A DNA stretch of 64,000 bases from Selaginella moellendorffii (taxonomy: Eukaryota > Plantae > Lycopodiophyta). The stretch is taken from assembly GCF_000143415.4 (NCBI RefSeq), contig NW_003314328.1, positions 1 to 64,000 on the forward strand. Reading direction: 5' to 3'. The notes beneath the pieces are model-generated. The model worked only from the letters and a program-made list of their open reading frames with translations. It did no database searches and was not told the origin of the DNA. Of the stretch, positions 1-64,000 are shown in pieces. The position numbers were made by a program, and so were the translations under genes. Positions within the stretch are counted from its first letter, which is position 1. Each line of letters begins with the position of its first letter.

Positions 1-3000
1 CTTTATCCCAGGGCCTACAGTACGCAAGTGCCGCAGAAACTTCCAAAAAGGGACTTGAACTTCAAATGCCACAGGTTTGCTTTACATTACAAGTTAGATG
101 TTTTAATAGTTTTGCTTTTTATTTTAGAGGAAGCGCCGAGGCCAACCTCAATGGTCTCGATCTCCAGGAAAAGGCAGCCGCCTTGATCGCTGTGGGCTTG
201 GCCGATTGAGTGGAGATTCATCTCAAGTATCTAATGAAGTTTCGGCTAGTCATGCTGGAGGCAACGATGAGTATAACAATGACGTGGATGTTGAGATGAA
301 CACTCAAATCGATGTTGGTGTTATTGAGGCTGTTGGTACTGGTGTTCCTGAGGCTGCGGGTACTGGTGGTGGGGTACTTGCATATGATGTTGGCGGTGGT
401 GGGGGTGCTATGCCTTCGGTTGCTGAGGCTGCTCGCGGCCAGGTCAATGAACCAGTTGAGGACGTTATTGGTAGCGTTGTAGGTGGATCTACTACAGAGG
501 CTACTGGGGGCATGGTAGCTGCTCCTACTGCTCCTCAGGCTGGTGGTGCAGGGGGAGCTAATGGTGGTGAGGGATTATGCATGCATGATTCTGACACCAT
601 CTTGAATGATCGTGTTCGGGACACAATTATCCAAGCTCAAGAACGAACAGTCAGTAAAGTGTTACAGGAAATGGCGTGGAATGGCCCTCATCGATTTCTA
701 GTTCCTTTGTGCCGATTGGTTCAAAGCCATTGGGTGCGCTCAGCTTACGACCTCAACATGGCTATCTACAGCTCCTTTGCCGAGGTCGGGTTTGGGAGCA
801 CAGCTGGTACCTTCATCGTTTCACCAACTTTCCCTGGAACCGGCCGGACAGAGTCAGTGACTACTGAACTTGAGGAAAAATGGGATCCTATATGGCTGCG
901 AAAGTCTCGTGAGTTTGATGGATTCTTAGGACAACATGTGGAGACAGCAGGGTTCATTGGAAAGCTCTTTTGGGTGATCGATGGAAACCATAGGTGGCTG
1001 GCATTTTGGAAGTGCATTCAAGAGAAGTTCCGAGATGACGAAGAACGACACATTAGTGTTCCAGTCACACTTGTCGAACCAATGACTCGGGAGCACACTG
1101 TGAAGCTCAACATGGCATGCCATAAGATCAACATGTAAGAATTTATTTTTTGTAAACTTAGCTAATATCGTGTTTCTGCAGGCTAAACCAATTTGCGTTT
1201 CAAGCTCATACATTGGTACATGACATTGAGCACCTTCGGTTTATGGGCATGCTCTCGCTAGAGGAGGTCCAAACGTTGTACAATCGTGAGGTATTTGAAG
1301 CAATTCGAGTGAAGCTAGCAGCTAGGAAAGGCCAAGAATTGCAGACTTGGTACCAACTGCCACTTGATTTTCTAGTTGCTGTCTGGGCGAAGGTAAATTA
1401 TTATTGAAGTATGTATCAACTTACATAATGTTTCTTGCAGCCCATAATCAAAGGAGAAAGAGTGTCATTCTTTAAAAATGCCCGAGGGGACGAGCAGCAG
1501 AAGGAGATGGAGTGGCATGCGATTGAGCAGCGAATTTTGAATACGAAGAGAACAAAGGTGAAAAAGTTGCTCTCGATTGCAGACATACGACGCGGGCAGG
1601 AATGGCTTGATAGCATTGCCGAGATTTGTTCTCGCGTTCGTAAGTTCTTATAAAATTTGTGAGACATTTCATAACTCTTTGTGTGTGTAGGAACTGGTAA
1701 AGCACCGGAGGAACTCATTTACAACATCTCTAAGAGTAAAATGTCCTTTGCTGAACAAAGTGTCTGCTTGGAACTTCTNNNNNNNNNNNNNNNNNNNNNN
1801 NNNNNNNNNNNNNNNNNNNNNNNNNNNNNNNNNNNNNNNNNNNNNNNNNNNNNNNNNNNNNNNNNNNNNNNNNNNNNNNNNNNNNNNNNNNNNNNNNNNN
1901 NNNNNNNNNNNNNNNGCACCCGCACAGGTATCACTCTCAAAGAATATATTCGTGCTTGTCTTGCGGAGCTAGGGAATAGTTGGCTTCCACGTGGTGGGAC
2001 GAGTTCGGCTGAGTTCAAGAACCAACCAGGACAACCATTTCTTGCGAGGCGCATGGTTTACAGGTATTTTTTCAATTCTCATTTATATATTGGTATTTAT
2101 ATTTTTGTTTTACTTTGTAGATATTTAAAATATAGCCCCGGCGCACCGGTATACACAACCGGTGTTTTGCAGAAGCTCCTGACTAGAGGCAAGAAGCTTG
2201 GGATGTATGAGCCAGAGTTCTACTGTCCTTGTACACATGAGAGGGAGCTATGCCCGTGGTACCTTGAACTCGTGGAGCAGATGCCAACATCGGACTTCGA
2301 GCTAGATCTCTACCTTGAATGTCATCCAGGTTCACTTGAAACTCAGCACTTAGCTAGGAAATATTAACCTTGAGTTATATTTTTATTTTCCAGAGGCTCT
2401 TTCTGACTGTGATAACGACATTATTGAAGTTCAACAACTAAACCTAGAAGTCAGCACTCAGGAAACCATTCAGGAGATGGCAAATCCAAATACCGTTGAA
2501 CCAGAGGAAATTGTACAGGAAATTCCAGCACAAGAGATTCCAGTACCTGCTCCTCGCAACCCCCGAAGGGGCCGTCATGAAACCTTTCATGAGAGTAAGG
2601 ACTTTGATTTGGAACATTCTTTTATTCATTCTTGACTTCACTTTTTTTTTTATAGATGTTGCAGAGAGCAGCCATCAGTCTTTTCGGCGGACTAAGACAT
2701 TCTTCCCATCCCTCCCTACGGCTACAGATGACGACCTAGAAGAGCTCTCCTCTGCAGCGATGCATAAACAGGTTAGTAAGCATGAATTTTATCTTCAACT
2801 TTTAGTTCTAATAATTGATTTTCAGGTTCGCCCTCTATCCCCAATGGCCAGTGTTGGGGAAGTTGCTATTCTCATTGGGGATTACACACAGCTTTTAGAT
2901 GCTACTAGTCAGGAGCTCTACATGCTTGATCGGTGGATCCATGGTTTGGGTCAGCTCACACCTTATGGGAAGATCGATTTCATCTTTTTTGATCTTCCCG

Positions 3001-3922
3001 ATGGGATGGCACCACCGCAGGGGGATACTCCGTCATGGAATGTGTTGCAGGCCCAACACATTTCCCAAGCCTTAAAGGTTGCGAGCAGCTTCATGACATA
3101 CAAGGGTGTGGTTGTCATGATCCTTCCTCGCTCTCTAATGTGGGAAGGCCTTCTCGCACACTTGGCTGACAACGATGATGGATTTGTTGAGTTTCATCTG
3201 GCTGCCTTCTTTCGAGTATGGCGGTGGACACAAAAGGCACTAGCAGGCAGACGCGAAAGGTGTGTGACTTCTTTATTTATAAATTAACTCTATTCTATTT
3301 TTTTTTCCAGATTTATTCCTGGAACTACCATGCTCTATGCCACATTGGGAACCGGCGTAATGCCACACGAGCTGACGAGCGTGCTGCTCTTGCTTTACCA
3401 GGATATGACAGCTCTACAGACATCATCCCAAATGTGATTGACTCGGACGTTCTTCACCCAGCGTTCCCTGGTTATCGACATCATTCGGTCACGGCTATGC
3501 AAATCTTGTTGGAGTTATTTTGTCCGCCAAAGGGGATTGTGCTTGATGCTACAGCAAGATTTGGATCAATGGTGCAGGCAGCAAAAGAGACAGGCCGAGC
3601 AGTTTTTGCACTTGAGAAGGAGGGTGCCTTTGAGGACATTCTTAGGAGATTTTGCGACAGGTGATGTTAGTGCTTGAAATAATCTATAATATTTATTCTC
3701 AAATGTTTCTATTTTATTAGGTCTAAACTTATCACACACAGTGTTTCAGTCCACACGCTTGATCTTGATGATATGGATGATCATATGGACCAAAGTCAAT
3801 TCCACTTACCTATTTATGCTGAACGTATGGCACAACATTACATACAACATGAGCCTATAGTGAAGGAGCATTCCACTATACCCATTTCTACTTTTCTGGA
3901 TATGGAAGCAAAAGAAGATTGA
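1..3922 (+). CDS. Multi-exon gene, 5' end outside window: ParB/Srx-like domain plus C-terminal beta-class N6-adenine/N4-cytosine DNA methyltransferase-like domain
   Basis: Same-strand ORF segments separated by short GT-AG introns. FWVIDGNHRWLA (~970-1003) is a ParB-type IDGxHR motif. KIDFIFFDLPDG (~2970-3005) matches the motif IV position (DPPY-like). LLELFCPPKGIVLDATARFGSMVQAAKETGRAVFALEKE (~3505-3622) matches the motif X/I-II pattern of N6_N4_Mtase. Last exon ends FLDMEAKED* at 3922. Interrupted by an N gap. Confidence 0.7.
1779..1915. other. Assembly gap (N run)
   Basis: Run of n characters. Confidence 1.
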
Positions 3923-4259
3923 ATATATTCTGATTTTAATATAAATTATATTGTTTAATATATTATTTTCTTTTTTTGTAGACTAAAAGATTAGTTCATG
4001 TCGAACCAATAATCTACATGAGCTTATGGAATACCTTAAACACCTAGATTTTATGTTAAAAATTCTTGGTTCGGGACGAACTAAGGTAGTGCCATTAAAC
4101 TTTCGCTAGTTAGGGGATTGTATTGACTTCCTTTGACTTTCGTTGACTTTCATTGACTTGAGCTCAGCTCAAAAACTACCCAGCCCCGGGTTAAGTGACT
4201 AAAGTAAAATGGAAAAATTAGTCGCTTACAAGGGGTTCCTTAGTCATTGAAAATGACTG

Positions 4260-4630
4260 TATCGGGTGTTGTAGCAAGTTGAATCACAAGTTTATGAGGT
4301 TTAGCATGACATATAATAGGTTGATCCTCCAAAAATTGTATATATGCAATAGCTAAAATGCTTTGTACAAAGGGATTAGGAACAATTGGCACCATCTACA
4401 GATCTATCAATGCCTCCTCCTAATGTTCCTCTAGATCCTAGCCTATCCACAAGAGAACCTTAATACTCTTCCATCATTTTGAGAGGAGGGGATGATATGA
4501 AGTTCAAATGTATGGCTACAATACCATATATTAATATTAGCGTAGTGGCCATCAAATTGATTTCAATATAAGCTAGGGCTTTTAGGTTATATATTTTCTA
4601 TATTCTCTTTCCATATTCCATGCATTCACA
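4260..4630 (+). mobile_element. Degenerate 3' fragment (integrase tail, PPT, 3' LTR) of the same Ty3/gypsy family as 7102-10012
   Basis: Colinear with 9602-10012. Same PPT gagaggaggggatga at 4481-4495, then a diverged LTR ending ccatattccatgcattcaca. Confidence 0.85.
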
Positions 4631-5112
4631 TTTCTAAATGAATTTTGGTTTTGTATGAATTTTTCTCAAGATGAAATCTTTTAGAAGCTAATCTACAACC
4701 AATATTATAAAGCACTAAAAATCACTAATAATCTTAAACATATAATAATATTTTAGTCTGTTTCTGTAAGTGTTATATCTAAAGCTCAATTTAGCATTGA
4801 GCTGATTCAAATATAATAAAAAGATATTGGAATATATTTATGTAGAAATATAGATTAATATTCGAGGATTGATGCACATGATGTAGTTGCATTTCTCATG
4901 CTCAATAGCTTGCTCGTTATAAAGGACATACAAGACTATTGGTAAGTTTGTGTGAGAATTCTTTTACCTTGTTTTCAATCAAGCTCTGGAATTTTTGAGG
5001 GCTGTATACTTGGAAAGGCGGACCTAGGCTTGGGCCATCCAGCAGACTTTCCATAGAATAATACATATACTCAGTAATTCTATCCTATAAAAACCATGTA
5101 ACTGTACCAGAC

Positions 5113-6970
5113 TTACTCGTCCAAATTTGCAAACATTTTCTGCAGCCGATCCGTGCAGGAGGTCATTGTCGGTCTAGCCTTAGGCTGCTCCTCTAGGCAG
5201 TCATCTCGAAGTTCTTCCAGCTCTTGGGTCAGAGTCACCTTGGACGTATGGATTAGCCAGCCTACACCCCACACGTCGACTGCAGTATCGTGAGGGCCCA
5301 GAGGAATCTCCGGTGCATGACAGGCACCAGAAAGCGTCGCTGCAGCACATGGAGCTGGAGAAGTGCAGGACTCATCCCAGTCAAAGAGTACCCACTGGTT
5401 GGAAGCGAGATCCAGTCCAATGTTCCTCCAGCTCACGTCCCTGTGTATCACACGCCGCTCAACTTCGTAGACTTCCAATAACATGCTGTAACACTTCTAG
5501 TATAATGCAAATCCTCTCAAAGAATTGTCTTTTAATATTAATACAATGGGCATAACACAGCGCATTGAAGACGTGAAGCAAGGCCCTTAACAGCTCGGGA
5601 ACGGGCGTGGCTCGCTGGTTCGTATCGAGCCACGGCGTGAACGTCAAAGTGTACAACCGATCGTCAGGATCACCGTTTCGTTTCCTCTTTCGGGGACAGG
5701 CCTCTGTATGACACTTCTCTGCATTTGGGCAGCCCTGGATGCGTGAGTACGCGTTCCACACCTTCTTTGCCTTCTCCAGGTTCATATATCCCTTGACCCG
5801 AAAGAACCACGGACTTGCCACCCTTCTCAAGATCCACTTCCTGCACCGTGAACGTATCAGAAATCTCGTTTCTCCTCGAGCATAGATCACAAAGGCCCAC
5901 CAGAACCCTCCCCAAGTTGAAAAGTATCAGCTGGGACTGCACCCTGTCAGTCATGCTGCTCAGATCCACCGTGACCAAATCTTGGCACTGCACCTTGCCC
6001 CCACCATGGTAGAGTGCACCGAATGTCACGTTGGGACCCCTTGCATGGTAGCCAAGCAGATAGGGCACGTCCTTGTACACCCAGACCAGCTTGTCCATGA
6101 GCTCCTGCTTTGGATTCCCTGGCCCCCGAACTGCCTTTTCTTCACCCCGGAACAAAGAATAAAGAGCACCCACATATCCAACGTAGTCAGGAAGTTGAGA
6201 CAGTGTCCGCGTCTCGCAGTTTGTGTTCCTGTCGAACGTCAACGACACAGAAGTCTGCAGGTACCCCTTGATTGATTCATGTATAAGCATGTTCCAAAAC
6301 GGAATGTAAGAAAATTCGGTAGTGCCTATAGAACGGCGTTAGCAACCTGAGGTTGAAGAGAAAGATGAAACGCACCAACTTCGGGAGGCTTGATGACGCT
6401 AAGAGCCAGAAGACTTTCGAGGTCAAAGCAATACGAATTTGGGGTGCTTGCCGAACATCCCAGCTAAATCATGGGACTTTAGAGTCGCATACCTTGCGGG
6501 GCTCAGCGGAAAACATAATCCCGTCGGTTTCGATACCAGGAATTCCTTGAGCGATGCAAGATCAGGAACAGCCGGGGTGCGTACTCCCTGAGTATGTGGC
6601 GTGTGGCATCATAAACAACGCCTGTCAGAAAAGACTCAGATCGTGCGCAAACGAAAGAGGGCATACCTTCAGCCAATGTCACTCGAGCTTGCATGACGCG
6701 GTGGAAAAGAGCTTCGGTCGTGAGAAGAGCGGCATCGAGCAACGGCTGGAGGGTAGCATTACCCAAAGCTTTCTTGCTGATTCGAACAAGCGATTCCCTC
6801 GCCCACGGCAGGAGAGATTCAGCCTGGGTAGAGCTCGGAGATTCGACAGCAACTTGGAGTACCCTCTGAGCACCCAGGTACGAGCGAGGATCATCCAGAA
6901 ACCCCTCGGCAGCGTCCACCACTCGATCGTCAAGCGTAACCATAGCAGCAGAATTTAGGGCCCTAAACAC
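5113..6970 (-). pseudogene. Crinkler (CRN)-like effector gene: REase-fold domain plus protein kinase domain, disrupted
   Basis: PDY..FRGEEK..ELMDKLVWVYKDVPYLLGY matches the CRN REase pattern. VIHRDVSWRNI, LFDWD, HAPEI, DVWGVG are kinase subdomains. Frame change near 5800 and an ~85-bp out-of-frame AT-rich insert at ~5461-5546. Confidence 0.7.
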
Positions 6971-7101
6971 AGTTCCAAATAGAAGTTTAATATTTCTATA
7001 TTTTCCGTATATGGTTTTTAAAAATTTATTTTATAAATAATTTATAAATAAATAGGCATATTTATTTGAAAAAACAGTAATAGTAGTTTAATATTTAATA
7101 T

Positions 7102-7268
7102 TGTGAAGGCCAAGTGTATGGCATATACTAATATTAGCATAGTGGGATTTTGGTAACTATCGAATTGGTTTCAATCCGGACCACTTGCTCTTGTATATAA
7201 GCTAAAGTTTTTGGGCTAATTGATATACACATTTTCTACATTCCCTTTCCATATTCCAAACACTCACA
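7102..7268 (+). repeat. 5' LTR
   Basis: tgtgaaggccaagtgta...ccaaacactcaca, direct repeat of 9837-10012. Confidence 0.9.
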
Positions 7269-9836
7269 TTGGTGGAAGTGAGGGACAATCAAAGGGTGGA
7301 AGTGAGGGACATCTTTGATTGTCCCTAGGGAGTGCTTGGATTTGAGATTTCGATTTAGATCTAGCTTTTTGCATTGTCTAAATCTAACTTTTTCCATTTC
7401 CTTTCTTTTGTTCTTTCTTTTCAGGATTTTGGTTTAGATCTAGCTTTTTGCATTGTCTAGATCTACCATTTCCTTCTAGCTTTTTGTCATTTCTCTTCTT
7501 TTGCTCTTTCTTTATTTGTCTTCATGGCAGATCAGCAATCTCCTCCTTTGACTCTGGAGAAGCAGTTGGTACAATTGCTTGATGCTATATGCTTGCAATT
7601 GACCAACCAAACTCAATTGATGGTGGCGTTCACGACACGTGGTACAACTCCTCCTGCTCTTGGTGCCAATCCTCGCGTTCGGCCGGAGTTCTTTCGCGGG
7701 AATCCTGGGGATGATGTGTACCATTGATTCGATCACTTCACGGTGATTGCCACATATCATTCTTGGGATGATGCTCGACGTTTGCGTGAGTTTCCCACGT
7801 GTCTTCAAGGGACGGCGTTGCAGTGGTACAATGGGTTGAGCGCAGCCACTCGTGGGGATTGGAGTGTTCTTCCAGACGTCTTTAAATGTGCCTTCGGACA
7901 TGCTGACGACTGTGATGATGCCTTCCAACAATTGCATCGTCTTTGCCTTGCACGTAGATGCTTCTAATATTGGTCTTGGAGGTGTGTTAATGCAAAAAAG
8001 CCCAAGTGTGCCTGATCAACGTCATCCCATTGCATATATAAGCCGTACGTTACAACTAGCAGAGGTGAATTACTCCACGACAGATAAGGAGTGTTTAGCG
8101 GCAATTTGGGGTTTCGAGAAACTTCATGCATATCTACATAGTTCTCGGACGTTACTTGAAGGTAACCATGCTGCCATTACTTCATTATTGAAGTGGAAGA
8201 ACCTGGTTGGTCGTACTGCTCGGTGGGCTTTGAAGCTTCAGATTTATGATTTTGATATTGTTCATCACCCAGGGAGTTCTATGGCTGATGTTGATACTCT
8301 TTCTCGAGTTCCTCTTTCTTCTCCACTCTCTTCTCATATTTTTGATGAGCCTGTTGTTCCAGCATTTGTGGATTTTCTAGACGAGGATTCTATGCTGTCG
8401 GCGGTTGCTATATTTGATGTTCAGTGCCCACAAGGCGTAGAGCAAGATCTACCTTCTCTTGATGAGGTCCACGAGGCTCAAAAGATTGAGCCATGGATTC
8501 GAAAGCTTCAAGATGCGTTTGAGAATCCTGCATCACTTGCTGATGACTTGCCTTTCTGGCATTTACATTCTCAATATCGCCTTGAAAATGGCCTTCTTTA
8601 TTTTGTGGGGATAGATCCTAATGATCATTTATAGCTGGTGGTGCCTTCTGTCTTTATTCTGCAGTTTCTCCATGCCTACCATGATTCTCCTGTTCTATGT
8701 GGGATATCGTCGTGTGACCGAAAAGTTGCGCAAGTCTTTCTATTGGCCGGAGATGCGATGTGATATTATCCAGTATGTGTGTAGCTGTGTTTGGTGCCAA
8801 GCTCGTAATACTCCCCCTCGTGCTGCGGAAGGACGGTTGGAGTCAATTGTAATTTCCCGTCCGTTTGAGTTGGTGGTGTTTGATCTTATGGGACCTTTTC
8901 CACAGTCGACTGCTAGCAATGAGTATGTTATTATTGCTTCTAACTACTTGACTCATTCGGTGGAAGTTGGTGCTCTTGCTAGCGCCTTTGCAACTGCTGT
9001 TGGATACTTCCTCCTCAATCAAGTGGTGTTCCAGCATTCTTATCCAAAGCGGATTCTTTCGGATAATGGTCCCGCATTTATGGCTGAGGCATTTTATGTT
9101 TTGACGTCTTGGTTGGGGATACGCCACATTTTCACAAGTGCTTATCATCCACAATCAAACGGTCTAGTGGAATGGCTTGTTCGAACATTCAAAAGGATGA
9201 TTGCAAAGTATGTGAACTTTCAGCATTCAGATTGGGATGGTTATTTACCATCTCTTCGGTATGCATATGTCACAGGGGTGCAGAGTTTTGTTGGTGCTTC
9301 ACCATATAAACTCCTATATGGTCATGATCCAATATTACCAACGGAGCTGGGTTTACCTTCGCAATTGCTACAAGCTCCCGATGCTAGGTCATGGGATCAA
9401 TATTTGATAAGCATTCTTCCACTTATCCGAGCAAAATTTGCCGAACACTTAGGCCGTGTACAAGTGGGACAACAACAGCACTACAACTCCTATCATCTTC
9501 CACCTGCAAAGTACAAAGTGGATGATTTGGTGTTAGTCTATTTTTCCCATCTTACAGTATGTGGTTTATCTAAGGGGCTCCTTGTGCAGTGGAAAGGACC
9601 ATATCAGGTGTTGTGACAAGTTGGACCACAAGTTTATAAGGTTTGGCATGACGTCCAGTAGACCGATCCTCCAAAGATTGTGCATGTGCAGCGGTTGAAA
9701 TGCTTCATACAAAGAGATCAAGAGCAATTAATACCATCTACAGATCCACCAATGCTTCCTTCTAATGTCCCTTTAGATCCCGGCCCGTCTACAAGAGAAT
9801 TTGACGGCCTTCCATTATTCCGAGAGGAGGGGATGA

Positions 9837-10012
9837 TGTGAAGGCCAAGTGTACAACTATGATGCCATATACTAATATTAGTGTAGTGGGATTTTGGTAG
9901 CTATCATATTGGTTTCAATCCGGACCATTTGCTCCTGTATATAAACTAGGGATTTTGGGCTAATTGATATGCACATTTTCTATATTCCCTTTCCATATTC
10001 CAAGCACTCCCA
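9837..10012 (+). repeat. 3' LTR
   Basis: Follows the polypurine tract; tgtgaaggccaagtgta...ccaagcactccca. Confidence 0.9.
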
Positions 10013-10054
10013 ATATCGATTACCAAAAATAAGAATGAAAATTTAAAATAATTC

Positions 10055-10056
<2 letters not shown>

Positions 10057-10107
<51 letters not shown>

Positions 10108-10150
10108 TAGATAGATATATAGATAGATAGATAGATAGATAGATATATAT
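10057..10150. repeat. (TA)n/(GATA)n microsatellite
   Basis: Directly visible. Confidence 0.98.
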
Positions 10151-12143
10151 GAATCAAATATAAATAAAACATTTAAATAATTCATTAAAAATTATCTTTA
10201 TAGTAAAAGAGGATGATATTTAAATTTTTTTATCTTATTTTAATTTTTAGTATATTTTTAAGGTCATGTATATTTTAAAAAATGATACACACTAAATAAA
10301 TAACACATTTATATTAAATGAAAATAATTGGTATTTGAATATACCATTTTGGTTTGCAATAGATGGAAGTGTTTTAGAATATTCTAAATATATTATCTTT
10401 TAAACCACCAATTTTGGAAGAAACATTGCAACATTTTCACTAGTGAGCAATAAGTAGCATCCTTGACAATTCAACAAGTTAAGTTAATCATCTATTGTGG
10501 TACATAATGTAATTAGGAGATAGGTGAGATTGATTTCTTTCACATGCATTTTAGTGCTTTAGATTGTGATCTCTCAATCCATATTTCTCTTGTGCTCAAG
10601 TGTGGCTTTTATACAAGAGTGATAGAATATTTTAGGATTATAATATTTTTAAAGATTTTTCATCTCATTTCTTTAGTTAAACAGTAGAATTAGGGAGTTA
10701 TTATGATAAGTGAGGATAGAGTTTATGTGTGGGGATATTATGTTATTATGTATATACCTCCATGCATTATGCTTTTGTAGTTTTTTTTTCCTAGGGAAAG
10801 ATTCATACTCAATTGGATTGGGAGGTCCTAGGAATTTTCAAACACATCTTAGCATAGTACCCTCAAGATTAGGGACCACATTGTCCTCCTTTCTCCTGAC
10901 ACAACAAGCATCCATGTATAGGGATTTCCATGCAACCTACAAGTTGTAGAGCTAGCAATGCAAACAAAGGATGGGGAATGTTGGAGCATGAGCTCCAACA
11001 TGGCTCTGTCATCATGCTCAGGGAGATCCAACAGCCATGGAACGATCCAGGAAGCAAAAAGCCATGGGTTTTAGAGAGGTAGAGCTAGAGGGTCTGAGAG
11101 GGAGACAGATTTCCTGTCATGGACATGAGAGTACTTGGATGCAAAGGAAGATCATGTCATGGAGGGAGTGTTAGAGATATATGCTCTCCATGACATGAGA
11201 GTCTACGTGGCATGAGTTGCCACATCACTGATCCAGGTGTACGATAATCAGACTATATATGCATTATAATATATCAGAGTGAAAGTCATTCACAAAGTGT
11301 TTTGTTTCCGTTCTTCTTTCATAAGAGCCTATAAGAACCGAGGCCGGTCTTAGGTAATTCTCGCTTTGCTTTCCGTTTTGCTCTGACTTATCTAATGCTA
11401 TCATGTTTCAGAGGATTTTCTAATATACATTCTAGTGACGGCGACTTCTGGCTAAACGATGAGGGGCATAATTCTTATAGATGAAATGGAAGTAAGGGTT
11501 TTCATGGTTTGAGGATGACACGTTTTGTAAGAACAGAATGGAACACGAAGATATCTTCTAGGCAGCGTTAAGTTGCGGCAAGGCTCAAAAATTCACGCCC
11601 TGTCGATTGGAATCCATTCGTTTGGGTGAAATCGAAATACAAGTACTCGATCTTGGAGTTTCGCACTCATCAAGAAGGGTCGAGTTGACGCAAGTTCTTA
11701 TCAAAGGTACAGTTTTAATTTTTTTAGAAAGATGGAGAACAAATGTCCAAGAGAACTCATTCAACAAATGTCCACAGAGGAAATGCTAGTTGCCAAATAA
11801 CGGGGAGTTCTCTGTAGGCGTGCTACACTTGAACGATAAGGTAGACTCTCGCTTCATATGTTTATGTCGTTCAATGTTGGTTGGATCCTTACAAACAGGT
11901 TCAAAACGTGTAGATTTTTCTGAGGTGACTGAATTCGTTCAAGGCATGCTGCGAATATTGATAAGCAACCATGTCTTAACTTGGAATGAAGATCTTCAGG
12001 TATCTTTTCATTATGTTCTGTCTGAACCTTTCTAATGTGTTCTTATAAAGGAGGCGATGAGGTTGCGTATAAGGAGGAGAGGAGGTGGTAATCGAGAATT
12101 CATCGGAATAAAGACATGAAAGTGGGCATCCATGTAAGTGGTA

Positions 12144-14031
12144 TCAATTGGCAAAGCTTGGTGGCACTTTTCCTTTGAGGAAATGCTCAAACAAGGACAA
12201 AGCTTGCTGTGGTTTGTCTAGGGGCACCATATGACCGGCTCCGAGCACCGTCAAGAATGTCAATCCATTGTAAGCTTGCGACCAGCCAGCAACCTGCGAA
12301 ATTACCTTTCGTGTAAGATTTTTCTTGAAGACTATATCACGGGGGATTTATTTCACCTTGTCTTTGTGGCTCCAGGCAAACCATGGCGTTTGCGAGGTCA
12401 GATTCAGCTCTTTGATCCAGCTTCTCGTTGAGAGTGTTGATACCACTCCATCGGCATCACCACTGCGAGGAGAGGTGAAAAACCAAAATGGTAAGCTTTT
12501 GCAAAGTACCTGTATATCCAGATTCGAAGTTTTTTCTGGATCAAGGATTTGTAGAGCGGTAGCATGGACACAATTATATCGGATGCCTGGTAATACTCTG
12601 ATGCCTTCGAGCTGGTGCAAAACAAGATCAAAGCTGGTAAAATAAGGATCATACTTGCATGAAAGTATTTACTTGCAGAGCTTCCACGAGTTTGTTGAGT
12701 TTCCTGAACTTGCTAAATTCAAACTAGCTTGGACGCTTCGCTGATTGAGGTAACTTTCCGTTTTATCATCGCAAGGATTGTAAGCATTCACCAGCATATT
12801 TGTGTGTAGGGACTGAGACTGTAAATACAAGCCAGCTTGTCCTCAGATCGCATGGAAAAGAACAAATGGAGTTTACCGTGATAGACGACCCGTTTTTACA
12901 CGGAGGTTTGTATATATTGTAGTGACTAAGTCCACTTATCAAGCGGTTCGTGATGGCCGAAGCTCCTTGACAGTTTGGATTCATGGAACCTCCGAGGATT
13001 GGGCGCATGGTGGAAAAATCGCAGTTTTGGATCAGCTCGTTGTAAGTCTGCTCTGGAATGAGTGAGTGACTGTAGTAAAATTCAACATCGCCTCGCATGT
13101 CATGAGCAGGATCAGTCCAGGCATTTCCTAGCTGCGGTAAAAAAGGGTTACTTCCTTGCTCTTTTCTGTCGTCCATTTCACAGTATCTTACCGAAAATCC
13201 TTTCAGGTTGATGATGTTCTTACCATTAGCGTTGTTCTCCAAGATTTTCATAGCCAGAGTCGGGATATAGTGACCTGCGTACTGTTTGAAATCAAAGATC
13301 ACAGTGACTCGGTAGCATAACTTACCGGAGTAGCTCTCCCCCAACAAGTAAAACTCGTTCTTCGAGTACTCTGGAAAGTTTCTAAACCACTCAAGCAGGA
13401 ACTGGAGATTATCGGAGGCTACAGAGAATTCTCGTAAGGAAAGTAAGTCGATTTTTACTTGAATGCTCTTACCAGTCATCTCGTCGTTGTAGATTGTATA
13501 ATCGGAGGTGATGTTGGTGTAAGAGAAACCAGTGCCATGAGGAGACTCCAGAAATATTAAGTTGGCCGCTGCAAAAACTCTCCTTTATCTCCAGAAGCTC
13601 AATCGAACGACAATGAAGCCCACCTTTGTTCCATGCATTGCGGCGTTTCTCCAGTTTAGTACCACTAATATCGACGGAGAAAGGTCCGATCTCTCCGAAA
13701 GCTCCAGCTCCAACGGAAGAACAACCAGGCCCTGACAAGGCATTCAGTAAGTTTACTCCTCTTCTCCATGCTTGCTCTTAATTGATTTACCTCCTGAAAG
13801 CCACAGAGCTAATGGTTGCGATGTTTGATTCTGGTGATCGGCCTCAAAGAACCAGTAAAAGTACGCTCTTTGCGCCGACGCATTCACAACCAAGTGGCCA
13901 GCGTACTGCTTGAATTGGACTTGTGGCTGTCCGGGAAGATTTCGAACGAGATGGGAGGGATTTGCTGCCTGCGACGCAACGATAGTGAGCAAGATCAAAA
14001 CTATCCATGTCAAGCCGGTAGGCATGACCAT
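12144..14031 (-). CDS. Serine carboxypeptidase-like protein (peptidase S10, clade II-like), multi-exon
   Basis: Signal peptide, [49 protein letters not shown]; stop at 12144-12146. Confidence 0.93.
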
Positions 14032-14398
14032 CTATCTCTATCGATTTATTTCTCTTCGTTCTTCTTCTCCAGGACTTTAATGGTGTTTTGGACGGACAAA
14101 TCCATAGCCAAGCTGTCGGGAGCTTTCCACAATGAGAGTAACTTGTCCGGTTCTTCGTGTGACCATTTTCTTGTCCAGGAGTTTCCAAACAAAAGGGACT
14201 CTAGCTCGAAACAGTAATTGAAGATCTAGATACAAGTGTTGATCGAAATGGCTTTTTTTTCTCTCTCTATCACCGTGATCGTGACGTTAAATTATTCACA
14301 AAGATCCAAACAGCCAGCAAGTTGATCCACCGAAAAAAAGAATGGTACAGTAGTGCAGCTCCACTCACTCTCTCTCCTTGTTTTCGTTTCGCTCTAGC

Positions 14399-17085
14399 TC
14401 ACTTTTTTCCCATCTTCAGTCCATATCCAAAAGGAAACAGTGGATCATACTCGACATCGCCGTAGTTCATGGGGAGCTGCTCCACGCTCTTGAACCAAGT
14501 TCTCGACGACTTCCCCTGGAAGTCATAGTCGCCGAAGATCACGTCGGCGATCCCCTGGCCCTCGCTACCGGGTAGCCACGCCGCCACGAGAGCGTCCATG
14601 GAACTTAAGTGCGGTGCTACCACCAGGGGTCTCCCGGAGATGAGGATCACCAAGCACTTGACGGAAGAACACACGCTCTCGATGGTATTGGCTCCGTCCT
14701 GTGGGATCGTCAAGTTGAGATTGTCACCTTGGGTCTCGGCGTATGGCGGCTCCCCGACCACGACGATCGCAAAGTCGTAGCCGCCACCTTTCACCGACGA
14801 GGAGCTCGGGGATTCCTCGTAGACAACCTGGGTGTTCTTGCTCACGGTGTTGGAGATCCCTTGCAAGATTGTAGTTCCTGGAAGATTGGAAGAGAGCTGT
14901 GTCAATGGATGTGTTCTTGAGGACATGGTGATGGAAGTTTTAAGAGTTTCGAGTTGGTGTACCAAGAGTTGTGTTGCCGCTAGCGCCTTGCCAGGTGATG
15001 GTCCATCCTCCGCATTGATTCCCGAGATTGTTCGCGTGGCTGCCAGCGACGAGGATCTTCGACGCTGTTTTGCTCAGTGGCAGCAGTGGATACTTGGCAT
15101 TCTTGCCGTTCTTCAAGAGAACCAGGGTCTTCCGTACGGCCTCTCTCGCGAGATCTCTGTGAGCCTGGCAGCAAAGTTTACGTGATAAGAATGCGAAAGT
15201 TCGAGCTTCAAGGGCGGCTTACCCCGATCTGGCTGCGGTACGAGCTATCGGACTTTGGATGCTCGAACAAGCCCGCCGTGAATTTCACAAAGAGGATTCT
15301 TCGCACCGCGTCGTCGATCCTGTCCAGCGAGATGAAACCTTGCTTCACCAGAGACGTCAGAGTGTCGATGAACTTGGTGTACTCATACGGCACCATGATC
15401 TGGCAAGCAAAAAGTCATTAACTTCTGGCGAAACGAGTAGAAAAAAGAGAGCTCCAGTTGGTAAACTGGGAGAGAAGCACGATTTTCTCACCATGTCAAT
15501 CCCAGCAGTCACTGAGACGAGCACTGAGTAAGTGTAGTTGGCACCCGCCGGGTTGGTGATCCTGTCAATGCCTTGCCAGTCGGAGATCACGAATCCCTGT
15601 TGGTAAAGTTCACGAGCAAAGGTTTCAATCCAATCCAGCCAAGTACAGGAGAAAGAAAACTCAGTCCAAAACACAAACCAAAGTTTTCAATCCAACCAAG
15701 AACTGAAAAGCAAAGTTGAGAACTCGAGAAAGAAAAGCAAAGTTTTCAGCCAAAGCCAATCTCAAGAAACTTCTCTTCGAGCATGACAGATTTTCACACA
15801 CCTTGAATCGCAGGCGCTTCTTGAGGATATCGGTGATCAGATGCCGATTTTTGTGCATCTTAATCCCGTTCCAACTCGAGTAGGAGATCATGACTGTCGA
15901 CACACCTTTGTCGATGGCATCGAAGTAAGGCAGCATATGAGTTCCGACGAGACGCTTGTAGCTGCCAACGGTGTTGTTCTCGTTGATCCCACTCCTCGTC
16001 CCGCCATCGCCAACATAGTGCTTTGAGCAAGCAGCGACCTTGGAGCTGGAAAGCCAAAAAAAGTGTAAGAACTCTTTCCAATGGAGATCAAGTTTGATCG
16101 AACTTACCTTCCTCCGACGTATGGAACTCCTTTGGCCGGGGTCTCCCCTTGAAGCCCCGAGATAATCGTCGTCATAGCCTTGACCAGCTCCGGGTGCTCG
16201 CTGTAGCTCTCGAAGCATCGGCCCCATCTTGGATCCCGGCAAACCTGGAAAGAACAATGACTTCAGTTCATACATCACTACCGAGGAGAAAAAAAAAAAT
16301 CGCTTGGCTAGAAAGAAAAACACTAAGGTCGTCTAAGAACACGAAGAACAAGGAAAATGCTTAGGAAAGATTACCGCAACGCAAGGAGCAAAGGTGTACT
16401 GGATCCCAGTTGCTCGGACTTCCAATGCCGTGGCCGCTCCAATGCGTTTAACCAAGTCGGGATCTCTGCCGGGAGCCAAAGTAAGAGAAGAGATATCGAG
16501 TGATCCACAAGGCTTGTTCTTGCTTACCCGGCCGATCCAAGGCCGACGTTGTGAGGAAAAATGGTGGCTCCATAGACATTGTTGTGGCCGTGAACAGCGT
16601 CGATGCCATAGATGATTGGAATCCCCAGCCTCGTCGCCAGTGCCCCGTCTTGGAGCCCATCGACGAACGCCGCCCATGTCGCCGCCGAGGCGCGCGGCGC
16701 TGGAACGCTCCCTCCGCCGCTCAAGACACTCCCTAAGATCACAAGAGATCTTAAAAACCTTTAGGAAGAACTTATGTCGTAAAGGGAGAGATCTTCTCTC
16801 TCTCTCTCTCCCTCTCACTTTCTTTTTTTTTGGTATCTCTTGTGTCTTACCGATGAAGTACTTGGTGATGACGGATCCGGTAGCATTCTCTCGCTCGATC
16901 TGTGTCATCTGCCCAATCTTCTCCTCGAGCGTCATGCGGGAGAGAAGATCCTGGACGCGAGCATGGATTGGCTGCGATGTATCCTTGTACAATGCTGCCC
17001 GAGAGAGGGAGGCATCGAATGCTAGAAGCAGCAGTAGGAGCAGCATGGAACGAGCACGGAGAAGCGATGAAGCAGCCATGGTCAT
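14399..17085 (-). CDS. Glycoside hydrolase family 3 beta-D-glucan exohydrolase / beta-glucosidase, multi-exon
   Basis: [42 protein letters not shown] nucleophile, [25 protein letters not shown]. Confidence 0.96.
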
Positions 17086-17559
17086 TGGCTCCGAGAGAGC
17101 TCCGAGAGAGCTCAGACAGAGAGAGAGAGAGAGAGGGAGAGGAGAGAGAGATTAGCACAAAGCACAAACTTTATATAATCTGTGAAGAGAAGTATCTCTA
17201 TTGTTTACGGCTGCTGGATCACCACTTGGAAGATCCAAACTCCGGACACATAATTTGACCCGAGCTTTCGTTGGGTGAAAGAGATAAATCGGATGATCGA
17301 GAGATTGGGCACCATGACTTGGACAGCCAAAAAATAAAAAAATCGAAAAATCGAAAAAAATAGTAAAAATTTGTTCTAAAAGTGTGGACCTTTTGCGTGG
17401 AGCCGTCCGCCCAAGCCTCACATCCGACGGCCCAGAGAAGAGATACGTTGTATAGACAGGCACTGGCGAATAAAACCCTTTAGGTGGACGATCAGCAATC
17501 AACCAAACAAGTGTTTCTTGACTTGGGCTCTTTGAATTTTTTGATCGATCGTGTCGCCG

Positions 17560-20500
17560 GCCTCCCGTTAAACACCATCCTGATTCACTCTCTCTCCGCT
17601 TACCTGGCGATGACGTGGCATCAGCCCTCCCTTTTGTTTTATCTCCAGCGCACTCCCTCTCCCGTCCGTCGCCGCTGCACCCTCCCGCCCGCGGCTATCG
17701 CCCGCCCGCGGCTCCCGCCCGCCCGCTCGCCCTCACGGCTCCCGCCCGCACTCCCACCCGCCCCCGCACGTCCGCCCGCGCCCAGCGTGCGCCCTAAAAT
17801 TACTTCCACGTGGCCACAGCCCCAACACTTAGCCAAATTTCAATCAGCGCGCGCGTGGACGCCTTTCTACGTGCTTTATGTGGCCAATGAGTGTCATGGA
17901 TGATCATCCATTAGGAGTGGTAAACTTATGAAATCTTCTCATTAATTTAAATATATGCAATGTAAGTATATAAAGAGTTTGTTTTTTTATTTATTCTTTG
18001 CTAAGATTGAGTTTTTCGTTTAAAGAGCTTTTCTTTCTTGTCTTCCTCTGCCTAGTAAAAGGAGTTGCTTCTGGATTACTAGAAGCTTTTCTTTTACCTG
18101 TAATTCTTTCCACCAAAGGTTTTGCTCGCTTCAAGGATATACCATAACTATCAACACGTTGTTGAAATTCTGCTGCAGGATGAATAAGATCGTCTGGCCT
18201 GGCTTTAAAAGTTGCAACCTTCTGCTGTATCATTTCTAAATCGTTGTCAACCATAGATAAAAAAGCTTCTTCATCAGGAAGATCTTGTATGATATCCATC
18301 ATCTTTTGTTGTAGTGTCGCTTTTGTAACTTTTGATGGAGTGATATCTTCCTGCTTAAAGTTCATATCAATATTTAAAATTTACTTAGTGTAAATTACCT
18401 CTATAGTAGTCCTTAGCTGAATTTCTTGTTGATGCTGTATATTTTGATGGATATCTTCCTGCTCAATATTCATATATCTTAGTATATAAAATATGTTAGT
18501 TTACCTCTAATGTAGTCTCCAACTGAATTTCTTGCTCATGATAAACATCTTGATGGATGTTTTCCTGCTCAAATTTTTATAAGTATTTCAAAATTTTAAT
18601 TAATAAGTGAATTACCTCTGTCATAGCTTCCAAGTCAAGTGCTTCAAAATCTTGATGACGATAAAATAAATCATCTGGCCCAGGTTCTAAGATTGCATGC
18701 GATTGTGATGGTTGAACCTCATAACTAGTTGTAGTCCAATCGGTTTTTTCTCCTTGTTTTAACATAATAACTTTTGCTTGATGCTTGCAAAAGTTTCCTT
18801 TAATTGCCCACGGACAATTACACCAAGTCGAAAAAGCCCAATCACTGTGTCCTTCACCTCCGACAACAAGATACCATATAGTTGGATCTGAAGAGGATTG
18901 TACATAAGATTTGTGAGTATTGTCCTTATCGAATTTTACTTGAGAGTCGTTAATATTTCTTGCTTTAACAATCGCACCATCGATTAGCTTTTCATATACA
19001 TGGTTTCGGATAAAACCATGATCTTTGCAATAAGTAGTAAACCAGTACCTCGCATGAACCTTAGTAGTAAGTTGATGAATTGCCCAATCCATCCTTCGAT
19101 TGCGAGCATGTTTTTTATCGGACGAAAGTATAGCTTTCATATTTGCATGGAATGCCTCAATCGAACTATTTGTTTCCTTATTAGCATGAGGGAAATTTCG
19201 AGCAGCAACAACCCACATATCTATCAAATATAAATTAAAATAAATTATAAAAATTAAATTATTGATTCACTTACCAACTTTGTCCTTCCATTCGTCTTGA
19301 AAATACTTGATAAAAGCTACTTCATTTTGAAAATCCACCTCAAAATGTTCAATAAGTTGTTTAATCTCAGCTCGCATAATATTATCATCATGAAAAGCTG
19401 CATGAATTGAATGATACATAATATCTCCGAGACGTTTCCATATTTCCATCCTAATATCCCAAGATTTCACCTTGCGAATAATATGTTTGAGCCAATTCCT
19501 CCTTACATGCCAAATACATAATAGAATTTGACAATCAAATGTAGCTCTATATAGAAGAAAACAATTAAATTATTTCATATCAAATTAATTACCTTATAGC
19601 ATTAATCTCTGCTTCAGCATCATCAATCATTATCGCCCGTGGTTTCCAGTTTGGCATGTGTTCTAAAACTCGTTTTTTAAGAGCTATCATCCAATTCTTC
19701 ATATGTTCTCCTTTCTCACTAGAAGTTAAAACCCATGCAATTGGAATACCATTTCCATGATAATCAAAAGCAAGCATGGTGTATAATGGGAACTGTAAAT
19801 TATTAAGTATTAATCACTTAAAACTGAATGAAAATATTACCTTATAGCGATTAGTTCCAAAAGTTGCGTCAAGACTCAATAAATTATTATTTGAAAAGTC
19901 CACCATCTTTTGTAGTTGCCAAGTTGTCTGAATCCCAATAGTAAAACAATCTTTACCTCGATCACCTTCCTGATAGAAAAATACTTTCTCGGGATTTGTG
20001 TTCTTCCAAATACGTACACTCTGTGCATCATTCTCATGTAATCGATAAGTTGAAAGCGAATACTTCCTATGCAAATTGTTGATATCCTGCATAGTTAGAA
20101 AATCATCTCGATGAGGAGGTTCACCAGCTGACTTGTTCCTTTCCACAATCTGTATATGCTCATTATAAATCTGATTTGATGTGAAATCCTGCTGAATCAT
20201 ATGAATCACCCAATATCGAATATCTGCTGAAAGCTTCTGAGGAAATAATGACTTTCCTCCAGTCGGATCAAGTTGACCATGACAAGGAATCCCATTCTTA
20301 TCACAATGTTCTCTATGATAATATGTAATCTGCACATAATCAGGCCATTTGTAAAACTGTTTGACCAAAAAATTGCAAAGGCAGCCCCGCTTATTAGAAC
20401 TTCGACCTGGTCTACTTCCAAATCCTGACTTTGGTGTAGATTCAGCAACTATAATAGAGGATGTTTCACGAGCATCTTGTTTTCCATATTCACACCAATA

Positions 20501-21244
20501 CCTGTAGCATGAAGTTAGTAATTATATTTTATTAAAAAGATATACCTGATTAATGATAAAAAGCTTGTGTTTTTGGGTCGTTTCAAATCTCCAGGATCAC
20601 GATTTTTGTTAGAAAATCGCCAAAAATCCACTCCATCACCCCTTCTCCTCTCACCATCTAGAAACTTATTCACATCCTTCTGGAATATATACACAATAGG
20701 AGCAATAGTTTCATTTGATTTAGACAAATTCCAATCTAAATCATCTGCACAAAAATAATCCTTTTCATGGAATTCTTGCACCTCATCAAGCCATGGGGGA
20801 TCCTAAATGATTTTCTTGAATCAATATGAAATTGAATTGATTGCTTACCTCTGGAAATTGATGTGCTGCTGCCATGCTTGATCATAAAAGAAACAGAAAC
20901 GTTTTTAGGTCAATTATGGGGCAACCATCCGGCGTGAATGGGTGGACCAGGGCGCGCTGATTGAAATTTGGCTAAGTGTTGGGGCTGTGGCCACGTGGAA
21001 GTAATTTTAGGGCGCACGCTGGGCGCGGGCGGACGTGCGGGGGCGGGTGGGAGTGCGGGCGGGAGCCGTGAGGGCGAGCGGGCGGGCGGGAGCCGCGGGC
21101 GGGCGATAGCCGCGGGCGGGAGGGTGCAGCGGCGACGGACGGGAGAGGGAGTGCGCTGGAGATAAAACAAAAGGGAGGGCTGATGCCACGTCATCGCCAG
21201 GTAAGCGGAGAGAGAGTGAATCAGGATGGTGTTTAACGGGAGGC
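17560..21244 (-). mobile_element. Mutator-like (MULE) DNA transposon, apparently complete
   Basis: 293-bp TIRs (17560-17852, 20952-21244). Perfect 9-bp TSD GTGTCGCCG (17551-17559, 21245-21253). Internal spliced transposase. Confidence 0.97.
17991..20875 (-). CDS. MULE transposase with SWIM zinc finger, multi-exon
   Basis: LDATFGTNRY, GIPIAWVLT, IMIDDAEAE, CxWH, TNSSIEAFH (DDE), SWIM CNCPWAIKGNFCKH. ATG at 20875 splices in frame into the next exon. Confidence 0.9.
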
Positions 21245-21995
21245 GTGTCGCCGCAACGTCTGGATCGACAACGCTTTTGGAGGGTTGCGAGTTATATCGG
21301 CTCGCGCAGAGAGTTCTTTCTAGTTCGCTGTCCAGCACACAAACGACGTGGGTTTCATGATCCGAGAGGATCAATCCCCCGACACTATCCGGCTGGAATT
21401 GACAGAGCTTTGATCAAGGAAAAAGAAATGGCCTTTGGAAACGGTCGAATCCAGCTTAACAAAACTAAACATTCAACAACCACGATTTTAACATTTGTTC
21501 TACTGTACGAACTCAAAAAAACTAGGGACGTGGTGAGGAGTCTTATGCTAGGCATGTTGATTCATAAATATAGACATTGATGGCACCAAGGTTCTAGAAA
21601 TTCAAAGCTATCCCCAAGAGACGTGCGAATCTGCCCTAGAACTCGTATCTGTGCTCCATGAAGCTGGGAATCCTCCAAGACTGTAGACTGGGAAAATTGG
21701 ATCCAATAGTGAGCCTACGTGAATTGATTTTAGATGCTTGTATATCGATCATGACAATGGAGTCTAATTGTTCCGGATCAATGTCTCCAGCAATAGCAAC
21801 ACTTGGAGTTTCATCTGGGACAACAACGTATGAATCTCTATGGCAATTTGCTCGTCCCTTGGTGACAAAGGTGGCGGCGAGGAAGTTTATTCCTAGGATC
21901 TCTACCACATTTATTTTGATACGCAATCTTAAAGGTATATTTATCCTCTTTTTTTTTTTGTTGCGGTAAGCCCTAGTTAGGGTTCTTCGCGAGCT

Positions 21996-26741
<4,746 letters not shown>

Positions 26742-27192
26742 AGAGGGAAGAAAATTCGTAAGCATATGCTGCTCTTTTGAAATTGGCGTTAGGTCTTGTG
26801 TCCGCACATCTGGACCGTTTATCGCGAAGAATCCGTCCGCCATGGCGCTCAAAGGGCACCAATGGAGACTATTGGCGCATTCAGCACTCCGTGGCTCCTT
26901 CGCTCCATAGCGTTTTTACTCGAGAGGTCTTGCAGAGGCGACGAGTTTGATCCGGTTCCTACCGTGGCTACCCCTGGCGCTGGTTTAGGGAGAGAGCTCT
27001 TTCATCTCCATGTAAAAAGAAGAGCGATCAGGTATGTCGTGTTTCTCTATTTCTGATTGTTTCTGTTTTTTTTTTCCTTTGATCCAGATGGTGTAGAAGG
27101 AAAAGAAGGCTTGAAAAACATGGAGATGGGACGGGCAAGAACGCGGTTTGAGGAAGTTTTACAGGCATATGTCGACACTTCGAAGTCAGTAG

Positions 27193-28263
27193 TTGTTTTT
27201 TCTGTCTTGCTCCGTGATCGCTTGTTTTGGAGCTAAAACTTGGCCAAACGTCAGGGTGGCGGAGGAGCACCGCTGTGATGAACACAATGCCGTCATTTTG
27301 CTTCAGGTATGCTACTTTTGTTTTTGTTTCTGGACGCTCTTGAGCTGTGGTAATTGTCCCGCAGTGCGCATGGCGAAGAAGAATGGTGTATAAAATGCTA
27401 AGGAAATGGAATTGTGCTGCTACTCATATCCAACGTGTGTATCGTGGTCATTTGGGACGAGAAAGACATCACTCCATTACCCTGGCGAGGGACACGGCTC
27501 TCAGAATGGCGTACTTCAACCACAAGGCCACGTTGATACAGAAGAGATTTCGAGGCTATTACAGCAGAAAGTATGTCCACAGCTTCCACGCTAGGAAAGA
27601 GTTTTTGCTGGACGTGATGGCCAAGGCCACTGACGTGAAGCAGCACCTATCTGAGAATTACAAGGAGCAGTGCAACTACAGATGCAAAGAAGCAGCAAGG
27701 AAAACACAGGAGGAGATGCACAAGTTCATGGAAAACAGCCATTGCTTAGTACGAGTTTTTGTTTTTGATTTTCTCTTGTCTTTAGATCGCTTACGAACTT
27801 TTATGTCTTGCAGCTGGGCACTGAAGCTATCAAAGGAGTGTATTACTCTCCATGTCTCTCAGTTCTCGGGGCGCCAAACCAGGTGGAGGCCAAAATCAAG
27901 GAGGCGAGAAAAATGCGGGATTGCGCAGACGACATGAAGAGGTCGAGACGGATAAAGAAGAAGCCACCGCCAGAGCTGTGGAGACACATGCACATAACGA
28001 CGGTAGGACCATACGTGACGAGGTTTGAGACTCTGAGGCAAGAGGAGAAGCAAAAGAAGCTGTTCCAGCACGCCGACAGCGATTTCACGACAACTTTCAA
28101 GGACCGGACGAACGTGTTCAAGGGAAAGACGCTGCGGCTCCAGACGGAGTACAGTGGATTGAGGAGAAAAAAGAACAAAGAGGAGGGGTGGAAGAAGATC
28201 TCGGACAAGCCATTCTTTGTCAGCATACCTCCGCGTCGCAGGTTTTCGTGTGGAGGTAAGTAG
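27193..28263 (+). CDS. IQ-motif protein, SPATA17-like (start codon uncertain)
   Basis: Three IQ-like motifs (LLQCAWRR, IQRVYRGHLGR, IQKRFRGYYSRK) followed by a helical region; arrangement resembles SPATA17. Confidence 0.7.
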
Positions 28264-28274
28264 TCTCAAAGCTC

Positions 28275-28375
28275 TAGTTTAGCTACGTCGCAGGTTTCTA
28301 CGTTACGAGTTGCTAGCTTTAGTTTAGCTACATCGCAGGTTTCTATGTTTCGAGTTGCTAGCTTTCGTTTAGCTC
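28275..28375. repeat. ~45-bp tandem duplication in 3' flank
   Basis: agtttagctac(g/a)tcgcaggtttcta..gagttgctagcttt twice plus a partial copy. Confidence 0.85.
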
Positions 28376-28878
28376 AACGCGAATTTTTGCTTTCGCTTTC
28401 TAATCGTGCCATTGCTTTTATTTTAAGTTGACACCGATTTCGAGCATGCGATTAGTTTCTCGAGTGTCGGAGATGGATGGATTTCACCGAATTGCTGCAA
28501 CACTCGAAAGGAAAAAGAGACTCCTCCAGCCTGAGCACAGGCTTTGAATGTTCATCGCTTTTACCAAAGTGACGCTGGGCGGAGGGGAGGTCCCTTTTCA
28601 GCTGACAGTGGCTTTCCAACGGAAAAAGATAAAGAAAGATTTCGTGCAAAAGGCTGGTGCTCGCTGCTCGCCGCTGCTCGCTTGCTTTCCATCGTCTGCC
28701 GCATTCTCTCTCGATTCATCCTCTCGAGCACGCTTTGCCACTGGGTCGTCTTGTCCGCTTCCACCCGACGCCCGCTGCGGAAATTGATGGATGGAAGCGT
28801 TGATCACTGCGAGTATATATCGCAAAGTCTTTGCAGCGGCAGAGGCCGGATGTAGCGGTCCCGGCGCGCTGAGGCATC

Positions 28879-30511
28879 ATGCATTTGATCTGTGGTGGTG
28901 GTGGTGGTGGTGTGTTCTTCCACAGATCTTGCGCATTGTGGCTGCTCGTAATTCTCCTCCCGCAATGTTGGGTGGCTTCTCAATACGAAGGAGAGCAAGG
29001 GATGTTCTACTCCAACAATGAACAGGGAATGTTTTATCGTGATGATGATCAATCATGGTCCGGTGGTGCATTTCAAGGAGGAGCGTTTCGAGACGATCGT
29101 GAGCGGTACTGGCGGGAGTCAAATCCAGACCCGTATCCAGATCCAAACCCCTCGCAACTTCAGCAGCCCGATCAGGTTGTGTCTCAGCAACAGATTCCGA
29201 ATCAACCTCCGCAACAGATTCCGCAGCAGGTGCAGAATCCGAACCAGTTTCCGCAGCAGGTTCAGAACCAGAACCCAAATCAGCCGCAAGTTCAGAACCA
29301 GAACCAGAATCAACAACAAGTTCAGAGCCAGAACCAGAATCAACAACAAGCTCAGAACCAGAACCAGAATCAACAACAAGCTCAGAACCAGAACCAAGTG
29401 GTCAGAGGATTTTATGACCAGAGCTGCCCATCAGCGGAATCCGTCGTCCGGAGGACCATGGTGGACAGCTTCCGGCGGAACCCGCTGCTGGCCGCCGGAA
29501 TCCTCCGGCTCTTCTTCCATGACTGCTTTGTCCGAGTAAGTTGGAGACTTTTGGAAAAGATTGATCGATCTGTAACTCGACAATGCAGGGTTGTGATGGA
29601 TCGGTGCTGCTGGATCGAAAACCCGGCGGACCCATCCCCGAAAAGGAGAGCGACGTGAACAACAACTCCATCACTGGCTTCCGGGTGATTGACGACGCCA
29701 AGAAGCGCTTGGAGCGGATGTGCCCGGGAGTCGTGTCGTGCTCGGACATCCTCGCACTGGCTGCTCGAGACGCCGTTTGGATCGTAAGTCCTGATAGAAA
29801 AGAAAACTTTCCATTTCCTTTTAGTGACACGAAATGCCTTCCGGGTTAGAGCAGAGTGGAGGACCTCGCTGGAGTGTCCCGACGGGACGTCTGGACGGGC
29901 GAGTCTCGCTGGCGACGGAAGCCGATAACGAGATTCCACCACCGGATCTCCGAATCCGGGACTTGAGAAAGGCATTTCTCGCCAAGGGCCTCAACACCCA
30001 CGACGTCGTCACCCTCTCAGGCTAGTAAAACATTTTCTCTTTAATTATACAGCGTTTGCCTAGTTTCGGCATTTGCTAAAGATTGTAAAGTTCTTTCACA
30101 GGCGCGCACACTATCGGTCGAGCACACTGCCCCGCCTTTGAGGACCGCCTCTACAACTTCTCCGCAACAAACGCGCCAGATCCCACCGTCAATCTGTCGC
30201 TGCTGGACTCGCTCCAAAAGATTTGCCCCAGGGTTGGGAATACCACCTTCACGGTGAGCCTGGATCGCCAGACCCAAGTCCTGTTTGACAACAGCTACTA
30301 CGTCCAGATCCTGGCCAGCAATGGGCTCCTCCAGACCGATCAGCAGCTCCTCTTCGACGCCTCCACCGCGGGGTTGGTGCGAGCGTACGCCGCCGATTCG
30401 TCCATGTTCTTCCGCGCCTTCGCCAAGGCCATGATCAAGCTCAGCAGGGTGGGTTTGAAAGCTCCTGGCGAGGGCGAGATCCGGAAGCACTGCCGTCGTG
30501 TAAATCCATGA
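28879..30511 (+). CDS. Class III secretory peroxidase with long Q/N/P-rich N-terminal extension
   Basis: FYDQSCP, LRLFFHDCFVRGCDGS, VSCSDILALAARD, GAHTIG, FDNSYY; 4 exons. Confidence 0.95.
29215..29400 (+). repeat. Coding tandem repeat (30-nt unit, QNQNQNQQQA/V)
   Basis: cagaaccagaatcaacaacaag(c/t)tcag units. Confidence 0.9.
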
Positions 30512-31569
30512 CCCAAAATGGCCGCTATGATAGTTGAGTACTTGACAATAAAATTATAGATGGTTAGCCTCGTCTGCGCGACCCAATCGATAGCACGAAG
30601 CTTGCATCCATGAACGCTGGACCACGAACTTTGCAACTTTTTGGTTTCCGCAGTGTCCCACTTCACAACGTGTGTTGCCATACTAATGCATGAATTCAGC
30701 TCCCTGCTGTTGGCTTCGAAACTAAAGAGGGGAGCACGCCAGCGTCCGTCATCCAGCTCTCTCACTACGTCCCGGACGTCCCTCGGGAGAAGATTATCCC
30801 GGAAGAACTCACTGTGGATCCGTTTTAATCCTTGGAGCACATTGGTCAGAGAGCCAAAGTTTTCTCTTTCGTCCATCCGCCGAAAGGTAAAGCAACCCGT
30901 CTCCGGCAAACCACGCTTGCGACAGCTGGACTTAAAGAAGTGGTAACGATTAGTGACATGGATCAAGTTTTGGCAGTCCTTCGGCCACGCGCTTCGACTG
31001 TCGTCCACGATCAAAGTGATTGATTCCTTCCCTGGAACAACATTTTCCAAGTACTTCTTGGGCTTCCCCTGGCCCTCCAATCTGGAAAAAACCCGACCCT
31101 TGAACAGCTTTCCCGTTGGATCTAGCAGCTTGGTCATGGCCATCGCATATTTATGTGATCCAGTGGTGCATATGTACAATTCGAAGATCTTACTAGCATG
31201 ATTGAGGAATTCCAGTGCAAAAGGCCGAATCTTGGTCCATTTCTTAAAACCCTTGTGAAGAAGCTTGCGTTGACCTTCACTTTGCTGAGCGTACAGAGAT
31301 TCCAAGTACTTACTTTCCTCCTTATCAACCTCGTTAAAAGCTGCCGAATTCAAGAGTGTGTGGTCGAGATCAAGCACCAAGATGAGCTTGCGCTGCTTCA
31401 AACAATCTTCTTCTTTGCTGACCAAGGAACCCATTTTCTTTCGAGATAACCTAGGGCTAGAATGCATATGTATATACTTTTCCCAAAAGGGAGTTAAGGG
31501 TGTCTGAGGAGCAAACTCTCGAAGTTCTTGACCGAGCTCTCCAACCAGGAAGGGAAATCTCTCGCTCAA
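30340..31569 (-). CDS. FCP1/CPL4-like RNA Pol II CTD phosphatase-like ORF, intronless, BRCT degenerate (possible pseudogene)
   Basis: KLILVLDLDHTLLNS (DxDxT), TKIRPFALEFL, IVDDSRSAW, ATHVV remnant. ORF runs into the antisense strand of the peroxidase. Annotated start is TTG; first ATG is downstream. Confidence 0.75.
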   Translation of the reverse strand: MSERFPFLVGELGQELREFAPQTPLTPFWEKYIHMHSSPRLSRKKMGSLVSKEEDCLKQRKLILVLDLDHTLLNSAAFNEVDKEESKYLESLYAQQSEGQRKLLHKGFKKWTKIRPFALEFLNHASKIFELYICTTGSHKYAMAMTKLLDPTGKLFKGRVFSRLEGQGKPKKYLENVVPGKESITLIVDDSRSAWPKDCQNLIHVTNRYHFFKSSCRKRGLPETGCFTFRRMDERENFGSLTNVLQGLKRIHSEFFRDNLLPRDVRDVVRELDDGRWRAPLFSFEANSRELNSCISMATHVVKWDTAETKKLQSSWSSVHGCKLRAIDWVAQTRLTIYNFIVKYSTIIAAILGHGFTRRQCFRISPSPGAFKPTLLSLIMALAKARKNMDESAAYARTNPAVEASKRSC

Positions 31570-31989
31570 TCAGCTCCAAAGTTCTTGATCACTGAGTCAC
31601 AATGAGCCCATACACAGTGCTGGAAAGATGGCAAGGATTCAAATATAATTCCTGTTTATTTTAGAAATTTAAGCAAGCGTGTTAGGGTTTTTGGGAAGAA
31701 AATTTTTGTTCACATGTATACACAACGTCGAAGGTTTGGATTGAGCACAGTGACCGCCCGGCAGCACAGTTCGAGGTCGGCGCAGATGGTTTGATCGACG
31801 TAGCTTTGCGAGGATTTCTTCCTCGATCCGAAAGATTTCAGGAGTGGCCATCCCGTGGTAAGCCAATTAGAACTCTAGATTCTTTCCTGCGGGCGGCCAC
31901 TAGGCGACTTGCAAGACCTAGAGTATTCGATCTCGACTCCTCAAGCTCTTTATGTGTTGCTGGCCTTATTCTAGAGTATACGGACGAAG

Positions 31990-32930
31990 GAAAGAGTATA
32001 GACACTCTCCGGACTGTTCAAGCTGTTGCAGTCAATTGCCAGCCATCAGGCCCTGCATATCCACCATCTTCCATCCGCCCGGGAGTTCCTGAATCGTGAG
32101 TTCTGGTGCTATCCCGCCAGTTCCCCCCATACTCCCGAGAAAACTTTACAACCCCAAACCAGCCAGTCCTCCATCTGATCGGCCGCAACAGCATCTGGAT
32201 ACTTTTCTTTAAGAGAATACGGCCAGTCAAGGCTGCTTTCTCGAGACAGTTGGTGCAAAAGCGCTTGTGTGCATCTTCACTAGTTCATCCAGAGCTTGTT
32301 GTATCGCACGAAGAAGACGCATCAACTGCGGGCACTGAAAGTAAGCTTCTATCCACAGCGTGAAATTACCTAGAGCAAACGAGCATCATGAAATTACCTA
32401 GAGCAAACAAGCAGGGTCAATGGCTGATAAATAGCCTTGTCGTGATATATAGCCCCGCCAATGCGATTGTTGGTGCCAACGAGCTCTCTGGACACCCCGT
32501 GCAGTAGTGCTGACTTACACCAGAGCTCTGTGCAGCATCGTTCGCATAATGAAAGAGGGCCTCCAAAAGTGCCTCGCCGTTGAATCCCATCTCTGGTTTC
32601 ACCATGCAGGAGTCACCGGTGTACCCTGTATTGTAGCTTTCACCTGGACATCAGGAGCACTCCTCACGCTGCAGTGATCGCGCCATCTTTTCCCGAGACA
32701 CTGCCTCGAGCTCCTGGTTATCAACGACCTTGTAGATCTTATAGTCAAGTCAACGAATGCTTCTCGGTGACATTCTCTCGTCCGATAGAACTCCTGCATG
32801 CGGTCACGAAGCTCCATGGCTGAAGCGAACAATTCTGCCTCGAAGGCCACCGCGGAGTTGAAAGTGTCGATGAAGTGTGTGCTTGCAATGAAGTGGTCAG
32901 TTGGGTGATGGTGCTGGAATAAAAAATAAT
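31990..32930 (-). pseudogene. Degenerate second REase-kinase (CRN-like) gene fragment
   Basis: Broken ORFs PDVQV..VKPEMG..EALLEALFHY and VVKFSREYG resemble the EVKxExG REase segment and the kinase N-lobe of CR effectors. Confidence 0.4.
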
Positions 32931-32974
32931 TCTGAATAGTCTATATTTTACACATTTTTCAGAAACTTACAACC

Positions 32975-35054
32975 TCACCAGTAATCCCCGCAAGAGCAGC
33001 TCCCATCGTGAAACCTGTGAAACCGATTCACGTCCCGGACAACAATCTCTCGCCCACAGACTTTGGACATCAGCTTGGTGGCGGCATGGCAGTCGGAGCA
33101 AACTCTCAAGTTCTTGATCACGCAGAGTGAGCTCCCTGGGGGTGTGGAGATGATCCCATACGCGATGGCCAGCCTCTCGCTGTGGTACCAAAGGAGCTTC
33201 TCCTTCCTGGCCTCGTCTACGTTGTGGAGCACCACCTTCGTGTCCGGGACGTATCCAAGACTCTTCATCTCGCGATTCAACCTTTCCAGCTCCGCGTAGA
33301 TGGCCTCCGACTTGGAGTGCGATCGATCCCCGCATCTAAACTCGTGGACTCTGCCGTGGACCTCGATCAAGCTCAGCCCCGTCTCCTTCTTCACGCCCCT
33401 CGACTCCATGAGCTTCCGGATCCGGGCCTTCTCCTTCCACTTCCCGGCCGCGGCGTAGATGTTTGACACCACCGCGTAGGACGTCGAGAGCTCGGGATCC
33501 AGATCCATGATCCTGGCAGCCGCGCGCTCGCCTTGCTCCTGCCGGTTATGGACCAGGCACGCGCCGAGGAAGCTCGTCCAGGCCACCACGACGCTTGGCG
33601 ATGGCGGCATGGAGGTGATGAGTTCCTCGGCCTCGTCTATCTTCCCTGCTCGTCCCAGAAGATCCACCATGCATCGAAAGTGCTCGTTCAAAGGCCGGAT
33701 CCCGTGGTCTCCACGCATCAGCAGGAAGTAGTTCCTCGCTAGCTCCAGCTTCCCCGTGTGGCCGCAAGCGAAGAGAATGCCCATGAAGGTGACGCCGTTT
33801 GGACGGATGCCCTCGAGCTCCATGTCGAGGTGGAAGTCGAGAGCTATGGCGCTATGGCCGTGCTGGGCATAGGACGCGATCATGGCGGTCCAGGTGACGA
33901 CGTTGCGTTGCTTCATGCCGTCGAAGAACTCGCGGGCCTCGACGAGCTTGCCGCATTTGCCATACATGCTGAGAAGCGCGGTGCCGACGATCACGTCCGA
34001 CTCCATCTCGGCCTCGAGGAGGTGTGCGTGGATGATCCGGCCTTGGGAGATGGCGGCGATAGCGGCACAGGCGTCGAGGACCGAGACGAAGGTGACGGCG
34101 CTTGGTCTGGTGCCTTCCAAGCACATCCTGGATCACTCGAGATCGTCAGAAAACATGATCTGAGGAGGAAGAAAAGTTTCTGAGAACGAAGAGGATCGAG
34201 GAGGAAGAAATGAAAAATGAAAGAGAACGAAGAGGATTAAGGAGAAAGAAGGAAAAGGAAACAAACCTGTGATAGAATCGCACTGCTTCCTTACAATGCC
34301 CATTGCGGGCAAATGCCGCAAGCATGGCATTCCAGGCGACCACGTCCCTCTCCTCCATCCGATCAAACAAACTCTTCGCGTCACCAATGCTTCGGCATCT
34401 CCCATACATGTTGAGCAGCGAAGTAGCGAGATTTGGCTCGCCCTTGAGCCCCGCCGCCACAACGATCGCGTGGATCTCCTTCCCCTCCGCGAGGCCCTCC
34501 AAGCACGAGCACGCCTCCATCGCCACCAAGAACCCCACGCGATTTGGGCGCTGCCCCTGCTGGATCATCCTCCGGAACACGGCGATGGCGTCGCGGCACT
34601 GGCCGCAGTGGATGCACGCCTTGATGAGGAAGTTCCACGAGAATCCCGTGTGGCAGGGCATGGAATCGAAGACGCTGCGTGCCTCGCGAAGGCTGCCACA
34701 TTTGCCGTAGGCCTCGATGAGCATGGAGAAGAGGATTCGCGAGTCGCGGAGGCGAGGGTGGGAGAGGAGGTGGGAGTGGACGCGCCGTGTCTCCGCCAGG
34801 GCCTTGCAATCGCCGCAGCGGCGGAGCACGCCCGCGTACTCGGCGAAGAGATCGTCGAAGGGATTCTCCTGGCTCTCCAGCTGCTGCATCGCCCTGTCCA
34901 GCCGCCCCAGACCCTGCAATGGATCCACGCTGCGGCTGCGATCTTGGAGGCGCAGCTGCCGCCCAAGCGCATCCATTGATAGCTCCAACTCGCCATCGCT
35001 CCTGCGGGGATGGGGACTCGCCCTGGGTTGAAATGTGGAGAGCGCCAGTGGCAT
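32975..35054 (-). CDS. PLS-class PPR protein with E/DYW deaminase domain (organellar C-to-U editing factor)
   Basis: PPR repeats, HSERLA, CSDCH, CSCGDYW*. One intron 34128-34266 restores the frame (FYHR|MCLEG). Confidence 0.95.
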
Positions 35055-38000
35055 TTCACTCAAGAGCCCTAGATTCAGATCAGCCGAAAGGTATATTCTT
35101 AAGGAAACCAACTGTTTTATTAACATAAAATGTAACTAAGTTGGATATCACCAAGGGGACTTATGATAAATAGTGAGAAAGTGTCTCTAGTAAAGGATAT
35201 GTTAAATATTTCTATATAAATTAAAAATATCTAATCTCATTAACTACAATTAAATACATTTATATGCCTTATATTAAACTTAAATATAATTTTAAAAAAG
35301 AATGAATTAATTTCAATAAAGCTTGGTATTTCTTTTTAATTTAACTTTTACATTATAAAGTATAGTTTGACAAGAATCTAATTTTAATAAATAAATTTTG
35401 TTTTAAAATAATGGGTTAAGCAGTCCAAGCCAGCCACACATGGCACAATGTCATCCATGCTAAATTTTGTAATGTGCATAGGCACCACACACAAATAATG
35501 CAACAGGTAGCCACTACTGAGTGATCTCAAAGTTCAACCATCTTTGCTAGCTTAATTTCTAGGAGGAAGCTCATAGCCAGGCTAAGGCTACAGGATGACA
35601 AGCATCCTCGTTGCCAGCTTGTAAGTTTTGTTTTTCAATTTTCTAAAGGAAAATCTCTGGTGATGTCACCTTTGAGAAGAATGCCAGGCCTCACCAGCAC
35701 AGACTTGCAAAACCTCATGAACATTTGGTCAGGAGTATCTCAAAGAAGATTTGAATCATTGCTGCCTGAGAATCATTGTGCCAGCTTGTACTCTTGGCTT
35801 TCTTTCTAGGGGCTCCAATCCATAGAGCTGTATTGCCCCCTGGCAGCCGGCTAGCCGACCCGGAGCTCCCTTTTGGCCAAAAGAGGAGAAGGAAGTCGGC
35901 TACATCATCTGTGAAGAACTATGCCTATAGCATGAGCAAACTCGACAAGTTCATGCTACGGTCACTGTGTGAGGTTTGGAAACAGATGATGCAGTGTATG
36001 GCAAGTGTGGCAACCTCGGAGAGGCACAAATACGATGGCATTGCTTGGGCTCATGGTATCCTTCCACATACAGTGGCATCGGAGCAAAGCTTTTTGGCTA
36101 ATGAGGTGTCCAAGTTGACAAATTTGCATTCACGGCCACCTATGCAATGGTGCCGACAGCAGCCTCAAGTATGGATTGCTGCTGGAGCTCATACGAAAGG
36201 TGCCAATCTCGAGTGCTACATCAATAGCTTAAAAAGTTTTGCACCGCCTTTCTCGGCCTTGGATTTCACTCGCTCTATATCATCCCCAAGGACATCCTCT
36301 TGACCCGGGCTATCATTCGAGCTTCAGCTATCCTGAGGGAAGGTACCAGCTACTCACAAGCATCACCATTGCGGAAAAAAATGCTCAAGGGGAGAGCTCT
36401 TACTGAAGCAAGGTACAAGATTCTACAGAGCGCCAGAAGCAAAATGACCCTAGCCGCCCATGCTCTCCTCTTTCGGAAGACACAAGATCTCAACTTGATG
36501 CAAACACCAGCGCTCCCAACTGATTCAGTGCTATGACCCTGCCACTCAGAGAAATTAGGGGTTGAACCGGGCTTTAAAGTTCACCTTCTTTAAACACAAG
36601 ACCAAAAAAGTAATGTTATAATCTTCAATAAAAGATTGAAAACACAGTCAATGTCGCATATAAGTAGCCATTCCAAGACGCTTCCCGTTTTCGAGCAGCT
36701 CTTCACCATACACCTCGCAACCTGACAAGCAAGTTATTCTAGTGGATGATTAAAGGCCTTTGATCTGTGGCGGGGCTCCTCCTAAGCTTCCTGACATGCT
36801 TTCTGGAAGCGCGTTCTGCTTCTTCTCTTGCAACAACTTTTTTCTCAGGATCATCCACTGGAAGTGTGGAGTCGCTTTGTGTGCCTGCAATGGGGGCCGA
36901 TCCATCTGAGTCCGAATCCAAGCACAACACATTCCTCACGTTGGCAGGAAGACCATCCGAATTTTTCTAGTGGTGGTGGTGGTGATGGTGGTGGTCGCAA
37001 TGGCAATGCTGGTGGAGGCACTTGCAAGAATTGATTATGACAATGCTTTCCAGTCATTATCGTCACAAGGCACCAAAATTGTCCGGTCCCTAAAGCCCTC
37101 TCTGAACTGCGCTCTCTAGCTCTTAAACAACCGTTAGCTTGCCTGACAAGATCCCAAGCAAGCCTACTTGAAGCGCAACCAGACGATTTGGGCATTTGTG
37201 GAATCTGGCAAAATGTTTTATTTCTAAAATATCCACGTATTTTCTAAGAGATTCCTCAGTTAACGTTTTCTCTAATTAGTTTGTAATCAATGTTTAATGC
37301 TATGTGTTGTAAATTTATTCTCCGGAGTTAGAGTTTCAGCAGCAGCGAGAATTGAGCGTGCCACATATATATCCTCATCATGGCTAGAAAAAAACAGCAA
37401 GAAAAACATTTCTAGCTTACCATATTGATCTTCTCGGAATCTGTTCTCAAGCTTCGAAACGGCGCCATGGATGGAAGAGAACTTGTCCAGCGAACTTTCC
37501 TTGCATCTGAAGTGCTTTACGTCTCGTAAAGCTCCAAGGTGGAAAAATCCAGATGGCCGTGCGACCTTTTCTGGATCAGCACCCTCTTTAAATTCTTTGC
37601 AGCTCATTTCGTCTGGGAGCTTGGTTGTAGTCCTGGAGTGCATTGCATTGCAGTGCATTCTTTTTGACGTGTCGCACAATCTCCTGACGAGCTAGCAGCT
37701 TTGATATCACCAAAAAAACCATGTGAATTTGAATGATCCTAATTGCCCGTTGCCGTATTGAATTCCAGAAATTTTGGGGTCTTTAACCTCGAGAGGATCG
37801 TCTATAAATCTAAACCACCGTGAGTAAGGATCGACTGTGATGGGATCTCCTGCGCGAAACATCCTTTTCGATCGGACTTATCCGTTGGAGGAAGAAAACA
37901 ATGCAAATTTTTTTTTCTTTCTTTTGGTAGTAATGTAAGTACCGATCAGAGCTTTGGTGATCAGTCCGGACAAGGAACTTACCTGTTTGTCCAGATCTGT

Positions 38001-40669
38001 AAGAACCATAGTATAGAAATTCCACTGTCCACAAGCCTGGAGTGATCCTTGCTCTAGCAAACATCAGCAATGATGGTGGTGATCAGATTAAGTTTGCTCC
38101 ATTCGATCCTGAGTGAGTTCATTGTTTACTCCTTTATTTTCTCAATCCCAGCAAGGCGGCATGATCATCGTTGACGACAGCAGCAGCAGCGAGAGAGATC
38201 GAAGATCAATCGACGAAACAGGAGCACTTTTCTAGTGGAAAAGAAAAGCAATGTACTAACAAAGAATGGTGGTGAGACAGCGATCACAGCCATGATTTCG
38301 TAAGTATAACAAGTCCAAAGAGATTGATAACTCCTGGGATGGAAAAACCCAGTCACTGTCCAACAGCGCGAGCATCGCTCACTCCTACAAGAAAGCCAGG
38401 CCGAGAGGAAGGAAGAGGATGAATCTAAAGTTTCAAAGTCTTCCATGGCTAGCTCTGTGCTCTTACAGCAGCAAAAGGGGGGCCATCAATCAGCACGGAA
38501 TTCAAGCTGACCAAGCCCAGGCTCAGCTGGACGAAAAGAAAGCTCGGCTCGCAAAAAAAAGCAAGACAAAAAAGCGGGGAACAAACAAAGGAAACGAGAC
38601 GACGCGTGCGATTCTTTTGTTGGTTCCCGGCTCTAAGTTTTTTCTAGTAGCTCCACAGATCCTACAGAGCTACAACAAGCTCGAGCTCGTCCACACGACC
38701 TGCTCCATTGGAGTTTGCAAAAAAATCTTCCTCACAGCTTGCAAGGATCGGCGAGCCACGTACCAAAGCCCCCGCGAGAGATGAGATTGAGAGCGCCATT
38801 AAACAAAGCTTTCCCCCTGTCTTCCAAGTGCTGGACCAAAGTCTACTTTGGCATGGACGGGACCATCTCCATCCCTCTCTCGGGACTTTCCAAGTGGTCC
38901 ACTTGATCGCAGACGAAACGAACACCGAGAGAGAGCGAGAAGGGATCAAGCACGACAGGTTTTCCTTCGAGAGAGAAAAAGATGGCGGCCGTGGAAAATT
39001 GGTGGGCTTTGGAGGCTTTGCGTGTGGATTGATGAATCGAGCTCGGTGGAGCAGTACCTAGTACACGATCAATCCAACAACAAAAAGAGCGAAGGAAACT
39101 TTGGAGCGAGCGGGCTTAATAGTTCCTGGAAAACTTTGGTCTCCGGATTCTAGAAGCGCAGAAACTTTGGTCTGGAAAAACTAGGTGTCGCACCTAACTA
39201 GCTGACACAAACCGTGAGTGAGGCTTTCTAGCTGTCTTCCTCCCAACACAAAGAGAACAGTGGAACTAGAGCACCGTACCATTGCTTGCTCTTTTGGGCC
39301 ATTGCACGGCAGTGTGTGGTTTGTGTGTGTTTTTGTAGAGGATTGACTCATAGCTAGGCCAGTTAGAGATCAAAGTTCCCATGGTTCCGTGGTGCCGATC
39401 CAATCATTTTTTTTTTTTTTTGGTGTGTGCTGTGCGCATGAAAATACCACCTTTGACAAGAACACCCAACTGACCCGTGGACGATTCGCGCGCTAGCTAC
39501 GTCTAGAAAAAGACTCGTCCACAGTAGAGAGCTCGTGGGAGACGAGCAAAGTTTCGTCGTCAATCGCCCAACAAGGAGGGGCCAGCCGCGCAAGAAATCC
39601 AGGACGGCGCGAAAGAGACCACCTGAGGGAGAGAGAGATTGGAACAGCACAACTTCATCCGGATATCAAAAGTCCAAACCTCCTTTTTCCTTGGCGAGAT
39701 TTATATCTGCTATGTGTCGACGATCAAGTGACCGATCGATCGTTCTCTTCTCATTGAGCAGTGGTAGCTTGATTACAAACCTCGTCTTTCTTCTAGCAAT
39801 GCACACGTTATTCCTCACCTCCGAGAGAAGAGGATCCGATCAATCACTAAAACTCTGTACAAGACCCGTACAGAAAGAAAAAGAGAAGGAAAAGAAGGAA
39901 ACACTGAGCTAGAAGAGACTAAGCACAATGGAAAAGATGGACCAGCTCTTCGATCGAGCGAGCGAGCGAGCGAGCCAGCATGCGTGCGTGCGAGGGATCA
40001 AAACTTTGGAAAGAGAGAACTCACTTCACTTCACTCACACAAAGCGTGGATTGATGGGAGGAGCCAGCGATGGATGGATGGGTGATCCACTTCCTATCTT
40101 TCTCATCAAAACTTCCCTTTCTTTTCTAGCCATTTTTTTTTTCCTCCTCTCCTCTTTCCTCTTTCTCTCTCCTTGCAGCAGTGAACAGCGGCCAGTGCGG
40201 GGCGCGAGGAGCAGCAGCAGAGCAGCAGCGTGCAGTGCGGTGTGAAGTTGCCGTCCAATCCAATCCAATCCAGAGAGCTCTAAACCAGAAATTTAGATAA
40301 GCTCGCTCATACCTCTCGCGAACAAGTGCCAATGGATCCAATCCAATCCATCTCTTTCCCTGTACAGCAGCTATGGCGGAGGAGAAGAGAAGAGCTCCAA
40401 TGGTGGCGGCGATAGGAGTAAAAAAACAACCCCTCCCCTTCTTCCCAGTCAGACCATTTTGGATTCATTCCCGTCTAAGTGGTGGTGGTGGTGGTGGTGG
40501 TGGTGGTGTTGGCGACGATAATGCTGGTGGAGTAGTCTCATCGTAGATCCATGGAGGACGAAACGAAGAACAAGGAAGAGTAAAAGAGAGGGGAGAGAGA
40601 GAGAGAGAGGGAGAAGAGTGCTCGGTCGCTCGCTCGTTCTCTCGATCGCCACCGCCAGCCAGCCAGCCG

Positions 40670-41491
40670 CTACTCTTGCCTCAACTGCGCACGAACGCTC
40701 GCAATTAGAGACTCCACCCTCTGCGTGAGATCGTCCGGGACCTCCCTGGAATCCCCAAACCCCAGATCCTTGATCACCACTCCACTCTTGTCCGACCGCG
40801 TCCTCACGACCTTCTTCTTCCTCGTCGCCCCTGTCCCCGCCGAGGACGATTTCTTGAGCTTCTCGCGGTGCGCGACTAGGAAGCTCGGCAGAGGTGGTGG
40901 AAGGATTCCAATGGGCGACGGCGCTGGCGCTGGAGGTGGCGGCGCTGCTCCACCGGGGGCAGCTACTTCATCGTCTCCTCCTTTCTCCTCCAGCGCGGCC
41001 GCTGGAGGGGACTCGCGCACTGGCTCTGGATCGAAGATCTCCTTCACGGAGGATGGAGGGGGCATTATCCGCGAGAACACCGAGATCTGTGGATCCGGCT
41101 TGCCAACCGAGACTGGCGGGAGGAAGACGAGCGTCTGGGTGGTCTCGAGCTTGCGCTTGGTTGGCGGAGGAGGAGCGGCGGTGGTGACGGCGAGGAGATC
41201 TCCCGCTCCTCCGGCTAGCGCTCCTCCTCCTCCTCCTCCCTCCGCCAGGCCCCCAGACGAGGTCGCCCAGATGGAGAGGATGACGAAATTGACGAGCACG
41301 AAGAGCACGGGAGTGGTGAGCCACGCCACCACCAGGCGCCACGCCTCGGTCGCGAAACCAACCTCGAGAGATCTCAGCAGCGGGGGCGTGAATGTGATGA
41401 TCCAGGGCAGCAGCGCCGTGAGGAGCGTGAATGTGGCCACGGCCGCGGGCTTGGAGGCCATCCTCTTGACGGCCGCATCGATCTTCTCCAT
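40670..41491 (-). CDS. DUF4408/DUF761 (cotton-fibre-expressed-like) protein
   Basis: WLTTPVLFVLVNFVILSIWATSS (DUF4408) and C-terminal DDLTQRVESLIASVRAQLRQE (DUF761). Confidence 0.85.
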   Translation of the reverse strand: MEKIDAAVKRMASKPAAVATFTLLTALLPWIITFTPPLLRSLEVGFATEAWRLVVAWLTTPVLFVLVNFVILSIWATSSGGLAEGGGGGGALAGGAGDLLAVTTAAPPPPTKRKLETTQTLVFLPPVSVGKPDPQISVFSRIMPPPSSVKEIFDPEPVRESPPAAALEEKGGDDEVAAPGGAAPPPPAPAPSPIGILPPPLPSFLVAHREKLKKSSSAGTGATRKKKVVRTRSDKSGVVIKDLGFGDSREVPDDLTQRVESLIASVRAQLRQE

Positions 41492-42541
41492 TCCCCCAAA
41501 ATGTAGATCAATCAGCGCCTCCCAGGAATCGGCGAAAGCACGGCACACTCCAGCGATTGGATCCTCCTCTAGCACAAGCGCCTCGCGACGATCTGGAAGA
41601 ACCCTAGCGAAGAACACGCGCACGCGAGAGAAAGAGCGAGAGCCTCGGACAAACACACACGAAGTAACAACACCCCTTTTTTAACCCAACGTAAATAAAA
41701 CGGAAAGCCCTACCAAGCCACGTCTGCGGCACGTGGAGTCCGAGCTGGCGGGATATTTTGAACGTTATGACATTGCCGCGTGTGCACCCCCGGGGGCCAC
41801 GTGCCGCCCGTGCATTGGCCTGCGAGCCAGCAGCCGTTTACAGGCCCGATAGATCTTGTCTGCGCCTTGTTTGTGTAGCTTTTAAAGCGCGCACACTGTC
41901 GAGTGTGTAAGACGGCCATGATTTGGCCGGGAATGGATGGATAGGATATCCTAGCCGTTATCTTTTCGAAAGCCAGCTTTTAGGGCAAAATTAGGGCCCT
42001 TGCCCCTGTTTCTAGGGCTGACGCGGCGTGGGCGTCGCGGTCGAGGCATGGGATCGCTTTTCCTTGGAGATAACAATGACGTGGCTTTGGGATTTGGGTT
42101 TGGCATCTGGTGGTTGCGCTTGGTCTCACGTTCCTGTTGTTATCTTGCCAGAGCCATGCAGGCTTTTAATTTAGGGTTTGTGTGTGATGTCGTCCGCCAC
42201 CCGGATATTCTATCGCCACTGTTTGTGTGTTGGTGGTCCGGGGGGACAGCGTTGTGGAGGCGGGGCCTGGGAACGAAGGAAAAAGGCTGTCTTTTGAATT
42301 GCTAGTTGAATCCCAGGCCACTCCAAATTCCCGGATCCTCAGTGCAAGAAACACTCGATCTTGGTGATCTTCCGTGTGGGATCCATGAGCGAGATAAGCT
42401 AAGCGAGTATCACGCTCTTTTGTTCGCGATCTCTTTGTGTGTGAAAGCTTCTTCTTTGTCCACGCTATTGCTCCATCGAGTAGCTTCTTATAATAATTCA
42501 TCTTTTAAGTCTCATGTGACCTTCAAAAAGAGCTTTTGATT

Positions 42542-43646
42542 TTAATCTTTCTTGGTGGCAGCCATGAAGACTGCAACTTTATACATTAAAAACCCAGCCA
42601 CTCCTCCCATTAGCAACCCGGGGCTAAGTTCCCTGTCCTGGAGTATGACAGAGCCTTTGATCACAGCCGCAAAGAATATCACAGCTACGAGCAAAACCAG
42701 CACGGAAGGTTTCCTGAATGTAGTCTCGCCTTTGCCAATCCGATCCACCACCCCTTCCAGTGAGAGCAAGTAAACCAACCCAAGAGCTCCACCCAGTGAA
42801 AAGGCTAGTGCGACGTCCCTGGAGCTCGACAGTGCTAGAACTCCAGCTCCAAGAGCAACCAGAGTCGCGTGTGACACCAAGAGAGAACGCTTTAAGGACT
42901 CATACTGTTTCATCGTGTTGGCATCATCGTTTGGTCGTGGAGAACTTGCTGGATCCGATTCAATCACCTGTGGCTTGAGTTCTACGGCCAAAACATCACC
43001 ACCATCGCCAAGCAGCTCGCCATCGCCTCTAAAAATGTAATTCACGCCTCTGGAACTCGCGGCTTCGTTTCCAGGAGCTACGGTCACTACAGCTTCTTCG
43101 AGCCTCCAGGCACCTATAGAAGTTTCAGCTCAAAACTTTGGATTTGTAGTAAGAAAAAAGCGATTTTTTCTGCGAAGTACCTCTCTCTGGTCCAATCCAT
43201 ATGGCTTCAAGCTTTCCCAGGTCCGGTCCCAGGAACTCCACCACATCAACATCCCCCTTTTGGAACCGTGTCCCCGAATCCACGCATCGCAGCGCGGTTT
43301 CTCCACTCTGGCCTATCAAAGCCAGCCAAATCCGTCCTCCAGGCTCGGAAAAACTAGAACTGGGACTCGTGCTAGTGACGAGCTTTACCTTGTAGGCGCT
43401 GCTTCTCAGGCGCTCCAGGATCTTCTCCTCTGCCGTGACTTCCACAAAACGAAAGAGCTCGCCCTCGTCGCCGCCGCTGGGGAGTAGCCATTGCGGCTGC
43501 TTGAAGCAAGAACCGGTAAATCCAGCGGGAGATTTACCTTTTCCGGATGAAGAAGCCATCGCCAGCCTCGCCGATCTGGGATTCACTCCAGCTGATCGCT
43601 TCAGTCGCGGCGGGATCGAAGCGGGGCGCTCCAAGACTGTCGCCAT
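42542..43646 (-). CDS. Probable plastid membrane protein: PLAT/LH2-like domain plus C-terminal transmembrane helices, 2 exons
   Basis: Transit-peptide-like N-terminus; YKVKLVTS..LIGQSG..FQKGDVD..DLGKL..W beta-sandwich pattern; four hydrophobic C-terminal segments. Confidence 0.7.
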
Positions 43647-43727
43647 TTCTCCACAGCCCTAAACAAAGAATTTGAATTAAGTATCAAAGTATTATTCGCT
43701 GCAAAGGGTGAAATATTCGATTAGATC

Positions 43728-44678
43728 ATGTGGCCCTCAAAGTATGCATTGGGGGTTCTTTTGAGTTTCATGGTTGGAATGGATTTGCAACCTGGGAGCG
43801 ATGGCGAGGGAGAGAGCTTGGATGTGGTCATTCTCTCCGGGCAGAGCAACATGGCCGGGAGGGGCGGCGTCCATGCCGTAGGGCAGCGCAGGGAATGGGA
43901 TGGATTTGTTCCACAGGAGAGCTGGGCACCAAATGGCACAATCAAGAGGCTCAATGTGGATCTGGAATGGGAGGATGCCGCCGAGCCATTGCACAGAGAC
44001 ATTGATACTGGTAAGTTCTTGATGCTAAGCGATATCGTTCTAGATCTTAGAGCTCGAGATTGTCTCTCAAACCTTTCCCTTCGATCCAGGCAAAGTTTGT
44101 GGGATTGGGCCTGGCTTGACGTTTGGAGCGGCATTGATCAACCAGCAGAGAAGTAGATTCCTGGGCCTCGTGCCTTGCGCCAAGGGCGCCACTTCCATCA
44201 CGGAATGGACGAAAGGGAGCTTTCTATACGAGCGGATGATCAAGAGGGCGAAGGAAGCCATTCGCAAAGGTGGCGTTTTGAGAGCGCTCTTGTGGTACCA
44301 AGGCGAGACTGATACACTCTCGGAGCACCTCGCGAGGAATTACAAGAGAGCTCTCGAGGCTTTCATTGGCAACGTAAGGTCTGATCTAGGCTGGGATCAG
44401 TTGCCATTCATCCAGGTGAGTGGCTCTCTTGATTTTGTTGTTTGGGAAAGATCTAAGGCTTGGGAAAACAGGTCGGAATCACTGCTCACAATCATCCTCA
44501 CCCCCGTCTTCTTCAGCTGGTTCGTCAGGCCCAGCAACAAATCCACATTGCGAATGTGTTTTACGTGGATGCACACGGCTTGGCTCTGCAGGAAGATGGA
44601 GTTCATCTCACTACTGCCTCGCAGGTTGAGCTCGGCAAAAAACTTGCCCAAAGTTTCATCTCCAATGTCCCCCCATGA
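43728..44678 (+). CDS. SGNH carbohydrate esterase (SASA/CE6 family), 3 exons
   Basis: ILSGQSNMAGRGG, ALLWYQGETD, QEDGVHL. Confidence 0.92.
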
Positions 44679-44995
44679 TTTCCATCCAGATTATTCCCCG
44701 ACCATTCTTCTATATGGAAAAAAAGCTGGCCAAAGGGTAATCCTCTCAACCTAAAGGATTTTCAGCAAAATGGGTGCCATCTTGAACATCTCGAAGGTGT
44801 TCTTAAGCTTTCATTCGAACTGAAGTGAGAACTCGCTGAGCAAGAATTCTATAAGCCGAGGAACCAGGATTCCATCTTCTTTCTCCATCAAATTCTCAAT
44901 CTAAGATCGCAAGATGATCAAATTCTTGGTAATTTTGGTGTTTGGTGCAATGGAAAAGATTCTAAAAGTCTGTTTTTTAAAAAGTTTTAGGGTTC

Positions 44996-46636
44996 ATGAG
45001 CACAACGCTCTTCCCGCCACAGCCGAGTGGCGCCACTCTTCTCCCGGCGAGCAATCCCAATGCCGCGGAGGGCGTGAGGAGATGCGTCTCTTTGCTCAAG
45101 AAATGCCAGCTCCTGGAAGAGTGCGATCAAATCCACGCCCGGATGGCCTCCAGCGGCATCCACCGCGACCGATTCCTCTGCAACAATCTCGTCGAAGCCT
45201 ATGGCCGCTGCGGCGATCTCGACTCCGCCACCGCCGTCTTCCTCACCATCCAGGATCGCAACGTCTTCTCGTGGACGATCATGATCGTGGCCAGCGTCCA
45301 AAACGGCGATGGCGTCCTGGCGCTGCGCCTCCTCCGCGAGATGGACTGCGAGGGCGTCGCCCCGGACGAGATGACCTTTAGCAGCATCTTGGGCGCGCTC
45401 TCGGGCAAGAGAGATCTCCGGCAGGGGCGAGAGATCCACGCGCGGCTGCGCAGCGGCGGCCACGAATCCAATCTCGTCGTCGCCACCGCGCTCATCAACA
45501 TGTACTCGAGCTGCGGCAGCATCGCCGAGGCGCGCGAGGTCTTCTCCAGGACGAACTCCCGCGACGTGGTGTCCATGAGCTCCATGGTGGCGGCGCTGGC
45601 GGGATCCGGGCATGGCGGCGAGGCCATCCTCCTCTTCCGCCGCATGGATCTCGAGGGGATCGCGAGCAACGAGATCACTTTCGTGGCGGCGCTGGTGGCG
45701 TGCTGCGATTGCCCCGGATCCCTGGCGCTGGGAAAGCAAATCCACGAGAGGATCATCGCCGGTGGACTGGGATCCAACGTTTTCCTGGCGAATTCGCTGG
45801 TCACGATGTATGGGAGGAGCGGCGAGGTGGCGGTGGCGGAGGCGGTGTTTAGATCCATCCGCCGCCGCTCGCTCACGTCCTGGAACTCGATGCTCGCGGC
45901 ATATACCCAGAACGGGCATTCCAGCGTGGCACTGGACGTCCACGTCAGGATGGACCACGAGGGCGTGGCGTCGGACGAGTTCACGTTTGTGACGCTGCTG
46001 GACGCGTGCGCCATGGCCGGGACGCTCCAGCTGGGCCGGCAGATCCACGACCGTACAGCCGCGATGGGCCTCATGGCCAACGGGTTCGTGGCCACGGCGC
46101 TGCTGGACATGTACGGCAAGCGGGGCAGCCTGGGCGAGGCGCGGGCGGTGTTCGACCGCCACTGTACGGGAAGCGTCGTGGCGTGGACGGCCATGGTCGC
46201 GTCGTACGCCCAGCACGGGCGGTCCGCGGAGGCGCTGGAGCTGTACGGCTGCATGGCGCTCGAGGGCCTCGCCCCAAACAGCGTCACCTTTGTAAACATC
46301 CTCTCGGCGTGTAGCTACTATGGAATGGTGGATCAGGGATGGGAGTTCTTCGCTTCTATGAGAGGAGATCACGGGATTTGCCCCGAGGCTGTGCATTTTG
46401 GGTGCATGGTTGATGTTTTGTCCAGGGCGGGTCAGCTGGATCGAGCTGAGGAGCTGCTCGAGAGTTTGCCACCTTTCCTGACCGCGCAGCTGAGCCTGTT
46501 GGGCGCTTGCCAGCTGCATGGGGATTTGCAAAGAGGGTGGCGGGTGTCGCACAGAGTGCATGGGGAATGTAGGGAGAAGTACGTGATGCTCACAAACTTG
46601 TCGTCAACTTCATCATATATAAACCATCTTGTTTGA
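44996..46636 (+). CDS. PLS-class PPR protein ending in a truncated E domain
   Basis: Single 546-aa ORF with MYGK/SW repeats and CMVDVLSRAG; no DYW. Confidence 0.92.
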   Translation: MSTTLFPPQPSGATLLPASNPNAAEGVRRCVSLLKKCQLLEECDQIHARMASSGIHRDRFLCNNLVEAYGRCGDLDSATAVFLTIQDRNVFSWTIMIVASVQNGDGVLALRLLREMDCEGVAPDEMTFSSILGALSGKRDLRQGREIHARLRSGGHESNLVVATALINMYSSCGSIAEAREVFSRTNSRDVVSMSSMVAALAGSGHGGEAILLFRRMDLEGIASNEITFVAALVACCDCPGSLALGKQIHERIIAGGLGSNVFLANSLVTMYGRSGEVAVAEAVFRSIRRRSLTSWNSMLAAYTQNGHSSVALDVHVRMDHEGVASDEFTFVTLLDACAMAGTLQLGRQIHDRTAAMGLMANGFVATALLDMYGKRGSLGEARAVFDRHCTGSVVAWTAMVASYAQHGRSAEALELYGCMALEGLAPNSVTFVNILSACSYYGMVDQGWEFFASMRGDHGICPEAVHFGCMVDVLSRAGQLDRAEELLESLPPFLTAQLSLLGACQLHGDLQRGWRVSHRVHGECREKYVMLTNLSSTSSYINHLV

Positions 46637-47029
46637 TTCATGAAAAATGTCAATGGTTGTGAGGCTACAGGAATAGACAAGCTGGACGCGGACAAGATCA
46701 GTATATTTTCCCGTATCTTCTTCAAGCAAGAGCTGCTTCTAGCCCACAACTCTATTCGATAAGCTTAGACCGCTTTATTGGCTTCAGGAGGACCCAAGGG
46801 GTACAACTATGAACTTAAACTCCCTACACTCTCTTGAGCTTGAAGTTGCAGCTCCTCCATTTGAGCTGATGGTAAGATGGTGGGAGTTCATCCTGACTGA
46901 AGTTCATCCCCAAACCTTCTGGCATTCCAGGAGACTGTGAAGGCGAAGGAGCTAAGTTAAATTAAAGTAGGAATCAAATTTAATTAATAAATGAAGTTAA
47001 TGTCGTTAATTGGCACAGAATTAGGTGAT

Positions 47030-47835
47030 GCAATCATAGGCACAACAAGCTTGTATCGTGCCACTCACTATATTTTCTGCTAGTTTTCCGGGCAGTGCCT
47101 TCACTTTTCTGGAGAAAGGATCACACACAAATACTGTCTATATATTCGAACTCCCAAACAAGAAGAAGGAAAGGTTACTCTCAAGAGGCCACTTTGTACC
47201 TCAATATCCATCAAGAAGTCCAATGGCATCTCCATCCATGACAATTCCCCGTTTTTGCTCTGTCGTAGAACACCAAGCTTGAGATTAGTTGGGAACTTCC
47301 ATGTAGAACTCGCCCGGAGTTGCAAATAGCACGAGCTTTCTTAGAATTTCGCGTGCACACGTACACTGCCCATCTCCCGTTTTGATACATGTTTAAAACA
47401 AAAATTCTTTAATTCTTGGTGGGAATCTTCATGTTCTAGCAGGCTTTCTTCTCCACACCGCCCGCGCCATTGCATTGGGGCGCTGATGCTAGGGAATGGA
47501 TCGACAGCAGCTGGAGTAGGGAAGGGAGGGATCTCGAGGGCAATGCGATGGAGGGATCGGTTACGGAGCGCGGGAAGTTGAGGCAACGCCGTTGCAATGG
47601 CGGGCAGTAGCGTAGCGGCAAAGCTGGCTGTCGAGTACGTGCGCTCGTTCTCGCCAATGAGTGTTTTGGCAGGAAGAACAAGCGGATTTCCGTAGCCAAG
47701 AAGAAATGTTATGCTTCGGTCTGATTGCTTCAGTACCGAGAAGGTTGATATACAAAGTAAATTTTTAATACTAACTAAAGATCCATGTGCTGTAACCAAG
47801 GAGCAGCCTAAACACCACCTGGCGCATCTCTAGAA
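47030..47835 (-). pseudogene. Fragmented paralog of the adjacent F-box gene, interrupted by an unrelated ~440-bp segment
   Basis: 47036-47355 aligns by eye to 48415-48820; 47804-47816 aligns to ~48907-48920. Confidence 0.75.
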
Positions 47836-47889
47836 GTACTGCATCGTAGATAAACCATCTTGATTGATCAATGAGAAGTGTTAACAGGA

Positions 47890-48948
47890 TTAAACAAGCT
47901 GGACATGGACAAGTTTACTGCATCCTTTTGTAGCCAAGAGTTCCTTCCATACTCCATGACTCCATTCCATAAGTTTATACCACTTTAATTGCCTCAGTAA
48001 CGCTATATAAACCTTGTCATTCCAAGCCTTGATGCCCCACTCATCTGGATGATCAATTCCAGTCAAGCATGCAATCTCCTTAACCTTGCTCCCCACCACT
48101 TCCCAAAGCCTGAGGACTGCAAGACCAGGACTATACTGAGCAACTAAGAAACCATCCTTCCACTTCTCAAGCTTTACGGATGACGGCCAGTCCAGCTTGA
48201 TTTCTCCAATTGTACACTCCCCGCGGCTAAGCTTTAGCAACTGTGATCCTAATAGCTTCTCATGAGTGCCCTCTGATCGAAGAGCCTTCAACTCAAACCA
48301 TTCACCTCCGTGAGAAATTGCACTGATACAGTACTCTGCCGAGCCATCGATTTCCTTCCATGCATTTGCACTCGAGTCAAACATCCACACAGAGTCCCAT
48401 TTTCCACCATCGACCATAGGCACAATAAGCTTGTATCGTCTTGCATTCTTGTCACTCGCTATGGCCATTTCAAGGAAATACTTATTGTAAGATTCAAAAC
48501 TGGGCAGTGCCTTCACTCGTTTGGAGAAAAAATCACACACAAATACTGTCCATATACTAGCGAAGCGATTCGAACTAGAAAACAAGAAGAAGGCAAGGTT
48601 GCTGTCATGATCGTAGGCCATGGAGCCTCTAGGGTAAAGAGGATGATAACCCTGCGGGAGAGTTTGCCTGCGCACAAAATCCATCAAAAATGTCAATGGC
48701 ATCTCCTTCCATGACAATTCCCCGTCTTTGCTCTGTCTTAGAACAAGATCAAGCCTGATACTAGTTACGAACTTCCATGTCCGGAGTTGCAAAAAGCATA
48801 AGTTTTTTAGAATCTCGCGTGAGCACGCTGCCCAACTTTGACAAACCAATCTCACACTACCAGTCAAAACCTCTACTGGAACCATCTCTAAGATATCCCT
48901 GAGGAACAGCCTAAACACCTCCTCACACATCGCTCTTTTCTTAACCAT
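47890..48948 (-). CDS. F-box protein (lineage-specific family), intronless
   Basis: N-terminal ILEMVPVEVL..VRLVCQSW F-box pattern followed by a beta-rich region. Confidence 0.7.
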   Translation of the reverse strand: MVKKRAMCEEVFRLFLRDILEMVPVEVLTGSVRLVCQSWAACSREILKNLCFLQLRTWKFVTSIRLDLVLRQSKDGELSWKEMPLTFLMDFVRRQTLPQGYHPLYPRGSMAYDHDSNLAFFLFSSSNRFASIWTVFVCDFFSKRVKALPSFESYNKYFLEMAIASDKNARRYKLIVPMVDGGKWDSVWMFDSSANAWKEIDGSAEYCISAISHGGEWFELKALRSEGTHEKLLGSQLLKLSRGECTIGEIKLDWPSSVKLEKWKDGFLVAQYSPGLAVLRLWEVVGSKVKEIACLTGIDHPDEWGIKAWNDKVYIALLRQLKWYKLMEWSHGVWKELLATKGCSKLVHVQLV

Positions 48949-49041
48949 AACCTGATTTGCGGCCACAAGGAATTTTATAACGATCCTTCTCCAAATTTGG
49001 GCCGTTTGATTTAGGGCTGATCGTAGGGCTTAGAGCGAACC

Positions 49042-49064
49042 TAGGGTTTAGGGCTCTAGGGTTT
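49042..49064 (+). promoter_or_regulatory. Telo-boxes upstream of RPS9
   Basis: TAGGGTTT twice, typical of plant ribosomal-protein promoters. Confidence 0.7.
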
Positions 49065-49106
49065 AGATCTTGCCGGCGGGCGAGCGGGAGCGCTGGAGGA
49101 TCGGCG

Positions 49107-49898
<792 letters not shown>

Positions 49899-50029
49899 GC
49901 GAGCGTGCTTCCGTTTCCATTTTCCAGCGGAGATCTTCCTCGCAGCTAAGTCTAGTTATTAAAATCTAATCGTTTGAAGAGAACAATATAACGCGATTTC
50001 TTGCGAGGGCTCTACACTCCACAAAGATC

Positions 50030-51389
50030 ATGAAGGTCGAAGAGATTGAGCGCCTCATGCTTGAGCCGCTATCCCCAACTCCAAGCTGCTTCCTTTCTCT
50101 CTCCCACTTTGATATGAAATACATCTTCCATCCCTATATGCAAGGTGTTGCGTTCTATCCAGGCTCTCGCTCGGACGTGCAGAACGAGAGCTTGATCCAC
50201 CAAGCGAGGCTCTCACTCTCTAAAGTTCTGCTCCACTTCTACCCAGCAGCTGGGCGCCTGGCGCTCTCCAGCGATGGCAACTCGTATGGAATCGACTGCA
50301 ATGCCGCTGGTGTCGAGTGGACAGTGGCAAGAGCCGACTTTCCGCTTGACAATCTCGACTACTCTCAGCCATCGCCCGACTTCTCGGCTCTGATTCGAAG
50401 TGGCAAGTATGGAAGCTCTGCGGCACCACTCGGAAGCCCGCTGCTAAGCATCCAGGTAACCAGTGACCAGTGTTTCTTGAGGATTTCATCCCCTGGATTT
50501 CATCTAGGTGACAAGGTTCTCGTGCGGAGGCATTTCGGTGGCTTGGGCTGCGGACCATGCACTAGCTGATGGAACTGGCCGGGTGCATTTCCTAGTATCT
50601 TGGGCAGAGAGTTGTCTCAAAGGTGAGATTAGCCAAGTTCCTCGCATTGATCGAGATCTCGGGCCCCAGCAGCTGGACTACCCGAGAGCAAGTGATTTCT
50701 CGCCGGTTGCAAGCGGCGGCCATGATCTTCCAAAGTCCGGTAACATAGCGATGAGCGGTCGAATCTTCTGCTTCGAGAGAGCCTACATTGAAAAGCTCAA
50801 GGAGATGGCCGGCGTGGGGTTATCGAGATTCACAGTGCTATGTGCTCACATCTGGATCAACATGTGTGCAGCGAGGGATCTGCCCGATTCCACGAGCACC
50901 ACCAATTCCATGGCAGCCAACTGCAGGAAAAGGCTAGCTCCTCAGCTGCCGGACGACTTCTTTGGGAATGCAGTGCTCCACGCGGTGGCAACGACGACTG
51001 CTGGTGAGCTCCGGAAAGGTGGCCTCCGCCATGCTGCAAGCTTGCTGGAGGATGCAGTTTCGACGAGCTTTGGCATGGAGGGGATCACGAAGAAGCTTAG
51101 CTCCAAGGGCATTGCAGCGGACAAGCTTGGCAGGAATTGTAACATGTTGTGCTCGAGCTCGCCGCGGTTCCGGTACTACGAGATTGATTTGGGATGGGGG
51201 AGACCAGAAGCCGTGCGGCATGTTGGATTGGAGAGGCTTGGATTGGATGGACTTTGCATGTTCAATCCTCATCCAAGATCACCCCAGGGGATTGAAGTCA
51301 CCATAACTTTACCAACATGGACACTGGAGAGGTTGAGACGTCTCCTTGAAGACGCGTGGAGCGCATACTTGTCTTGTGAAACCAAATGA
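50030..51389 (+). CDS. BAHD acyl-CoA acyltransferase, 2 exons
   Basis: FYPAAGRL, conserved Q-intron at IQ|VT, HALADG (HxxxD), FFGNA, DLGWG (DFGWG). Confidence 0.95.
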
Positions 51390-51838
51390 TAAATAAGTGG
51401 AGACATAATAGCTGAAGTCTTATATAAACCATAGAAGGTTAAAAAAGATTTTGATGCTATTCCCTCATGCTTGAACGTGGGTGAGCTCAGTTGCATGGGA
51501 GATGAGTTGGTGCTTCACAGCCGGGGAAGCGATGCTCTAAACATTTACCTTTTGTTAAAAATGTATGTGACGGGGGGGGGGGGGAGAGAAAAAATTATAT
51601 GCTCTATGTTATCAAGTGACCTTTTGGAATCTTGGGCCGACTAATCCAACTTGACATTCAAGCAGTTCTTCCAGCCCCTGGTAGTGTGCCATGGCCTGTC
51701 CACCCAGCTCCTACCGTGCCTGCTCGCCATATCGATGGCAACTTTCCCTTAACGCGTAGGAAACAGCAAGAGCCACGTAGAAAGAGTTAACGAGAGCCCA
51801 TTTCGACTAAAGGTGAGATCAGATCTAGGACTTGTGAA

Positions 51839-53845
51839 ATGGGAAGTGTAGATGTATACTCCATGGACGGAGCTGATAGCCACTTGAAGGAAGTTCGTAG
51901 GATGGTCAAGGGTTTAGACCACGCCAGCATGATAGCGCTCGAGGGCACTGCTCTGACAATCGAGCAAGTCACAGCAGTTGCTAGGCGCGCTGACCATATC
52001 CATGTTGAGCTTGCTGTCCAGAGTGCCAAATCTCGAGTGGACAAATGCGCAGAGTGGGTCATGGAGAGTGTCGCGAAAGGAGTCGATACCTATGCAATCT
52101 CCACTGGCTTCGGAGCTCACTGCAATCGAAGGACGGCAAATTTCTCGGGCCTGCAGCAGGAGCTAATCCGCTACTTGAATGCTGGCATCATGGGCACCAA
52201 TCCAAGCAATGTCTTGCCTGTTCATGTCACGCGCGCCACCATGCTGGTGAGGGCCAACTGTTTGGTGCAAGGCTACTCGGGAACACGTTGGGAGATCCTG
52301 GATGCCATTGTCAAGCTCATCAATGCTCAAGTTACGCCCAAAGTTCCTCTCCGAGGATCAATCACTGCTTCGGGGGATCTCATGCCGCTGGCCTACATTG
52401 CAGCCATTCTAACCGGAAGACCAGATTCAGTAGCTTTCACCAGAGATGGAAGCATCACCTCTGCCCAAGAAGCCCTCAAGCTTGCGGGAGTTGAAGCTCC
52501 ATTCGAACTGCGGCCCAAGGAAGGAATAGCGCTTGTGAATGGGACTTCGGCGGGTGCAGCTCTGGGATCTCTCGTTTGCTTCGATGCCAACGTTCTCGTC
52601 GTCTTTGCTGAAGTCTTGACTGCCATGTTTTGCGAAGTCATCCACGCACGCAGCGAGTTTGTAGATCCGCTCATCCACAAGCTGAAGCACCACCCTGGGC
52701 AGATCGAAGCTGCGGCAATCATGAACCACGTCCTTCAAGACAGCGCTTTCATGGCGTCCGCAGCTAGACTGAACCAGGTTGACAACCTCAAAAAGTTCAG
52801 GCAAGACCGCTACGCAATACGAAGCTCTCCGCAATGGCTAGGCCCCCAGATCGAAGTCATCCGCCATGCAACTCGCTCCATCGAGCGAGAGATCAACTCG
52901 GTCAACGACAATCCCGTGATCGACGTTGCGCGTGACAAGGCGCTTCACGGTGCAAACTTCCAAGGCACTCCCATCGGTGTCGCGATGGACAACGTGAGAA
53001 TCGCCCTGGCCGCAATCGGGAAGCTCGTCTTTGCTCAATTCTCGGAGCTGGTCAATGCCAGCTTCAACAACGGGCTGCCTTCCAACCTGTCAGCTGGTCC
53101 AGACTCGTCCCTTGATTACGGATTCCATTGCGCAGAGATTGCCATGGCTGCCTACATGTCCGAGCTTGCATACTTGGCGAATCCCGTCACCACCCACGTT
53201 CAGACGGCCGAGCACCACAATCAGGCAGTCAACTCTCTCGGACTCGTCTCCGCGAGGAAATCCGAAGAGGCCGCTGAGATTCTCAAGATGATGCTGTCCA
53301 CGTACTTGTTGGGCATCTGCCAGGCGATCGATCTGAGGCATCTGGAGGTGGCATTGCAAGGAGCTGTGATGAAAGTTCTCTCCTCGATCGGGGATGAGTT
53401 CTTCCCGGCTGCCTGTGTTGAGAGCATGCTGCTCGAAGTGGAGAAGCAGTATACGTTCAGCTTCATTGACGATGCAATGGACGGCTCCTCCACACTACTA
53501 AACAAGCTGAGGCAAGTCTTTCTCGCCAATCCCACCACGCAGGGCTGCTCGGTCAGGAAATTTGGCGAGTTTAAAGATCGGTTGAAACCAAAACTGGAGG
53601 AGGCGATTGCCACAACCAGGAAAGAGTCCCTGGACAAACCTGCGACTCATATCATAGAGAAGTGCGTCTCATACCCGCTGTACCAGTTTGTTCGTCATGA
53701 ACTGGGCACGGAGATGCTCACAGGGGGTGGCCTGGAAGGAAGATCTCCCAAGCAGGACCTGGACAAAATATACGATGCATTCTGCAATGGGAGCCTGATG
53801 GAGCCGCTCTTCAAGTGTCTTGAAGGGTTTGAGCAGCATGCCTGA
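51839..53845 (+). CDS. MIO-dependent aromatic amino-acid ammonia-lyase/aminomutase (PAL family), divergent, intronless
   Basis: ITASGDL (MIO), catalytic Tyr loop DTYAISTGFGA, QDRYAIRSSPQW, NSVNDNP, NFQG; several pocket residues differ from PAL. Confidence 0.95.
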   Translation: MGSVDVYSMDGADSHLKEVRRMVKGLDHASMIALEGTALTIEQVTAVARRADHIHVELAVQSAKSRVDKCAEWVMESVAKGVDTYAISTGFGAHCNRRTANFSGLQQELIRYLNAGIMGTNPSNVLPVHVTRATMLVRANCLVQGYSGTRWEILDAIVKLINAQVTPKVPLRGSITASGDLMPLAYIAAILTGRPDSVAFTRDGSITSAQEALKLAGVEAPFELRPKEGIALVNGTSAGAALGSLVCFDANVLVVFAEVLTAMFCEVIHARSEFVDPLIHKLKHHPGQIEAAAIMNHVLQDSAFMASAARLNQVDNLKKFRQDRYAIRSSPQWLGPQIEVIRHATRSIEREINSVNDNPVIDVARDKALHGANFQGTPIGVAMDNVRIALAAIGKLVFAQFSELVNASFNNGLPSNLSAGPDSSLDYGFHCAEIAMAAYMSELAYLANPVTTHVQTAEHHNQAVNSLGLVSARKSEEAAEILKMMLSTYLLGICQAIDLRHLEVALQGAVMKVLSSIGDEFFPAACVESMLLEVEKQYTFSFIDDAMDGSSTLLNKLRQVFLANPTTQGCSVRKFGEFKDRLKPKLEEAIATTRKESLDKPATHIIEKCVSYPLYQFVRHELGTEMLTGGGLEGRSPKQDLDKIYDAFCNGSLMEPLFKCLEGFEQHA

Positions 53846-53978
53846 GGGAGTTAATCAAATAAAGGACTGCATAGCAAAATCTTTTTGTGCGTTTGATACA
53901 CGTTTTTGTCACTGTTTCTTTTTCTTTCAACCTTTAATAAGACGACACTTCCAGCGCAATATGGCATATGGCACAACT

Positions 53979-54780
53979 TTAAAGTTCAAGTTCGGCTTGG
54001 AGAATTCCTGCTGGCGGCCACCACTTTGCGAACCGATGAAGATTCATTCGAAGCCGACATTCCCTATGATGACCTTGCTGCAAAGTCTCGGCCTGGAAGA
54101 GGAAGTTTTAAAATCGATGTCGAACCAAACCTTCCAAGAGAGATTTAGATTTCTTACTTGTTTTTCCCAGTTTGTGAAGACACTAGAGATCAAAAGGAAG
54201 GTTATCGGTTGTGTGCCTGTTCCACAAAGAATTCCAATCACTAGTCCCTGTTCGATTTGAGAGGAACACAAAACTTTGACGATCAGGAGTGACAAAACAC
54301 GATCATTCACACCTTTCCATTGAGGCCGAAATGGAACGCGAGACTGTAAGCGATTGGTACACCAACAATGTAGTAAGCTCCCAGATTTGCAGCAGCAGCA
54401 GTAGCTTGCCATCCACAACCCCTCGCAACACCGAAAGTTCTCACGATCGATCATAAAATCCCATGAAAGTCATCTCCGAAGTTCTTGGAGCGATTATGAG
54501 CTTACCCGAGATGGATCGTTGGATATCATCCATGAAGGAAATGAGGGCTGTGATCGGTCCAAGCTTCGCCACATTGTTGATAACTTCTGGTTCGTTGCTA
54601 TAAACTCTTCCCAGAAAGTGGCGAGCCAAGAACAAGAGAATCGCCATTGTCGTAGCATCAAGGAGGGCGAGACCAAGTGTGACAAAGAAGGCAAACCGCG
54701 CATTGGAAACTTGGCCAGCTCCAAGCTCATTGGAAATTCGCGTACTATGAAAGACCAAAACTAGAGGAATGTCCATACCT
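53979..54780 (-). pseudogene. MATE (DTX) transporter, C-terminal half only
   Basis: STRISNELGAG, VYSNEPEV, GVARGCGWQ..NLGAYYIVG, TNWEKQ with introns; no room for N-terminal exons before the peroxidase. Confidence 0.85.
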
Positions 54781-55051
54781 AAGAAAACAAAGGAAAAGGT
54801 TAAGCATTAATTTAAAAGGGTGTGAAGAAATTTCACATTACTTCCAGCAAATAATTTTTACAAAAAATAATTTCACTTTGTCTACTCGATGAGCAACCTT
54901 GTGGTACAAAACCCTGAGAATCATTGCCAGAACTGCTAAAGCTAGATAATAATAAGATCCACTCATCAGAATAGTCCACCTCAAGAATCGCACTTATATT
55001 ATAATGAACTAAATTGCATGACAGTAACTTGAGCTGCGGAGTCTAACCAAG

Positions 55052-56186
55052 ATGAGATTTCTGGCTGTTTTGATTGCAATCGCAGTGATTTTTCCAAGCT
55101 CTTCCCACCAATTCTGGCCCGGTTTCTACGACTCGAGCTGCCCAGGCCTCGCATCCATCGTCGCGCAAGTTTCACTGAGGAGATTCCAGCAGCTGACCAA
55201 TCACCCAGCACAAGTTCTTCGGCTCTTCTTCCACGACTGCTTCGTAGAGGTTTGTGTTGATCGGGTAGAGCGCGTTTGCCAATCCCACAAGCAATGCAGG
55301 GCTGCGATGGATCGATCCTCATCGGCCAAACTCCGCAGTCCTCGGTCGAGAGAGACTCCGTGGCAAACCGGGACTTAGTCCAGGATGCGTTTGATACGAT
55401 CGATCTCGCGAAGCAAGCCGTGGAAGCCCAGTGCCCGGGTGTGGTCTCGTGTGCTGATATACTTGCGATGGTCACTCGAGATATGTTGATCCTGGCAAGT
55501 TTCCAGCATACTTGTATGTCCTTGTTTTGATCTTTATAAACTCTTCCAGGCGGGAGGGCCGGGCTGGAATCTGGCGCTCGGACGGAGGGATGGAACAGTG
55601 TCACGCGCGGATAGCGCGCTTAGAGAAATCCCATCGCCAAGGTCTGGTCTGGACGAGCTGCTCAAGAACTTCCACAGCAAAGGACTCAACTTACTTGATC
55701 TCGTCACGCTCTCTGGTATGGATATATAGCTGCTAGCTCGAAAAGCCTCGATGATCTTCTTTTTTTTCAGGCTCTCACACGCTCGGGGTCTCCCACTGCT
55801 CGCAATTCAGCCAGAGGCTCTATGGAGTCAACACCTCTCTGGACGGCACTGACCCTTCTCTCGATCCATCCTTCGCGAAGGAGCTCAAGAAGGACTGCCC
55901 GCCAGGAGCCCCTGTGACGGCCATCGAGTTCTTCGACAAGGCCGCGCCTTTCACCTTCGACAACCATTACTTCAAGAACCTGGAAGCCGGCAGATCGCTG
56001 CTCACATCCGACGAGAGCCTCCTCGCCTCCTTCCCCTCCAGGGAAATCGTCAGGCTATTCGCTCGAGATCCACCGCTGTTCTTCTTTTCCTTCGCGGCAT
56101 CCATGGACAAGCTCTCCAGACTGGGCGTCAAGACCGGCGGGGCGGGCGAGATCCGGCGATCGTGTAACCGATTCAATGCGCAGTAG
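55052..56186 (+). CDS. Class III secretory peroxidase, 4 exons
   Basis: Signal peptide, FYDSSCP, LRLFFHDCFVEGCDGS, VSCADIL, GSHTLG, FDNHYF. Confidence 0.96.
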
Positions 56187-56233
56187 CTAGAAACTCTCAA
56201 AAACCCTAAAAGTAAGAACCCTAATATTTGTGC

Positions 56234-56800
56234 TCAAACTTCTTTAAAGCCCTTGCGAAAGTCCGCGAAATCCTCCCCTTCTTTTTCTTCTCCTTCCATC
56301 TCCTCGCCCCTTCTTCCTCGCCCGAATGGCTGCGGCGATGGAGCTCTCCGGTGGAATCCCTCCTCGTCGCTGCCCCTCTCTCTCTCGCCGTGCTTGAAGA
56401 TCCCAAAGTTCCCAAACAGCTCGTTTGCGATCTCTTCCGCCGCGCGCATGAATCCCTCGATCTCGCCCGATAGATGCTCCTCCAGCGCCTCAGAGAATCG
56501 TGACAATGGATTGCCGCTGCTAGAGCCAAGGCTGTGCTGGTGATCGCCCTCCTCCTCGCTTGGAACGTCCTCCTCCGTCTCCTCTCTCTTGGACTCCACG
56601 ACCTCGGGCTTCCTAGATCGATGATGATCGAAATTGGAAGAAAGAAATAAAGATTACCTCCCAGGGCAGTGGCGGAGGAGCTGCTCGAGCCTCTCACACC
56701 TCAAGATCGGCTTCCTCGTCTCTGGATCCTCCACGGTATTGCAAGTCTTGCGGCGAATCCTGGTATAGCTGCAGCCATCGGCATCGATCTTGCCCTCCAT
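56234..56800 (-). CDS. Small protein resembling Mal d 1-/Fra a 1-associated proteins, 2 exons
   Basis: MEGKIDADGCSYTRIRRKTC...RCERLEQLLRHCPGR|PEVVESKREETEEDV; C-terminal DFRKGFKEV. Confidence 0.65.
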
Positions 56801-56878
56801 CCTCGCTCCAAAATCCCTGGCGTTTCGAGATTAGGTCTCTTGGCCAAAGCCCACGAAATTAGGGTTCTTGAGCGAGCT

Positions 56879-58004
56879 ATGGCTGCGCGCCCCAAGGAGC
56901 CCTCCACGGCGCCCCAGGCCGAGCACTGGTATCCTCTACAGCTTGGATCCAGCCTCAAGGATCCGTCCAAGCGCTTCTACTTCCTGCGCTGTAAGTGCGA
57001 TCTCGATCTCGATCGATATTTCCAGCTGAGATTTCTTTCTTTGTCTGTGGCGCTTAGATGAATTCAAGCCTGCTTCGATCGATACGAGCCGGCCAGGGTC
57101 GCTCCACAAAGACAAGGGCGCCGAGGTGACTGTGGAGCTCTCAAACAATCAGCCAGGGAAGCCCAAGGTCGCGTTTCAAGGTATTAGCGAGGACTGCAAA
57201 GACTCCGATGCTATCTTGTTCTTTGATGGAAGGACTTTCAGATTAGAAAGGCTCCACAGGGCAGTGAAGAGCCTCAGGCATCTCCGGTTGCCTGGCGAGT
57301 CTGCGGCCTCCTCCTCCTCGGCTCTCGCAGCTCCGGACAATCGATCGCCTTTGCATCTGAATGGAACGAGCAGTGCTAGCGCCGGAGACGATGCCAACGT
57401 CTATAGAGGCCCTCGGGTATGTGATCCTCGAACTTTCTTCCTCGTTTCTATGCTCTTGGGCTTGTTCTTAGTTTCGTGCTCTTGGTTTTTCTTCCAGGAA
57501 CACATCGAAGAGATTGTCATTGGTGGCCAGCCCGAGGCCGCAGCGAGCAACAAGAAAAACGAGAAGAAAGCTGCTGGGAGCAAAGGAAAATCGAAAGCCG
57601 CAGCGCCATCTCCTCCGCCGAAGCGATCACACGCGGATGAGTTCTCGCCGGTGGACATGGAAGACGATGCTGCTGCGGACGCGAAGAAGCTCAAGCCGAG
57701 CGGTGGTGTTCTAGCCAACAACGTCGAGCACATCGACGTGAGCAACAACATGGAGGAGGGCATGGCGGAGCACGAGAGTGACTACGAGCTCGAGGACGTG
57801 GATGTGAGCGAGGACGAGGACGGGCAGCTCAACTCCAAGCCGCCGCCGCTCTCGATCGAGAGCCATCCTGCTGTGCCGGATCATCCAGAGTCCAAGGCAA
57901 GCTCCAGCGAGAGTGGAAGCAGCAGCAGCTCCGAGGGTGGAAGCGGAAGCAGCAGTGGCAGCGATGGCAGTGACGATGAATCGGCGAGCTTGCTAGAGAT
58001 TTGA
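56879..58004 (+). CDS. ELL-associated factor (EAF) family protein, 3 exons
   Basis: WYPLQLGSS..FYFLRY-EFKPASID..FDGRTFRLERL; acidic/Ser-rich tail. Confidence 0.88.
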
Positions 58005-58227
58005 TCATCATCCGGGCTCCAAAGAAGAACTCTCTCAAGGGAGAACTAAGAAGAAGTGGCACGAACAAAGGTATCTATAGAAACGCACTATGACCATGAG
58101 CGTTATCTCCAAATTTCTATCTTCCATCTCTGAGACCTACACTTGAATAAAAGGTGAAATATGTTGCCATGCGTTTGAGGGTTTTGCCGCGCATTTCCTT
58201 TGTTCTTCGTCTCGGTCTCTCGCTCAA

Positions 58228-58541
58228 ATGCGCCAAGCGATGGAACGCGTCCGAGGCGCAATCCCGCCGGCGCCATGGCAGCACAGGTAGGCGCCTTCTT
58301 GCTTGCGCTGCGATCGATCGGCGGCGAGAATCCTCGTTCTTGCGCTTGTTTCCTCCGAAATATCGATTCCTGAGGCGCTTTTCGTGCGTGTTCTCGCAGA
58401 TCGCCACCGCGCGGCGGCAACGTCGACATCGAGTCGGGCATCGAGATCGCGGAAGAGCCCGGCGAAGAGGAGCCGGAAGTGTCCTTCTGGACGAAGCTGC
58501 TGCATTCCATCAAGAAGATCATCGGCGGCACCAGGAGCTGA
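58228..58541 (+). CDS. Putative small 2-exon protein (~66 aa), unknown function
   Basis: GT-AG intron ~58287-58399 joins MRQAMERVRGAIPPAPWQHR to SPPRGGNVDIESG...FWTKLLHSIKKIIGGTRS*. Confidence 0.35.
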
Positions 58542-58682
58542 GAGACAGCGTGATTCTCTCGCTCGATCCCTCGTTTCTTTCTTCCTAGAGTAGAAATCTC
58601 GGTTCTTCCTCTCTCTCTTTCTTGAGTGTACAGGGCCATTTTTTTTTTGGTTAATGCCTAGTGCCGCTTAAACCCTAAGGCT

Positions 58683-60021
58683 ATGGCGGATCACGGAGAG
58701 CGCAATGCCGTGGCAGCGCCATTCTCCTCCTTGGCTGTTCGATCCTCGACGGAATGGGTAGCCGATCACGCGTCTCATGTTTCCATCGATCCCGCCGGTG
58801 AGAATTTTTCACCCAGAACTTTTTCTTTCTTTCTTTCCTTCTTTTGTATGATCTTCCGTGGTGATTGTGCAGGCATTGCAAAGGTGGTGGATAGTCTGCA
58901 CGGAGATCTCCCAGCTGTTTCATGGGACTTCGAAGGCATCCATTACTTCGATGGTGGTCCTCTCACGGCACAGTACTTGTTGGTCCTTGACACTCTCAAC
59001 TTCTGCTTTTGGCCAGGTTTGATCATTCCTTTCTTTTGTTGCTTGACACTGTCGTTTTTTGTAGATGGCGACCTTCACTACGATCACTTGGCGGCGGGGC
59101 TCAAGCGCGCTTTGCAAAGAGATAACAGCATTTTCGATGCTAAGAGTCTCAAGTCTTTCACAGGTAAGCGCTTGTTTTTTAGCTTTTGCGGTCAAGTTTT
59201 TTTGCTGATTAGTTAGCTGCGTGTGTCAAACGCAGGCATTCAGTTGCGTGAATTACTTGAATGGCCACGCCCACTTCCTCTAGAGGACGAACGTGCCCGT
59301 TTATTAGCAGAGGTTAGATTCAATTTGTGCACTGACACGCACACAATTTTTTTTTCTCTCTTTTGTTTTTTCTAGGTGGGGACTGAACTAGAGAGAAGCT
59401 TCGATGGACAAGCAGTAAACTTAATCCTTGCTGCAAGCGGCTCGGCTGTCGCTCTTGTGGAACTGGTTGCTATGCATTTTCCGGGTAATCAGTTGTTCTT
59501 GGATATGTATGAGCTGTTCTTTTGATCCTTGTACACGTCCAGGCTTCAGGGACCATTCCGTGTACAAGGGGCATCAAGTCTTCCTTTACAAGAGAGCTCA
59601 GATATTTGTTGCTGATCTTTGGGGAGCTTTCAAGGGCCAAGGCTTGGGAGCATTCGCGGACATTGCTGCTATAACGATGTTTGCGGACTACATTGTTCCT
59701 GCTGTTCTTCGGCAGTGGGGAATCCTCAACTACAGCCCGAAACTTGCTCGAATAGTAGACAATCTTGAGGAGCTGTCGTCCGGCACGGAGGAAGAGATTG
59801 AAATTCGCGCGTGTACAATCGCAGCAGTGGAGATGCTCCGAGAGAAACTAAGATCGAAGGCTGGGAAAGAGGTATGAGTCGATTGGATATCACACCAAAC
59901 TGTTCGCGACATTGAAATCTTCCAGGTCCTGAGCGTGCAAGTGGATTGGTGGCTGTGGTCGTCGGGAATAGGAGCAAACAAAAACCTTCGATTTCATCGG
60001 ACCCGAACACTCTACTATTGA
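58683..60021 (+). CDS. Queuosine salvage protein (DUF2419 / QNG1-like), multi-exon
   Basis: LDTLNFCFW, GFRD, FLYKRAQIFVADLW, TMFADYIVP, EIRAC, HRTRTLYY*. Confidence 0.93.
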
Positions 60022-60823
60022 CAAGGTAGATAGATCTACATAGATCTAAATATACTGATCCTTTTTTCTTCTTTGCAGAGAATGCACAAACTAGTCTTGG
60101 ACCAGTCCGATCTCCGCTACTCTCTCCAATGCCGAGGGAGCGCCTACCATCCCGCACGACCCCCAGTTCTCTAGACTCTCATATCCATCTGCAAACAGCT
60201 CGAGGCAACGATCAGTAGCGAGCAGCATAGCCATCACGCGCTCCACGAGCACACTAAACAGCCAGGAACTCTTTGCAAGCGCTAGTGGATTCTCCATTCA
60301 GCCGGCTCCGAATTCTCCGGACAGTCTCGCCTTTTGTAGTGGGCTGCAAGAGAGGTTAAGGCGTACAAGTATGTGGCTTGGTGACAAGGACGGCATTAAT
60401 AGCCTTGTGCTAGCGGGGCACCCTTCGTGGCGTCACACCTTGGATTTGTTCCAGCCGCTGGACCGCTGAGCCGATGGGACGATGCCAGTGGCGGATACAA
60501 TTCGGAGGGCATTGGATTTGAACGCTCGAGGTATCTTTGTCCCCAATAGATGTTTTCTCTGACCAACTTGGATTTGTTTATTCCAGAAAACAGTGGTCAG
60601 TGCATCGATCTGGCGAGCATGAATGATCCACAAAGGTGTGTGAAGATAATGTTTTCGATTTTGGGCACTGCAGCACGCAAACGGCATCATTGTTTTGGCA
60701 ACGCTAGAACGTCAGCATGATCCTCGAAGAACAATGACTTCCACGAAACGACGAGGTGAAACTTCGAGTAAAGTTTAAGTTGGTAGCCTAGTCGCTCGCG
60801 AATAAATTCGCTATGACTCTAAC

Positions 60824-61700
60824 TTCGTTTTCTCGTGACGATTTTTCCAGGCCATTGCCACGAGAAAAGCTTGTCTGGCAAGATCGTCAAATGAGAAGCC
60901 TACATGATCTTCGAGAATCTGGGCGATGGGAACGTTGGCCAGTGGGTCGTGCGCATCAAGTCATGCACAAGCCTCTCTCGAGCGGCGCAGCTCCACGCAC
61001 AGTCGCACAAGAGCCTCGAATTCGACAATTACCTCTCCAAGCAGATGTATGGCAAATGCGGCAGCCTCCAAAACGCTCGCAGCGTCTTTGACACCATCCA
61101 GATCTTCTCGTGGAACTTGCTGCTATCGGTGCATGCCCAGAACGGGGAATTGGAGGAGGCCAGGCGGTCCCGTGCAAAGCCTCGGTGTCATGGAACATGA
61201 CGGCGTGAGAAGCTGGAAGAAGCGAGGGCTGTTTTTGATGGCATGGATTTGGAGGAAAGGGATCCAGTGTCGTGGAATGTGATGTATGCCCATAGTGGGC
61301 ATTGAGGAGGTATTTGATGGAATGCCACTTGGGCTCCTGGAATGCGCTGTTTTGAGGAAGCGAAGGATGTGTTTGATGGTATGCCCGCGAGGGACTTAAA
61401 CTTCCTGGAGCACCATGCTGGCGACTGTTGCCACCCTTGGGCATCTTCAAGAAGTCAAGGAGTTTTTTTGGTTTGATTCCCGAGTGGAATACCGTCGCAC
61501 GTTTTGACGAGATTCCATGCAGCAGCATATGCCCAATGCGGGCATCTTGGCCTTGTAGCTCGTTGACTCCATGCCACGAGCGAAACTCCGTGTCATGCAC
61601 GACGATCCTCGGCGGCTGACCCTACCAGCGGAGCAAGCATCTACAATGACTATGTCGTGTGCTGGAATGACATGTCTATGCTTGAAACGTAACCTGTTTT
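60824..61700 (+). pseudogene. Deleted/frameshifted duplicate of the PPR gene at 63047
   Basis: Colinear with 62980-63960 with many internal deletions. Confidence 0.9.
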
Positions 61701-61829
61701 CTATCTAGCAGTTCGCTAGATTAGGTCTGCTATCCGCTGCATGGCACCAGTGACATAGAGTGAGCTCCCTGGTTAGTAGAAACTTGGAAAATGGCAAGAA
61801 AACGACTGGGTGGCATAACCATTATTGCT

Positions 61830-62894
61830 TCTAGAGAATATCCGTGCGTCACACCCTAGATGCCACTTGGGACAGCAACCAAGTCGTCCACTGGAACCAT
61901 CTCTAAGATATCCCCGAGGCGAAATTCTAAGAAGCTCATGCTTTTGGCAAGTCCAATCCCTAATCTCAAGCTTGATCTTGTTCTACAAAGTCGCAATGGT
62001 GGGAAGTTGTCTTGGAAGGAAATACCATTGGACTTTTTGATGGATTTGTGTCCACAAAAGCTCGCATTGCTCCAGGCCTCAGGACCATGCCAAGCAAAGC
62101 TTTCGAAAGTGCAGCACAAGGAGCATGCTCTTCAAAGAGATCGGCCAATTGTAAGAGACAATGGCCTGGATGGAGCCACAGGACCTTGATGAGTATCTCC
62201 AAAACATCCTCGCCAATCTTCCAGGACATCCGGTCCTCGTCCTCATCATCCATTTCCTCGTCGTCCATTTCCCCGTCGTCTTGGATCGAGCTTTCCTTGG
62301 CAGCACTGGCAAACTGTCCAGGAGGGTTATATTCCTCTTTACTATAAAGGCTCCGACGATCTTGAGAGCAACCTTGCCTTCTTCTTCTTTGCGAGTTGGA
62401 AGGACTTCACTACTATATGGACAGTATTTGTGTGTGATCTTTTCTCCAGACGAGTGTTCAAAGGCACTACCCAATTTTGAATCTTACCAAAAATATTCCT
62501 TTGGAATGGCCATAGTGAGTGCAAGACGATACAAGCTTGTTGTGCCTATATTCGATATCGGAGCTTGGAACTCTGTGTTGATGTAGTGCGAATGGATGGG
62601 AGGAAATCGATGGCTCGGCGGAGTACTGTGTGGTCAAGGTGAATGGTATGGGTTGAAGGCTCTTCGATCAGACGAGGAGCGATTAGCATCACAGTTGCTA
62701 AAGGTTAGCGTGCAATTGGAGATATCAAGCTTGTCTCGCCACCATTCGAAGTATTCAAGCTTGAGAAGTGGCAGAATGGTTTCTTAGGTGCCCGGTATAA
62801 TACTGGGCCTGTGAAGTGGTGGGGAGCAATGCCAAGGAGATTGCATGCTTGACTGGAACTGATGATCAAGAAGATTGGGGACTGGACTTTGGAA
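61830..62894 (+). pseudogene. F-box pseudogene, inverted paralog of 47890-48948, with internal insert
   Basis: LDLVLQSRNGGKLSWKEIPLDFLMD vs LDLVLRQSKDGELSWKEMPLTFLMD; KALPNFESY..RRYKLVVP; stops and frameshifts. Confidence 0.85.
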
Positions 62895-63046
62895 TGATGA
62901 AAGTTGACAACAAGTTTGTGAGCATCACGTCCTCCTCCCTACATTCCCCATGCACTCTGTGCGGCACCCGCCACGAGATTTAACTTGGTTTTCTCATTTT
63001 CCAGGCCACTGCCAAGAAAAGCTAGATCGTCAAATGAGAAGCATAC

Positions 63047-64000
63047 ATGATCTACGAGAAACTGGGCGATGGCAACGTTGGCCAGTGGGTCGAGCGCATC
63101 AAGTCATGCACAAGCCTTTCTCGAGCGACGCAGCTCCACGCACAGCTCCTCCACTCGCACAAGAGTCTCGAATTCGACACTTACCTCTCCAACTTGCTCG
63201 TCCAGATGTATGGCAAATGCGGCAGCCTCCAAAACGCTCGCGACGTCTTTGACGGCATCCGCCACAAAGATGTCTTCTCGTGGAACTTGCTGCTCTCGGC
63301 GCATGCCCAGAACGGGGAATTGGAGGACGCCAGGCGGTTGTTTGAGGCCATCCCGTGCAAAGACTCGGTGTCATGGAACACGATTTTGACTGCGCTCGTC
63401 CAGGGCGAGAGGGTGGACGAAGCGAGGGCTATCTTTGATGACATGGATTTGGAGGACAGGGATCCGGTGTCGTGGAATGTGATGCTTACTGGATATGCCC
63501 AAGCTGGGCATTTGGAGAAAGCACAGGAGGTTTTTGATGGGATGCCGGTTTGGAACTTGAGCTCCTGGAATGCGCTGTTGTCGGGATACTCGCAAGCGGA
63601 TTGTTTTGAGGAAGCCAAGGATGTGTTTGATCGCATGCCCGCGAAAGATTTAACTTCGTGGAGTGCCATGCTTGCTACAGTTGCTACCTTGGGGCATATG
63701 TCTGAAGCTAAGGAGTTTTTTGGGTTAATCCCCGAGTGGAATACCATTTCATGCACGGCTATGCTGTCGTGCTTTGCGAAACACGGGCATTTAGAACAAG
63801 CTAAAAGTGTTTTTGACAAGATGCCTGTGAGGGATTTTATTTCGTGGAACGCCATGCTATCTGCATATACCCAATGCGAGCATCTTGATTCTGCCTTGGA
63901 GCTCTTTAACGCCATGCCCGAGCGAAACTCCGTGTCGTGCACGACAATCCTCGGCGGCTGCGCTCACAGCAATCGAGCTAGTGAAGCGGAGCGCATCTTT
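63047..64000 (+). CDS. PPR protein (short-repeat-rich PLS type), runs off the window end
   Basis: Open frame MIYEKLGDG..MYGKCGSL..SWN with ~31-aa repeats; possible upstream exon (acceptor near 63004). Confidence 0.88.
   Translation, partial: MIYEKLGDGNVGQWVERIKSCTSLSRATQLHAQLLHSHKSLEFDTYLSNLLVQMYGKCGSLQNARDVFDGIRHKDVFSWNLLLSAHAQNGELEDARRLFEAIPCKDSVSWNTILTALVQGERVDEARAIFDDMDLEDRDPVSWNVMLTGYAQAGHLEKAQEVFDGMPVWNLSSWNALLSGYSQADCFEEAKDVFDRMPAKDLTSWSAMLATVATLGHMSEAKEFFGLIPEWNTISCTAMLSCFAKHGHLEQAKSVFDKMPVRDFISWNAMLSAYTQCEHLDSALELFNAMPERNSVSCTTILGGCAHSNRASEAERIF

Follow-up and report, generated by a model that had tools for sequence, protein, structure and literature searches.

A diverged PAL-family gene is probably the real content of an apparent four-gene metabolic cluster in Selaginella moellendorffii

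Introduction

Members of four specialised-metabolism families, a BAHD acyltransferase, a PAL-like MIO enzyme, a MATE transporter and a class III peroxidase, are found inside 6.2 kb of Selaginella moellendorffii DNA with housekeeping-type genes on either side. A sequence-only reading of this DNA had proposed that the four act in one biosynthetic pathway, and the locus raises the question of whether they are a working cluster or ordinary neighbours. The observations reported here indicate that there is probably no working four-gene cluster, and that a diverged BAHD gene and a diverged PAL-like gene lie beside a silent peroxidase and a dead MATE copy, with the PAL-like gene as the real content of the locus.

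Results and Discussion

Gene content of the locus on two haplotypes

Pfam profiles applied to the 64-kb window (the whole stretch of DNA analysed) confirmed all four families at the places where they had been claimed. Evidence from RNA was provided by four RNA-seq runs (X21, X22, X1 and X5) belonging to three studies, with X21 and X22 being stranded. The features are listed below, where the exon limits of the MATE relic were set from RNA joints and loose ends.

50030-50455, plus strand: BAHD exon 1, 142 codons, Pfam Transferase profile positions 1-143, GT donor at 50456
50456-50507, plus strand: BAHD intron, 52 nt, GT..AG, RNA joint 50453->50506 in X21, X22, X1 and X5
50508-51389, plus strand: BAHD exon 2, 293 codons plus stop, Pfam Transferase positions 139-427
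51839-53845, plus strand: PAL-family (MIO) gene, intronless, 668 aa, Pfam Lyase_aromatic E 5e-146
53965-54795, no strand assigned: haplotype-specific stretch of ~830 bp, missing from the sister haplotype L001 (blastn), containing the MATE relic
54157-54746, minus strand: MATE relic, internal exons 54504-54746, 54312-54429 and 54157-54246 with two introns
54991-56099 (right edge is the end of the stretch examined), minus strand: unspliced antisense RNA across the peroxidase
55052-56186, plus strand: class III peroxidase, predicted exons 55052-55249, 55300-55494, 55550-55715 and 55771-56186
56234-56800, minus strand: small acidic protein gene, convergent with the peroxidase, with a 173-aa gene called at the matching L001 place

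Three of the "four genes" described earlier, BAHD, PAL-like and peroxidase, are genes and are intact on the window haplotype, whereas the MATE member consists of three internal exons only. The co-orientation of the BAHD and PAL-like genes was correctly described, with a gap of 449 bp between the BAHD stop at 51389 and the PAL-like ATG at 51839, and the flanks are of housekeeping type as stated: a ribosomal S4-type gene lies upstream, and downstream the small acidic protein gene is followed by EAF and Q_salvage, with PPR genes farther off. The same gene order, BAHD/PAL-like linkage included, was observed on L001. In a Pfam analysis of the large ORFs of the window neither a CoA ligase nor any other pathway gene turned up, in agreement with a caveat of the sequence-only reading.

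The MATE relic and the peroxidase

The Pfam MatE match (54441-54776, minus strand) falls in the ~830-bp haplotype-specific stretch, at whose junction the haplotype alignment displayed a short microhomology; terminal repeats and a target-site duplication were looked for in this stretch and not found. The first exon of the relic corresponds to residues 297-375 of a 455-aa plant MATE and the remainder continues from ~297 onward, with the N-terminal half gone, which bears out an earlier caveat that the MATE was truncated. A complete MATE transporter would have two MatE domains, 12 TM segments and ~450-500 aa, and the relic falls short of this. Additionally, the reads mapping to it all differ from the window at 54208, 54403, 54518 and 54550, and continue into exons absent from the whole window. 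An intact paralogue lying outside the window is the source of all these reads, and the relic locus is silent.

The peroxidase, matched by Pfam on the plus strand in three pieces that lie between 55052 and 56186, is by contrast with the relic an intact gene. Its model has 324 codons plus stop, requires a GC..AG donor for intron 2, and reads through to a single terminal stop with 8 Cys, FHDC at residue 60, GCD at 67 and HT at 189. It thereby qualifies as a class III peroxidase (PF00141), a family expected to have distal RxxFHDC, eight Cys, a proximal His and an N-terminus resembling a signal peptide. The other haplotype has a 331-aa peroxidase gene call at the corresponding position, and the allelic dN/dS of 0.19 indicates constraint. 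In the stranded runs X21 and X22, the RNA over this gene had the orientation of a minus-strand gene (first mate on the plus strand) at 3-11x, versus 0-0.9x for the opposite orientation, and the X1 contig was colinear with the DNA. No sense or spliced peroxidase RNA was seen in these runs, with no joints and a sense depth below 1x in X21 and X22. The antisense RNA probably originates from the small acidic protein gene, which has no Pfam family match and whose stop is 47 bp from that of the peroxidase. Tissues or treatments other than those sampled may express the peroxidase.

That BAHD, MIO enzyme, MATE exporter and peroxidase serve one pathway is therefore highly improbable. The packing of four such families into 6.2 kb between housekeeping-type genes is what suggested it, and against this stand a MATE member that is a relic, missing from the other haplotype and untranscribed here, a peroxidase with antisense, unspliced RNA only, and a BAHD gene broken on one haplotype.

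The BAHD acyltransferase gene

Pfam Transferase matches at 50030-50569 and 50508-51389 define a 435-codon, two-exon BAHD gene in which HXXXD reads HALAD and DLGWG occurs where DFGWG is expected. The features of a BAHD acyltransferase (PF02458), namely HXXXD, a DFGWG-type motif and ~430-460 aa, are present on the window haplotype, and the gene was transcribed and correctly spliced in all four RNA runs. The allele of the other haplotype lacks these family features, as an extra T after 50542 produces a +1 frameshift just upstream of HXXXD; this frameshift is transcribed, being present in the X1 RNA contig and in two of four X22 reads. The alleles differ at 17 non-synonymous and 7 synonymous positions, for a dN/dS of ~0.75 that does not differ from neutral (p 0.48). 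From these comparisons, constraint on the BAHD gene seems weak or absent, and the gene segregates as a pseudogene on the other haplotype; the frameshift may have arisen recently, as a loss confined to one haplotype of one cultivated clone.

Amongst its structurally solved relatives, hydroxycinnamoyl transferases rank best, with E values no stronger than 1e-25. The nearest relatives overall are S. moellendorffii HCT-like BAHDs with 36-40% identity, which sit in tandem arrays with no PAL nearby, and the homologue search found no orthologue in other species.

The PAL-like gene

The "atypical MIO enzyme" of the sequence-only reading is real, and more unusual than could be seen at that stage. Its ORF is open and intact on both haplotypes, with alleles that are 98% identical, and it was transcribed in all four runs from the three studies; an RNA contig covering 51682-53868 had zero differences from the window sequence. 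Identity to every other PAL is at most 58% (about 55-58%). In a tree that sampled land-plant PALs and held no grass tyrosine aminomutase (TAM) sequences, the protein grouped with its allele alone, on a very long branch of its own that lay outside every land-plant PAL included, and the homologue search found an orthologue in no other species.

The catalytic residues are retained. The Ala-Ser-Gly triad and the catalytic Tyr, Asn, Gln and Arg of the MIO family (PF00221) are all present, and the kept residues comprise Y85, ASG177-179, N234, Q322, Y325, R328, N358, F374, E458, N461 and Q462. Alignment to the parsley enzyme PcPAL (1W27) places Tyr112 at the position of Phe137 and His430 at that of Lys456. 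Amongst 119 other PALs, position 137 is Phe in 111, Val in 3, a gap in 5 and Tyr in none, and position 456 is Lys in 119 of 119; the signature of canonical Phe-specific plant PALs, a hydrophobic residue at 137 together with Lys456, is absent from this protein. Position 137 of PcPAL is a known specificity switch that faces para substituents (PMC9226071). According to a recent Plant J highlight, the grass enzymes OsTAM1 and ZmTAM1 are PAL-family proteins that yield (R)-beta-tyrosine and were found behind "PAL" annotations, and plant TAMs are marked by the combination of a Tyr and a non-Lys residue (Y125/Y128 and N446/N449 in OsTAM1/ZmTAM1; PMC13586772).

Both genes of the pair would belong to large phenylpropanoid-type families and be strongly diverged members specific to this lineage, the BAHD being HCT-like and its neighbour a PAL-family MIO enzyme. 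Judging from the residues described above, the PAL-like enzyme would most likely still act on an aromatic amino acid by MIO chemistry, with an aryl pocket predicted to be altered at its para end (Tyr for Phe137 and His for Lys456, parsley numbering), and its preference may have moved from phenylalanine toward tyrosine or another para-polar arylalanine. The reaction could be the release of ammonia (lyase) or its movement (aminomutase), as either is compatible with the sequence. The fuller proposal, that a lycophyte MIO enzyme made this shift independently of the grass PTALs and TAMs by way of a Tyr/His pocket, possibly as an aminomutase feeding the adjacent BAHD, is quite unlikely to be correct as a whole.

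A less eventful history, in which the gene is a redundant PAL copy that drifts fast and either remains specific for Phe or is heading for loss, is a possibility of some weight, though a minority one. It would be in line with the very long branch, the alteration in both alleles of 50 of 261 near-invariant PAL columns (19%), the lack of an orthologue in the other species searched, a low RNA depth of 1.5-4x as compared with 30-80x for a paralogous MATE, and an allelic dN/dS of 0.43 that is borderline below neutral (p 0.05; 0.46 for the neighbouring PPR gene). Additionally, the two diagnostic residues are insufficient, as grass proteins carrying both can be without TAM activity, according to the Plant J highlight (PMC13586772). 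However, drift alone accords poorly with a 2-kb ORF that has stayed open on both haplotypes despite ~45% protein divergence, with the retention of all catalytic and MIO residues while changes hit known specificity positions, and with transcription in all runs.

A PAL-like enzyme with its catalytic residues kept and its para pocket probably altered makes a good biochemical target. It departs in its own way at the same two pocket positions as the TAMs. It bears on whether land plants evolved tyrosine-directed MIO chemistry one more time, and on which residues truly suffice for it.

Linkage, co-expression and chance

The BAHD and PAL-like genes are co-oriented, 449 bp apart and linked on both haplotypes, both are orphan-like and unusually diverged, and both were detected in every run, which is the appearance expected of a young two-gene module. 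In such a module, a tyrosine-derived acid or beta-amino acid would be passed to the BAHD, either as its acceptor or once it had been activated with CoA elsewhere, and the outcome would be a conjugate restricted to this lineage. The BAHD of the window haplotype is intact and correctly spliced, with its HXXXD and DLGWG motifs. Against this, the BAHD of the other haplotype is frameshifted yet transcribed and the allelic dN/dS is ~0.75; a gene so weakly constrained, and broken on one haplotype, is unlikely to be an obligatory partner of the PAL-like gene. The BAHD to PAL-like RNA depth ratio also ranged from ~1:1 to 6:1 between runs, although four runs are too few and contig depths a poor measure, no CoA ligase lies nearby, and paralogous loci are without such a pairing. 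Taken together, the two-gene module is unlikely.

The checks that had been proposed for the cluster gave a similar picture. Co-expression of the members was not borne out: the peroxidase had antisense, unspliced RNA only, the MATE reads are paralogous, and the BAHD and PAL-like genes were both present in all four runs, too small a sample to settle the pair, at the varying ratio given above. Conserved linkage was not borne out: at paralogous loci the BAHD tandem arrays are without PAL and the canonical S. moellendorffii PAL stands alone, without BAHD linkage, and amongst relatives the order was seen only on the sister haplotype, with BAHD and PAL-like orthologues found in no other species.

The adjacency of the four families is most likely due to chance in a compact genome. 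A rough estimate, based on assumed family sizes rather than computed on the genome (~22,000 genes, one per ~5 kb, ~8% in specialised-metabolism-type families), suggests that runs of three specialised-type neighbours would be expected ~10 times per haplotype. Since the evidence favours an ordinary neighbourhood in a gene-dense genome, the locus matters little as a gene cluster. It illustrates cleanly how an apparent cluster can be dismantled by comparing haplotypes and by using stranded RNA reads.

Comparison with known systems

The PAL-like protein aligns with parsley PAL1 (Petroselinum crispum, PDB 1W27) over its full length at E 6.5e-225 and with the same domain order. In parsley numbering, the two share the MIO triad, Tyr110, Asn260, Gln348, Tyr351, Arg354, Asn384, Phe400, Glu484, Asn487 and Gln488. 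The PAL-like protein is shorter (668 versus ~716 aa), with reduced N-terminal and shielding-domain stretches, and differs by Phe137 to Tyr, Lys456 to His, Gly457 to Cys, Leu256 to Ile, Gln485 to His and Asp489 to Ala.

The system of phenylalanine aminomutase (PAM) and BAHD side-chain transferases in Taxus is similar in that a single organism has both an MIO enzyme of the PAL family and a BAHD. Structures of Taxus PAM match the PAL-like protein at E 1e-181 and 608 bits, and ordinary PALs score higher, at 751 bits. The switch residue of Taxus PAM is Cys, where the PAL-like protein has Tyr. At the present locus a beta-amino acid and a joint product would be predictions, and the large ORFs of the window include no CoA ligase.

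HCT-type BAHDs, including S. moellendorffii HCT (PDB 6DD2), are the best structural-database relatives of the window BAHD, which keeps their HXXXD, and its nearest proteins are named HCT-like or "BAHD clade I", a group expanded in S. moellendorffii. The window gene differs from these in an identity of only 36-40% to the nearest of them, in DLGWG rather than DFGWG, in having one frameshifted allele, and in being dispersed, whereas clade members lie in tandem arrays.

The altered pocket has a parallel in the grass TAMs OsTAM1 and ZmTAM1. We equate Tyr112 with Y125/Y128 because their description refers to "the histidine found in PTALs", and N446 of OsTAM1 with K456 of PcPAL, we infer, from the spacing and the phrase "the corresponding lysine". 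The PAL-like protein is a lycophyte protein on its own long branch and not in a TAM clade, in the tree built without the grass TAM sequences. On this alignment, it resembles OsTAM1 and ZmTAM1 in having Tyr at the switch (Y125/Y128), in the loss of the conserved Lys, in an intact MIO triad and in being labelled "PAL", and it differs from them in carrying His430 where the TAMs have Asn (N446/N449).

Gene content of the locus and its sister haplotype

The sequence-only reading had proposed a four-gene biosynthetic cluster at 50030-56186, composed of a BAHD acyltransferase, a PAL-like (atypical MIO) gene, a MATE transporter and a peroxidase. Pfam searches confirmed members of all four families at these positions, and the BAHD and PAL-like genes, described as co-oriented and about 450 bp apart, were indeed found in the same orientation with 449 bp between them. 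The gene models are as follows.

50030-50455 and 50508-51389, plus strand: BAHD acyltransferase, two exons, 435 codons
51839-53845, plus strand: PAL-like ORF, 668 aa, intronless
54504-54746, 54312-54429 and 54157-54246, minus strand: MATE exons, from RNA splice joints
55052-55249, 55300-55494, 55550-55715 and 55771-56186, plus strand: class III peroxidase exons, homology-based model, 324 codons

A poly-G run of about 13 nt (51573-51585) lies inside the 449-bp spacer, between the end of the BAHD transcript (at least 51420) and the start of the PAL-like transcript (at most 51682).

The PAL-like ORF was 98% identical to a protein of S. moellendorffii scaffold GL377644.1 that carries the annotation phenylalanine ammonia-lyase. 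A region of that scaffold, L001, was colinear with window positions 44189-64000 at 95-99% identity. The assembly is known to contain two haplotypes, and L001 therefore represents the sister of the one in the window. Its annotated order is PPR, ribosomal protein S4-type, BAHD (called as 212 aa), PAL-like (668 aa), peroxidase (331 aa), a 173-aa protein on the minus strand, EAF and Q_salvage, and this annotation and the ORFs of the window agreed with the housekeeping-type flanks of the earlier reading. Large ORFs elsewhere in the window encoded PPR, PPR-DYW, NIF phosphatase, DUF4408 and retroelement integrase proteins, and none of the window's large ORFs encoded a CoA ligase, whose absence had been remarked upon, a P450 or any other pathway gene.

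The integrase ORF (Integrase_H2C2 and rve) occupies 8621-9616, and a PPR-E-DYW editing-factor gene extends over two adjoining ORFs at 32975-35126. Besides the haplotype difference at 53965-54795 described below, further haplotype-specific stretches were seen upstream of it, at L001 2712-3837 and 4512-5715, which have no counterpart in the window. Additionally, when words sampled from the 6.2-kb stretch were looked up in RNA runs X8 and X13, labelled as two other organisms (B and C), 35% and 17% of them were present; these runs may come from close relatives or mislabelled samples.

The BAHD gene segregates for a null allele

Four RNA data sets contained splice joints that confirmed the 52-nt GT..AG intron of the BAHD gene, and the encoded protein carries the HXXXD (HALAD) and DLGWG motifs. 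Its best relatives of solved structure were hydroxycinnamoyl transferases, at an E value of only 1e-25. For spliced genes, each exon served as a separate query; a word-index search with BAHD exon 2 returned solely its own allele, and an exhaustive search placed the closest relatives, own allele apart, at 36-40% identity. The nearest proteins were S. moellendorffii 'BAHD clade I'/HCT-like members, which other scaffolds carry as tandem arrays of BAHD genes, and no PAL was found near those arrays.

In the other haplotype, an additional T after window position 50542 causes a frameshift immediately upstream of HXXXD. The same insertion was present in an RNA contig from run X1 and in two of four reads of the stranded run X22, which shows that the null allele is genuine and transcribed and that the frameshift did not arise in assembly. 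The two alleles differ by 17 non-synonymous and 7 synonymous changes (dN/dS about 0.75), and neutrality was not rejected (p 0.48).

The MATE piece is a relic

On the minus strand, the Pfam match at 54441-54776 is equivalent to residues 297-375 of a plant MATE 455 aa in length. The truncation noted from sequence was thus borne out, as matches covered only the region from these residues onward and no N-terminal MATE exons were found. An extra upstream exon at 54838-54993 was considered and rejected for want of support.

All RNA reads over the MATE exons mismatched the window at 54208, 54403, 54518 and 54550, and all of them ran past both outer exon borders into sequence absent from the 64-kb window; a contig of this mRNA measured 1516 nt. 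The fixed mismatches and out-of-window continuation indicate that the reads derive from an intact paralogue elsewhere and that the local copy is silent. The piece lies wholly inside a stretch of about 830 bp (53965-54795) missing from the other haplotype (compared with L001 12166-12188), the junction of which shows short microhomology. Transposon capture was rejected, since neither terminal inverted repeats nor a target duplication was present, and on account of the microhomology the stretch was more probably lost from the other haplotype by deletion. The MATE piece is a relic and no transporter gene.

The peroxidase locus is covered by antisense RNA

Frame, length and motif positions of the peroxidase were checked on its four predicted exons joined end to end, and the model contained the distal FHDC, GCD, the proximal His context and eight cysteines. 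Intron 2 of this homology-based model (55495-55549) requires GC..AG borders with the donor GCAAGT. Both haplotypes carry an intact copy of the gene (dN/dS 0.19).

In both stranded runs, the first mate of reads from BAHD and PAL-like lay on the minus strand, and that of reads from the minus-strand MATE paralogue on the plus strand. Reads at the peroxidase locus also had the first mate on the plus strand, at 3-11x versus 0-0.9x in the opposite orientation. No splice joints were reported over the peroxidase, and the X1 contig was colinear with genomic DNA. Mate orientation, the absence of joints and this colinearity together indicate that the RNA is antisense and unspliced; no sense peroxidase mRNA was detected in these samples. 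In the stranded runs, minus-strand RNA covers the peroxidase gene over 54991-56099, the right-hand limit being the end of the 6000-nt stretch to which reads were mapped. The stop codons of the peroxidase and of a convergent small acidic-protein gene (56234-56800) are 47 bp apart, and the antisense RNA is probably a 3' extension, of about 1.2 kb, of that convergent gene.

Weight of evidence for a biosynthetic cluster

Altogether, the proposal of a four-gene cluster did not hold up, and we regard it as very improbable, as the MATE member is dead and haplotype-specific, the peroxidase was not co-expressed in the available samples, and the BAHD gene, with its segregating null allele, evolves about neutrally. 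BAHD and PAL-like were both detected in all four runs, as a smaller module of these two genes would predict. Their depth ratio ranged from about 1:1 to 6:1 across the four runs, drawn from three studies, a sample far too small for a test of co-regulation. Against such a module, linkage was not seen at paralogous loci, where BAHD arrays and PAL are unlinked, and synteny gives no support because the searches yielded no orthologue of either gene outside S. moellendorffii. By chance, about 10 neighbouring trios of 'specialised-metabolism' genes are expected per haplotype, a rough figure from general gene number and family sizes, and low weight is therefore given to both the cluster and the two-gene module, the latter being unlikely. 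The rest of the weight goes to unrelated neighbours.

A divergent, expressed PAL-like gene

An RNA contig covered the PAL-like gene over 51682-53868 with zero differences, and stranded reads were in the sense orientation. The protein aligned end to end with parsley PAL (PcPAL, PDB 1W27; E 6.5e-225). Its description as atypical was well founded, since identity was at most 58% to any protein except its own allele (56% to the canonical S. moellendorffii PAL) and 50 of 261 near-invariant columns were substituted, identically in both alleles. In a tree with 31 land-plant PALs, midpoint-rooted with no outgroup, the protein and its allele sat together on a long branch, with about 2 changes per column, and the other PALs were much nearer one another than the length of that branch.

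Allelic differences comprised 14 non-synonymous and 10 synonymous changes (dN/dS 0.43, p 0.05), similar to the neighbouring PPR gene (0.46). Although the protein has diverged by about 45%, neither haplotype has lost the 2-kb open frame, which argues for long-term constraint on the gene. A literature search found no account of an aminomutase from Selaginella or of a gene cluster at this position.

Active site and comparison with known aminomutases

The catalytic and MIO residues were all retained (Y85, ASG177-179, N234, Q322, Y325, R328, N358, F374, E458, N461 and Q462). The aryl pocket differed, as tabulated.

Aryl-pocket substitutions in the PAL-like protein, by PcPAL position
137: Phe to Tyr112
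256: Leu to Ile230
456: Lys to His430
457: Gly to Cys431
485: Gln to His459
489: Asp to Ala463

Among 119 other PALs, position 456 was Lys in all, and position 137 was Phe in 111, Val in three and Tyr in none. The canonical S. moellendorffii PAL (P0100, L003 10001-12181) has Val-Leu, not Phe-Leu, at the 137/138 selectivity switch. The PAL active site is assembled from three subunits, and a monomer model is therefore unable to show the geometry of Tyr112 and His430.

Position 137 is an established specificity switch facing the para substituents of the substrate (PMC9226071; PcPAL engineering paper). Our reading is that the PAL-like protein would be an active MIO enzyme whose substrate preference has shifted, in the simplest case towards tyrosine; on sequence, it could act as either lyase or mutase.

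According to a 2026 Plant J highlight (PMC13586772), the grass tyrosine aminomutases OsTAM1/ZmTAM1 have Tyr at the switch position (Y125/Y128) and, as a second mark, Asn (N446/N449) replacing 'the corresponding lysine'; as described there, reversion of either residue lowered or abolished beta-tyrosine formation, and the pair alone was insufficient for TAM activity. We infer that N446 is equivalent to PcPAL K456, because the spacing is 321 residues, compared with 318-323 in the PALs examined, and K456 is the region's sole invariant lysine. The PAL-like protein resembles the grass enzymes in having Tyr and in having lost the Lys, but differs in that the Lys is replaced by His and not by Asn.

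Follow-up and report, generated by a model that had tools for sequence, protein, structure and literature searches.

The window analysed here is the whole 64,000-nucleotide stretch of contig NW_003314328.1 from Selaginella moellendorffii. Positions 51839..53845 of its plus strand carry an intronless coding sequence of the phenylalanine ammonia-lyase (PAL; MIO) family, which encodes 668 amino acids and ends with a stop codon at 53843-53845. This protein, referred to below as the query, is annotated by NCBI simply as "phenylalanine ammonia-lyase", and no paper was found that mentions it under XP_002987180, EFJ11756 or D8SUU4. Its short N-terminus is fixed by an in-frame stop upstream of the ORF at 51788. 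The unspliced transcript extends at least over 51644..53884 (+), the span of a contig of 2241 nt from run X1 that shows 0 differences. In the stranded RNA-seq runs X19 and X20, the entire ORF is covered and the first mate lies on the minus strand only. The gene is therefore transcribed and unspliced, and it is intact in both haplotypes, neither of which has a stop or frameshift in the 668 codons. A retrocopy origin, considered because of the missing intron, was rejected since the S. moellendorffii PAL gene P0100 (L004) is likewise intronless.

The upstream neighbour is a BAHD acyltransferase gene (50030..51389, +) with two exons (50030-50455 and 50508-51389), both of which match Pfam PF02458. 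Its 52-nt GT..AG intron (50456-50507) is removed in the transcripts, as the spliced joint was seen in runs X1 and X20. The protein carries the motifs HALAD (HXXXD) and DLGWG. When the exons were searched separately, the nearest solved structures to exon 2 were hydroxycinnamoyl-CoA transferases. In the other haplotype the BAHD gene is frameshifted, which weakens the case for an obligatory two-gene PAL-BAHD pathway. Downstream lies a class III peroxidase gene (approximately 55052..56186, +; Pfam PF00141 on the ORF at 55276-55527), and a peroxidase gene called in the other haplotype is collinear with it. A MATE transporter was also considered as a cluster member and rejected: the MatE piece at 54157-54746 (-) is a three-exon fragment within a stretch of ~830 bp that is absent from the other haplotype. 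RNA reads on this piece come from a paralogue, as indicated by fixed differences and loose ends.

The family assignment of the query is clear. Pfam PF00221 covers residues 39-504 with 487 bits (cut-off 27.3), which places the query in the MIO family, and land-plant PALs make up all of the best 120 matches, with identities of 55-58%. The closest match in both sequence and fold is parsley PAL (PcPAL, Petroselinum crispum PAL1; PDB 1w27/6f6t), which aligns to residues 13-664 with 751 bits (1w27) and about 53% identity. This alignment, continuing through residue 664, includes the C-terminal shielding domain of the plant PAL domain layout. Compared with PcPAL, the query lacks about 45 residues, has a shorter N-terminus and two deletions in the shielding domain, and its Tyr-loop is rewritten. 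The query is confidently predicted to fold as a PAL (AF2; pLDDT 89.2, pTM 0.91), and the predicted fold superposes on PcPAL (TM 0.92), sorghum PAL and Taxus PAM with TM 0.92-0.93.

The catalytic machinery has been kept. None of the 13 catalytic residues checked is changed (0/13), and Tyr110, Asn260, Gln348, Tyr351, Arg354, Asn384, Phe400, Glu484, Asn487 and Gln488 (PcPAL numbering) are all retained. By alignment to PcPAL, the MIO precursor triad Ala177-Ser178-Gly179 is encoded at 52367..52375 (+), and alignment and column counts place the catalytic Tyr85 (PcPAL Tyr110) at 52091..52093 (+). Tyr325 and Arg328, the counterparts of PcPAL Tyr351 and Arg354, are also intact. The first-pass annotation had described the triad, the catalytic Tyr and the Arg as intact, and this description holds.

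The unusual features of the query are found in the substrate pocket and the lid loop. The sequence motifs that first drew attention to it (ELIRYLNAG, YGFHCAEIA, AEHHNQA, HGANFQG and YAISTGFGAHCNRR) are all present in the ORF. Tyr112 (codon TAC, 52172..52174, +; located by alignment and column counts) stands at the Phe/Tyr selectivity site, PcPAL Phe137. His430-Cys431 (53126..53131, +; His430 codon CAT at 53126-53128) replaces Lys456-Gly457. Glu458 to Ala463 (Glu, His, His, Asn, Gln, Ala; 53210..53227, +) keeps PcPAL Glu484, Asn487 and Gln488 while the flanks are changed (Q485H and D489A). Ile230 (52526..52528, +) replaces PcPAL Leu256, a position that is Leu in 118 of 119 PALs. Together with G398A and V207M, the differences from PcPAL in this region are F137Y, K456H/G457C, Q485H/D489A and L256I. 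In PcPAL, F137 and L256 have been shown to be specificity residues, L256 for the ortho position (PMC9226071). The inner part of the lid loop, on which the catalytic Tyr sits, is also altered (52094..52144, +), reading A86 I87 S88, H94 C95 N96 and F102 where PcPAL has G111 V112 T113, T119 S120 H121 and G127 (G111A/V112I/T113S/T119H/S120C/H121N around the Tyr-loop). Val82 (PcPAL 107; 52082-52084, +, by column counts) lies just 5' of it.

Column counts in 119 sampled land-plant PALs indicate that these pocket changes are not ordinary family variation. Columns 456, 457 and 398 are Lys, Gly and Gly in 119/119, columns 485 and 489 are Gln and Asp in 118/118, and columns 119-121 read T/S/H in 113/115. 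Column 137 is Phe in 111 and Val in 3 of 114. The wider family was sampled with about 90 representatives drawn from 1.84 billion proteins. Among the 89 that cover site 456, Lys456 is present in 88, including enzymes with varied residues at 137. Across the land-plant PALs and these representatives, the Tyr137/His456 pair was seen in the query only. The PAL pairs Phe137-Leu138 and Lys456-Gly457 are accordingly replaced by Tyr112-Leu113 and His430-Cys431, and there is good support for the earlier suggestion that the query departs from standard PALs. Two metagenome proteins, P0195 and P0198, appeared in a pairwise table to share a convergent "His-Cys" pocket; this was rejected as a gap artefact, as P0195 reads NYHCKGLDI and both proteins keep Lys-Gly at 456/457 in the multiple alignment. 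P0195 and P0198 have a fungal-type His-Gln at 137-138, read from the upstream exon of L002.

Could the query still be essentially a PAL, its odd residues being drift tolerated in a redundant, fast-evolving paralogue while the main substrate is unchanged? All catalytic residues are kept, and so are the majority of the residues that line the hydrophobic pocket (L134, L138, L206, V259, I460 and F400). In addition, the maize tyrosine aminomutase ZmTAM1 retains PAL activity with Tyr and Asn at the two respective sites (PMC13586772). The changes in the query are also scattered over the whole protein: 59 of 302 near-invariant columns deviate (median PAL: 2), and the active-site neighbourhood is not significantly enriched (14/62 vs 28/185 elsewhere, p=0.18). 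Because the divergence is global, the altered pocket residues could themselves belong to a general drift of the protein. Calling the pocket "rewired" may thus overstate how far the changes were targeted. Against retained PAL function, loss of a Lys found in every land-plant PAL and in all but one of the representatives would be unprecedented, within this sample, in a working Phe lyase, and the reported plant cases that lack it are tyrosine aminomutases only (PMC13586772). An essentially unchanged PAL is therefore regarded as fairly unlikely.

Stronger erosion of function would make the query a paralogue that is decaying, or already dead as a catalyst, while constraint on it is relaxed; it would be transcribed with no enzymatic role or with a non-catalytic one. 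Its branch, at about 2 substitutions per site, is very long, and RNA depth is low in both raw-read runs. R324H and H284R alter otherwise near-invariant motifs in the other haplotype. A search of other species, further Selaginella genomes and transcriptomes aside, gave no orthologue, which leaves the query confined to S. moellendorffii within that scope. In a tree built without grass TAM sequences, a clade of the query with S. moellendorffii P0100 was not rejected (AU test, p-AU 0.45). P0100 has lost the catalytic Tyr, which shows that the PAL family does decay in this genome. Decay of the query itself is nevertheless improbable. Its reading frame is open in both haplotypes despite an amino-acid divergence of ~43%, the catalytic residues are unchanged and the fold prediction is confident. 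Furthermore, allelic dN/dS is 0.43 (14 non-synonymous and 10 synonymous differences), below 1 at p=0.039 (one-sided binomial test against neutrality) and equal to that of the neighbouring PPR gene (0.46).

The closest parallels to the altered pocket are the grass tyrosine aminomutases (TAMs). The facts on OsTAM1 and ZmTAM1 used here are those of a highlight article (PMC13586772). OsTAM1 has Y125/N446 and ZmTAM1 has Y128/N449 at the site of the PTAL His and the site of the conserved Lys (PMC13586772); the equivalence of N446/N449 to Lys456 follows from the wording of that paper and the single conserved Lys in the motif. The precedent named in the first-pass annotation, a rice tyrosine aminomutase with Tyr at the selectivity site and the Lys replaced, is thereby borne out by OsTAM1. 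Mutagenesis has shown that both positions matter for beta-tyrosine formation and that N449K abolishes aminomutase activity, and TAM activity is missing from some proteins that carry both diagnostic residues, Tyr and Asn (PMC13586772). Like these enzymes, the query is a PAL-annotated plant MIO protein with Tyr at the 137 site and without the conserved pocket Lys. It differs in having His430-Cys431 where they have Asn; further differences lie in the lid loop and at about 59 more positions that are otherwise conserved. The grass TAMs nest inside the grass PAL clade (PMC13586772), whereas the query comes from a lycophyte and has a long branch to itself in the tree built without grass TAM sequences. 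Descent from the grass TAM clade is thus not indicated, and the independent origin proposed earlier follows.

Other neofunctionalised relatives share some of these features. Taxus phenylalanine aminomutase (PAM; PDB 3nz4, 2yii; representative P0123) also arose by independent neofunctionalisation of a plant PAL paralogue. It is similar in length (680-698 aa) and has a residue other than Phe at 137, and its structure superposes on the predicted query fold with TM 0.93 and an rmsd of about 2.0 A. It has 45-47% identity with the query, but it has Cys at 137, keeps Lys456-Gly457 and uses Phe as substrate. In the Taxus enzyme TchPAM, A77, I79, C89 and L97 are named as loop determinants of mutase versus lyase outcome (PMC9002059). 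The query has V82, T84, H94 and F102 at these positions, two of the four (Val and Phe) being hydrophobic. At PcPAL positions 119 and 127, the Taxus PAM loop carries Cys and Leu, non-canonical and more hydrophobic, where the query has His and Phe. With Tyr at 137, His at 456 and the loop residues V, T, H and F, the query is not of the Taxus type. The bifunctional grass PTALs, represented by Sorghum bicolor PAL1 (PDB 6at7), owe their use of tyrosine to a polar residue acquired at 137; this residue is His in PTAL and Tyr in the query.

Taken with these comparisons, the sequence points tentatively, at a little under an even chance, to a functional lineage-restricted PAL paralogue that would have kept the MIO machinery while its aryl pocket was re-lined at the far end, and that may be neofunctionalised to act on tyrosine or another aromatic amino acid with a comparable hydroxyl group. 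In such an enzyme, the hydrophobic wall and the Lys-Glu pair would give way to the Tyr112 hydroxyl and the His430 imidazole, probably in a pair with Glu458, which has been kept. These groups would then hydrogen-bond a hydroxyl in the para (or meta) position of the substrate. L-tyrosine or a hydroxylated aromatic amino acid like it would be preferred, comparable to OsTAM1 and ZmTAM1 with their Tyr plus Asn. MIO would take off the amino group, giving either 4-coumarate (lyase) or, by re-addition at C3, beta-tyrosine (aminomutase).

The substrate may instead be another polar aromatic, such as L-DOPA, meta-tyrosine, histidine, tryptophan or a 4-amino/hydroxy analogue, leading to a Selaginella-specific product. 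Tyr plus His, with Glu458, His459 and Cys431 near, make the pocket more polar and titratable than in characterised PAL, PTAL, TAM or PAM, and L256I and V207M change its ortho/meta side. Hornwort PALs are reported to have side activity on Tyr and His (PMC9262799). However, the residue set is without precedent for any such substrate, and the unchanged pocket-size residues L134, L138, V259 and I460 argue against a much larger one, e.g., Trp. Nor is any candidate metabolite known, and the literature search found no paper tying Selaginella to beta-tyrosine or to aminomutases. A substrate of this kind is considered unlikely.

A tyrosine aminomutase or lyase, as the first-pass annotation had inferred, is how we would read the pocket, and the two outcomes are each favoured by different features. 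The adjoining hydroxycinnamoyl-transferase-like BAHD favours a lyase feeding a coumaroyl conjugate, and the greater hydrophobicity of the lid loop speaks for some mutase activity. By analogy with ZmTAM1, a mixed lyase/mutase enzyme is plausible. The second pocket residue speaks against a TAM, as it is His in the query and Asn in the proven TAMs. In its most specific form, the proposal would be a lycophyte tyrosine 2,3-aminomutase (or mixed TAM/TAL), independent of the grass TAMs, with a Tyr/His(-Glu) clamp in place of Tyr/Asn, forming a two-gene module with the BAHD that makes a beta-tyrosine-derived or 4-coumaroyl conjugate previously undescribed in Selaginella. As a whole, this combination is judged quite unlikely.

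"PAL" labels have repeatedly hidden plant aminomutases and tyrosine-using lyases, as in Taxus PAM, grass PTAL, and rice and maize TAM. Even as an ordinary PAL the query would be informative, since the near-universal Lys456 would be shown to be dispensable. If the neofunctionalised reading is true, this lycophyte case would represent a further independent origin, the first outside seed plants, reached by a different residue solution, His-Cys for Lys-Gly. It would help define the features of the pocket and lid loop that decide substrate choice and lyase-versus-mutase outcome, and it would offer a new biocatalysis scaffold for beta- or substituted aromatic amino acids. For Selaginella itself, it could point to tyrosine-derived chemistry that has not yet been described.

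The PAL-like gene is one uninterrupted open reading frame of 668 codons on the plus strand (51839-53845), and its short N-terminus is real, since an in-frame stop lies upstream at 51788. The protein scored 487 bits against the Pfam domain Lyase_aromatic (PF00221). Its best solved relative was parsley PAL (PcPAL; PDB 1w27; 751 bits, residues 13-664 versus 39-708), and columns are numbered here from that alignment (PcPAL = query + 25 through residue 221, + 26 beyond). All motifs cited in the first-pass annotation were found at their assigned nucleotides in a check of the sequence and this alignment. An AlphaFold2 model of the protein (34-sequence alignment; pLDDT 89.2, pTM 0.91) was matched by Foldseek to PcPAL, sorghum PAL and Taxus PAM at TM 0.92-0.93.

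The query could be an ordinary PAL, and all 13 catalytic residues are kept (Tyr110, the Ala-Ser-Gly triad, Asn260, Gln348, Tyr351, Arg354, Asn384, Phe400, Glu484, Asn487 and Gln488). When aligned by MAFFT to 119 land-plant PALs, the query was changed at 59 of the 302 columns conserved at 95% or more, versus a median of 2 for a PAL; deviation on this scale was otherwise seen only in its allele and in two proteins that are evidently mis-modelled. Altered invariant columns in or adjoining the active site are F137Y, L256I, V207M, G398A, K456H, G457C, Q485H and D489A, and the lid loop carries G111A, V112I, T113S, T119H, S120C, H121N and G127F. Positions L256, L134, F137 and I460 of PcPAL have been shown to govern tolerance of ortho, meta and para substituents (PMC9226071). 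The pocket end formed by Tyr137 and His456-Cys457 is unique within the sample compared, because 88 of the 89 family representatives covering the site in a multiple alignment have Lys456, and the only two representatives with Tyr137 (a basidiomycete and an actinomycete) both retain it. The lone representative without this Lys is degenerate and is missing the catalytic Tyr as well. An apparent second His-Cys case, in two metagenome proteins, was rejected as an artefact of pairwise alignment. The unusual pocket proposed in the first-pass annotation is thus borne out, well outside chance variation.

Such divergence might also reflect a decaying gene, and two replacements in the other allele, H284R and R324H, hit motifs conserved among other PALs. 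The gene is nevertheless intact in both haplotypes. The copies differ at 24 nucleotides, with 10 synonymous and 14 non-synonymous changes (Nei-Gojobori); the allelic dN/dS of 0.43 is below neutrality (one-sided p=0.039), and a neighbouring PPR gene gave 0.46 for comparison. The gene is also transcribed. About 12% of each of the stranded RNA-seq runs X19 and X20 was sampled, and the entire reading frame was covered at 0.4-5.8x with first mates solely on the minus strand, consistent with a plus-strand mRNA. Run X1 yielded an unspliced 2241-nt contig (51644-53884) identical in sequence to the window.

The sole protein with 98% identity in a word-index search was XP_002987180.1 (GL377644.1; "phenylalanine ammonia-lyase [Selaginella moellendorffii]"), which is the same locus in the other haplotype; the searched collection also includes the window's own sequence. 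The remaining matches were all land-plant PALs, with merely 55-58% identity. In an exhaustive search of 1.84 billion representatives, land-plant PALs collapsed to a single representative (57%), followed by a Taxus-PAM-like protein (47%) and then fungal and bacterial enzymes. Neither search found an orthologue in another species, and a literature search by accession found no paper mentioning the protein. A tree of 44 sequences (IQ-TREE, LG+C20), built without an outgroup or a grass tyrosine aminomutase (TAM), placed the query together with its allele on a branch about 2 substitutions per site long, versus a median terminal branch of 0.12, with no resolution of the attachment point. A clade joining the query to another S. 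moellendorffii PAL was not rejected by the AU test (delta lnL 2.8, p=0.45). The query is therefore equally well an old paralogue or a very fast-evolving Selaginella duplicate.

The closest functional parallel comes from grasses. According to a 2026 highlight of work by Sakamoto et al. (PMC13586772), maize ZmTAM1 and rice OsTAM1 both carry a PAL annotation. Tyr (Y128 and Y125, respectively) replaces the His of bifunctional Phe/Tyr ammonia-lyases, and Asn (N449 and N446) replaces the Lys of other PALs. The rice precedent cited in the first-pass annotation, with Tyr at the selectivity site and the Lys replaced, is therefore correct. From the paper's "corresponding lysine" and the single Lys of the YGFKGAEIA motif, we infer that N446/N449 occupy the PcPAL Lys456 site. 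The same article reports that Y128H strongly reduced beta-tyrosine production, that N449K abolished it, and that ZmTAM1 combines TAM, PAL and TAL activities. The Tyr and the Lys loss are common to the query and the grass enzymes, whereas the Lys site holds His in the query and Asn in the grass TAMs. Two additional proteins that share this Tyr/Asn pair are described there as making no beta-tyrosine. Since the highlight places the grass TAMs inside the grass PAL clade, the query is independent of them, whether old paralogue or fast duplicate.

Whether lyase or mutase chemistry is favoured can be approached through the lid loop. Work summarised in PMC9002059 showed that Taxus PAM acquires lyase character through hydrophilic inner-loop swaps (A77T, I79S, C89T and L97G). 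The loop numbering is valid, because the Taxus-type representative P0123 carries the expected Cys119, Leu127, Cys137 and Lys456. The four Taxus positions are occupied in the query by Val, Thr, His and Phe, two of them hydrophobic as in PAM, and the query's G127F in particular departs from a column that is Gly or Ala in 114 of 115 PALs. Judged from sequence, this hydrophobicity may hint at a PAM-like loop.

The neighbourhood leans mildly the other way. A two-exon BAHD acyltransferase gene (50030-50455 and 50508-51389; HALAD and DLGWG motifs) is found 450 bp upstream, in the same orientation, and splicing of its 52-nt GT..AG intron is visible in reads. The closest solved structures to exon 2 are hydroxycinnamoyl-CoA transferases (tartrate HCT, agmatine coumaroyltransferase, rosmarinate synthase and HCT). 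Having such a neighbour speaks mildly for the query acting as a lyase that produces hydroxycinnamate, and the pair is at most a putative gene cluster. In the other haplotype (locus L001, about 8700-9544), the BAHD gene has a 1-nt insertion directly before HXXXD and a 3-nt deletion (window 50542 and 50713-50715); the insertion, also present in X5 and X20 reads, shifts the frame, so one allele looks null. Downstream of the query is a class III peroxidase, and all three reading frames are on the plus strand. Peroxidase reads (54925-55900) have first mates on the plus strand, the reverse of the BAHD and query reads; they could represent an antisense transcript or, given the many differences there, a paralogue. 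Between query and peroxidase lies a stretch of about 830 bp (53965-54795) that the other haplotype lacks; it contains a minus-strand fragment of a MatE transporter gene in three exons. Its abundant RNA reads show fixed differences and loose ends, and so derive from an intact paralogue elsewhere. The remaining window holds PPR genes, a retroelement, serine carboxypeptidase, GH3 and others, with no additional phenylpropanoid genes in the rest of the 64 kb. About 38 kb upstream of the query lie a pol remnant of an LTR retrotransposon (RNase H, integrase; 7852-9616) and a fragment of a serine carboxypeptidase(-like) gene (12766-13479).

The query is thus a PAL paralogue, live and strongly diverged, and its pocket end bears a tyrosine-type signature. 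Its most likely function, proposed tentatively, is that of an MIO lyase and/or aminomutase preferring tyrosine or a hydroxy-aryl substrate; less likely alternatives are an ordinary PAL, action on another substrate, or decay. Elsewhere, a eukaryotic JGI metagenome contig (L002:2580-4650) carries a fungal-type PAL-like gene with His-Gln at 137-138 and an NYHCKGLDI motif, head-to-head with an AMP-binding (CoA-ligase-like) gene. In S. moellendorffii itself, a second intronless gene of the PAL family, P0100 (L004:4001-6181, GL377620.1), reads GTDILGVTTGFG. Because Leu occupies its catalytic Tyr110 column, with Val in place of F137 and Phe in place of L256, its product may lack catalytic activity or rely on some other base. 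The PAL family thus appears to be undergoing diversification in S. moellendorffii.
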